The position numbers and the translations under genes are program-made. A DNA stretch of 50,927 nt. Source: Verrucomicrobiota bacterium. Its GTDB lineage: Bacteria; Verrucomicrobiota; Verrucomicrobiia; Opitutales; Coraliomargaritaceae. The stretch covers positions 1 to 50,927 of the forward strand of contig JBCBZJ010000022.1 in NCBI GenBank assembly GCA_039815375.1. Direction: 5' to 3'. Each line of letters starts with the position of its first letter. Within the stretch, counting starts at the first letter, position 1. Of this stretch, positions 1 to 50,927 are shown piece by piece. Under the pieces are notes generated by a model. The model had not been told where the DNA came from. It made no database searches and was given only the letters and a program-made list of their open reading frames with translations.

Positions 1-2
1 AG

Positions 3-3000
3 ACTCATCATCGCCATCGCGAAATCGACATTGTTAATCGTCACGCCGATTGCATCTTCATTCACATCGTCATCATCGTCGATGTCGCCGTCACCATCTG
101 TGTCGGTCCTATATGGTCCACCAATACCAGCGAAACCATTTACGTCTTTAGCTCCTATCGTGAGTATTTCTACTTCTTGTGCTATGGTCGGCACACTGAG
201 CTCTGCTAGGAAGCCAGGCTCAATATCGACTACTGCAGTGGGCCCTAATTCAAAAGCGAACGAACCGCTAAGGTAGAGGAAGTCGAAGACCTCTATTTCA
301 GCAAACCCAATTTCCACTCCAATACGTGTGTTACCATCGAAATCAATATAGATTGGATTTTCAGGATCGCCCGTGCTGACTCGGAAGCCCGGGGGCACCC
401 CTTCATTCAGGTCGCCTGGGAAAGTGGACTCGAAGTCGAGTGCCGGATTGAACGGTGTTCCACTCCACTTCGAACCAAGGTTCAAATTGAAACGGATGTC
501 CTGTCCGGTCAGCTTCATCACTTCAGACGCACCCGCTTGGAAAGCAAATTCAGAAGCCTCCGCTGTCGCAGCGATCAACGTGGGGAAATTAGGAATTGGG
601 AATGCAGATGTGAACATGCTAACTGCAAAGTTCAAATCATCGATGGCGAAACCAAAGAAGTCATCCTGTTCGGCGAATGACTTATCAAAATCGAAGTCAC
701 CGATACCTGCAAAGGCCTTCAAGTTGGCGCCTCCTAGGCTCAATGACTCCATTGGTAGGTTCTCAATGGTAGAGAAGTTCTCACCAATAGTGACCCCAGC
801 AACACTGCCAACTGCACTGGCAAGCGAATCAAGTCCGAGCGAACCAAGGGCACTACCGAGTGTCGCTGGAATACCTGTAGCCAGATTAACATTATAGACG
901 GGGCCCTTTTCAAAAGCGAGCGATCCAGACAAGTAGAAGAAATTCGCGATGGTGACTCTCGCTTCGGCAATTTCCAAGCGGATGAGCTCGTTGCCATCGT
1001 GATTCAAGTAAGCTGGTGCGCCACCAGTCTCCACTTCAAGAGCGGGTAGCGTCACTGTGGTATCTTCCATCAATGCCGCAGCGTTCGCCGAAGTCAGTGA
1101 AACCTCATAGCCATCCAAACGGCTACCCGTGACAACCACATCTCCGATGTCGATACCATCAAGTTCTGCAAAAGCGTTTCTGATGGCATCAATGGCCTGT
1201 GCACTATTTTGGTCTGCGGTTAAATTGAAGTTCGTTGAACTTGAAGAATTCTTAATCCCAACCTCACCAAGCACGCGAGCTGGGATATAGAAGGTACCAT
1301 CGTCGTCTGCTTCGATGTCACTACGAACAGTGTTATAGATTGGACGAGCCGTCACGATATCGCCAATCAACTCACCCCCGATATTCAAATCAACTGAGAC
1401 GTCTTGTCCGAAAATCTCCATCAAGTCTTCGAACCCATAGACACCAAGTTCCTCAGCGGTAACTGCCAGCGAGAGCACCTTTTTGGGAGAGAAGAAACTT
1501 GGCAAGTCGGCTTGGTAGAATCCAAGTGCCACATCTACATTTTGAATGCCGAAGCCTACGAGGTCACCTTGCTCTGATAGTGGCACATCAAAGTTAGGCG
1601 TGCCCACTCCGACGAATATCGAGACATCTGTCGCACCGAAACTAACCCCTTCGAAGGTGACATCGGGGATCACAGAGTAATCAGTTGGATCAACACCTAG
1701 CGTATCCAACAAATCGAGGAATGTTTGAAAATCATCTCCAAGTGCAGTACTCAATACGTCTTGGATACCGGATATGTCAGACGGCAGGCTAGTTGCCATA
1801 TCCGCGGTGAACGATTCCCCTATGGTAAGCGTAAAATCACCACGCATATGGATGAAATCACCGATATTTATGCTCAGGTTCGGTAGTTCAATCGAACCAA
1901 TGATTCCATTAATACCAATCGAGAGGTTTATGTTTTTGAGACTATCAAAGCCATCGATTAACCATTGTGGTGCCCCAACAGGGAACTCAGGAACCAAGTC
2001 CAAGAGGCCGGACAACGAAATGACCGGAATGAGGTCGCCTGTGTCAGGCAATTCGAATGCGAAGTCGAATGTGGTTTCAAATTCGAAGAGATCGAAGAGT
2101 CCGATTCGGCCCGTCATTGCAACTCGAAGGAAGTTGGAGTCGTAATCGATGTTCAGGCTATCGCCAAGTGTTCCGATTGGGATATCAAGCCCCAAACCAT
2201 TATTCAAACTCGTGAAATCAACGTAGGTGAATGGGACCGGATAGCCATTGAAGAAGGCTCCATTAAATTCGAAAATAACATCTTCCGCCTCCAATGTGAC
2301 AAACGGTGATGTACCGACTAGACCGACTGAGTCAGCCGTTGCGGATAGAGCAAAGAAGTTGGCTGGTAATGTTTGGCCTCCACCTAGAGTCGGTGTTAGC
2401 ATCGCAAACGCAAAATCAAGATCGACCACTTCGAAACCAATCCTTGGTCCACCATCAATATCAATTCCGGCAAACGCATCGACATCCTGCCCCGCAATGA
2501 TCAATGCAGACGCATCAGCAGTCACCGTGGTGCCCGGCAGACGGAAATCAACATCGCTGATTGTCTTACGTTGGAAGGTGACTCCACCTTCGATCGAAAG
2601 AATGCCAGCAATTTTCGCGGTCGCAGTGCCAACCGTTGCCTCGATTAAATCAGTGGTGTAATCAAGAACGACAGGATCCGTTGTCGTGCCTGTTGCGACA
2701 CTGTAACCAGCAGTGGTACCACCTTCAGTAAGGTCCGCAGTAAAGAGTGGGTTGTTGCTGAAGTTAACACCCACCAACACATCTTGAAGTGATAAGTCGA
2801 TGATATCTTCAAAACCAACAAAACCAACTTGGTCTGCAGTGGCTTTGAGCGCAATAAACTTAGTGCCGACAACTACATTCGAAGCAGGCGCCAGGATATT
2901 TCTCTGAGCCAACATAAGCGCCATACCGAAAGTTAAGTTATCAACCACTAGACCCAGCGCATCTTCATTCGGATCACTCAGGACTCCGTTTTCAACTGTA

Positions 3001-6000
3001 CGGTAAGGACCATTCAGACCAACAAAGGCTTGAACACCACTCGCTCCGATCTCGATGCTGTTGACCTTAACATCGTCGATGCGGACGTTGCCAACAGTCG
3101 TCACACTGATGGTTGACGTAGCACCCTTGGTAAAGGCGAAGGAACCTTGTAAATAGACAAACTCAGAGATTTGAAGGATCGCTTCATCGAGACTAACTCC
3201 AATGACCTCACCAGTCATATCAAGCAGAACAGGATCACCTCCAGTTTGGACTTCGAGGCCATTTGTATCCGAGAAACTCGTAACCCAATTAATTGGTGAA
3301 GCAGCGCCACTCGCAAAATTAACATTCAATTCTGCACCCGTAACAGAGAGTTGGAAATCATCGGCATCCAATCCATATACGGCTACCGTATCAACTGAAG
3401 CACGGAGTGCAGTGTATCTAACAGCACCGGATTGAACAAGGACTAGCCCGAAGTCGATGTCCTCTGCACCAAAGCCAAAGAGGTTATCCTGCTGATCAGC
3501 AAATGGCTGGTCGAGATCCAGCGGCTCAGAAGCATAGCCAATGAAGACGTCGATATCCGCTCCACCAATAGAGAAGCCTCTAGTGTTTGTAATCGGGAGA
3601 TTGTTCTGACCAATGAGAGTTCCGAAGCTACCTTGTTCAAATGCAATTGCACCACGAAGATAGACGAATTGAGAAATGGTTAGTGTTGCCTCACCAACGT
3701 AAACCCCTATGCGCTTGCCCTTGAAATCAAACGTCACTGGTTCACCACCTGTTGGGACATCAAGCGAGTCGTCGCTAAAATCCAGTGTATTTGAAGGATG
3801 TGTCGATTGATTGAATATAATCGAAATATCCTTAGCAGACAGTTCAAACTCATCAGCATCGAACCCGTAAAGTGCCACTTCAGCAGCAGTAGCCTTCAAT
3901 GCATGATAAACAGTGCCTCCAGCATCTCGAACATTTAGATAACCGAAGCTCAGACTATCGACTCCAAAGCCATAAAGATTATCAGCTTGCTCAGCTAGGG
4001 TCTGGTCGCGATCAATGCCACCATCCGCATATCCGACGAATGCTGTGATATCGGAACCACCAACACTGAAGCCGCGAGCAGCGACAACAGGAAGTGCTGG
4101 CAAGTTCCCTGAACTCGCGCTGAGAGAGTTACCATAGTCAGCTTGCTCAAATGCGATTGCACCGGAGAAGTAAACAAAATCGCCCAAAGCCAAGGTTGCG
4201 TTGCCGAAGTAGACGCCAAGTCGTTTACCTGTGAAATCGAAGGTAACGGCTTCACCGGATCCTACAGAAAAACCGTCTTCTCCAAAGCTTTCAATGAAAT
4301 CAATCGCAGGACCATTCGCTGGAGCCATGTTTGCCTGGAAGGATGCATCGGTGAATGACAGCTCAAAGATATCTGTATCGAAACCATATACCTGCAACGT
4401 ATCCATATCAGCACGGAAGCTTGTATACGTCTTCCCCACAGTGCGGGTCAGCAAGAGTCCGAAGTCGAGGCCTTCAACACCAAATCCATAAAGGTTATCA
4501 CTTTGCTCCGCGAAAGTGAGCGAGCTATCGATACCACCATCCGCGTATCCGACGAAGGCATCAATTCCCTGTCCAGTAATAGCAAGCATCGAAGCAGAAG
4601 GAACCGGAAGGCCATTGGAAAGAACGATTGACGCGGTTGGGGTCAAGCGCTCGAAACCGAAGCGACCTTCAATATAAATGAAGTCAAACAAGCGGAAGCT
4701 CACATCGGCTTCAGCTCGAATAAATTCTCCAAGCGCACCATCCGTCGTCAGATCCACAGTCGTCGTCACTCCTGTCGCGATGCTGAATGCATTGGCACCG
4801 GAGAAATCAATGACGGTGTCATCCGAAGCTGCTTGGTTCATCTCAACAAGAACATTCGAACCCGTTGGGAGGAAGTCACTGATACCAACAAAACCAAGCG
4901 CTGAGGCTGAAGCAGTCAATGCACTCCAGCTTCTACCGGGGTCATCAGAATCATTAAAGAGCGCGAGACCGAAGCCAATGTTTTCGAGACTTAAGCCAAC
5001 CGCATCATCAGTTCCGAATCCAACACCTGCGAAGATGTTAATTGAAGCACCACCAATTGTGAGTACGTCAACATCGACCGAAGAAGCATCCGAGAGAGTT
5101 ACTGTTGCTGAAGTCTTCTCAATCGAGAGGCTTCCAGAAACGTGCACGAAATCCAAGACGTTTGCTGTCACCCCGTCGAGGAAGATTCCGATCTCACCTG
5201 CATCAATTGCCTCTTCAAAAGTATAGATTACTGGACCAACCGAAAGGACGCGGTCTGCAGCAATGCCAGTTCCGGTTTCTGATGCATACCGCACAACTAC
5301 AGTTGCAACGGTCAGTTCGGCGAGTGGTCCAAGGCCAAATTCGAATGTACCTCCACCGACTTCAAATACGAAATTATCATCGCTCGCAACTAGACCGAAG
5401 GAGGCGTCTACGATACGCGCGAAGATACTATCACTAATTTCTAAGCCAGTCGTTATTTGCGTGCCAACTGCAATAATCTCACCACCGCTTTTACTAAAAC
5501 CAAAGTTGCCAGTCAGCCCGACAAAACCAAGGACATCTGCACTAAGTCCACTCACTGCAAATGAGACAGTTCCGGCTACAGCGGCATTGCTGATAGTATA
5601 CGACTCAGTGCCAGCCACAATCACATCACCCTCATCGAAGGTGCGAGTCGCATCAGTGTATTGAACGAAGACGGAAGTCGCCTCTACGTTCGCCAAAGGT
5701 CCAAGCGCGACGTTTAAACTGCCTTGCGATATTTCAAAGCCAAAACCGTCGGCATCCACTAACATTCCGAAAGCCGCATCTTCGACCCTGACATAGACAG
5801 AATCACTTGCTTCTAAGCTAGCCGAGATTTCGGAACCCACTGCAGTGATCGCATCGCCTGATTTGCTGAAACCGATATTACCCTCAAGTGTAATAAAGTT
5901 TAGAATCTCTGCCCTGAAATCACCTAGACTGAATGCAATTGTGTTTGCCTTGATCTCGCCTGAGAAATCATAGCTGATGCCACCAACAGTTAGTGTCTCT

Positions 6001-9000
6001 TGGTCTTCAGCAATCAAAGTCACTGTATTGGTATATTGAACACTGACACTGCCAACAGTCACATTAGCGAGTGGCCCAAGCGCAACATCAAGCGTGCCAC
6101 CGCTAAACTCAAAACCAAATGTGCCCTGCCCAGCAATCAGACCAAAACCCGCATTAGAAAGTCTGACATAGACTGAGTCATTCAACTCGAGGCCTGTTCT
6201 TAAATTTGCTCCAACTGCAATAATGTCAGTGCCAGCCTTGCGGAAGCCAAGATCGCCTTCGATTGTCAGGAAGTTTACGATATCCGCGGAGAAACCGGCG
6301 ACGGCAAAGGCTACCGTGTCTGCAGCAATTTCTTCATCAAAGGTGTAGGTCAAACCTGCAGCTGAAATAGTTTTTGCATCACCACCCGCACTCACTGTTG
6401 TAGATGCATTCGTATACTGAATCAGTATCGAATCTGCGGATACATTCGCAAGCGGACCGAGCTGAAGTGCAAGGTTGCCATCACTCAATTCAAAAGCGAG
6501 TTCACCATCGCTATTGCTGAACAATCCGAAATTTGCTCCCTCCGAACGAACGTAAATACTGTCGCTCACATTTAACGAGGCAGTAATGTTTTCACCCATT
6601 CCGATAAACTCGGAAGTAGCTCCTTGGACCGTGCGACCGAAAGCAAATGTGCCACTTAAAGAAACAAAGCCAGCAACATCAATCGTCAGATCACCACGGA
6701 TTTCCTCAATATTGCCACGGCTTCCATCCATTGTGAGATCAGTGGATGATGTTGGTCCGGTCGCTACAGTGAGAGCTGTTGTTGAGAAATCGAGTGTGCT
6801 GCCATCATCGGCCACTTTATTAACGATCACACTGATATCGCCTGCAGCTAAAGTCAGCCCATCTAACCCTACGAATGCTGCGCTACTTGCGTCAGCTTGC
6901 AGTGCGGTCCACTTGCGTGCATCACCTCCCTGCTCGACTGCGAATGCGATGGCAAAATCTACATCACTCAGGTTGAAACCCAGTGAGCCGTCAATTCCAG
7001 CGAAAGCATTTACATCGTTTGCTCCAATAGTAAGGAGATCAACATCAACATCGGTGGTCGAGCCACTCTCATAAACCGAAACGGTTTCCTCAGATTTCGA
7101 GAATGCGAAATCACCATTTAGTTGGAAGAAGCCGAAAAGATCAATTGTTACGGTTCCAGAGACTTCGAGTAGCTCGCCACGGCTTCCATCCATATCCAGC
7201 GAGAAGGTTGTGCTCGGACCGGTAGCAACTTCAAGGGATTCTGTAGCGTAATCAACAACGGTTCCATCGGACGCCGCACGATTGATGGCTACTGTCAGCG
7301 CGGTTGCCGTCACGCTGACCCCATCGATGCCCGTGAATCCGTCACTGTCCGCATTTGCTTGTAAGCTGATCCAGGATCGAGTTGCCGCAGCCGACCCAAC
7401 ATTGTTTTCGGAAAGTATCGCTAGAGCGAAATCGAGATTTTGAAGACCAAATCCGACTGCATCTGCTGTCCCACCGTTAATACCGACGAACGAGTTGATG
7501 TTGGAACCACCAAAAGTTAACTTATCAACTGAAACGGTATCTCCATCGGAGAGGACGACACTATCGCTGCTCTTCTCCAAAGCAAAGCTACCGGTCAGTG
7601 TGAAGAAACCAAACAGATCTACTTCCAAATTACCGCTGGCTTCCAGCAACTCACCACGATCGGAATTCATATCCAGAGTGATGCTGCTGCTCGTTCCGGT
7701 GCTAATCGTCAGCCCCTGAGTTGAATAATCAACGAGGCGATCATCAGCACTCATCTGGTTGACCGCGACGTCAATTGTATCAGCGCTGATCTCAACACCA
7801 GGAATTCCACTGAATGTAACTTCATTGGCACTGAGTTGGAGGCTTGTCCAGAAGCGTGCGCTGTCCGCGCTATCTGATAATAAAGCAAAAGCCAAATCGA
7901 CGTTTGTTAGACTTAGGCCAATTGCATCATCCGTTCCTCCATTTAAACCTGCAAAAACAGACAGTCCACTCGAACCGAGAAGCAAGGCATCTACAGTAAC
8001 TACAGACGCGTCATCCAAAGTCACTGTTTCCGTCGAACTCGTGAAAGCAAAATCACCGGTGATGTTAACAAAGCCAAAGGCGCTCAGATTCGCACCACTT
8101 ACTTGTAGTTGCACAAACGGTGAACTTCCCGCAGCCGGCAGATCTCCAAAAGTATAGCTCGTGCCACTGACCGTCAGAGTCTCTCCTGTAAGATCAGTGT
8201 CGGTCTCATTGACTTTGAAAACGACGGAGTCAGCACTGAGTTCTAGATCAGCAGGCAAATCGCTGAAAATGGATCCCTGCACTTCAAGAGCCATCGTGCC
8301 CGCATCATCAAAAAGTAAACCAAATGATCCATTCGTGACACCCACTTCAAAATCACCGACTTGAATACCTGCTTCAATATCTGCACCAACTGCGGTGAGT
8401 GTATTCTCAACTCCATCCGCCTCAAAAGCAAAGTCACCTCTTATATAGACACTACTCAGCAGGCTGGCTTCCAAGCCGATCAATTCTACAACAGTAAGAT
8501 CCGTGGAAGCTGCGACATCCTGGAAAGTGTAGGTCTGAGAATCGATTTCGATTTCTTCACCTGTCCAAAGAGCACCGGTCGTGTTGATACGCAAGATAGC
8601 TTCGTCTGCTGAAACCGATGCGATAGGCCCACCGTCAAAGAAAACCGATCCGGATGCTTCCAGCGCAAAGCCGTCTTCGTTAATCACGATTCCGAATGCA
8701 CCACTGTCCAGACCAACGGTGACTGGTCCCGTCCCAAGCCGAGCGCTTACATTTGATCCAATCGCGCGAATCTCATTGGACACTTTTCTAAATGCCAAGT
8801 TTCCACTGAAGGAAGCTACGCTGAACGCTCCCGCTGAAAATCCTGTGACCTGAAAGAGAACAGTATCCGCAGAAATGGCCTCTTCGAATATGTAGCTGAT
8901 CCCTCCAACTTCGATAGAACTGTTAGCAGCGATAGAGGTGTTGATATCTGTATAACGAAGGACGACACCAGTTGCTGATACATTTGTGAGTCCTGCAACA

Positions 9001-11966
9001 GATGCGTCAAAACTACCTTCGCTCAATTCTAGACCAAATGTCCCATCTCCAGCAATGAGACCGAAGGATGCGCCAGTGACTTCAGCATAGGTAGTCGCGT
9101 TAACACCCATCCGAGCTGTCAGATCATTACCAAGTGCAACAATGTCGGAATTCTCGATGCGGAATCCAAGATCGCCTTCCAAACTTACGAAGTCCGCAAT
9201 GTTGGCTTCAAACCCTGCAACTGAGAATGCGATCGTATCTGCAGCGATCTCATTTTCAAATGTGTAGCTGGAATCACCCGCTGTAACTGTTGTGGTATCA
9301 CCACCAGCGCTGACTACAGTGTTGGAATTTGTATATTGGACGAAAACACTATCTGCACTCACATCCGCAAGCGGACCGAGTTTTAGATCGAAACTACCGT
9401 TGCTTAGTTCAAAAGCAAATTGGTCAGCCGTATCACCGAACAATCCAAAATCAGCATTTTCAACTCGGACGTACACATCCGAAGTTACTTCCAGAGATGC
9501 TGTGACATCGTCACCCGTTCCCACGAATTGGGTCACACCATCCTGTGTGTTACGGGCAAACCCGAAAGTTCCGCTCAAAGAAACGAAGTCGGCAACATCG
9601 ATGGTCAGATCTCCACTGATTTCCTCAAGTGCCCCCAGACTTCCATCGAAATCCAGATCAATACTTGAGGATGGGCCAGTCGCTACGGTCAAAGGCGTTG
9701 CTGAAAAATCAAGAACGCTGCCGTCCTCTGCTTCTCGGTTCAGCTTTGCATTCGCTGCACCCGCAGAAAGTGTCAGTGCACTAAACCCGACAAAAGAAAT
9801 TGAGTCGGCAATTGCGCTAAGTGCAATCCACTGACGGAAATCACCCCCCTGCTCGACGGCAAAAATTAAAGCAAGATCGAGATTATCCAGATCGAGCCCC
9901 AAGGCACCATTATCAATACCAGCAAATCCGCTGACATCGTTCGCCCCTACTGTAAGTAAATCTGTCGTGACATCAGCCGTCACATTATTCGCGAATACCG
10001 GAAGATCTGCTTCAGATCTTGAAAACGCGAAATCACCATCCAGCTGGAAGAAACCGAAAAGGTCGATGTCGACGTTTCCTGAAACTTCAAGTAACTCGCC
10101 ACGGCTTCCATCTAGATCCAGCGACAGGGTCGAGCTCGGACCAGTGGTGACCTCAAGACTGTCTGTGGAATAATCGACAACAGTTTCATCGGAAGCTGCA
10201 CGGTTAATCGCCACCGTCAGCGCAGTCGCTGTGACAGTAACTCCATCGATACCGGAAAATCCACTGCTGTCCGCACTAGCCTGAAGACTGAGCCAAGAAC
10301 GAAGACCGGAGCCAGTTCCAATCTCGGAGAAAATCGCTAGAGCAAATTCCAGATTTTGAAGACCAAATCCGACCGCATTCGCGGTGCCGCCATTAAGACC
10401 GACGAAGGAACTAATTCCAGAGCCACCTAAGACCAACTTGTCGACCGAAACAGTATCGCCGTCGGAAAGCAGAACACTATCGCTGCTCTTCTCGATTGCG
10501 AAACTACCGCTCAGCGCGATAAAGCCAAACAAGTCGATGTCCATGTTTCCGCTCGCCTCAAGCAACTCGCCACGATCGGAATCCATATCAAAAGTGATAC
10601 TGCTACTTGCACCGGTTGCGATCGTCAGGCCTTGAGTTGCGTAGTCCACAAGCCGGCCATCAGCACTCATCTGATTGACAACGACATCTATAGCATTCGC
10701 GGTAATGTCGACGCCAGACAGTCCACTGAATGTGACCTCATCAGCACTCAACTGGAGACTGGTCCAAAAACGGGAAAAATCAGAACTGTCGCTCAACAGG
10801 GCAAACGCCAAATCTACATTGGTCAGGCTCAGCCCGATTGCATCATCAGTGCCACCGTTCAAACCAGCGAATACGGAAAGGTCGCTCGATCCAAACTGTA
10901 AAGTATTTACCGAAACGGCAGATGCATCATCAAGAGTAACTGACTCAGTAGAGTTGGTGAACGCGAAGTCTCCCAAAATCTCAACAAAACCAAACGCGCT
11001 CAGCTCTGCACCATCAACCTGCACCTCGACGAAAGGCGCAGTTCCTGCAGCGGGCATTTCTGAGAAGGTAAAGTTGCTCCCGGCAACCGAAAGAGCCTGC
11101 CCAGTCAAGACATCATCGGTTTCGTTTAGTTTGAGCACGACCGAATCAGCACTAAGCTCAAGACCCGAGGGAAGATCGCTGTCCAGCGTGCCGATTGCCT
11201 CTAAGGCAATCTTGCTATCAGCATCGATAAAGAGGCCAAAGGAAGCGTCAGATACCCCGATTTGGAAGTCACCAGCTTTGATACTAGCATCGATTCCATC
11301 ACCAATTGCAGTCAAAGTACCGCTTACGTCATCACCCTCAAAAGCGAGGCTTCCTTCATAAGCGACGACCCCTAAATTGAAAGAAAATGGGTTACTTTCG
11401 TTACCGATCAAGATTTGGTCGAAGTCTGAAATGAAGTCCAAATCGCCCACATCTAAAGTGAAGTCTCCGATCGCACCCTCACCAATTCCGATCAGCGCAG
11501 AAGGGTTTGCAGTTGGAGTCAGATCGAGAACAGAGGTCGTCGTCGGATCGAGTGTAAGGTAATCTGGATAAATGAATTCCAACAGGGAAACCGGATCGGC
11601 GGAGACTGTCATTACGACAGATTCTTGAGCCGCAAAAAAGACGCGGGAAGGGGCCTCTTCAGCGGAATCTTCCGAATCAGTAGAACTAGGATCTTCAGGC
11701 TCTGACAAAATTTCTGAGGCACCCTCGAAAAGAGAGTCTTCAGTATCACCGATCTCATCCCAGCCGTATTCTGAGTCAAATCCGTCGCCTGATTCACCAG
11801 CTTCGGAGCCACCTATCTTCTCTGCCTCAATAATCATCGAAGTCGAAAGATCGTCGATCTCATCAACCTCTTCACCTGCCAATGCCCCATCCGACGGTAC
11901 AGCCGAAAGCAGAATGCGCTGTTCAAGCGCCTCTACTCGAAATGAGCGACGGTTAATCTTAGACAT
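3..11966 (-). CDS. Giant repetitive LEPRxLL-motif surface/exoprotein, >3980 aa, 3' end beyond the window
   Basis: Manual translation from ATG at 11966 gives MSKINRRSFRVEALEQRILLSAVP. The same frame at the window edge reads ...EDAIGVTINNVDFAMAMMS, matching the internal repeat motif. The ORF track lists no long minus-strand ORF here, as expected if the frame has no stop before the window edge. Confidence 0.9.
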   Translation of the reverse strand, partial: MSKINRRSFRVEALEQRILLSAVPSDGALAGEEVDEIDDLSTSMIIEAEKIGGSEAGESGDGFDSEYGWDEIGDTEDSLFEGASEILSEPEDPSSTDSEDSAEEAPSRVFFAAQESVVMTVSADPVSLLEFIYPDYLTLDPTTTSVLDLTPTANPSALIGIGEGAIGDFTLDVGDLDFISDFDQILIGNESNPFSFNLGVVAYEGSLAFEGDDVSGTLTAIGDGIDASIKAGDFQIGVSDASFGLFIDADSKIALEAIGTLDSDLPSGLELSADSVVLKLNETDDVLTGQALSVAGSNFTFSEMPAAGTAPFVEVQVDGAELSAFGFVEILGDFAFTNSTESVTLDDASAVSVNTLQFGSSDLSVFAGLNGGTDDAIGLSLTNVDLAFALLSDSSDFSRFWTSLQLSADEVTFSGLSGVDITANAIDVVVNQMSADGRLVDYATQGLTIATGASSSITFDMDSDRGELLEASGNMDIDLFGFIALSGSFAIEKSSDSVLLSDGDTVSVDKLVLGGSGISSFVGLNGGTANAVGFGLQNLEFALAIFSEIGTGSGLRSWLSLQASADSSGFSGIDGVTVTATALTVAINRAASDETVVDYSTDSLEVTTGPSSTLSLDLDGSRGELLEVSGNVDIDLFGFFQLDGDFAFSRSEADLPVFANNVTADVTTDLLTVGANDVSGFAGIDNGALGLDLDNLDLALIFAVEQGGDFRQWIALSAIADSISFVGFSALTLSAGAANAKLNREAEDGSVLDFSATPLTVATGPSSSIDLDFDGSLGALEEISGDLTIDVADFVSLSGTFGFARNTQDGVTQFVGTGDDVTASLEVTSDVYVRVENADFGLFGDTADQFAFELSNGSFDLKLGPLADVSADSVFVQYTNSNTVVSAGGDTTTVTAGDSSYTFENEIAADTIAFSVAGFEANIADFVSLEGDLGFRIENSDIVALGNDLTARMGVNATTYAEVTGASFGLIAGDGTFGLELSEGSFDASVAGLTNVSATGVVLRYTDINTSIAANSSIEVGGISYIFEEAISADTVLFQVTGFSAGAFSVASFSGNLAFRKVSNEIRAIGSNVSARLGTGPVTVGLDSGAFGIVINEDGFALEASGSVFFDGGPIASVSADEAILRINTTGALWTGEEIEIDSQTYTFQDVAASTDLTVVELIGLEASLLSSVYIRGDFAFEADGVENTLTAVGADIEAGIQVGDFEVGVTNGSFGLLFDDAGTMALEVQGSIFSDLPADLELSADSVVFKVNETDTDLTGETLTVSGTSYTFGDLPAAGSSPFVQLQVSGANLSAFGFVNITGDFAFTSSTETVTLDDASVVTVDALLLGSSGLSVFAGLNGGTDDAIGLSLTNVDLAFALLSDSADSARFWTSLQLSANEVTFSGIPGVEISADTIDVAVNQMSADDRLVDYSTQGLTISTGTSSSITLDMNSDRGELLEASGNLEVDLFGFFTLTGSFALEKSSDSVVLSDGDTVSVDKLTFGGSNINSFVGINGGTADAVGFGLQNLDFALAILSENNVGSAAATRSWISLQANADSDGFTGIDGVSVTATALTVAINRAASDGTVVDYATESLEVATGPSTTFSLDMDGSRGELLEVSGTVTIDLFGFFQLNGDFAFSKSEETVSVYESGSTTDVDVDLLTIGANDVNAFAGIDGSLGFNLSDVDFAIAFAVEQGGDARKWTALQADASSAAFVGLDGLTLAAGDISVIVNKVADDGSTLDFSTTALTVATGPTSSTDLTMDGSRGNIEEIRGDLTIDVAGFVSLSGTFAFGRTVQGATSEFIGMGENITASLNVSDSIYVRSEGANFGLFSNSDGELAFELSDGNLALQLGPLANVSADSILIQYTNASTTVSAGGDAKTISAAGLTYTFDEEIAADTVAFAVAGFSADIVNFLTIEGDLGFRKAGTDIIAVGANLRTGLELNDSVYVRLSNAGFGLIAGQGTFGFEFSGGTLDVALGPLANVTVGSVSVQYTNTVTLIAEDQETLTVGGISYDFSGEIKANTIAFSLGDFRAEILNFITLEGNIGFSKSGDAITAVGSEISASLEASDSVYVRVEDAAFGMLVDADGFGFEISQGSLNVALGPLANVEATSVFVQYTDATRTFDEGDVIVAGTESYTISNAAVAGTVSFAVSGLSADVLGFVGLTGNFGFSKSGGEIIAVGTQITTGLEISDSIFARIVDASFGLVASDDNFVFEVGGGTFEFGLGPLAELTVATVVVRYASETGTGIAADRVLSVGPVIYTFEEAIDAGEIGIFLDGVTANVLDFVHVSGSLSIEKTSATVTLSDASSVDVDVLTIGGASINIFAGVGFGTDDAVGLSLENIGFGLALFNDSDDPGRSWSALTASASALGFVGISDFLPTGSNVLVEMNQAASDDTVIDFSGANAFSIATGVTTTVDLTTDGALGEFIRAEADVSFRLFDFIYIEGRFGFERLTPTASIVLSNGLPVPSASMLAITGQGIDAFVGYADGGIDSSLTFAEQSDNLYGFGVEGLDFGLLLTRTVGKTYTSFRADMDTLQVYGFDTDIFELSFTDASFQANMAPANGPAIDFIESFGEDGFSVGSGEAVTFDFTGKRLGVYFGNATLALGDFVYFSGAIAFEQADYGNSLSASSGNLPALPVVAARGFSVGGSDITAFVGYADGGIDRDQTLAEQADNLYGFGVDSLSFGYLNVRDAGGTVYHALKATAAEVALYGFDADEFELSAKDISIIFNQSTHPSNTLDFSDDSLDVPTGGEPVTFDFKGKRIGVYVGEATLTISQFVYLRGAIAFEQGSFGTLIGQNNLPITNTRGFSIGGADIDVFIGYASEPLDLDQPFADQQDNLFGFGAEDIDFGLVLVQSGAVRYTALRASVDTVAVYGLDADDFQLSVTGAELNVNFASGAASPINWVTSFSDTNGLEVQTGGDPVLLDMTGEVIGVSLDEAILQISEFVYLQGSFAFTKGATSTISVTTVGNVRIDDVKVNSIEIGASGVQAFVGLNGPYRTVENGVLSDPNEDALGLVVDNLTFGMALMLAQRNILAPASNVVVGTKFIALKATADQVGFVGFEDIIDLSLQDVLVGVNFSNNPLFTADLTEGGTTAGYSVATGTTTDPVVLDYTTDLIEATVGTATAKIAGILSIEGGVTFQRKTISDVDFRLPGTTVTADASALIIAGQDVDAFAGIDIDGGPRIGFEVVDLDFAFAMLTPTLGGGQTLPANFFALSATADSVGLVGTSPFVTLEAEDVIFEFNGAFFNGYPVPFTYVDFTSLNNGLGLDIPIGTLGDSLNIDYDSNFLRVAMTGRIGLFDLFEFETTFDFAFELPDTGDLIPVISLSGLLDLVPEFPVGAPQWLIDGFDSLKNINLSIGINGIIGSIELPNLSINIGDFIHMRGDFTLTIGESFTADMATSLPSDISGIQDVLSTALGDDFQTFLDLLDTLGVDPTDYSVIPDVTFEGVSFGATDVSIFVGVGTPNFDVPLSEQGDLVGFGIQNVDVALGFYQADLPSFFSPKKVLSLAVTAEELGVYGFEDLMEIFGQDVSVDLNIGGELIGDIVTARPIYNTVRSDIEADDDGTFYIPARVLGEVGIKNSSSSTNFNLTADQNSAQAIDAIRNAFAELDGIDIGDVVVTGSRLDGYEVSLTSANAAALMEDTTVTLPALEVETGGAPAYLNHDGNELIRLEIAEARVTIANFFYLSGSLAFEKGPVYNVNLATGIPATLGSALGSLGLDSLASAVGSVAGVTIGENFSTIENLPMESLSLGGANLKAFAGIGDFDFDKSFAEQDDFFGFAIDDLNFAVSMFTSAFPIPNFPTLIAATAEASEFAFQAGASEVMKLTGQDIRFNLNLGSKWSGTPFNPALDFESTFPGDLNEGVPPGFRVSTGDPENPIYIDFDGNTRIGVEIGFAEIEVFDFLYLSGSFAFELGPTAVVDIEPGFLAELSVPTIAQEVEILTIGAKDVNGFAGIGGPYRTDTDGDGDIDDDDDVNEDAIGVTINNVDFAMAMMS
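5900..11360 (-). repeat. ~2.92-kb intragenic tandem super-repeat (about 5900-8450 vs 8820-11360) built from ~140-160 aa sub-repeats
   Basis: Anchors: cggaagccaagatcgccttc at 6241 vs cggaatccaagatcgccttc at 9160 (offset 2919), and agcaactcaccacgatcgga at 7645 vs agcaactcgccacgatcgga at 10561 (offset 2916). Boundaries are approximate. Confidence 0.8.
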
Positions 11967-12097
11967 GCAGAATGGTTTTAAACTTTTCCGAATGTCGGTT
12001 AAACCTACTAATTGAATTCTAGGCAAGTTTTTAAAAAATTTGGGTAGTTTTCTTCATTACGGATCTTGCTAAAAGCGCATTCTCATCAAAATGGGCG

Positions 12098-14155
12098 TTA
12101 ATCAGATTCATTCTTCGTCGCCGATTTGGCTCCTCCCCCAATAACAGATTTTGCAATTTCCCGGTCCTGTTTCATAAGTTGAAAACGCTGTTTTTGAGCG
12201 TTTTTTTCTGCCCTTCGCTGACTAGAACGGAAACCTAACGAAAGAAGCAAACGCCTCCCTGGAAGACCGAGACGCAGCGATTGACGAAGAAGGACCTGCA
12301 TTAGCCAGCCAAGGTGGCGCTGATAGAGCTCATCATCGAATGACGCAAATAAACGAGAGCTTCCGCGACCTCCCTGCCGGCCTGCACGACCACGGAGCTG
12401 ACGATCTACCCTCGCAGACCCATGCCCCTCGGTGATAATAACATGAAGCCCTCCGGTCTCTTCGACCTTTTTAGAGATGCGGATATCGCTACCACGGCCC
12501 GCCATATTGGTGGCAATCGTGATAGCACGATCGTCTCCAGCTCGGAGAATAATCTCTGCTTCCTGATCATGGCGCACTGCGTTCAGAATTTTACATTCGA
12601 GGTGACGCGCCTTAAGCATCGCACCAAGATTTTCACTTGCCTCGACACTGCGTGTGCCAACCAAAACGGGCCTTCCTGCTCCATTATATGCGATAATCTC
12701 CTCGAGAACCGCAGCCCACTTTTCTTCCTCCCGGGTGTAATATGCGGCGGATAGATCTTCTCTAATGTTTGGGAGATGATAGGGCACCTTGATCAGTGGT
12801 AACTCGTAGATCCGCCAAAATTCGCGCCACGACTCAAATGCCGTCCCAGTAATGCCAGATAAGTGATTAAAATATCGGTAGAAATTTTGAAAACTTAGAC
12901 GAGCCAGGGTTTCTGAAGGCGGCGAAATTTCACAACCCTCTTTCGCCTCCACCGCTTGATGTAAGCCAAGCCTCCAGTTTCGCCCCGGCATCGGTCGCCC
13001 TGTGAACTCATCGACGATAACAACTTTTCCATCCACAATAACATATTGCTTATCCTTCAAGAAAAAGTGCCTCGCCTGAAGCGACTGTAAAACTAGATCG
13101 GCAAACCAGTCGGCGGCGGAGAGCAAGCCAGAGCGCGATTCACACCATTCATCCACATATTGTCTTCCCGATTCATTCAGACGGATCTCTTTAAAACGTT
13201 CGTTCACGTCGTAATGCTCACCAGGCAGAAGCGAAGAGGCGCATTGATCGACATCAAGACACGCCTCCCGCATCGCATCATTCTCTTGCTTTCTGCTAAT
13301 AATTAGAGGAGTCACCGCCTCATCAATCAACTGGTTATCCGCCTCATCAACGATTGCCGTATGCAGCCCCCGCAGAACAAGCTGATCTCGCCAGCGACGG
13401 CGGCGGAGCAGAAAAGTCATCGCTCGTCGCCTGGATTCAGCCAGCGGCCCTAGAAGAATTTGATCCCGCAAGTAATCAGCAACCAGCTCTTTACCCGTAC
13501 AGTAGACCACTGCTGCGCGATAGGCTGCACGCCGCTGCGGCCCTTCAAAGTCGGCCTGAATTGAAGCAACCGATAGCCCACAAAATTTGTAAAATGCCGA
13601 AAGATCCGCTGCATCTCGCTCAGCAAGATAATCATTGGCTGTGATTACGTGGCAGGGCTTACCTGAAAAGCCAGCCACAGCTGCAGCCAATGCAATCGTG
13701 AGTGTTTTACCTTCTCCGGTGGCCATTTCCACAAGACTCCCGCGCCCGATGCCAATTGCTCCCATTATCTGCGTGGGATATGCAGTCAGCCCCAAACTGC
13801 GACGAGCCGCTTCAGCAACGAGCGGCAAAGCGTTTCCAACCTGCTCCGGCCAGTCTGCACCTCTTCTCCGGACTTGTTCGCGCACGCTAACTAGACGAGA
13901 TCTCAGTTCGCTTTCAGAAAGTGACGCTAAAGATTCTCTCTCCGCATTAATTTCACCCGCTTCAGTCCAGAGTTTTTTGCTACAGACCGAACGAGACTTC
14001 CACTGACCAATCGTACCATGATACAATCCATCTAAACCAGACGGCACCGGCTCTACTCGCCTTGCCTCCGTCCGTCGCCCCTCATTGCGGGGCGCAGAAA
14101 AACGAACAGCACTTGGAATAGAAGACGGGCTCTTCTGGTTCGAAGTATGATTCAT
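12098..14155 (-). CDS. Accessory SecA-like DEAD ATPase (C-terminally short SecA paralog)
   Basis: MATGEGKT Walker A, TANDYLAERDA, IVDEAD, GLHQAVEAKE, TIATNMAGRG, RVDRQLRGRAGRQG; 685 aa. Confidence 0.93.
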   Translation of the reverse strand: MNHTSNQKSPSSIPSAVRFSAPRNEGRRTEARRVEPVPSGLDGLYHGTIGQWKSRSVCSKKLWTEAGEINAERESLASLSESELRSRLVSVREQVRRRGADWPEQVGNALPLVAEAARRSLGLTAYPTQIMGAIGIGRGSLVEMATGEGKTLTIALAAAVAGFSGKPCHVITANDYLAERDAADLSAFYKFCGLSVASIQADFEGPQRRAAYRAAVVYCTGKELVADYLRDQILLGPLAESRRRAMTFLLRRRRWRDQLVLRGLHTAIVDEADNQLIDEAVTPLIISRKQENDAMREACLDVDQCASSLLPGEHYDVNERFKEIRLNESGRQYVDEWCESRSGLLSAADWFADLVLQSLQARHFFLKDKQYVIVDGKVVIVDEFTGRPMPGRNWRLGLHQAVEAKEGCEISPPSETLARLSFQNFYRYFNHLSGITGTAFESWREFWRIYELPLIKVPYHLPNIREDLSAAYYTREEEKWAAVLEEIIAYNGAGRPVLVGTRSVEASENLGAMLKARHLECKILNAVRHDQEAEIILRAGDDRAITIATNMAGRGSDIRISKKVEETGGLHVIITEGHGSARVDRQLRGRAGRQGGRGSSRLFASFDDELYQRHLGWLMQVLLRQSLRLGLPGRRLLLSLGFRSSQRRAEKNAQKQRFQLMKQDREIAKSVIGGGAKSATKNESD

Positions 14156-14191
14156 ATCCAGTTCAGAAAAAGTAAAATAGAACCCGCCAAA

Positions 14192-16336
14192 TTAAAGCTG
14201 AAAACGTTTCTGCACGGTTTGTCGGAACTTTCGATACCATTGCTGCAGATAGGGCTCGTTATCGACGCGAAACCGAGCCACTCCAATCCGACCGTGATGC
14301 AGAGAATCTGACTGACCAGGCACGTCCAACATAACCAAAAAGAACGGCTCAGCAGCACGCACGCCATCCGGATCATCGTCTCTAACACGCACTGGCCCCC
14401 CAGCGCGCCAACCCAAAGCCGGACTCGGCAAAAATTCTTGCCGACCAGGAACGATACTCAAATCCTTCGGAACCACTAGGTCACCCGCACTGCCCGGAAA
14501 CCGAAGAGACATCTCATAGAGGTCCTGTTCAAAGAGTAAATTAACGTTCTGCTGCGAAACGACTGCAAAGAAGCGCCAATCCCCGAGCGGCACACTTTCG
14601 CCGACAATTTCTCCACGATTCACCCAACGCTGATAGTGCTCCCGCGGTTGCAGCATAGCAAGTCGCCCACTCGAAGAAACTTTGACATACATCGCTGCCT
14701 CCTGCTCTTCCAATTCTTCGATACGAATATCGTTTGCGCGACGTCGCTCACGAAGCACCTCACGTCCAAGGCCCTCTCGGGAGAGTTGCAAGCGATCGAC
14801 AGCACTAATTTGCTCACGCTCCGCTTCGAGCTCACGGCGGCGCAAAGGGAGCTCTGGATTACGCAATCTCAGCACAGTAACACCGGCTTCCGCCTCCTGA
14901 GGAACCAGATCATCATTATCGATATAGCCGCTACTTTGAGCCACTATAAAAGCAGCGTCTTCTGCAAAAGCGACCCCCGGCGCACGAAAATAACGCGGTG
15001 CCGGAATCAAACCCAGCAAAACAAAAACAAGAGCAAGAGTCCCAAAAGTAACCAAATATGCTCGCAGACGAACACGCTCGATTCGCGGCTCGCTCACCAG
15101 GAATTTTATACCCTTATACAAAGGTATAATGAAGAGCCCTATTATTGTGAGAACTGCGGCAAGGAAGCCTAAACCGAGATAACGGTCAGCCACAAACATC
15201 ACGATAACATAGGTAATGTAGACCCGAAACAACCAGCTGGCTACACCGAAACAGGCGAGCCAGACTGCGTCTCCTCGACCAGAGGAAGGGCTCTGCGAGT
15301 GGCGGCCTCCAAATGCGTAGTGCTCCACAAAATGACCAATCTGCTGCATACTACGAGATTGCAGGTTCGGGCTGTCTGTGAGGTCCGATAGGATATAATA
15401 TCCATCGAACTTCAAAAGCGGATTGATATTAAATAGAATCGTGGACACAGACGCGACCAGCATCAGGTTAAAACACCACGAATTCAACAAACCAGGGCCC
15501 GTATTTGCCCAGATGAACGCGGCAAACGCAGCCACGACCAGCTCGATTATCATGCCAGCAGCACCGACCCAAATCCGCTTCCACCGCTCCCGAAATGCCC
15601 ATGCAGCCGTCGCATCGACATAAGGAATCGGCGTAAAAACAAGAAAGGTGATACCCATCACGTGAACCTCACCTCCGAAGCGCTTCACAGCGTAGCCGTG
15701 TCCAAACTCGTGGATCAACTTCGCAAAAATAAATGCTAACAGCAGCAAAGGAAGATTTGACGGACTAAGTGCCCCTTGCCCCCTCGCGAAGAGCGCTTCC
15801 CAATTCGAGACAACGACTCCGAGAGCAGAACCAACCAACAGGAGCCAAGCGATCGCACCACCCAACGACAAAAAGGGGCGCACATAGGCAATCGTCCTGT
15901 TTAAAAAGACATCAGGATCGAAGAGTGGAATACGTAGAAAGAAAATTCCAAAAAGACGAGCCTTCCACTCTCTCGCATGTCGGCGTTTTTGCCTCTCAAA
16001 TAGCTGTACGACATCGGCCGGCAGGTCAGAGACAATGAGGTTGCTTTGGTATAGATTGGAAAGAATCTGAATCGCCTCACCCTGCCCCGGTGCTCGATCG
16101 CCATTTCGGTCGAGGCACGTCTGCCAAACTTCCTCGACAGACTTGCTACCATCAAGCCGAGCAATGAAATCCCAAGCTTCCGGACGGAAACGAAAAAATT
16201 GATCCCCATACAGATCGTTCGCGACATACCACTCCTGCCCTCTAAAGAACTGCTTTTGCACCCGCACGGATGGCCGAAGCCGTATCCTCTGGTTGGCAAC
16301 TCGATGCCAGGATTCACTAAATAGTTTACGTTCCAT
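14192..16336 (-). CDS. Peptidase M50 (site-2 protease) fused to HlyD-like adaptor region
   Basis: HEFGH zinc motif in a TM segment, NINPLLKFDGYY motif, multiple TM helices, C-terminal lipoyl/coiled-coil MFP-like part. Confidence 0.88.
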   Translation of the reverse strand: MERKLFSESWHRVANQRIRLRPSVRVQKQFFRGQEWYVANDLYGDQFFRFRPEAWDFIARLDGSKSVEEVWQTCLDRNGDRAPGQGEAIQILSNLYQSNLIVSDLPADVVQLFERQKRRHAREWKARLFGIFFLRIPLFDPDVFLNRTIAYVRPFLSLGGAIAWLLLVGSALGVVVSNWEALFARGQGALSPSNLPLLLLAFIFAKLIHEFGHGYAVKRFGGEVHVMGITFLVFTPIPYVDATAAWAFRERWKRIWVGAAGMIIELVVAAFAAFIWANTGPGLLNSWCFNLMLVASVSTILFNINPLLKFDGYYILSDLTDSPNLQSRSMQQIGHFVEHYAFGGRHSQSPSSGRGDAVWLACFGVASWLFRVYITYVIVMFVADRYLGLGFLAAVLTIIGLFIIPLYKGIKFLVSEPRIERVRLRAYLVTFGTLALVFVLLGLIPAPRYFRAPGVAFAEDAAFIVAQSSGYIDNDDLVPQEAEAGVTVLRLRNPELPLRRRELEAEREQISAVDRLQLSREGLGREVLRERRRANDIRIEELEEQEAAMYVKVSSSGRLAMLQPREHYQRWVNRGEIVGESVPLGDWRFFAVVSQQNVNLLFEQDLYEMSLRFPGSAGDLVVPKDLSIVPGRQEFLPSPALGWRAGGPVRVRDDDPDGVRAAEPFFLVMLDVPGQSDSLHHGRIGVARFRVDNEPYLQQWYRKFRQTVQKRFQL

Positions 16337-16357
16337 CTGATTCAGATTGATCGCTGG

Positions 16358-18205
16358 CTAAATCCACAAACGCATACGTATAAAATCAATGATGCGGTGC
16401 GTTGCTCGCCAGGCTAGAGTTCGCTTACCTCCGTCCAATCGAGCCACTCCACTCATTCCCGGGCGAAGCCACTCAGCCTCCTCAATCAACTTGGCCCGAA
16501 GGATAAATGAATTACCCTCCTCATCCGGCTGAGCACTCGGTGAAATATTAAAAACCTCAATCTGGAACTGGAGATCTGGACGACTCGAAAACACAATCTC
16601 TCCGTTAGGGCTTTCTTCGATCAAATCGATATCTCTTTCCGAAAGGCGAATCTCGACAAAAAGACCGTCAAGTTTCGACACCTGCAAGAGAACTTCTCCC
16701 TGATTGACTGGGGCTCCAATTCGATCCCGAAGATCTCCTTGAACAACGACACCATCAAAAGGCGATCTCACATCCGCGCGCTCCAATTGAAACTCAAGAA
16801 AATCCAGGCGCGCTTCAGCACGATTAAGCTGCGCACGCGCGACCCGCATCTCCGCCAAGTTCCCCTGAGACTCCGCCAGCTCAGACTCAGCAATATGCCG
16901 ACGGATCTCTGCTAAAGTCTCGGCTTGTTGGATCGTCAAATCTCTCTTATCGAAAGTTAGCAACGTATCCCCCGATTCGACCAAATCGCCCGGACGGAAA
17001 CCAGCCTCAGCAATAAACCCGTCGTACGGCGCAGGCAAATGAGCCAAGCTATCTGGCCGCACAATAAAAGTCGCACTGACGCGATAGGTAAATGGGACGA
17101 GCAGCGCAAACAACATGATCACGCTGAACAGAATGGCCGTAAACTTCAGCCAAGTATGTCTCGGACTAAGAATCTTCGCCAGAGCATTTCGCACCCGTGC
17201 AGCCCAACGAGCACCAAACCAACGCGACTTCTCCTTCATATCACTGAGGCGAGCAGCCGTCTGATCACCGATTACCCGAAGACCCCACGCTTCTGCCTCC
17301 GAGAATTCTGGGCTACGTCTCTCGACCGTCAAAACACCAACAACCTTATCCTCATCCCGTACCGGAACGGATAATAAACACGCAGATTCCGACTTTTGCG
17401 CATAGACGCCATGGTCGCGAAAAATTGCACCACTGTTACTCGGCGCAGGCCAAACGAGCTCCTCGTCCTGATCCCTGCACTCCTCCATTGCAGCCTCAAG
17501 ATTCTGGAGGATCTCCATCTTGCGCTCGAACTTTTCAGTCCCACTTACCGCAACAACCCGTACGTAAGGATCATGCACCCAACCAAGGCAAGCACGTTCC
17601 GCCTCGAGTCGGCTAGTGACCTCGTTGACCAGAGCCATCGAAGCAGGTGCAAATTTACGCTGAGCATTGACGACCGCCAGAACATCCAACGCCTCACGCA
17701 TCCGCTCCACATCTTCGTGATCTTCGAGCGCCGCACGATTCCGCTGATAGATACGAGGCGTATCCGCAAGCAGGGACATAAGACCGGACCAGAGTTCTGC
17801 CTTCTCCCCAGGCGTGCCATCCGGTGCGAACCGCAGCTCCAGTAGACAAGACTGCAAATCCTCAGCCATCTTTAGGGCATGCAGAAGATGGACTGCCCCC
17901 TCCTCGACCTCAGCATCAATGAGCACACCTTCATCACTTCCTAGAGCCCGCTCAGCATGGGCCTCAAAATTCGTCTTCAAGAAGGCACGCTGATTGACAC
18001 CTTCTTCTGGTGCACTCGCGAGCAGGTTCCACCGACCATTGAGGCGGACCATCGCGCGAGCTTGCTGTGCACCCGTTATCTCCTGAGCGATTTTTGTAAA
18101 TTGAGACCAGAAAGCAGGTGCCTCACCATTAAAACTCCTGAGCGCTTGAAGACGTTCAAACTGCTCTGGATGGGGTTTCTCGAAGTTTCTAATTTCCACA
18201 GACAA
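16358..18205 (-). CDS. GAF-domain HlyD-family periplasmic adaptor
   Basis: GAF-like region (LLSVPVRDEDKVVGVLTVER), one TM, APYDGFI...RPGDLV lipoyl half, coiled coil, RSPFDGVV, LRPGMSG. Confidence 0.85.
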   Translation of the reverse strand: MSVEIRNFEKPHPEQFERLQALRSFNGEAPAFWSQFTKIAQEITGAQQARAMVRLNGRWNLLASAPEEGVNQRAFLKTNFEAHAERALGSDEGVLIDAEVEEGAVHLLHALKMAEDLQSCLLELRFAPDGTPGEKAELWSGLMSLLADTPRIYQRNRAALEDHEDVERMREALDVLAVVNAQRKFAPASMALVNEVTSRLEAERACLGWVHDPYVRVVAVSGTEKFERKMEILQNLEAAMEECRDQDEELVWPAPSNSGAIFRDHGVYAQKSESACLLSVPVRDEDKVVGVLTVERRSPEFSEAEAWGLRVIGDQTAARLSDMKEKSRWFGARWAARVRNALAKILSPRHTWLKFTAILFSVIMLFALLVPFTYRVSATFIVRPDSLAHLPAPYDGFIAEAGFRPGDLVESGDTLLTFDKRDLTIQQAETLAEIRRHIAESELAESQGNLAEMRVARAQLNRAEARLDFLEFQLERADVRSPFDGVVVQGDLRDRIGAPVNQGEVLLQVSKLDGLFVEIRLSERDIDLIEESPNGEIVFSSRPDLQFQIEVFNISPSAQPDEEGNSFILRAKLIEEAEWLRPGMSGVARLDGGKRTLAWRATHRIIDFIRMRLWI

Positions 18206-18246
18206 ACACGTTAATAGTGAGAAAACACGAAAGCTTAAGAAAACGT

Positions 18247-19044
18247 CTAATTGACGGAAACAGCTGATTGAACGACGGACAGAAGATCGTTTACGCGAGG
18301 ACCAGGCGCGATCTCAGCACTCTGTGGCGCGAGTTTGACCCGAGCGCGCAGGCCAGGTTTCACACTACGGTCTTTGTTATCTGCCAGAATTTTCACCTCC
18401 AGCAACCCACTAGCAGAATCGACGCGAGGATCAATAAAGTCGACGATACCGGCTAGTTCCGGGACGTTTTCTTCGAGCTCAGGAAAAGTGAGAATCACTC
18501 CGCGCCCCACAGGAAACTTTCGCGCCTCCTCAACGCTTAGATACAAACGAACGTAAATCTGATCGAGATCAACAACTCGAAACATCGGCTCACCCACGGA
18601 AACCATCTCGCCGATTTCGTTGTTACGCTCGACCACAATACCCGAAATCGGCGATCGAATTTCTCTCAGCCGAACGGCTTCCTGAGCGATCTCGAACTGA
18701 AGCTGCGCTAGACGCAATTCGATCTCACTGGCCAATGCTTCGTCTTCACTGATCAGTTTCTCACTGAACAGGTTCTGCGCTCCCTTACTTTCAAATTCAC
18801 GTTTACGCAACGCCGCAGCGGCTCGCTCCATATCAAGCTCAACGGATTTGACATAGAGTTGGGCTAATTGATCACCGGCCTTCACCTCGGCTCCCTCGCG
18901 AACTTGAAGCTCGGTTATAAAGTTCTGAACGGGGCTGGAGAGGATAACCTCCCTGAAAGGTAGAACCAAGCCCGAGACGGAATCGGCATAACAAGCCATC
19001 GAAGTAGCCAGCCCGATGATCGTGAGAAACGCTGTTTTTTTCAT
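18247..19044 (-). CDS. RND/HlyD-type membrane fusion protein
   Basis: Signal peptide, VREGAEVKAGDQL, IRSPISGIV, IDPRVDSASG, KPGL motifs. Confidence 0.9.
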   Translation of the reverse strand: MKKTAFLTIIGLATSMACYADSVSGLVLPFREVILSSPVQNFITELQVREGAEVKAGDQLAQLYVKSVELDMERAAAALRKREFESKGAQNLFSEKLISEDEALASEIELRLAQLQFEIAQEAVRLREIRSPISGIVVERNNEIGEMVSVGEPMFRVVDLDQIYVRLYLSVEEARKFPVGRGVILTFPELEENVPELAGIVDFIDPRVDSASGLLEVKILADNKDRSVKPGLRARVKLAPQSAEIAPGPRVNDLLSVVQSAVSVN

Positions 19045-19053
19045 GAAAAAGAC

Positions 19054-20646
19054 TTAGTTTGCCGCAAAGGTCAGGTCGAGATTCAGTTGGTCACCCAGCG
19101 AACCTGTCACAACGTATAGTTGGGCCACTGCACGAAACAGTTCTACCTCGGAAGCAAGCGCACGCGTCCGTGCAAAACTCAAATCGCGCTGCTGGTTCAA
19201 AACATTGTAACTAGTCGTGAGCCCCGAGGAGAGGCGTCTTTCCTCAGACCGCAGTGCTTCCTCGGCAAGACGCACAGCTTCATTGGCGAACCCGATCCGT
19301 TCCTGAGCCGCTTCAACCTCACGCATACTATTATCCAGGAGAACCAGTAACTGCACCTCTGTCTGCTTCGCGGTCATCAAAGCCTGAGCCTGCACTCGCT
19401 TCGCAAGAGAAACCTGGGCGCGATCCGCACTCCGATCCAGTGACATGGAGAGGACCAAACCGACCGACCAGTCTAGGCGATCACGATTCGAAAAGTCTTC
19501 AAAACTGCCCCCAAAGCTATCCTCCAGTCCATTGGTTCCAACGGTCGCCTCAAGGTCGAGTTGAGGGAGCAACTGGTTCTTTGCGAAGGCGACACGAATG
19601 CCTTCAGCACGTGCTCGCTCCAAGGCAGCCAGATAAATCGGATTGCGGACAAGCATCTCTTGCCCAATGACGATCCGGTCTTTCTCAGGCGCCTTGAGTA
19701 CGTCACTCACGCTGCCACGAATCGGAGCCTCCTGCCCGAATGTGTAATCCGTCCCCGTCAGCTCGAGTAGACGGTTTTGGCGCTCGGCAAGAAAAGTACG
19801 GGCCCCTACAACCTCCTCTTTGGCCTCTGCCAATCTAGCCTCTGCCTGCGTTACATCGATCGGCGACATGACACCCTCTTCGACACGGCGACGATTCTGG
19901 TCGATCAGATCGTTGGCAAGCTGGACCGCATCAACCTTCACTCGAAGGTTATCTAAGCCGAACTCAGTTTCCGCAAACGCCACCAGGATCTGAGCGATTG
20001 TTCTATCCACCTCCGAACGGAGTTGAAACTCTGTGCCCAGGCCCTCAGATCGTGCGAGATTCGTTGCCGCCAGATTCGTCTTAACACCACGATTTTTCAG
20101 CAAAGGTTGAATGACCTGTAACTGCGTTGTGGTCTGATACTCAGGAAAGAAAAGCGGCCCAGTGAGCGTAGATGGATTAATATTTCGATTGGTCGTATTA
20201 TCAAGACGACTCGTAGAGCTCGTAATGGCTACTTGCGTGCCGAAAGCAAATCGATCTTCCAAACGGAGCTCCAGGGAAGCGACTTTCTCTTCAAAAATCG
20301 AATCGATTTCATCAAGCGCAAGAAACTGCTGTCGATTTTGCGCGCGCTCCGACTCGCGGTAACGAATCGCGGAGGTCAGACGCGGCGCAAGAGAACCAAG
20401 TGAAATCGTGACCCGGTCCGTGGAGTTCAGTACTTCCATACGACCGATCTGTAGACTGAAATTGTGATCCAAGCCTTTCAGGATCCAATATCTGGCATCG
20501 TAATCCTCTCCAGCGTAATCCTTTAAAGAAGTGAACTCACTGCTGTTTTCGACAGAGCTCGGCTCGATAGATTCGGAGAGCGATTCTTCCGCGATAAGGA
20601 AGGCGGGCACACTGATGAGTAATAAAAGAACACGAATCTTTTTCAT
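19054..20646 (-). CDS. TolC-family outer membrane protein
   Basis: Signal peptide, QPLLKNRG, LLPQLDL, two helical repeats ending G..SP.DV / GLTTSYNVL. Confidence 0.9.
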   Translation of the reverse strand: MKKIRVLLLLISVPAFLIAEESLSESIEPSSVENSSEFTSLKDYAGEDYDARYWILKGLDHNFSLQIGRMEVLNSTDRVTISLGSLAPRLTSAIRYRESERAQNRQQFLALDEIDSIFEEKVASLELRLEDRFAFGTQVAITSSTSRLDNTTNRNINPSTLTGPLFFPEYQTTTQLQVIQPLLKNRGVKTNLAATNLARSEGLGTEFQLRSEVDRTIAQILVAFAETEFGLDNLRVKVDAVQLANDLIDQNRRRVEEGVMSPIDVTQAEARLAEAKEEVVGARTFLAERQNRLLELTGTDYTFGQEAPIRGSVSDVLKAPEKDRIVIGQEMLVRNPIYLAALERARAEGIRVAFAKNQLLPQLDLEATVGTNGLEDSFGGSFEDFSNRDRLDWSVGLVLSMSLDRSADRAQVSLAKRVQAQALMTAKQTEVQLLVLLDNSMREVEAAQERIGFANEAVRLAEEALRSEERRLSSGLTTSYNVLNQQRDLSFARTRALASEVELFRAVAQLYVVTGSLGDQLNLDLTFAAN

Positions 20647-21133
20647 TAATATAGAGGGGATAAGCAGTAATTCAGTTCTGCGGGGTCAGCCAAATACAAA
20701 ATCATATGAAAATGCACCTAATCAAGGTCGCTTAATCAATAACTTAATAGAACTTTAATTTTGATCGAGTTACCCAAATTGAGCCGAAGCTTTCATTAGT
20801 CTGGAGTGGTTAATGATGTGTTCGATGTTATATATCAAGTCAACGCTGGGGCGTAGCCGACCGGAGGCCCAGCATTGGGTTAGTTGGTTGTTCTTCGACT
20901 TCCTTTTGAGCGAACTCAAGAGACGTGATGTATACCAGCAACCTGTGCAGTTTGAGATTGTTATACTTCCAGCGCCAGACGTTGCTGTTGTTAACCATTA
21001 ATCAATGATTTTCGAAAAAGCATTCGTACCGACGGCTTCAAACTGTCAATAAAGCACTGGCGTTATGTTGGTGCTTTTTTGTATTCGATTGAGGTAAACC
21101 TTGAACATGCATCGCTGGTTTTGAAGACGCTGC

Positions 21134-21871
21134 CTAGTTTCTTCGACCGAGGATCAACCAATCCCATGTATCAAGGTCTTGCGAGTGCTCTGTGGGACGA
21201 TAGCGTAATGGCTGTATTTGCTGGATAGTAAATTGGTGCTCCTCAAGGAGCGCTTTGAGTTCGTGCTTGAGGTAGTGTTTAGTGCGAACGTGATCGATGA
21301 TATGAACGCCCTGATGTAGATCGATCACGGTGGACTGATCTGGTAGGGTTGCATCGAGCGAGTCTTGGCAAGACTTGCCCTCATATAGCTTTTGGCCGAG
21401 TTCGCTGTGCCGCTCCATGAGGATTGATTCAATCGCGGGCACGACAAGGATGAGGTGGCCGTCTTTCCGCACTTGATTGGCAACAGTGCGCCATGCGCGT
21501 AGCCGTTCATCAAGGGATGGCATCATCAACACGTTGATACAGATTACGAGGTCAACCGGGTTAAAGGGCACCGGGTCGCTGATGAGGTCGAGACAATGAT
21601 AGTGGATGTGATCTTTGCTGGCACAGCGCTCCTGCGTCAGGCGCAGGCCTTGCGGAGAGAAGTCACAACTCTCTACTCTTTCATAACAGTCCGAAAGCAA
21701 TTCCGTAAACTTGCCAATTCCACAGCCCAGATCAGCGGCGCTGTCGCAGGTCTGCGAACTGGCGAGTTGGTGGATGAGCTTGGAAACAACCTGATCGGCA
21801 TCCAAATCATAAACACTCACCACCTCAGCTGCATAGTTTTGCAGCGTTTTGTCCCAGTATGCACAATTCAT
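21134..21871 (-). CDS. Class I SAM-dependent methyltransferase
   Basis: ADLGCGIG motif I, then CDFS and DLVICINV. Confidence 0.85.
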   Translation of the reverse strand: MNCAYWDKTLQNYAAEVVSVYDLDADQVVSKLIHQLASSQTCDSAADLGCGIGKFTELLSDCYERVESCDFSPQGLRLTQERCASKDHIHYHCLDLISDPVPFNPVDLVICINVLMMPSLDERLRAWRTVANQVRKDGHLILVVPAIESILMERHSELGQKLYEGKSCQDSLDATLPDQSTVIDLHQGVHIIDHVRTKHYLKHELKALLEEHQFTIQQIQPLRYRPTEHSQDLDTWDWLILGRRN

Positions 21872-22099
21872 TCAATAACTTCTGCGCATGCAGATCAAAT
21901 AGTATGAGACTGAACTTACAGACTGTGTAAATAATACCTCTTAAACCAGCTGGCGCAAATCGAAAAAGAACAAGGGCACAAACGCTTAACCGAAAACACC
22001 CCCGATTTATAGCGACAGAACCTCAAAACTCCGATACCCAACCCATATCGTAGAGTTCGCAAACGGCGGCTCTTGCGGTGATACATACTAAATATAATT

Positions 22100-22306
22100 A
22101 TGAGCACAGGAACAGTTAAGTGGTTCGACGCCGAAAAAGGCTACGGATTCATCCAACCCGACGACGGAAGCAAAGATCTTTTTGTCCACCACTCGGAAAT
22201 TCAAAGCGACGGCGGTTACGCCAAACTTCAGGATGGCGAGAAAGTCCAATTCGAAGTTGGCAGTGGCCAAAAAGGCCCCTGTGCGACACAGGTTAAACCA
22301 ACATAA
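22100..22306 (+). CDS. csp: Cold-shock protein (CspA family)
   Basis: GTVKWF, KGYGFI (RNP1), LFVHHS (RNP2). Confidence 0.97.
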
Positions 22307-22329
22307 GCGGTCTCGATAGCCATTTTGGT

Positions 22330-22364
22330 AAAAGCTCCCTCGGAAATACCAAGGGAGCTTTTTT
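22330..22364 (+). terminator. Intrinsic terminator after csp
   Basis: aaaagctccct...agggagctttttt hairpin plus U-tract. Confidence 0.8.
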
Positions 22365-22522
22365 ACGACAAAGCGTCAAACTACAGAAGGAAGACAGTGG
22401 CTTTCGCCTTTGTCCTCGCAATTGAAAATTCAGCACCTATCGATAACTAATCGGAATTCTTCGGCGATGCACTCTGCAGATCCATTAGTCCGCATTTATA
22501 AATTGATCGCTCAAGTAATTCA

Positions 22523-23506
22523 ATGAGGACTGGGAAAGAACTGATTCTCGCGACCCGCGCGTATGCTCGGGAAGATCGCGTTAAGAGCTGGTGGGTGCTA
22601 CTTTCTACAGGTAGTGCCTATCTTGGTGCACTAATTGGCATTCTGCTGCTGCCATTTTGGATCCTAAAACTCGGGGTATCGATCATAGCAGGACTTCTGC
22701 TCGTCAGACTCTTTGTAATTTACCACGACCACCAGCATAATGCGATTCTCACCAAGTCGAAGCTGGCTGCATGGTTTATGCGCCTTTGGGGAATTTATGC
22801 GATGACGCCAAACAGCATTTGGAAGCATTCGCACAATCATCACCACAACCATAATTCCAAGATGCGTAGTGCACATATCGGCTCCTATCCGGTGATGACG
22901 CGTGAAAAATTTAACCAGTCATCCCGCAAAGAGCGCCTCAAATATTTGGCGATTCGCCATCCTCTGACTATTCTTTTAGGCTATTTAACCGTATTCGTGC
23001 TCGGGATGTGCATCATCCCCGGGCTCGAATGCCAAAAGAAACATCGTGATTCAATCATCGCATTGATACTTCATACTCTACTCTACGTCTTAACAATCAG
23101 CTTGCTTGGCTGGGAGGCGACAATGCTGCTTATCTTCGTGCCTTTCTTTGTCGCAGGTGCTCTTGGCGCTTACCTATTCTATGCGCAACACAACTTCCCG
23201 GATGTGGTATACATCGATAAAGATGGTTGGAGCTACGAAGGTGCAGCCCTATCTTCATCAAGCTTCTGTAAGATGCATTCAATTATGCACTACTTCACTG
23301 GTAATATAGGCTACCATCACGTGCATCACTTAAACGCTAAGATTCCTTTCTATCGTCTGCCGGAAGCTTTTCGTGAGATGCCTGAACTACAGGCCCCAAA
23401 GACCACTTCACTAAGCCCAAAAGCGATCTTTCTATGCCTACGCCTGAAAGTATGGGATGTCGAGCACCAGCGAATGATTAGCCTGCACGATGCAAAAGCA
23501 GTTTAG
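22523..23506 (+). CDS. Membrane fatty acid desaturase
   Basis: Three His boxes (HDHQH, HNHHH, HHVHH) and TM segments. Confidence 0.93.
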   Translation: MRTGKELILATRAYAREDRVKSWWVLLSTGSAYLGALIGILLLPFWILKLGVSIIAGLLLVRLFVIYHDHQHNAILTKSKLAAWFMRLWGIYAMTPNSIWKHSHNHHHNHNSKMRSAHIGSYPVMTREKFNQSSRKERLKYLAIRHPLTILLGYLTVFVLGMCIIPGLECQKKHRDSIIALILHTLLYVLTISLLGWEATMLLIFVPFFVAGALGAYLFYAQHNFPDVVYIDKDGWSYEGAALSSSSFCKMHSIMHYFTGNIGYHHVHHLNAKIPFYRLPEAFREMPELQAPKTTSLSPKAIFLCLRLKVWDVEHQRMISLHDAKAV

Positions 23507-23508
23507 TT

Positions 23509-23576
23509 TTTTTGGTCGGCCTACGGGGATCGCCTTACGAACCGGGTTCTAATTTTATAAAGAGAGCGAACATCCC
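23509..23576. repeat. Islet-end (att-like) motif, copy 1
   Basis: tttttggtcggcctacggggat...tacgaaccg..ttctaa.ttt...gaacatccc, shared with 27033-27099. Confidence 0.85.
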
Positions 23577-23639
23577 TGAAATAAAAAAAGAGGCTCCACA
23601 CATAATGCATGAAGCCTCCGAGTAAATTACTGTGTAAAC

Positions 23640-23676
23640 TTAAAGCTTGGCGCTGACAGTTGGGGCAGCCTTGAAG
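23640..23676 (-). pseudogene. 3' remnant of an HU-family gene truncated by IS3
   Basis: Encodes FKAAPTVSAKL*, identical to the C-terminus of 27891..28214. The downstream terminator region 23576-23639 is also homologous to 27829-27890. Confidence 0.88.
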
Positions 23677-23743
23677 CGACGTGCTCCCCTGAAATAGTCC
23701 CAGATTGAATGAGAGTTCTGATTGTTTAAAACCGAACAGAACC

Positions 23744-24013
23744 ATGGCAAAGAGAAAGCACCACACCGAAGAAGAGATCATCCGAATACTGAAGGAAGCT
23801 GAGAACGGCATGCCTGTGGCGGATTTACTTCGTCAATATAACATCTCGCAGGGAACCTACTACCGCTGGAAGGGCATTTACAGTGGTATGCAGGTCAACG
23901 AGCTCAAGCGGCTCAAAGAGCTGGAGAAAGAGAATGCACGGCTTAAGAAGCTCGTTGCCGAGCAGGCCTTGGACATCGACATCCTAAAGGACGTGAACTC
24001 AAAAAACTGGTGA
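23744..24013 (+). CDS. IS3 transposase OrfA (HTH)
   Basis: TEEEIIRILKEAE..TYYRWK..LKELEKENARLKKLVAE; AAAAAAC slippery site at 24001-24007. Confidence 0.93.
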   Translation: MAKRKHHTEEEIIRILKEAENGMPVADLLRQYNISQGTYYRWKGIYSGMQVNELKRLKELEKENARLKKLVAEQALDIDILKDVNSKNW

Positions 24014-24912
24014 AGCCTGCAGCAAAACGCAGTGCTGTTGATTACGTGCTGGAGTCGCGCTCGATCAGCTTCACTCGCTGCTGTGGACTGATGAACATCA
24101 GTCGAAGTTGCTATCGCTACCAATCGCGCCGTGCCGATGATCGTCCACTGCGCTCTGCGATCCGAGAGAAAGCGCAACAACGCAAACGCTGGGGCTATCG
24201 AAAGTTGCAAGTCCTCCTGCAAAGGGATGGCCACATGGATAATCACAAACGCATCTACCGCATCTACAAAGAAGAAGGCCTTCAGGTCAGGAAACGGCGT
24301 CGTAAGCGTGCTCGGACACAGCGCAGCTTTGAACTGTTGGCCAGCGAAGGACCAAACCAACGCTGGAGCATGGACTTCATGTACGACAGCACAACCGCTG
24401 GACGAAAGCTTCGCATCCTAAATGTCGTCGATGACTACACAAGAGAAGCGCTTTGGATGGAGGTCTCCACTTCAATCGGCGGCCAACATGTTACCCGCGT
24501 GTTGGATCGTCTTATCGAACTGCGGGGCAAACCTAAGAACCTGCTCACAGACAACGGCCCCGAGTTCGCAGGAACCGCACTGGATGCCTGGACTTACGAA
24601 AGGAAAATCAACCATCAGTTTATCCAGCCGGGTAAACCCAATCAGAACGCTTACGTTGAAAGCTTCAACGGCAAGGTCCGTGATGAGTGCCTGAATGAAC
24701 ACTGGTGGCAGAGCATCGACCATGCTCGAAACAAAATCGAAAGCTGGAGAGAGGACTACAATCAGGTCCGACCTCACAGCTCGCTAAACAACCAAACGCC
24801 TGCGGCCTTCGCGGAAAAATCGCGCGCTCCCCTAGGGGAGCAAGGAGGGATGAACAGGCTTACAACCATACAACCACAACTAGAACCTAAATCCTCAGCT
24901 CTCTCATTTTAA
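24010..24912 (+). CDS. IS3 transposase OrfB (DDE)
   Basis: WSMDF, TDNGPEF, QNAYVESFNGKVRDECLN, RPHSSL. Confidence 0.96.
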   Translation: MKPAAKRSAVDYVLESRSISFTRCCGLMNISRSCYRYQSRRADDRPLRSAIREKAQQRKRWGYRKLQVLLQRDGHMDNHKRIYRIYKEEGLQVRKRRRKRARTQRSFELLASEGPNQRWSMDFMYDSTTAGRKLRILNVVDDYTREALWMEVSTSIGGQHVTRVLDRLIELRGKPKNLLTDNGPEFAGTALDAWTYERKINHQFIQPGKPNQNAYVESFNGKVRDECLNEHWWQSIDHARNKIESWREDYNQVRPHSSLNNQTPAAFAEKSRAPLGEQGGMNRLTTIQPQLEPKSSALSF

Positions 24913-25061
24913 TCGGGACTTACTTGGGGGGCAGGTCGATTAGGAGCTTTGGAAACTACAGAGCAACCATCCTGTTTTAATACAGTAATTAGACCTCAAA
25001 TCATGATTCCCCACAGGTTTTTACGAAGAACCTTCTTTGATTATACGAGGACGTATTGCTA

Positions 25062-25634
25062 CTAAGGCCGGCGTCTCCTGTGGAGGAACGAACAGGCAGC
25101 AATAATTAAGGAGTAGGCAAGTGTACTGGGTTCAGGAATCGGAGTTAGATTGGTAAGAGTCAGTGTTTGGTTACTGGCTGAACCTAAATTAGTCATAGTG
25201 TAGGTATCTAAGTTTTGGAAGCCCATATCAGTGAGTGAGTAATTAGAAATTACTACAGTGTTTCCATTTCCAACAGGGTTATCAAAACGCATCTGAAATC
25301 CAAGCAGGCCGCCTAAAGAGCGAGGTGCAAGCTCTAATATTCCGCTAGTCAGTGAAAATGCATTACTTGAACCACTAGCAGAAAGCGGATCTTCTAAAAA
25401 GTTTGCACCAAGAGTTTCCTCACCAAGGAAATTACCAGTTATCAGTAGGAGCCTGGTCGCGGCCGTGCTGCGCACAAAAAGAACACTATCTGTAGGCCTA
25501 GAAGTATCACGCTTATCCACTCCGCTCATGGAGCCCGTTGTAGTTATGTGCAAGTCATTACCAACCTCTTCGAAAGCTATATTTAAAGCCGCACTCACTT
25601 GAAATCCAGCCATGAACATAAAGGATACTGACAA
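25062..25634 (-). CDS. PEP-CTERM exosortase-target protein
   Basis: C-terminal IPEPST, hydrophobic stretch, RRRR; start codon uncertain (TTG). Confidence 0.85.
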   Translation of the reverse strand: MSVSFMFMAGFQVSAALNIAFEEVGNDLHITTTGSMSGVDKRDTSRPTDSVLFVRSTAATRLLLITGNFLGEETLGANFLEDPLSASGSSNAFSLTSGILELAPRSLGGLLGFQMRFDNPVGNGNTVVISNYSLTDMGFQNLDTYTMTNLGSASNQTLTLTNLTPIPEPSTLAYSLIIAACSFLHRRRRP

Positions 25635-26035
25635 TGTCTTTACGATACGATTTAATCAGATGTTTATTTAAAGAAAAAACAGATTAATTTTTTTATATCT
25701 TATTTTACTTCATTAAAGTCTATATCGTCAAATTAGGCAATTTTCTCAACTAGCTTAGTCACAATCGCACCAGATCCCTACTAATGGCAGGAACCATTTT
25801 ACTAGTGAAGCTACTGACATTATTCACGGATCGTTTAAATCAGTAGTTACTGGATACCGACGACTACTTACCAGAGGCAGTTTGACCTGCGAATTCCGAG
25901 AAAAAACCTAATCTCCATCGAGATAACTACAAAACAACGACTTTTCGGATAATAAATTGGTCATTCTAATCCTCTCAAATGATTCTTAATCCACGACCGA
26001 TACTAAGATTTCTACCATTTTCGGACTCGGATGAG

Positions 26036-26100
26036 TTTTTAGACACTACGAGGATAGAAATACGAACCTACTCTAACTCCGAAACATCCCGGAAGGTATC
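26036..26100. repeat. Islet-end motif, degenerate copy
   Basis: ctacgaggatagaaatacgaacctactctaactccgaaacatcccggaaggtatc aligns to ctacggggatggcgatacgaaccgttttctaactttgaacatccccgcagctatc at 27045-27099. Confidence 0.7.
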
Positions 26101-26135
26101 AGTGGTGGTAGAAATGCGAAAATAGAAAGTGTAGC

Positions 26136-26411
26136 TCAGGCAATTCTGATTTCAACATGCTTACCAAGAGCTTTGGCATATTTCTCGACTGTCGAAAGCT
26201 TCACATCTTGAACATGATTTTCCAAACGCGAGATCGCCGTCTTTCTCGTGCCAATAGCACTCGCAATCTCGTCTTGGGTTAACCCTGCCTCCAGACGGGC
26301 CTGTTTGAGCAAGATGCCGATTCGAAAATTCTCATAACCTTCGTCAAAGCCCTCAGCAAATTCAGGGCTCGATGCTTTTCTCTTAGCAATATATTTTTTT
26401 AGATCACTCAT
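26136..26411 (-). CDS. higA: Xre/HTH antitoxin (HigA-like)
   Basis: LKQARLEAGLTQDEIA..AISRLEN HTH; ATGA overlap with the upstream toxin. Confidence 0.88.
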   Translation of the reverse strand: MSDLKKYIAKRKASSPEFAEGFDEGYENFRIGILLKQARLEAGLTQDEIASAIGTRKTAISRLENHVQDVKLSTVEKYAKALGKHVEIRIA

Positions 26412-26758
26412 TTTGTTTCCTCCTTTAGAAAGATTCTCTTACGTTGTTCGGCCAAATCGATTTCCTGCTTTGGCGTCTTCTGCGTTTTCTTAGCAAAGCC
26501 ATTCGTGAGCACGACAAGTTTGCCTTCATATTCAAATCCCAGAATACGGAATATGTTGCCGCCAAACTGAATTCTGGCCTCCCAGATATCGTCCGTGCTC
26601 GTCAACTTTTTCCAATACTGCGCTGGAACGAAGTCCAAGTCCTCAATCAGCGTAAGCACCCAGGCCACTTTCTGCGCCTGCTTGTCCGTCAGACTATCTA
26701 TGAACTCCTCAACAGGACTAGTGCCGTCTGCTCGTTTGAAGAAAAGAACTTCTTTCAT
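26408..26758 (-). CDS. higB: RelE/ParE-superfamily (Gp49/HigB-like) toxin
   Basis: SPVEEFIDSL, IWEAR, FRILGF, LTNGFAKKTQKTP..EIDLA. Confidence 0.9.
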   Translation of the reverse strand: MKEVLFFKRADGTSPVEEFIDSLTDKQAQKVAWVLTLIEDLDFVPAQYWKKLTSTDDIWEARIQFGGNIFRILGFEYEGKLVVLTNGFAKKTQKTPKQEIDLAEQRKRIFLKEETK

Positions 26759-26766
26759 TGTGAATT

Positions 26767-26795
26767 AAAGTTAACATACATGTTAACTTTGTCAA
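26767..26795 (-). promoter_or_regulatory. higBA promoter/operator
   Basis: Perfect inverted repeat aaagttaacat-ac-atgttaacttt (26767-26790) abutting a minus-strand TTGACA (26795-26790). Confidence 0.75.
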
Positions 26796-26880
26796 ACCAA
26801 CAAAATCCTGAAAATATATCAGAATTGAAACCATCTGCTAAAATCTTCCGCTATCCAAGGGAGACTGTCTCTAATTTTGG

Positions 26881-27036
26881 TGGTCGGGGCGGAGGGATTG
26901 CGTTGCCATCTACGGTCGCTAGCTCCCTTCGTCGAACCCGGGGTGCGGCCTTCGCCGCATCGCTGCTGCGCAGCTCATTTCAAATCCCCCACCCTTAACG
27001 ACACAAAAAAACCTTCGCTCTCGCGAAGGCTGTTTT
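26881..27036 (-). repeat. tRNA-linked repeat unit, copy 2 (terminator hairpin, structured core, 19-bp tRNA-Pro 3' end)
   Basis: Near-identical to 33705-33861 (3 substitutions and one A-run length difference). Confidence 0.95.
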
Positions 27037-27099
27037 TGGTCGGCCTACGGGGATGGCGATACGAACCGTTTTCTAACTTTGAACATCCCCGCAGCTATC
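27033..27099. repeat. Islet-end (att-like) motif, copy 2
   Basis: tggtcggcctacggggat (18 bp) identical to 23513-23530, with further downstream similarity. Confidence 0.85.
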
Positions 27100-27582
27100 G
27101 GTCGGGATGGCCAAACAAAATTAGAATTTACATCTCTTCGAGACAACTTGTCCCAAAAGTAACGTTAGTTCGATAAAATCATCTACGTGAATCGCATTTC
27201 CTAGGCAACTCGTGGCACCTCCTTTTCGTTTTCTCGGTGATAGTAATTTAACAGCCCTCCGAGCCGTTCAAATTTCACGACTGAACCACTCTGCCCTTTG
27301 TTTATCGGGGCATACGGGAATGGGATCAGATTATCCAAGCCCTGATGATTTCTTTCGTGGTGATAGTGCAAAACGTAATTTGAGATAACGATACGGCTGG
27401 CAATGTCGCTGCCGGCAAAACCAGTAAACTGCTCAAATCAATTTCTATCGATTCATCCCGCATGCCACTCCCCCAGGGCCAAGACGTGAATCAGTATTTT
27501 CTGAATCGACCTTAATAGCCGAGGGCAGCGGTGTCCGCCATCACCTATCTCCAAGAAATCAAACTCCACAGAAAGGTTAGTC

Positions 27583-27837
27583 ATGAAACTGAAAAACAGA
27601 ACCACTAGAGGTCTCGTTATTCTTATCGGAGCTTTCATACTCCTGGTCAGCCATGACGGCTACACAGGAGAAGGCGGATTGCTGAGTCCTCAAATTCAGG
27701 AGCAATTGCTCAACCTGCCTGAGACAAGCAAGGGCCGAGAGGAACTCGGGCTTACAAAGCTGATTCCGCTTACGCGGATTCATAGCTGGTCAAAGCAGGA
27801 GACCGCATTCACAGAACTTCTCCGTGACCTGAAATAA
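27583..27837 (+). CDS. Small hypothetical protein with N-terminal hydrophobic segment
   Basis: ATG preceded by gaaagg; basic N-terminus followed by LVILIGAFILLV. Confidence 0.4.
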   Translation: MKLKNRTTRGLVILIGAFILLVSHDGYTGEGGLLSPQIQEQLLNLPETSKGREELGLTKLIPLTRIHSWSKQETAFTELLRDLK

Positions 27838-27869
27838 AAAGAGGCTCCACGCATGACACGTGAAGCCTC
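27836..27869 (-). terminator. Terminator downstream of HU gene
   Basis: gaggctccacg...cgtgaagcctc hairpin with an A-run on its left (U-tract on minus strand); conserved at 23583-23618. Confidence 0.7.
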
Positions 27870-27890
27870 TGAGTAAATTGCTTTGTGAGC

Positions 27891-28214
27891 TTAGAGCTTG
27901 GCACTCACTGTCGGCGCAGCCTTGAAGGAAATCTTCTTCTTGGCCTTCACGTTGACTGTCGATCCGTCGAGTGGATTACGTCCCTTACGTGGCGCGGAGC
28001 AACCAACGTAGAAGTTTCCAACACCGGGTAATGGAGCAACCACAGAAGGTTTGACCGCAGCTTCACCCTTCTTCGGCTTCTTGATTGCTTTTGCAGCTTT
28101 CTTGAGGGCAGTCAGATAGACGGCACCCACCCCATCAAGGATACGAGTTGCTTCTGCTTTGCTTTCAAGACCTAGCTCCTTCTGGAGCGCTTCAACGAGT
28201 TCGATTTTTGTCAT
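27891..28214 (-). CDS. HU/IHF-family DNA-binding protein with Lys-rich insertion
   Basis: MTKIELVEAL..SKAEA, LPGVGNF, RKGRNP.DG, FKAA. Confidence 0.9.
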   Translation of the reverse strand: MTKIELVEALQKELGLESKAEATRILDGVGAVYLTALKKAAKAIKKPKKGEAAVKPSVVAPLPGVGNFYVGCSAPRKGRNPLDGSTVNVKAKKKISFKAAPTVSAKL

Positions 28215-28321
28215 AATTTATCTTTTTGGTTTACGACATTCTAATGATGCCAAGAGAGGGTTAGATAAACTCGCCCCCTTCGAATTACCAAGGTTTTTCG
28301 AAGGAAGCCTCTGTGGGGCGT

Positions 28322-29137
28322 CTAACGACTATCTCCATTAACGCATTTCCCCACTTCGGAAGCACCCGTGTCTTCCAAATTTACCTGTCCTTGCGTTGCC
28401 GTTTTTTCAATAACTCGAATTAATTTGGGCACCATCTCTTCCATCAACTCATCCAATTCTTTTCTAATCGAACTCGGAAGCTTAGGTTCCTGCCGGCGAA
28501 GAATCTTCCAGACTCTAAAGCGGGTATAAACACCGCACTTGACAGCCAGCGATCGTATGGCGTCGTCTAAATCTTCGAGCGGTTTCTGCAGCTGATCAAC
28601 CTCAACCTCCTCCTGGACCTTATCTAAGAAGAATTGCGCTAAGTCGTCTTCCGAAACAAGTTTTTGAGCGCGTTCATTGTATTCGCTTAATACAGTCAAT
28701 AGCGTATCAATATCCTCAGATCCATTGATACGAAACGCAACAACCGGATCTCTTTCGGAAAGATCATCCAAGGCACTCCGAAAACCAGCAATAAAACCTT
28801 CGGGAAGTGTGGCTTTCCTTGCCAGCATGTCCCCGATCATCTGATCGATTAACGCCTCAACTCCACTCACGACTTCCAAATCGTTCGAATCTAGCCTCAC
28901 ACCATATTTCTGCCAAACAGAAAGGTAAGATTGTAGACCCTCTTTACCAAAGCCTTTAAATTTAACATTCTTTAATCTTATGCAATGCCGAAACTCCAAC
29001 AGATAATACAGCACGCGATTAGCCATCCTCCTTTGCTCCACACGTGTCCTATATACATATGCTCCAGTTGCTGCGGTGACCGAAAGCAGCACACCTAAAT
29101 CACGGACCCACCGTAATATATCTGCCTCAAAGCTCAT
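28322..29137 (-). CDS. Hypothetical protein, N-terminal TM plus helical domain (last gene of putative defence operon)
   Basis: 271-aa ORF starting 23 bp after the E2-E1-JAB stop; hydrophobic LGVLLSVTAATGAYVY. Confidence 0.75.
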   Translation of the reverse strand: MSFEADILRWVRDLGVLLSVTAATGAYVYRTRVEQRRMANRVLYYLLEFRHCIRLKNVKFKGFGKEGLQSYLSVWQKYGVRLDSNDLEVVSGVEALIDQMIGDMLARKATLPEGFIAGFRSALDDLSERDPVVAFRINGSEDIDTLLTVLSEYNERAQKLVSEDDLAQFFLDKVQEEVEVDQLQKPLEDLDDAIRSLAVKCGVYTRFRVWKILRRQEPKLPSSIRKELDELMEEMVPKLIRVIEKTATQGQVNLEDTGASEVGKCVNGDSR

Positions 29138-29160
29138 AATTAAAAATTGTAGTTGCAGCC

Positions 29161-31272
29161 TTAGACAAGAAACATCCCATCAGGAGTCCAAACTAGACAT
29201 ACAGTAGGTTCGTAGTCTCTCATCGATTTGAGACGCTTTAGCGTGCTCTTGTCAGTCCCTGACGCAGAGCCACCTTGTGGATGGCTGTGCCAAGTCCCCA
29301 AATAGGTCACCTTCCCATAGGACGCAGTTTCGGTTTTTGTAACTAGCTCCTCCAAGCCTTCAGTTCCAAGAACAAACAAGCTTGGACTGCTTTTGCTATC
29401 GGGGGGCGGAGGTAAAACTTCACTGATCACAATAGTTCGAGAGTTATAGAAGACACTGCCCAACAAAACACCTCCTGTCTCACAAACCCCGGAATCCCGA
29501 CTCGCCTGTTCGATCCAATCAGCAACTGAGCTAGAAACGCGGACACCCCAAGCATAATTACCTAATTCATTATTTACCGATACACTGGATGGAACGGAGT
29601 AGCTTCGCACGTCTAAGCATCCATCCTCTTTCAGGCGGGTAATACATAAATCACCGGAATCGCATCCTCGATTTTCAATAAACTTCTGTATCCTCATACT
29701 AAAGCTTGATGCATGTATAGACACATGAGCATCACTCATTATAAGCGTGTTCGATGAGCATGACTGTCCAATCTGAACAACATCTCTTCCATCGTTGGAC
29801 ATAATTTCAGAAACCCAATCATCTCTAAGCGACAGCAAATAAAAGTATGCCCAAAGATCCGCTAGCAGGACTCCACGATCAATACTCTCTGACATCATGA
29901 CACCAAACACTCCGTGCATATACAAAAACGCAGAAACGATAGGTGGGAGATCACACCTTGAAATTAACCTTGAACGAACAACGAATGACGCGGTCGTATC
30001 GATAAGAAGTTTAGTTCGTGAAAATCCAACCTCGAGCCGATCCGTATAATACCCCTTAGACTTCTCACTATCATTTTCCTTATACTCAGTCCCAGTTATA
30101 ATATTTAATGACCGTTCAAGCAAAACGGCTTTTTTCATAAAGGAAGTAGCTGTTAGAGCATGTCGTGCATTGTTATGAGGCCTAAAAAATGAACTGTCCA
30201 CGCAGTCAAATGGACCATTACCATTCCTTGCGAGATGCACACCGATTTTTGAACCTAAACTCCCACAACCAATCAGTGCGATTTTTCTATTATCAAACAA
30301 TTGATTTGCCCCTGACATACGCCTGAGTAGAGCCGGTGAAGGCCGACTAATATGCTCCATCATGCTCACTTCCGACTGATGAGAAAGCCTTCGCGCTTTC
30401 CCTCTAATATGATATTTTTTTGTTATACAGAAGTGAAGCAATTCAACATCAGACTTCGTGTTGATCACTGGACATGGTCGAGTCACAACCAAAATAACAA
30501 ATATGTATTTTTGCTCAAGAAACCCGCGTGCAAAGCGCTCGATTCGCCCCTCTAACTTATTAATTCCCACAAGTGAAGCGTAGGCATATAAGTCAGATAA
30601 ATCAGAGATTACATTAGGAACATAGTTATCGTCGACCCCTCGACAAGGATCAGTAATCAAAACTACTTTAGAAGCATGCCCATGCTGGGCGACTCCTCTA
30701 GTATCTTTAGCATACAATAAATTTGAGTATTCACTATAATCGAAATCATATTCAATAAACTCTCGACCAGAGAGTTCTTGTAGAAGCAGATCTCGATCAT
30801 ACTCAATATAACCGAGTGACCTATCAACGCGCATGGGCTCCCACCCCTGATCAGAGTCCATCAAGGAGTTAGCAGCAGCAGATTGTAGCCATTCCATTAA
30901 CTGATTCAGAATAGCGTTCATCCACTCTGACTGCTGGAGAAGTTCCGATACAGAGCCGTCATATATGCATGGGTAAACGCACTTTTCATTCGGGTTGATA
31001 TGTGGGAAACAACGTGGAAAATCATCCCGCAACCGTATCCTAGGAGCTACAAAAGGAAAATCAGGAGTAAACTCAAATACTACGCGCTCAGATTCACACA
31101 CACCCTGTTCTGTCACTCCTGATTCAATAAACTTGTTGGGAAGTGGAACAATAGCATCAGCAGAAATCTCAATGCATCCGCTTTGATCCGGAGTAAGGCC
31201 CAGCGACACAGCCTTAAAGCCACTGTGCGAGCTTATGTAGGAATGCGCTTTCTGTACCCAAAAATCATCCAT
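29161..31272 (-). CDS. Prokaryotic E2 - E1(ThiF) - JAB fusion (Cap2/Cap3-like ubiquitin-like conjugation enzyme)
   Basis: E2: FPFVAPRIRLRDDFPRCFPHINP..PCIY. E1: IGCGSLGS, NNARH, DTTAS, GQSCSS. JAB: ETGG, YLGTWHSHP..SGTD. Start placed at ATG 31272, overlapping the upstream stop. Confidence 0.9.
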   Translation of the reverse strand: MDDFWVQKAHSYISSHSGFKAVSLGLTPDQSGCIEISADAIVPLPNKFIESGVTEQGVCESERVVFEFTPDFPFVAPRIRLRDDFPRCFPHINPNEKCVYPCIYDGSVSELLQQSEWMNAILNQLMEWLQSAAANSLMDSDQGWEPMRVDRSLGYIEYDRDLLLQELSGREFIEYDFDYSEYSNLLYAKDTRGVAQHGHASKVVLITDPCRGVDDNYVPNVISDLSDLYAYASLVGINKLEGRIERFARGFLEQKYIFVILVVTRPCPVINTKSDVELLHFCITKKYHIRGKARRLSHQSEVSMMEHISRPSPALLRRMSGANQLFDNRKIALIGCGSLGSKIGVHLARNGNGPFDCVDSSFFRPHNNARHALTATSFMKKAVLLERSLNIITGTEYKENDSEKSKGYYTDRLEVGFSRTKLLIDTTASFVVRSRLISRCDLPPIVSAFLYMHGVFGVMMSESIDRGVLLADLWAYFYLLSLRDDWVSEIMSNDGRDVVQIGQSCSSNTLIMSDAHVSIHASSFSMRIQKFIENRGCDSGDLCITRLKEDGCLDVRSYSVPSSVSVNNELGNYAWGVRVSSSVADWIEQASRDSGVCETGGVLLGSVFYNSRTIVISEVLPPPPDSKSSPSLFVLGTEGLEELVTKTETASYGKVTYLGTWHSHPQGGSASGTDKSTLKRLKSMRDYEPTVCLVWTPDGMFLV

Positions 31273-32437
31273 GTGGAAGTGGCTCACGAGTTGATGCAAG
31301 CGCAGCAGAAGACAATTTTGACTTATCCTTCTTCGCCTTTCTTTGAGGGCCACTAGCGGTTAAGTTAAATTCCAACGGTTCAGGTTTTTTCTCTGAAGGA
31401 GTCTCGTTTGTGCAGAAGAATAGTTTCTTTGAAACAATAGTAAGGTATTCTTGTTTAGCAGCATAACTGGGCGGATCGTTATCGTCATCCTTAATGACAC
31501 AGCTTTGTGAGACGATGCAGCCCGACTCCTTCTTGCATTGACTCAAAGCCAACTTAGCATCACCGCAAACCTTAGGGTCGTCACACTCCGATCGGCTATC
31601 GTATGACAGAGAATGCCACGAGCAATGGTGCGGACACAAAAGTATGTCATAAGACAGCTTGTCCAAATCGCTTCTATACTTAGACCAAAGGCTTTCCCAC
31701 ACAAAGCACTCAGCGTCAGCCGCCAACAATAATCTATTATATGCAGCACCTTCAATAACCTTAATTTGAAGGATTACACTCTGCCTGTTCTTTTTCTCAT
31801 AATCTTCGTCACTCTCATCTTCCTGCTGCTCAATAGGCCCAAGAATAAAGGCTTCAAACTTCGGTGTCAGTTCCTTGCAATTTATTGTCGAGAACCTCGT
31901 CCCAACTTTACGCGTTATCGAAATTAGCTCTATGTCCTCTTCGTCGGAGTCATTCGCAACAACAGTAGCACGGTCTCCTTCATCTTGTATGCATCCTTTA
32001 GAGCGGAATGCTTCGACACGCCTTTTCATTTCACGATTGAAGGCTTTAGCATCCTCACACAACTCATAACTTGTAGATGCACGCTTCTTATACCTAGTGC
32101 TGCTCCATAGTTCACGTATAACAATTTTAGGCGCTTCACCATCCTCAGCCTCAGGATACTCACTCAGAGGACCAAGGTGAAAGTGCTTCTGAATGCCTGC
32201 CAAATGATCCTGATGTCGATGAGTTAATAGGAATGCATCTACATATGGCCTCCCCTCATTATCTTCTTTTAATCTATCGCGCAATTCAGTTGCGACATCA
32301 CAATGGTCAGCAATCTTTTCATCCTCAATAGAGACATCAACCATCAAGGTGGTCTCTTCGGAATCATTCAGCTTAAGAAGGGTAATACCTCCATTCTTTT
32401 CTCCAACCGGAAAAAACGTAATCGTAGACTGTTTCAT
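31265..32437 (-). CDS. Metallo-beta-lactamase-fold (ComEC-like) hydrolase ending in Gly
   Basis: THRHQDH (HxHxDH), ADAE, PHHCS; basic flexible tail ending ..REPLPHG. Confidence 0.88.
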   Translation of the reverse strand: MKQSTITFFPVGEKNGGITLLKLNDSEETTLMVDVSIEDEKIADHCDVATELRDRLKEDNEGRPYVDAFLLTHRHQDHLAGIQKHFHLGPLSEYPEAEDGEAPKIVIRELWSSTRYKKRASTSYELCEDAKAFNREMKRRVEAFRSKGCIQDEGDRATVVANDSDEEDIELISITRKVGTRFSTINCKELTPKFEAFILGPIEQQEDESDEDYEKKNRQSVILQIKVIEGAAYNRLLLAADAECFVWESLWSKYRSDLDKLSYDILLCPHHCSWHSLSYDSRSECDDPKVCGDAKLALSQCKKESGCIVSQSCVIKDDDNDPPSYAAKQEYLTIVSKKLFFCTNETPSEKKPEPLEFNLTASGPQRKAKKDKSKLSSAALASTREPLPHG

Positions 32438-33148
32438 TTATTTCTTTCCTCCATATTCTGTGAACAAGTAGTGAGCGTAATCAAGAGATGCAGATCTAAT
32501 AATCGGTATCCCTAAAACTGTCAGAGGTATTGCCACCAAGAGGTATACCCCTGAAATAATACGCCCCAATTCACTCTCAACACACAGGAGTGACGATGCG
32601 CCCAGAATAAGTCCCAGAGGAAGCCCCCCGACCAAATTCCTCCAGAAACCATACCGTATATTATACTGAAGCGTAAACTTACCATCGCCGACATGATGCC
32701 TTATCGCCGAAACTGCATCTCTAGCTCGTAAGCGGGCTTCAAGTTCATCATCTCGTTCCGCTTCTGCGTCATAGAGTTCAATTTCAAAATCCTCAAGGAT
32801 CTTTCGATGGAGCATTTCCTTCTGAGGTTTAGAAATAAGCCTAGTTTTCCATAACAGCATCTCTGTCGTTGGAAACCTCAGACCATTCTTAAAAATCAAC
32901 TTCTCGACCAAGCTCTTCCCCATCTCGCGAACGAGGGATGTGAACGAAATGATCAGAACTGCACTCAAGCTCAACTTACCAACCAGCATGAACTGTTCTG
33001 CGTATTTGAATAAATCCTTGTAGCTCTCAACTGGAGCTATGCTAGTTAACATAATGGCAGGAAACACCACTATAATTGATGGCAGATATCGAGCTCGGAG
33101 AGAATATTTATCAAACGACAACGGCAACTTCATAAGTTTTAAGCTCAT
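32438..33148 (-). CDS. Multi-pass (about 4 TM) membrane protein, first gene of putative defence operon
   Basis: Two hydrophobic pairs flanking a soluble loop; FDKYSLRARYLP and NIRYGFWRNL motifs; stop abuts the MBL start (TAAATG); start likely 33148 or 33133 rather than 33382. Confidence 0.75.
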   Translation of the reverse strand: MSLKLMKLPLSFDKYSLRARYLPSIIVVFPAIMLTSIAPVESYKDLFKYAEQFMLVGKLSLSAVLIISFTSLVREMGKSLVEKLIFKNGLRFPTTEMLLWKTRLISKPQKEMLHRKILEDFEIELYDAEAERDDELEARLRARDAVSAIRHHVGDGKFTLQYNIRYGFWRNLVGGLPLGLILGASSLLCVESELGRIISGVYLLVAIPLTVLGIPIIRSASLDYAHYLFTEYGGKK

Positions 33149-33661
33149 TCCGCATTTTTCATTCCAACCACAGAAAATACTATATACAGTCGAAAAATCC
33201 CTACAAGCAACTATATATAGATATATTTGTAACGCACACATGGGACATGTGACACACCCACAGCTAAGATTAACGACATAATGACACGCACACGTCTCAT
33301 ATCTATATATCGTTATATTTTGATAAGTAAACACGTCGTTCCTGCCACCCGAGCACGACGCACAGAACATTCCCCGCGACATCTGCGCTATTACGGTTCT
33401 CCCCAGAACAGTTGCGCAGATCCTACCATTAGGGATGTAGGAACACAGGTTCGCCCTGCCATCACCACAGCCTACTTGCCAAATATCATTAGGGATTAGG
33501 GCCTGAGAAAACAGAGAATTTTGGAGAACATTCGGCGAGAAAATTGAGGAGCGTCAGATTAAGAGAGAACTTTGTCCCTAATAAGGAAGAACCACACTCA
33601 ATTGCAAAATTCGCAAACTCCTTGCCGCAAAGGACTTTAGCATCACTCAAAACCCAAACAC

Positions 33662-33695
33662 AAAAAAGCTGCGAACCTCTGGAAAGTTCGCAGCT
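33662..33695 (-). terminator. Terminator at the tRNA-proximal end of islet A
   Basis: agctgcgaac-9nt-gttcgcagct perfect stem with an A6 run to the left. Confidence 0.7.
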
Positions 33696-33704
33696 AATTC
33701 TCGA

Positions 33705-33861
33705 TGGTCGGGGCGGAGGGATTGCGTTGCCCTCTACGGTCGCTAGCTCCCTTCGTCGAACCCGGGGTGCGGCCTGCGCCGCATCGCTGCTGCGCAGCTC
33801 ATTTCAAATCCCCCACCCTTAACGACACAAAAAAAACCTTCGCTCTCGCGAAGGCTATTTT
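33705..33861 (-). repeat. tRNA-linked repeat unit, copy 1
   Basis: Directly follows the tRNA CCA; contains the ccttcgc-tctc-gcgaagg terminator; ends in the 19-bp duplicate tggtcggggcggagggatt. Confidence 0.95.
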
Positions 33862-33939
33862 TGGTCGGGGCGGAGGGATTCGAACCCCCGACCCTCTGCT
33901 CCCAAAGCAGATGCGCTAGCCAGGCTGCGCTACGCCCCG
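33862..33939 (-). tRNA. tRNA-Pro(TGG)
   Basis: CGGGGCG/CGCCCCG acceptor stem, TCTGC-TT-TGG-GA-GCAGA anticodon arm, GGTTCGAATCC, encoded CCA. Confidence 0.98.
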
Positions 33940-34384
33940 TATCCAAAGAAGCGCGAAGTGCATCAGAATACGTCGGCCTGTCAACTCGCATTTTTGCAGA
34001 GTTTGTTTGTGATTCTTTACCTGACAAGAGGAGCCTGATAGAGCCCTGAAGGCATTAACAAATAGTCCGTCTACACAGATTCACTATTAGTTGAGTCACT
34101 ACCTTAAGCAAAACCGACAGATAAGAGGCCCCACATTCAACTACCGGGCAGTTCCATCGCAGCGCATCTACAACACGAGCGGAATAAGAGTCGAATGATT
34201 GCAACCGGCTGGCCAGAGGCCAAACTCATGAATCTTTTGAGGATATAAAAAAATCGCGCAATCCGGCCACTAGTCAAAAGCAATGCATTTCGTTACTTTT
34301 TTGTGTAAGTCAAGGAACATAATGCCGAACTATAGATCCGACACTCAGCAAATAGTATAAAACTCATAAACCAAATATAAAGCT

Positions 34385-34930
34385 ATGAACAAAACCATCC
34401 TCGCCCTCATCGTTGCATCTATTAGCATCCCTGTCTCAGCTGCCCTCGCCGGTAGTTGTGCAAGCTGCGGTAGCTGCTCCTCCAAAGCTAAAGCGGAAAT
34501 GACTAAAGTGGCCGCACCAGCCAATATTGTCGAAACTGCAGTATCTGCAGGCAAATTCAACACACTCGTTGCTGCGGTTCAGGCTGCAGGCCTTGAAGAC
34601 ACACTAAGCGGTGAAGGTCCATTCACTGTCTTTGCACCGACCGACGAAGCATTTGCTGCCCTCCCTGAAGGCACAGTAGAAAGTCTTCTTCTTCCGGAAA
34701 ACAAGGACAAGCTTATCGCAATTCTCACCTACCACGTCGTGCCGGCAAAGGTAGAGGCTGCTGATGTAGCCGCCGGAGAAGCACCGACTGTTAATGGCCA
34801 AACTGCTACCATCGAAATCGCTAACGGTAACGTTATGATCGAAGGTGCTAAAGTCGTAATGACTGATGTTGGTGCAAGCAATGGCGTTATCCACGTGATC
34901 GATAGTGTTATCCTTCCGAAAGACGCTTAA
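34385..34930 (+). CDS. Secreted fasciclin (FAS1) domain protein
   Basis: Signal peptide, [30 protein letters not shown]. Confidence 0.96.
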
Positions 34931-34959
34931 GCGACCGACTCATCTTATTTTTTAAATCG

Positions 34960-34990
34960 AAGGCGTTCCCGGTTGGGAACGCCTTTTTTT
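34960..34990 (+). terminator. Intrinsic terminator
   Basis: aaggcgttccc-ggtt-gggaacgcctt plus T-run. Confidence 0.88.
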
Positions 34991-35149
34991 GTTTTTTAGG
35001 GATCAAAATGAGCTTCAAAAAGCTCTGATCGACATACGCTTTTTCCGGATTAAACCAGAGTGACCTCAAAGAGGGTTAATCTACTACCCTGATGAATGAG
35101 CGATCGGCTCGATCGAAAAGAGCGGGACTAATATTCTATGGGTCTACAA

Positions 35150-37114
35150 TCAACCTTCAGCTCGTTGGCGAGCGTCGGTATCGATTTCTTTTAGAATGGT
35201 CTGCATCACTTCGGCAGCCGCTTGCTTTACCTTGGGCAGCTCTTCCGGATCGTTCACCTCAGAGCGACCAAAGACATAGAACTTGATCTTCGGCTCGGTG
35301 CCGGATCCGCGAACCGCGAAGCTATAACCGTTGCTCAGTTCGAGGAAATAGAAATCCTGCGGCGGTATCCTCTTGCCGTCGGAATCGATGATTTCATCCC
35401 GACCGAAGTCGGTGAATCCAGTGACTTCAACCGAACCGAAGGCCTTCGGAGGATCGTTGCGGTAGGTGTCGAGGATGTTCTTGATTTTCTCGGCACCAGC
35501 CGCGCCTTCATAATAAATATTAATGGTCTTTTCCTCGTAGTAGCCGTGCTGCAAATAAAGTGCGTCCAGATATTCGGGGAAGGTCATTTCGTTTGCCTTC
35601 AAATAGGCTGCAAGCTCACAGAACATGACCACTGCTGCGTTGGCATCCTTATCCCGAACCTTGTCCGTGCCAAGGTAACCGTAGCTCTCTTCGCTTCCGA
35701 AGACAAAGAAAGTCGAGTAGTCCAGCAGGAGATCTGCTCGCGTCCAAATGTCGCAGCTATCGTAGTCGACCGCGAGACCTTCCTTCTCAAAGAGCTTCTC
35801 TTTCATTTCGGCCTCATAACCGGCGAGTTTCTCTCCGAGCCATTTGAATCCAGTGAGCGTATTAATCGTCTTGAGTCCGTGCCAGTCTGCAACGGACTCC
35901 TGCATCGGTGTCGTCACGAAGGTCTTAATGACAACGGCACTTTCGGTGCCATCTTCGGGGAGAATCTCGGCGTCCTTAAGTGTCGAAATCCGGTATTCAG
36001 CCAGAATTACGCCGACTTGATTACCCGTCAACAAGACCATCTCACCATCGGTGTTGCGCACGGCCACGCCCATGCGATCGGCATCCGGATCGGTCGCGAT
36101 CACCACATCGGCCCCACACTCTTCCGCCTTGGCAAGAGCCATGGTGAGGGCTTCGGCATTTTCCGGATTCGGCGACTTCACCGTAGGGAATCGTGGATCC
36201 TGAATACTTTGCTCAGGCACTTCAATCACTTCGACACCCAGCTTTTCGAGGGCTGGCACTGTACTGATTGCACCCGTTCCGTGAATCGGAGAGAAAACAA
36301 TCTTCGGTGCTTCCTTTTGCATCACTTCGCGGTCGATCACCATTTCGTCGAGCATGGCAAAGTATGGCGCGTCGGCGTCTTTCTTCAACGTAATCACCGG
36401 CGCAAGATCTATATCGAGGAACTCAGGCAGCTCTTCGAGTTTCACCTTGCCAACCAGACCAACAATGCCTTCGGCATGCGGCGAAACAACCTGTGCCCCG
36501 TCTTCAAAGTAAGCCTTGAAGCCATTGTCATGCGGCGGATTATGACTGGCAGTAATCACGGCTCCACAGGTTGCTTTGAACTGACGCACCGCAAAGCTGA
36601 GTTGAGGAGTTGAACGCGGCCCATCGAAAATCAGGGCCTGTCCACCAAGCTTGCACCAGGTGGAAGCAGCCAACTCACAGAAATGACGGGAAAAGTGGCG
36701 CACATCGTGGGCGATGATGAAGCGCGGCAGGTCATGGCGACCCGAGTCTGCAAGGTATGCCTCGCAATACCGAAACAGGCCGATGGTGGCTTTGATGATA
36801 TTGAAATCATTCAAAACATTGGTGCCGACAGCAGCATGCTCGGGAGTGCCTTGAGGCCCCTCGATGCCGATTTCCGAAGAAGCCGAAACGCGCCCGATGG
36901 TGCGGCCACGGATACCGCCTGTGCCGAAGGCCATATTCTGATAGAAGCGATCATTAAGTTCGCTCCACTCTTCTTTTTCAACCAGCTCATCAATACTCGC
37001 ACCCACCCACTCCGGCAGGATATCGGCACTGGCCCAAACTTTCAGATTCCCGACGGTACTTTCGAGGAGCTTACCCTCTGCACCGGCTGCTTCGATTTTT
37101 TCAATGACGCTCAT
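35150..37114 (-). CDS. Phosphoglucomutase/phosphomannomutase
   Basis: FGTGGIRG, TASHNP catalytic Ser, DPDADR, EESYG, RGSGTEPKIK; start likely ATG 37114. Confidence 0.95.
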   Translation of the reverse strand: MSVIEKIEAAGAEGKLLESTVGNLKVWASADILPEWVGASIDELVEKEEWSELNDRFYQNMAFGTGGIRGRTIGRVSASSEIGIEGPQGTPEHAAVGTNVLNDFNIIKATIGLFRYCEAYLADSGRHDLPRFIIAHDVRHFSRHFCELAASTWCKLGGQALIFDGPRSTPQLSFAVRQFKATCGAVITASHNPPHDNGFKAYFEDGAQVVSPHAEGIVGLVGKVKLEELPEFLDIDLAPVITLKKDADAPYFAMLDEMVIDREVMQKEAPKIVFSPIHGTGAISTVPALEKLGVEVIEVPEQSIQDPRFPTVKSPNPENAEALTMALAKAEECGADVVIATDPDADRMGVAVRNTDGEMVLLTGNQVGVILAEYRISTLKDAEILPEDGTESAVVIKTFVTTPMQESVADWHGLKTINTLTGFKWLGEKLAGYEAEMKEKLFEKEGLAVDYDSCDIWTRADLLLDYSTFFVFGSEESYGYLGTDKVRDKDANAAVVMFCELAAYLKANEMTFPEYLDALYLQHGYYEEKTINIYYEGAAGAEKIKNILDTYRNDPPKAFGSVEVTGFTDFGRDEIIDSDGKRIPPQDFYFLELSNGYSFAVRGSGTEPKIKFYVFGRSEVNDPEELPKVKQAAAEVMQTILKEIDTDARQRAEG

Positions 37115-37130
37115 GGTATTTAAAATGAAA

Positions 37131-38567
37131 CTATTGGATAATACTGCCCTCAACGATTTCAGGTTTGATCGCAAGCGCATTCCACTGTTCGACAAAATCC
37201 CTCTGATCTGCGGCAAAACGATGGCTGATTTCGAAGGTGATCGAGGGCAAGCCTGAATCGTCCGTCTCCAGTTCAACCCCAGCCGCCTTCAGCCAACGAG
37301 CAAACATGCGAAGCTGATCCTCCTTACTGGTCTTTGGGGAATCAACACCCTCGACGTTTTTGACCGGACTAAAATCATCCTGGCGAGCTGCCTCTATAAT
37401 GACAGGGTTCTTGGCCAGCGGCAGGGCATCAAAAACAAACATCTCGAACTTCACGCCGTTGGGCGTGTCCGGCTTTATGACCGAGCCATCCGCATCAACG
37501 AACGGTATCTTCTTGTTCGCTCGGTGAAAGGGCAGTTTGGCATCAGCGGAGTTGCCACCTGCGCGGGCAATGAAATCAAGATCGAAAATATGAATGGCAA
37601 CGCTGCCCGCATTGAAGCGTATGGAACCGTCGGGGTTGGTCTCCTCCTGCATCGCGTCCGGCATATCGCTATACTCGATGACTTTGGTCTCACCATTTTG
37701 CGTGCAGAAGTGGCCGACCTTTTCCAGGGCATATGCTTTCGGCACCATCTTGCTCGAGAGCTCGGACTCACCGAGAATGTGAAAACCAACAAAGGCCGGA
37801 TCAACACACTGGATGATCGGATTATCGACTTGGAAGTAACTGACAATATCGATGCCGGCAGATTTCATTGTATCCACTGCACCACTACGCACGAGTGCCC
37901 GAAGAGAACCGCCGTGGCCATCGGGCGTCATCGCGATCTTCCCCTTATCGGATAGGAGTATCTTACCCTCCAAGTCGACTGCGGGAACGAGACCCTGAAC
38001 AATAAAGTGCACACTCTCTTTCGAGAGGCCAAAGTAGTCGTTCGACTCAAAAGCCTCAACCGTCGCCGCGTTGTTGATCTCGCTGGTCAAAATAAACCAG
38101 GGGATAGTTACTCCGAAACGTTCTCCGGAACGAGCGATTTTCTCTGCGAAAACCTGAAAGAGTGTTTTCGAGCTGACGGGAGAGACCGGGTAAGTTCCCT
38201 TTGGACCATCATAACCGAGACGTGTTCCTTGCCCACCCGCCACACAGAACGCAGCAACGCGACCTGCACGGATCGCTTCAGCCCCAGCCTCCCAAGCAGC
38301 ATCCCACTTAGCAGTATCGCCACCCGAAGCTGGTGTAGCCACGAAGGGGGCAGGCTCCAGACCGTCCAGGTCAAGCGTAGCATGCGCTCCTCCGAGAACA
38401 TGCTCCTTTACGAGTTCGTCGACTTCACTGAGGTCGATTGTGCCAGCTTGAGCGAGTAAAGCCTGTTGGCCATCAGCATCCAACTCGTCGTAATAGCGGA
38501 AGACTTGGCTCTGACCTGAGTTTACAAATGATTGGATCAGAGAATCGAGAGATGAGGCAGCGTTCAT
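37131..38567 (-). CDS. UDPGP type 1 family, UDP-N-acetylglucosamine pyrophosphorylase-like
   Basis: AGGQGTRLGYDGPKG, PDGHGG, QVDN, IEYSD, KFEMFVFD, FSPVKN; start likely 38567. Confidence 0.92.
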   Translation of the reverse strand: MNAASSLDSLIQSFVNSGQSQVFRYYDELDADGQQALLAQAGTIDLSEVDELVKEHVLGGAHATLDLDGLEPAPFVATPASGGDTAKWDAAWEAGAEAIRAGRVAAFCVAGGQGTRLGYDGPKGTYPVSPVSSKTLFQVFAEKIARSGERFGVTIPWFILTSEINNAATVEAFESNDYFGLSKESVHFIVQGLVPAVDLEGKILLSDKGKIAMTPDGHGGSLRALVRSGAVDTMKSAGIDIVSYFQVDNPIIQCVDPAFVGFHILGESELSSKMVPKAYALEKVGHFCTQNGETKVIEYSDMPDAMQEETNPDGSIRFNAGSVAIHIFDLDFIARAGGNSADAKLPFHRANKKIPFVDADGSVIKPDTPNGVKFEMFVFDALPLAKNPVIIEAARQDDFSPVKNVEGVDSPKTSKEDQLRMFARWLKAAGVELETDDSGLPSITFEISHRFAADQRDFVEQWNALAIKPEIVEGSIIQ

Positions 38568-38669
38568 GTAAGGTGTTTCTTCTAATTTGGATAAGACGGA
38601 ATGCAAACCTCGATCAGGCCTCTACGTAAAATCGGCGTTAAAGATTCAGGCTGAATCAGCCAGCCAGGC

Positions 38670-38975
38670 CTATGGCTCATCTGAGAATCGAAAGAGCAAC
38701 TCGTCCGGCCTCGAGTATCCAAGCCGCTCACGCACGACCCGCTCGAGAAACTCGGGATCCTCGATAAGCCGCGCAAGGTAGGCTTCCTTCTGTTCGAACT
38801 CTTTTCGAGCTTGTATGAGTTTCGCCTCAATTCTATCTTGTCGGGCTTTGAAATTTTGAAACTCGCGGTGAGTTTTCATCAACAAACCTCCGAAAAACAC
38901 GACCAAGACGCCCAGCATGCCCATCAGCATGATCAATAATACGCGTTCTTTTCGCAGTGAGTTATCTTTGAGCAT
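38670..38975 (-). CDS. Septum formation initiator (FtsB/DivIC family)
   Basis: One TM, coiled coil, DPEFLERVVRERLGYSRPDE. Confidence 0.85.
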   Translation of the reverse strand: MLKDNSLRKERVLLIMLMGMLGVLVVFFGGLLMKTHREFQNFKARQDRIEAKLIQARKEFEQKEAYLARLIEDPEFLERVVRERLGYSRPDELLFRFSDEP

Positions 38976-39033
38976 CGACTTCTTCAAAGAAGGCAGATTT
39001 CGAATCTTTGGAAAGGGTATTCTTAACTAGACC

Positions 39034-39855
39034 ATGTATCAGAAATATTTCGGTTTTTCGGAGATGCCTTTCCATGTGACGCCTAATCCGCGTTTCCTTT
39101 TCCTGAGTCCAACACACGAGGAAGCCCTGCAACATCTTCGTTACGGCATCGAGGACAAGAAGGGCTTTATCGTGCTGACCGGCGAAGTCGGCTGCGGCAA
39201 GACCACACTCTGCCGGAAACTTCTCGAAGAACTCGAAGAGCGCAAAGAAGTCGATACCGCCCTACTTCTGAATCCGAGAGTCTCCGAGACGCAGCTCCTT
39301 CGCGGCATCATGAAAGAACTTGGCGAGGAGGTGAAAGCCCGCTCGAAGAATGACTTGCTGGACAAGATGAACGACTCGCTGCTTGAACGCATTCAGGCAG
39401 GCCGTGAGATCGTGGTCATCATCGACGAGGCCCAGAATCTCTCCTTCGAGGTCATGGAGATGCTACGCATGCTATCCAATCTGGAAACCTATGATCAGAA
39501 ACTTCTCCAGATCATCCTCATGGGCCAACCGGAGCTCGGCGCGAAACTAAAAGAAGAACGTCTCCGCCAGCTTCGCCAACGTGTGCTTGTGCACTACGAC
39601 TTAAAGCCACTTAACACCGAAGAAGTAAGACTCTATATCAACCATCGGCTTGCCCTGGCTGGAAGCAACGGCAGTCTCCAGTTCACCCAGCGAGCAGTTA
39701 AAAAGATCGCTGACGGGAGCCTCGGTATTCCACGGATGATTAACAACATCTGCGACAAATCACTCCTCTCGACCTACATTCGGAACGGCAATGAAGTGAA
39801 CTGGTGGGATGTGCGAAAAGCGCTCAAGGACATCAGTCGCCTGCACCGGAAGTAG
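39034..39855 (+). CDS. ExeA/GspA-family AAA ATPase
   Basis: MY..YFG..E.PF, GEVGCGKT, IIDEAQNL, LMGQPEL, GIPRMINNIC. Confidence 0.93.
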   Translation: MYQKYFGFSEMPFHVTPNPRFLFLSPTHEEALQHLRYGIEDKKGFIVLTGEVGCGKTTLCRKLLEELEERKEVDTALLLNPRVSETQLLRGIMKELGEEVKARSKNDLLDKMNDSLLERIQAGREIVVIIDEAQNLSFEVMEMLRMLSNLETYDQKLLQIILMGQPELGAKLKEERLRQLRQRVLVHYDLKPLNTEEVRLYINHRLALAGSNGSLQFTQRAVKKIADGSLGIPRMINNICDKSLLSTYIRNGNEVNWWDVRKALKDISRLHRK

Positions 39856-39885
39856 AAAACGATCACTGCCCAACGCCTCGCTCAT

Positions 39886-40509
39886 ATGTCGCTCATCAAC
39901 CAAGCCCTTCGCAAAGCTCAACACGACCGCAACCCCAACCAAGCGTCTGGTGGCGCACCGACTACTCCCGCACAGCTTGCCGCTGCGACGGACCGAGGCA
40001 GAGGGCCAGTGCTCATCATCGGATTGGCAATCGCTTTCGCAATCCTGATTGCCCTGGTAGCCGTATTGAGCCTAATCCTTTTTAGCCGCAATGAGCCTGA
40101 ACCGACTCCGGTGATTGCTTCGAAGCAGGTGCCTGTTCTCACACCAGAACCCGCTCCAGACACGCTTCAAAATCAACCGCAGCCAACTACGAGCCAAACC
40201 AGCTCGCCGCTTACCCGCGAGGACCCATCTGATGTCGTCGAACAGTTACGCCTTGAGCGTGAAGCGGTCGAAAAAGCTGCCGCAACTGCTGCAGCCGAAC
40301 CGAATCCCGAAATCATTGACTGGTTGGCCCGGGCAGTCATCAGCGGGGTGAAGCTCTCAGGCACCGGTAGCAAAGTGATTTTGAACGGCAACTCCTATAG
40401 TATCGGTGAATATGCCAATGCGACGCTTGGACTGAAGGTAATGATCATTCAGGAAGAGCGTGTTCTCTTCGTTGATAGCAATGGCAAAAAGTATCTGAAG
40501 CGACTTTAG
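39886..40509 (+). CDS. ExeB/GspB-like bitopic protein
   Basis: MSLINQALRKAQ N-terminus, TM, Pro-rich linker, C-terminal beta domain; follows the exeA-like gene. Confidence 0.7.
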   Translation: MSLINQALRKAQHDRNPNQASGGAPTTPAQLAAATDRGRGPVLIIGLAIAFAILIALVAVLSLILFSRNEPEPTPVIASKQVPVLTPEPAPDTLQNQPQPTTSQTSSPLTREDPSDVVEQLRLEREAVEKAAATAAAEPNPEIIDWLARAVISGVKLSGTGSKVILNGNSYSIGEYANATLGLKVMIIQEERVLFVDSNGKKYLKRL

Positions 40510-41396
40510 GATTCTCTCAGATCTTCGTAAAAAGCGGTGAAAGCCGAGAACATGTAGGCAAAGGAAAAAAACAGTCCTATAAAGAAGGCCAAGAGGCCCA
40601 ATACAAACCAACCGATGAAACTGAGCCCTAAAAAGAAGAGCTTCATCTTTTGCCCTTTCATCATCAGGACACTCTGACGGATCGTAGCCATCACACCAAG
40701 ACCCGGCTCGTCAAAGGCGATAAAGTAGACGAGCGAGTAGCGCAGCGTCAGCCAGGTCGAAACCAGAATGGTAGGCACGGCCAGAAGAAGAACCGCCACA
40801 ATGAACATCGGGTCCTGTTCGATCGGAACGGGGGAATTGGCCTCCAACGAGACCAGCAATGCGATTCCGGGAGCTGCCGAGGCCAATGAGGCAACGACCA
40901 CAATAAATCCGGTAAGCAGGTAAACGCCCATCATTGGCCAGAATTGTGAAAAGCCCTGAAAGAGCTCCCCGATATCGGCTCCGCCGCCCCGGCTCATGTG
41001 GATAAAAAAACCATATAAGCCAAGCATCATCGCACCACTGATTGCCAGCTGAATGAGTGGCCCAAGTAGAGGCACGATATTGGTGGCCCCAAGGACAATC
41101 TGCCAAAGAAACAAGCCCAGTGCAGCGAGAAGCCAATTCCCACTGAGCGATTGCCTTGCTTGAGCACGGAGCTGCCGATTCGGTGTTTTCCCTCCGGTGC
41201 CTTTAACTTCGATTGTTGAATTCGACGTGGGCTGAGCAGCAGGCTGAAAGACCGAACCGTAAGTCGCCCAATCCTCCATCCCTTTACACCAGACAAAGTT
41301 ATTCGTATTGATCTCACCGCGGTCAAAGAGCGCTTTCAAATCGGATTCCTCGACGGGGCCTTTTTGCTGACGGTTTATTTCGTAATACCAGTTCAT
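40506..41396 (-). CDS. GYF_2 domain plus DUF975-like membrane protein
   Basis: WYY....QKGP...VWCKGMEDW, then LRAQARQSLSGNW and S..MMKGQKMKLF.L.LSFIGW. Confidence 0.8.
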   Translation of the reverse strand: MNWYYEINRQQKGPVEESDLKALFDRGEINTNNFVWCKGMEDWATYGSVFQPAAQPTSNSTIEVKGTGGKTPNRQLRAQARQSLSGNWLLAALGLFLWQIVLGATNIVPLLGPLIQLAISGAMMLGLYGFFIHMSRGGGADIGELFQGFSQFWPMMGVYLLTGFIVVVASLASAAPGIALLVSLEANSPVPIEQDPMFIVAVLLLAVPTILVSTWLTLRYSLVYFIAFDEPGLGVMATIRQSVLMMKGQKMKLFFLGLSFIGWFVLGLLAFFIGLFFSFAYMFSAFTAFYEDLRES

Positions 41397-41417
41397 CGAC
41401 TATTAAAAAAAGAGAAG

Positions 41418-43391
41418 CTATTTATTCTGTCGCTCAATAATTTTGAAAAGCGGCTCTTTTTCGGAAGCCTCGATCATAGAATCTTCGATCGCATCATAGG
41501 CTGCCTCCGAATCCAGCTTTGCCCACTCGCGAACCGTACGCTCGAGGTTCCGCTTCCGGCGATTGTCATTCGTCACGGTAGCGGCCCATTCGAAACTTGA
41601 TTCAGGGTCGGTCCGCGAGACCTGATTCACCAGCCCTTCAATCGCTCCGTCACGGTTATCGCCGGCCTCAAGTGTCGCAATCCATTCCGAGGCCGCCATC
41701 GAGTCGAAACGTATATAGGTGTTGGCAACATTCTGAAAGGTGTTGCTCGAGCGTTTTTCCAAAACTCCCTCCTCTTCGAGTTGAACCAGCCACTCTGCCG
41801 CAGAGGCCGGGTCCTGACGAGCATACTGCTGGATCGTATTGGTGTAGAAGTCTGTTCTTCTTTCACCTTCATCGAGGCCTCCAATATATGCGAAGGCAGC
41901 TTCGGGATCGGACACCACCATTTGACTCATAATGGTATTCTGGACGTTCTCACGCGCCTGCATGTCGGTGATCTGGCTGGCCCACTCCAGCGAACTGTTG
42001 AGATCAGATTCAACCAGATACTCGGCGAGCGAATTGCTCAGCGTCTGCTGCACCATCTGATCTTCACTGTTCATCATAAGATCCTTGGCCGTTTCAGGAT
42101 AGTTCCGCGAGAGTTGCCAGCCCATGTTCTGGAGGGCACGCCGACGTTCATCCTCATACTCAAGTGTCGCGACGAAGGCCAAAGCTTCTTCAGGGCCGGC
42201 ATTGTTGATCATGGTCTGAGCAATTCGCCCCATCGCACGGGTGCGCGAATCTCCAGGCGGAAGTTGTTGAGCATATGCTTTGGCTCGATCCGGATCGGCT
42301 TGTGCCATTGCACCGAGGATATCGTTTACCTTATTGGAATAGGTTTCCCCGGTCGTGACTTCTCCAATCCAGTCCATTACGCCGAGGAGTTCATCGAAGT
42401 CCTTTTCCCAGCCCAGATTGCCAAAGTGAATATTCCGAAGGATCTGATTTCGTGTCAGCGGATCTCCATTGGCAGAGATGTAATCGAGCACCATACTCAA
42501 GTCTTCTTCCATGATGTCATTGAGCAATTCCCGACGCATTTGTGAAAAGATCCCGGAAGGTTCCTGCCGGTCCAGCCAATCGATCGCAGCCCGCGGGTCT
42601 TTCTCAATAAGATCGTGCATGGCTCCAACCATCGCTGCGGAGCGAGCAGTCGGATTCTCAATTAACTCGGCAGCCGCCATGGCCCCGTCCCAATCTTTCT
42701 TCGCCCAGGCAGCAAAGAGATTCTGGTAGACCCATTGTGAGGAATTATCGAGAGTCGTATATTCTTCGATGATTTGAAGCGCGCGCTGTGGTGACTCTTC
42801 GGCAAGGCTGGTGGCAATGGCACCGATCGCAGATCTTCGTTGATGAGAAGAGAGCTGCACCGCATTTGCGAGTGCAGCTTCGGGGTCGCGCTTTGCCCAA
42901 TTCGAATACAAGGCACTGTTCAGGCCCCAACGCATACTCCTGGGCTGTTTCTCAGTAAATTCTTTCAACCCCTTCGGATCGATTTCGGCCCACCTTGAGG
43001 CAATCAATGATTGGAACTGCCAGGCTATCGAACCGGAGCCATACTGCGGGAACTTATCCATGAGCGCAGGAAAATCCTCCGGCTCGACTTTAGTGAGCCG
43101 CGCATATATCGCGCCGATTTGATCGAACTCGCTCAATTCCTCCATGGAGTCGAACCAGGCCTCATCAATCGGCCCGTCCAGAGCAATGCCCCGGATGGGA
43201 GAAGCTTCCGCTTTCACAGGGGACTCTGGTGAACCAGCGACAGTAGGGAAAGACTGTGGAACGAAGGTGTCACCAGTCACAAAAGCTTGCGATGATCCGA
43301 ATTGTTCCGAGACCGTTTCTTTACCTGGGGCAAAGAAGACACCGAGCGCGATTCCTAAGGCCAAAGCAACTAGGGGTGCAATCCACTTCAT
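41418..43391 (-). CDS. Exported/anchored alpha-helical repeat protein
   Basis: N-terminal hydrophobic segment; recurring WA..DP.AA..W repeats. Confidence 0.8.
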   Translation of the reverse strand: MKWIAPLVALALGIALGVFFAPGKETVSEQFGSSQAFVTGDTFVPQSFPTVAGSPESPVKAEASPIRGIALDGPIDEAWFDSMEELSEFDQIGAIYARLTKVEPEDFPALMDKFPQYGSGSIAWQFQSLIASRWAEIDPKGLKEFTEKQPRSMRWGLNSALYSNWAKRDPEAALANAVQLSSHQRRSAIGAIATSLAEESPQRALQIIEEYTTLDNSSQWVYQNLFAAWAKKDWDGAMAAAELIENPTARSAAMVGAMHDLIEKDPRAAIDWLDRQEPSGIFSQMRRELLNDIMEEDLSMVLDYISANGDPLTRNQILRNIHFGNLGWEKDFDELLGVMDWIGEVTTGETYSNKVNDILGAMAQADPDRAKAYAQQLPPGDSRTRAMGRIAQTMINNAGPEEALAFVATLEYEDERRRALQNMGWQLSRNYPETAKDLMMNSEDQMVQQTLSNSLAEYLVESDLNSSLEWASQITDMQARENVQNTIMSQMVVSDPEAAFAYIGGLDEGERRTDFYTNTIQQYARQDPASAAEWLVQLEEEGVLEKRSSNTFQNVANTYIRFDSMAASEWIATLEAGDNRDGAIEGLVNQVSRTDPESSFEWAATVTNDNRRKRNLERTVREWAKLDSEAAYDAIEDSMIEASEKEPLFKIIERQNK

Positions 43392-43446
43392 GATGACAAA
43401 CTAGAATACCCCGGCATGCAAGCAAGCCTAGGTTCGCCGCCTGGCT

Positions 43447-46062
<2,616 letters not shown>

Positions 46063-46281
46063 AGATCACACTTTGCATAAGCTATTCCACGTCATTAGGC
46101 CTTACTAAAGATTTCTAATTTATTTATAAACTAATCATATTAATAGACTTACAATATTATCTTTACATCAAGTTTTATTGCCTTCCTGCAGAGATAAGCG
46201 ACAAGTATTCCCTTTGTGCGACAAAAATGCACACTTAGCTTCCGACTCGACATAAGGTCCTGAACGGTCCAAATTAATGAG

Positions 46282-46659
46282 GTGATCCACTCATTACAGC
46301 CTACTTCGGTCGGGGTGTTACTTCTAGCACTTGCGCTGAATCCATCAGCACTTGCTTTTGAGCAAGGCAGCCTATTCCTCTTCGATATTCGCGAAGCCGA
46401 GGAAAATAAAGGAGTGGCGGGGCGCATTCACATCTCGCCATCGACTTTCACCACAGAAAAGAAGAGACCAAAGACCCAAACTGCGATTCAACCGGTGCAC
46501 TCGGAATTTGAGGTCGATTTTACAGCATTGGGCTCAGACACGACCATCTCGCTGACGAGCGATTTCGAAGTCGGCACTTTTGACACCAACAACTCTTTTG
46601 GCGAAGACTCACTTGGTGATGAAGACACCCAGATGAATGGGTTTAACTTTAATTACTAG
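46282..46659 (+). CDS. Hypothetical secreted protein
   Basis: Signal-peptide-like LLLALALNPSALA; terminal aromatic residue; stop overlaps the nth stop. Confidence 0.5.
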   Translation: MIHSLQPTSVGVLLLALALNPSALAFEQGSLFLFDIREAEENKGVAGRIHISPSTFTTEKKRPKTQTAIQPVHSEFEVDFTALGSDTTISLTSDFEVGTFDTNNSFGEDSLGDEDTQMNGFNFNY

Positions 46660-47309
46660 GCTTTCTTCGTTTTTTTCGGCCGCTTACGATTCGGATACAA
46701 GCTGCGACACATTTCACAGACGGTGCCATCGCAACCTCGAGCGGTGCAATGCTCCCGGCCGTAGAAAATTATCTGAAGGTGAAGGTCGTTCCATGCCCGC
46801 TCCGGAAAAAGGCGCTTTAGATCCTTTTCGGTCTGAACAACATTTTTCCCTGAACTGAAGCCCCATCGCTGTGCCAAGCGATGAATATGTGTATCCACCG
46901 GAAACGCCGGCACCCCGAAGGCCTGGCTCATGACTACCGAAGCCGTCTTGTGACCAACCGCAGGGAGCGCCTCAAGTGAGGCCATATCGGCAGGCACCTC
47001 ACCGTTGTGCTGATCAAGAATGATACGCGAGAGGCCAGCGATTCCCTTGGACTTCATTGGCGACAAACCGCAGGGCCGGATCACTTCGCGAATCTCATCA
47101 ACCGTCAACTTGACCATATCCGAGGGATTGTCAGCCAGCTCAAAAAGCCGAGGCGTAATCTTATTGACTCGTTCGTCCGTGCATTGAGCAGAAAGCAAAA
47201 CAGCCACGAGCAAGGTGTAAGGATCCTTGTGATCTAAAGGAACTGGTGGGTCTGGATAAAGTTGGCCCAAGCGAGCCAATACAAAATCTGCGCGTTCTCT
47301 TTTAGTCAT
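46656..47309 (-). CDS. nth: Endonuclease III
   Basis: LLSAQCTD, LPAVGHKTA HhH, VDTHIHR, C-terminal 4 Cys. Confidence 0.95.
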   Translation of the reverse strand: MTKRERADFVLARLGQLYPDPPVPLDHKDPYTLLVAVLLSAQCTDERVNKITPRLFELADNPSDMVKLTVDEIREVIRPCGLSPMKSKGIAGLSRIILDQHNGEVPADMASLEALPAVGHKTASVVMSQAFGVPAFPVDTHIHRLAQRWGFSSGKNVVQTEKDLKRLFPERAWNDLHLQIIFYGREHCTARGCDGTVCEMCRSLYPNRKRPKKTKKA

Positions 47310-47317
47310 TCGAAGAT

Positions 47318-47343
47318 AAAAAAAGCCGTCCCGGAGGACGGCT
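47318..47343 (-). terminator. Terminator after TM2 gene
   Basis: agccgtcc-cgga-ggacggct with an A-run to the left. Confidence 0.75.
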
Positions 47344-47365
47344 GAAAGATAAAAAAAGGAGGTAA

Positions 47366-47659
47366 CTAAAACCAGCCCTTCTTGCCATTGACATAGGTGG
47401 CAACGAAATCTTCATCCGATTTGGTAAGGTAAATAATACCTTCGATGAGTCCGATTAAACCTATAATCATAGGGCCGACGAGGATAAGAAACCCGAGAAT
47501 ACAGCAGACCAGCATAATAATGCCCTCCTTCGTATAACCGAGGATGAACTTATGAACACCGAGGCCACCCAGGAGGATGCCACAAATTCCGGCTGCGATT
47601 TTCTTCTCGGCTCCGGCAGGTTTAGACACCGCGGGAGCAGGTATATTTTCTTCAGACAT
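47366..47659 (-). CDS. TM2-domain membrane protein
   Basis: KKIAAGICGILLGGLGVHKFILG..IEGIIYL. Confidence 0.92.
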   Translation of the reverse strand: MSEENIPAPAVSKPAGAEKKIAAGICGILLGGLGVHKFILGYTKEGIIMLVCCILGFLILVGPMIIGLIGLIEGIIYLTKSDEDFVATYVNGKKGWF

Positions 47660-47697
47660 GTTGCTGCTTTCGTTAGGTTTGGTTGATTATGCCGCAC

Positions 47698-48246
47698 TCA
47701 TTCGGCGACCGTTTCAGACTTTTGGGTATTCCCTGCGCTGATCAACCTTAATTTTTCCATAGTCTCTTGATTCGCCTGCTCACGCTGCTTGATCTGCTGC
47801 TTGCCTTTTTCGAATGTATCCTGGGCAATGCCTAGCGTAAAATACGCTCCGACAGAACTTGCTGATGCAAAAATAATGATCAGGAAACTTGAGAAGAAGC
47901 CCAAATCAAAGAGTCTCCGGGCTGTTATCAGAATCGTAAGAAATGAAACTCCCCCAAACGCTCCCAGGGCGAGGTATTCCTCTGCCCATTCGGATTCGAC
48001 AAACGCCACCAGCTTCCAATCTGTCAGTCCATAGGCGGTTAATCCAAAAAAAAGGGGGAACATCAATGCCAGCAGTGCAGAAGTGACCCCTTTGCCACTC
48101 CGAAATAGCCTCATAAGAATTCGGGCCACAACCAGCCAAGCCAGGAGACAGGCTCCCATGGCTATGTAAAACTGAGTTGTGCCGAACTCGTAGGCCAGGA
48201 CTGAATCAATCAGTTCAAGAACGGAATCAATGAGTTCTTTGGGCAT
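47698..48246 (-). CDS. Hypothetical 4-TM membrane protein
   Basis: Four hydrophobic segments and a charged C-terminal helix; start uncertain (48246 or 48279). Confidence 0.7.
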   Translation of the reverse strand: MPKELIDSVLELIDSVLAYEFGTTQFYIAMGACLLAWLVVARILMRLFRSGKGVTSALLALMFPLFFGLTAYGLTDWKLVAFVESEWAEEYLALGAFGGVSFLTILITARRLFDLGFFSSFLIIIFASASSVGAYFTLGIAQDTFEKGKQQIKQREQANQETMEKLRLISAGNTQKSETVAE

Positions 48247-48382
48247 AAGCGCACTCTTTAAATTCAAAATATGAAACACTTACCGAGAAGCGACCAAATT
48301 TTCGAAAGAGAATGCCAACACTGTCGCCCTTGACAGTAGTCGGCGCGGATGGCACACCAATGCGCTTTTCAACAAACATTCT

Positions 48383-48940
48383 ATGGCATCACCCACCGAC
48401 GTTCGTAAAGGCAAAGTCCTCAACTACCAAGGCAACCCTCATCTTGTGCTCGACGTGCAGCACCGGACACAAGGTCGTCAGGCTGGCTTCATGCAGGTCA
48501 GCATGCGCAACCTGAGCACAGGTGCCAGCACCAACACAAAGATTCGCACAACGGACAGTGTGGAGATAATGCACACTGACATGGTAAAGCTGGAGTTCAG
48601 CTACGTGGATGGCGATGGCTACCACTTTATGGACCCGGATAGCTTTGAAGACATTATTCTCGAAGAAAGCCTAGTTGAAGGGGCCAAGGATTTTCTCGTC
48701 GAGAACCAAGCTTACAGTATCCTGCATGTTGATGACAGGCCGATTTCCATCGACTTACCTGCTTCGATTGAAATGAAGGTCACGGAGTCTCCCGAAGGCA
48801 TAAAGGGCGATACGGCAAGCAACGTGCAGAAGCCTGCCACCCTTGAGACCGGACTCGTCATTCAGGTGCCGCTTTTTATCAAGGAAGGTGAGACAATTAA
48901 GGTGAATACAGCGGACCGCTCCTACGCAGGCCGAGCTTAA
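48383..48940 (+). CDS. efp: Elongation factor P
   Basis: YHFMD..SFE, P.GIKGDTA, KPATLETG..IQVPLFI..GE.IKV.T. Confidence 0.96.
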   Translation: MASPTDVRKGKVLNYQGNPHLVLDVQHRTQGRQAGFMQVSMRNLSTGASTNTKIRTTDSVEIMHTDMVKLEFSYVDGDGYHFMDPDSFEDIILEESLVEGAKDFLVENQAYSILHVDDRPISIDLPASIEMKVTESPEGIKGDTASNVQKPATLETGLVIQVPLFIKEGETIKVNTADRSYAGRA

Positions 48941-49389
48941 ATACCGTAGACTGGTTTGAGTTGGGGCTCGCCGGGTAGATTGTTGTATATCTCACCGCGA
49001 GGACCCCGCCATTGGCCGTTGCCAATATGCACAAGGGTAACCGGGGTAATGGAACCATTTGAGTTACTGACATTGACCACATGGGTATTGGCTGCGTTCT
49101 GTGCGGCCTGAATCTGGCTCTGAGTGTCTGCTCGACGAGTGGCTATCCGGTTGCCTGCGACACCGCCAGCAATGGCTCCCAACGCGGCCCCAAGGACTTG
49201 GTTTTCTCCATCGCCGACATTGTTTCCGATTACACCTCCGAGCACGCCTCCAGACACGGCACCGACAGCAGTGCCCTGCTGGATAGCGGATTGGCGGGAA
49301 GGCGAATTAGCGCAGCCCGAGAGTAAGGTTGAAGTGAGAAGAACCGCAAGCAGCGGAAAAGCACGGCGAGTAAGCAAATGAGACTTCAT
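48937..49389 (-). CDS. Glycine-zipper lipoprotein
   Basis: Lipobox LSGC; GAVSGGVLGGVIG / GAALGAIAGGVAG. Confidence 0.85.
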   Translation of the reverse strand: MKSHLLTRRAFPLLAVLLTSTLLSGCANSPSRQSAIQQGTAVGAVSGGVLGGVIGNNVGDGENQVLGAALGAIAGGVAGNRIATRRADTQSQIQAAQNAANTHVVNVSNSNGSITPVTLVHIGNGQWRGPRGEIYNNLPGEPQLKPVYGI

Positions 49390-49431
49390 ACTGTCCCTAT
49401 ATCGACTGCCCGGCAAAAAAGTTGCACCTCA

Positions 49432-49770
49432 TCATCCCGGAGGCCACGTCAGACTGCGGCCACCCAGAAGGTGCACATGTAGATGCGGCACCGTCTCGCC
49501 GCCATCTTTGCCATTGTTAATCACGATGCGGAAGCCCTCGTCCAGCTCGAGTTTCTTTGCAACTGAAGCAGCCGTCAGCAAGAGGTGGCCCAGAATCGCC
49601 TGCTCTTCTATTTTCGCTTCCGCAACACGAGGAATCACTTGCTTTGGGATGACCAAACAGTGCACCGGGGCCTGCGGATCAATATCGTGTATGACGATGC
49701 AATGATCATCTTCATGCTCAATCCTGGCCGGGATCTCCCGGGCGATAATTTTCTCAAACAATGTGCTCAT
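49432..49770 (-). CDS. HIT-family nucleotide hydrolase
   Basis: DIDPQAPVHCLVIPK, HLHVH triad, WPPG. Confidence 0.95.
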   Translation of the reverse strand: MSTLFEKIIAREIPARIEHEDDHCIVIHDIDPQAPVHCLVIPKQVIPRVAEAKIEEQAILGHLLLTAASVAKKLELDEGFRIVINNGKDGGETVPHLHVHLLGGRSLTWPPG

Positions 49771-49785
49771 GTGATTCGATTAGAA

Positions 49786-50259
49786 CTAGAGAACGACGAC
49801 CTGCAACTTTGAACCTCGGGTGGCCCAGGCGCAAACAAGCTCATCAATCCAGCCCCGCGTGCGCTCATATTGGCCTTGCCGCGCCTTGGTCCAATACTTG
49901 CCTGGTGGGCAAACGGACTCCCGTAAACCCGTGACCAAGAGGAGCGCTTCGCGACGGCCTGCGAGCTTTTTCATTTCGCCCACAATTGCCTGGCGTATCC
50001 AGAGAGGACTGAAGTCTTCCAGCCGGGGCACATGCCAATGGACGAAAGCCAAGTTGCCCGGCTCACCCTCTTTCCCAAAATGTAGACAAGCCAGTTTTTC
50101 CACATATGTCTCGAGCTGCACTTGAGCCGCTTCCTCAGGATTTTCACGATAGAAAAACTCAAGTGCCCGCCGAGCATGCTCGCTACGCTCCGGATCAGAA
50201 TTGCGAGCTAGCAGCTCATTGAGGACACGAAGCTGTTCGACGGGGTCAGGCTTCGGCAT
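49786..50259 (-). CDS. Hypothetical protein co-transcribed with nrdR
   Basis: 157-aa ORF overlapping the nrdR end by 14 bp, co-oriented between nrdR and HIT. Confidence 0.75.
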
Positions 50260-50716
50260 TCTCGGAAGAGGCTTTCAGCTCGTTGATCTCCTGCGCCAGC
50301 TCCGAAAGATCCCGGAAGTCCTTGTAGACTGATGCGTATCTTACGTAAGCAATTTGGTCGAGGTGCTTCAAACGGGTCATGATCTGCTCGCCAATAGCTT
50401 TTGCCGGCATCTCGTGATCGTATTCCTTCTCCAGAGCAGCGAGGGCATCGGCTATAAGCATCTCGATCTGCATTACATCGATCGGGCGCTTTTCCACCGC
50501 CTTCTTGAGGCCACCAAGCATTTTCGCACGGTCAAAGTCCTCCCGACGGCCGTCCCGTTTAACGACCTGCAGATCCGCTCGAAGCACCTCTTCAATCGTC
50601 GTAAAACGATAGCCACAATCGAGACACTCCCGTCGACGGCGAATCGACGTTTCATTTTTTCCAGTTCGAGTATCGAGGACCTTGGTCTCCAACGAGGTGC
50701 ATTTAGGACAGCGCAT
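50246..50716 (-). CDS. nrdR: Transcriptional repressor NrdR
   Basis: [23 protein letters not shown]-cone [19 protein letters not shown]. Confidence 0.97.
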
Positions 50717-50766
50717 TGAGAAAATGAGTGGGGAGTTTTGAGTACTTACGGCTCAATAAGCAAAGA

Positions 50767-50811
50767 CCACTAGATCTAGGCTAAAGAGATAGCAACCCCT
50801 ATATTTAGTGC
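50767..50811. promoter_or_regulatory. Two candidate NrdR boxes
   Basis: ccaCTAGATCTAGgct (50767-50782) and cccCTATATTTAGtgc (50796-50811) match the CwAnATnTwG core. Confidence 0.55.
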
Positions 50812-50927
50812 CGACGACACACGAGATCCACCTATCTAGAACTCATCAAAGAAATAAACCCATAGAGGTTGGATACACCTACTATGATGGTGCCCAATTC
50901 ACCTTCCGGAAAGTGGGGAGACTTCAA

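Follow-up and report, generated by a model that had tools for sequence, protein, structure and literature searches.

The window, a stretch of 50,927 nucleotides from a bacterium of the Verrucomicrobiota (contig JBCBZJ010000022.1), carries a stack of integrase-less islets behind a tRNA-Pro gene, which raises the question of what enzyme placed them there and which sites it uses. The islets are joined at the last 7 bases of the tRNA, at the gene and at repeat copies of its end alike (Table 1). Five copies of this core (CCGACCA, or TGGTCGG on the forward strand, at 33862, 33705, 27037, 26881 and 23513) bound two tRNA-linked repeats and the islets A and B. The layout agrees with the initial annotation: both repeats end in a 19-bp copy of the tRNA 3' end (19/19 match in each), TGGTCGG is present at both hybrid sites (27037 and 23513), and deletion of islet A at the core restores a clean tandem of the repeats. 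Repeat 1 abuts the tRNA-Pro gene, and over 164 bp the two repeats differ at 4 places (97.6% identity). According to the accessible text of PMC8144298, the tRNA-linked repeats (TLRs) of Escherichia coli (Rudd 1999) are tandem repeats whose last 18–19 bp equal a tRNA 3' end; those in the window likewise lie in tandem directly downstream of the gene and end in this way. Unlike the E. coli TLRs, they are interrupted by islets at the last 7 bases, and no insertion-site role is given to TLRs in that text. Elsewhere in this genome, 7 further tRNA/tmRNA genes have repeats of the same type. In a search of positions 20000–36000 against RNA families the tRNA was the sole match, with none for the repeat or the far-end motif. 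The concern that the duplication might be an assembly artefact is dispelled by the 4 repeat differences, the flat depth and the same build in independent loci; contigs of run X1, possibly the source sample, cover the stretch without any difference at a depth of 10–14, with a single gap at 26938–26982 inside repeat 2. The array is real, yet it is not a repeat-only landing pad.

Table 1. Features of the array behind the tRNA-Pro gene, in order from the tRNA outward.
Feature	Position	Strand	Remarks
tRNA-Pro(TGG)	33862-33939	minus	last 7 bases CCGACCA are the shared core
tRNA-linked repeat 1	33705-33861	minus	native terminator, palindromic REP-like body, 19-bp tRNA 3' end copy (33705-33723)
Near arm of islet A (A arm)	33465-33702	minus	own terminator hairpin and conserved palindromic boxes; about 240 bp
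ORF, up to 314 aa, hydrophobic	32438-33382	minus	no family match
6A-MBL system MBL-fold protein, 390 aa	31265-32437	minus	NF058524, 342 bits (cut-off 220)
6A-MBL E2-E1-JAB fusion, ORF up to 730 aa	29161-31353	minus	NF058523, 507.9 bits (cut-off 320)
ORF, 271 aa	28322-29137	minus	no family match
HU/IHF-like gene	27891-28214	minus	Pfam Bac_DNA_binding
ORF, 84 aa	27583-27837	plus	no family match
DDE rve_3 transposase gene, 3' remnant	27201-27398	minus	residues 302-366; 80% identity, E 1e-30
T1 far end of islet A	27037-27127	minus	ends in CCGACCA
tRNA-linked repeat 2	26881-27036	minus	displaced terminator, body, 19-bp copy at 26881-26899
RelE/HigB-like toxin gene, unit B1	26408-26758	minus	Pfam Gp49
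HTH antitoxin gene, unit B1	26136-26411	minus	Pfam HTH_3
Third, truncated T1 end	26046-26126	minus	
PEP-CTERM-like exported protein gene, 190 aa, unit B2	25062-25634	minus	NF038129 weak, below cut-off; C-terminal PEP motif
IS3-family insertion sequence	23682-24933	plus	orfA 23705-24013, orfB 24010-24912; NF033516, 258 bits (cut-off 160)
HU 3' remnant and terminator, 102 bp	23575-23676	minus	82% identity; cut beside IS3 end
T1 far end of islet B	23513-23597	minus	5' part lost; ends in CCGACCA

Islet A has a near arm, a far end (T1) and the core on both sides, and no intact recombinase. In relatives, homologs of the A arm are positioned after tRNA-Pro ends (in 9 loci the arm follows the gene itself, in 4 a repeat copy), which contradicts the earlier proposal that the repeat copies, not the tRNA gene, are the targets; repeat copies are used in the window and in loci G111, G075, G076 and L181. 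Empty tandem-repeat alleles, which the initial annotation had suggested seeking, exist in G004, G005, G006 and G018. Its idea of a non-autonomous element family with a 7-bp core and variable defence or accessory cargo is supported; there are independent arrays of the same build (L181, G073:C61 and G111:C7), and the near arm and T1 are conserved around changing, cassette-like cargo (6A-MBL, HipAB, Fic, ParDE and PIN). The predicted arm-core-motif junction was seen in L175, L171 and a contig of run X5, where it is indistinguishable from a tandem junction; runs X2–X8 contribute small shares only, from other strains or organisms. No joint of an empty or circular allele was found in the contigs of run X1, a form of data that drops rare forms. 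The ctaatt beside the near-end core, taken before as a shared signal, is not kept in 7/7 homologous near ends of islet A.

Islet B had been read as one islet and is in fact two units, since a third, truncated T1 copy lies inside it. In this copy the core is replaced by the canonical inverted repeat (around 26029–26050) of the IS family to which the T1-linked transposase described below belongs, and a counterpart in a contig of run X6 is joined to core and terminator. The near end of islet B has no match among the other loci compared and contains no recognised near arm. Downstream of its T1 there is a bare A-tract and then a convergent desaturase gene, the same junction as in L172. The IS3 element in islet B is a later passenger.

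The far-end motif is common to both islets as claimed (88% identity over 48 bp, 23509–23556 versus 27033–27080), but T1 is about 95 bp long rather than 40 bp, its conservation extending about 35 bp beyond the inverted boxes. It is present in 18 of 101 family genomes. A transposase 3' end lies within 450 bp upstream at 8/16 metagenome sites and 5/20 family-genome sites (13/36 for these partly overlapping sets, whose sites were located by DNA pattern alone), and a sister end linked to tRNA-Asn, T2, stands behind the transposase gene at 15/26 sites; T1 and T2 sites from kin are not independent of one another, so that p-values exaggerate the strength of such counts. The right flanks of T1 outside the tRNA context begin with GG or CG at 13/17 sites and those of T2 at 8/16, as compared with 22/34 for canonical ends of the IS family and a background of 0.13. 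Being found behind the transposase gene with the flanks preferred by the family, T1 is thus probably, as judged from these sequence patterns, the right end of a transposon in the guise of a tRNA end. The core is not merely a target duplication, because CCGACCA accompanies the motif behind tRNA-His and tRNA-Asn as well, places where the transposase gene with T1 is also found. Of 30 distinct intact T1 ends, 16 pass exactly at CCA into a tRNA-Pro-type A-rich leader; among 28 T2 ends, 12 do so into a tRNA-Asn-type T-rich leader. In addition, when the inner box of the IS left end is compared with T1 and T2, its best match in both lies at the same offset from CCA; the similarity is modest, with 10/39 T1 and 2/32 T2 sites above the 99th percentile of shuffles, and the a-type box gives T1 and T2 equal scores.

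The linked transposase is a DD35E protein of 366 aa, in which D179, D245 and E280 are invariant in 52 of 52 proteins. Its best fold matches are IstA and retroviral integrases (an integrase/IstA-type fold), a sequence search of the PDB gave 0 matches, and its scores against the IS3 and IS481 family models (106.9 and 91.2) are below the cut-offs of 160 and 224. In the T1/T2 clade with intact genes (12 rows, support 100/100), T1 or T2 is present in 11 and a canonical right repeat in 0, whereas the outgroup has the canonical right repeat in 13/18 rows and T1/T2 in 0; paired terminal inverted repeats are seen in the wider family, and T1 and T2 stand in their place in this clade. Furthermore, T1 or T2 occurs in 20/24 transposase-positive family genomes versus 14/77 others. 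The left flanks of the insertions end in CC, CG or GG and the right flanks begin with GG or CG, with no consistent duplication by eye. In the window, the 3' remnant of this gene sits 74 bp from the T1 motif of islet A. The point at which IS ends have been joined into T1 is a single fixed nucleotide, both at 26046 of the window and in a contig from run X8, which counts for the transposase. The earlier statement that the window has no integrase holds for tyrosine recombinases, for which there is no PF00589 match on the contig, but it missed this DDE remnant and the IS3 element. The order in G073:C61 and G078:C71 is tRNA, short near end, transposase gene, T1 or T2, second unit and displaced native terminator.

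The transposase is therefore a likely candidate for the inserter, to the extent that sequence can tell, and we tentatively favour tandem accretion driven by it, with its tRNA-mimicking right end, at a little under an even chance. On this view an IS clade would have given up its usual inverted repeat for T1 as its right end, and the transposase would cut after the terminal CA of T1. At ordinary targets this end would be joined to GG or CG flanks, while at tRNA-Pro the cut strand would be joined directly after the CCA of the tRNA, where the 7-bp identity could let host branch migration and resolution complete the exchange, a mechanism already proposed for targeting by IS911 and IS26. The reverse step would release a circle of T1, core and near arm plus any cargo between, so that, as we propose, islets could move in trans after decay of the gene. 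Since a core remains at either side of every insertion and each repeat adds one, the array can grow. Several observations count against the transposase. More than half of the T1 sites have no adjoining transposase gene; T1 is not Pro-specific, because the gene with T1 sits behind tRNA-His and tRNA-Asn too; the end type does not strictly follow the tree, one subclade mixing T1 and T2; and a core of 7 bp with conserved arms to either side is what a tyrosine integrase classically leaves behind. There is no intact transposase copy in this genome, and the T1-bearing genes in a clear tRNA-Pro context are all broken (G073, G119, L162, L175 and the window). No locus has the IS left end directly on the tRNA CCA, at least about 100 bp always lying between, and the A arm is not an IS left end, because it has no TG start and its first bases vary.

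Those objections lead to the main rival, in which the islets are classical cis-mobilizable elements, the A arm and T1 serving as attL/attR arms for a tyrosine integrase that acts in trans. The IS would then be a passenger for which T1 is both hot spot and surrogate right end, and which thereby spreads T1 elsewhere. We consider this a real possibility, though one we would not expect to prevail. The short core with conserved arms, the displaced native terminator and the arm-core-arm junctions all suit it, as does the insertion of IS ends into T1. This genome has 11 tyrosine recombinase matches above the Pfam cut-off, and in L175 a tyrosine recombinase of 505 aa lies 1.1 kb inside an A arm. As the dedicated enzyme, however, the L175 protein was rejected, since a search of 101 family genomes with it as query gave no relative at E<1e-15. 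A home-made profile of 11 sequences detected no tyrosine recombinase within up to 15 kb downstream of 81 tRNA-Pro loci, many of them on short contigs. A Pfam scan of 53 of the 106 ORFs around other A and T1 ends revealed no tyrosine recombinase either; it did find, in L242, a partial serine recombinase as well as a Y1 transposase and, in L170, an IS481-type protein. Moreover, the tyrosine-integrase islands at tRNA-Pro in G101 and at tRNA-Asn in this genome have long att copies (about 43 and 28 bp, respectively) and neither T1 nor T2, and the latter island, with its long att copy and no T2 arm, was discarded as a source of T2. This rival also demands that the same IS clade adopted two unrelated arms.

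It is unlikely that there is no dedicated homing at all, that is, that the region downstream of a tRNA is a safe hot spot for ordinary transposition, followed by microhomology or RecA exchange between ends and repeats bearing CCGACCA. The transposase gene is indeed located 90–300 bp behind His, Gly, Asn and Pro tRNAs, the 97.6% identical repeats could recombine, and the left boundaries vary, islet B having no known near arm; yet 7 shared bases are too few for RecA, and the exact CCA joins of the T1 and T2 ends to tRNA-type leaders speak against it. The integron-like platform with repeat-borne copies as sole targets resembles the array in look, through its used repeat copies and cassette-like cargo, but is very improbable, given that the gene itself bears the A arm in 9 loci and no integrase lies beside the array, and T1, on inspection, is no attC, its inverted boxes being mostly CTAAT and ATTAG/AATAG with no counterpart of the invariant AAC/GTT core of integrons.

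Known systems share parts of this arrangement. CIMEs formed by tandem accretion (ICESt1-type) are, in the accessible text of PMC5704250, integrase-less units stacked at tRNA 3' ends; like them, the islets keep left and right ends, and each newcomer enters a site that includes the gene end. Unlike in CIMEs as described there, the core is only 7 bp, tRNA-linked repeats provide extra sites, and the far end is associated with a DDE transposase gene. The islets contain no relic of a tyrosine or serine integrase, nor of a conjugation gene. Those Tn7-like elements which target tRNA genes need TnsC and TniQ/TnsD; DDE-based delivery of cargo beside tRNA genes is common to both, but here the transposase gene is alone between its ends, and between the IS left end, the gene and T1/T2 there is neither room nor an ORF for such partners. 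IS911 (IS3 family), IS30 and IS26 join one end to an end-like target, with host branch migration and resolution to follow (PMC7986276 and PMC2909936, accessible parts); they too use a single DD35E protein, their targets being IS ends instead of the tRNA 3' end proposed here. The ISAba32 subgroup of IS1202, which targets XerCD sites and inserts 5–6 bp beside xrs with a direct repeat, has an IS481/IS3-related transposase and an oriented insertion at a conserved chromosomal feature as well, but it keeps two inverted repeats, and tRNA is unmentioned in the accessible text (bioRxiv 10.1101/2022.12.17.520857).

Stacks of integrase-less islets at tRNA genes are common, and to our knowledge their enzyme is usually not known; in this case a candidate for the enzyme can be named, and both its end sequences and its target are defined. 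If the enzyme is the transposase, it would offer a one-protein DDE route to tRNA safe sites, of which our literature searches found no description; the IS family may be catalogued in ISfinder or in supplements, which lie outside these searches. A broader generalisation, which we regard as possible but rather doubtful, is that a single-gene DDE IS clade of the Opitutales swapped its right inverted repeat for ends copying the last 6–7 bases of tRNA-Pro or tRNA-Asn, needs neither TnsC nor TniQ nor a tyrosine integrase to home on tRNA 3' ends, brings in up to 25 kb of cargo and assembles defence arrays that can expand; the target would then be set by the short core, which might be open to reprogramming. 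Should the enzyme prove to be a tyrosine integrase, the locus would serve as a well-mapped case of known accretion delivering a 6A-MBL system.

This system, an MBL-fold protein with an E2-E1-JAB fusion, is anti-phage according to the accessible text of PMC13276650. In islet A the two adjacent genes score above their NCBIfam cut-offs, the fusion also matching Pfam Prok-E2_A and Prok-JAB, and are predicted to have the same role, in a new host and mobile context and flanked by two genes of no known family. Both islets do have an HU gene or remnant near the far end as noted initially, but HU is cargo and not a fixed part of the element: none of 13 homologs in relatives has T1 or the transposase within 1.5 kb. 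In contigs from runs X3 and X5 the HU gene is likewise accompanied by the 84-aa ORF.

Read outward from tRNA-Pro(TGG), the array consists of repeat 1, islet A, repeat 2 and islet B, and the 7-bp word CCGACCA, here called the core, closes the tRNA, both tRNA-linked repeats and both islets. The islets, which are inserted gene blocks, have a lower G+C content than their flanks (0.505 and 0.518). The two repeats share 97.6% identity, and in-silico deletion of islet A at the 7-bp core left a clean repeat tandem, as proposed in the initial annotation. The stretch is tiled by contigs of sequencing run X1, its probable source, with zero differences, flat depth and a single 44-bp gap within repeat 2.

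Location and base composition of the array features
Feature	Position	Strand	G+C	Remark
tRNA-Pro(TGG)	33939-33862	minus		start of array, read outward
Islet A	27044-33704		0.446	
Islet B	23520-26880		0.456	

The repeats are ordinary tRNA-linked repeats, in line with the definition in PMC8144298, and such repeats are also borne by 7 other tRNA/tmRNA genes in the genome. Their sites at these 8 tRNA/tmRNA genes are 33705-33825 in the window and contigs C10, C11, C21, C31, C36, C51 and C62 of the same genome (G000), where they are made of a T-loop copy that has a palindromic REP-like piece inserted in it. Among 81 tRNA-Pro loci of the relatives and the window, 20 have a copy of the tRNA 3' end at most 320 bp away, and in 11 of these, as counted by eye, the copy is followed by the same leader once more, which is the empty tandem allele that had been predicted.

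The far-end motif of the islets is an element of about 95 bp (T1), the pattern of which was found in 18 of 101 family genomes, in 13 of 401 order genomes and on 21 metagenome contigs, while a reversed control gave 0. The near end of islet A (the A arm) is about 240 bp long and carries its own terminator. It stands behind the tRNA gene in nine loci (G015, G016, G046, G048, G073, G084, G119, G123 and G124) and behind a repeat copy in four (the window, G075, G076 and G111), the 8 sequences used for the profile matching by construction. Thus both the gene and the repeats are targeted, and the earlier proposal that repeat copies rather than the tRNA gene serve as targets does not hold. In G016, the arm, a 12-kb sugar cluster, T1, the core and the displaced terminator follow at the gene itself, and G111 has a near-identical A arm on a repeat copy with different cargo. 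Independent multi-unit arrays occur in L181 and G073:C61, and T1-core-arm junctions, found in L175, L171 and one contig of run X5, could reflect joints between tandem units instead of circles. The array behaves like accretion of CIMEs as described in PMC5704250; it is neither a Tn7-like element nor an integron. The initial annotation, which called it integron-like, is partly confirmed in its observation and partly supported in its interpretation. The REP-like piece of the repeats also occurs inside T1 in G016 and G122, and a Y1 transposase of the REP-associated type, which may move such pieces, adjoins the A arm in G076.

In the relatives, T1 is located 78–145 bp behind a gene for a 366-aa rve_3 transposase, the last 65 codons of which are retained in islet A. 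For sites picked by the DNA pattern alone and preceded by 450 bp or more of sequence, the transposase 3' end adjoined T1 at 8 of 16 sites from metagenomes and 5 of 20 from genomes, two sets that partly overlap. The named relatives of this linked transposase are from Opitutales; one of them is a genome from the same order as the window, which points to a Verrucomicrobiota bacterium as the probable host. The protein has an invariant DD35E triad and a predicted fold resembling IstA and retroviral integrases (model pLDDT 79), and it scores under the cut-offs for IS3 and IS481. In the wider family the inverted repeats are paired; in L066-L131, from many phyla, these are about 18 bp and begin with CGT, not TGT, no consistent target duplication was found, no family model reached its cut-off, and four loci follow a tRNA or tmRNA at a distance of at most 700 bp. 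The Opitutales clade, with 12 intact genes, retains a left end, and 11 of the 12 have T1 or its sister end T2 on the right side, in a tree covering 30 of 60 intact genes and with one T2 label from a partial match. Further T1/T2 copies and transposase remnants in G000 are at C4:14865-14952, C31:532-566, C30:12276, C21:35010 and C10:17370, two of the remnants following tmRNA and tRNA-Ser at distances of 3 kb and 9 kb.

T2 terminates in the final bases of tRNA-Asn, has the transposase gene next to it in 15 of 26 cases, and forms arrays of the same build at tRNA-Asn. This sister system, of the same transposase clade, was seen in G078:C71 (L350), G047:C9 (L351) and G103:C84 (L352), where units are arranged in tandem, terminators are displaced and a tRNA copy borne by a repeat is used.

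Of 32 distinct T1 right flanks, two with altered ends were excluded, and 16 of the 30 scored have the A-rich leader of the tRNA-Pro type (12 terminators, 2 A arms and 2 bare A-tracts), 10 start with GG or CG and 4 are other; three additional T1 sites all start with GG or CG. This start is thus found in 13 of 17 non-tRNA T1 flanks and likewise in 22 of 34 IS ends of the canonical type, the chance expectation being 0.13, and the 28 T2 flanks comprise 12 Asn-type, 8 GG/CG and 8 other, although kin sites are not independent and these flank and end tests are overstated. The two flank classes suggest that T1 and T2 are cut by the transposase behind their terminal CA, and that the same ends are attached to tRNA sites by a second route, directed by the core. 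Within the IS left end, the inner box matches both T1 and T2 best at an identical offset, although weakly at individual sites, and the joints of IS ends inside T1 fall on a single fixed base (window 26046 and run X8).

Our favoured reading, quite possible if somewhat short of probable, is that transposase-driven homing builds the array. One element end would be cut and then joined after the CCA of the tRNA, and the exchange would be finished by host branch migration over the 7-bp identity; targeted insertion by IS911 and IS26 is the precedent (PMC7986276 and PMC2909936). Several observations speak against this reading: the A arm is not an end of the IS, no IS left end stands directly on a tRNA at any locus examined, the gene together with T1 is found behind tRNA-His and tRNA-Asn as well, those genes whose tRNA-Pro context is clear are broken, and the window's genome has no intact transposase copy. 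The novel case, in which a one-protein DDE system homes on tRNA ends, is plausible but less likely than not. The nearest site-targeting IS group found is ISAba32/IS1202, at XerCD sites (bioRxiv 10.1101/2022.12.17.520857), and the literature searched gave no account of a lone DDE transposase whose ends mimic a tRNA.

Alternatively, the islets could be mobilized in trans by a tyrosine integrase, with the IS as a passenger, which we regard as a plausible minority reading because a short core between arms is the footprint left by such enzymes. However, the sole recombinase located within an A arm lacks relatives among 101 genomes, a home-made profile detected no recombinase in 81 downstream regions, and both of the tyrosine-integrase islands examined carry long att copies and lack T1 as well as T2. 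Separately, an 8-kb island of G000 at tRNA-Pro(GGG) (C11:248511-256759, L050) contains a repeat together with an att copy of 28 bp, with no integrase seen among its ORFs, and 11 atypical tRNA genes clustered at C40:54655-56468 of G000 are probably part of a mobile element.

As for the cargo, islet A encodes a 6A-MBL pair exceeding both NCBIfam cut-offs; 6A-MBL is an anti-phage system with ubiquitin-related parts according to a review (PMC13276650). The flanking ORFs (28322-29137 and 32438-33382), with no match in Pfam, NCBIfam or PADLOC, may be extra components of it. Islet B contains a RelE/HigB-type toxin-antitoxin pair, a PEP-CTERM-like gene, an IS3 element and an HU remnant, and is divided into two units by a third, truncated far-end motif (26046-26126). 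On a contig of run X6 this remnant is connected to the core and terminator, so that the toxin-antitoxin unit possesses a complete end in another strain. Outside the array, a very long repetitive minus-strand gene (1-20646) extends past the contig end and stands behind a cluster of outer-membrane efflux, HlyD, M50 peptidase and SecA-like genes.
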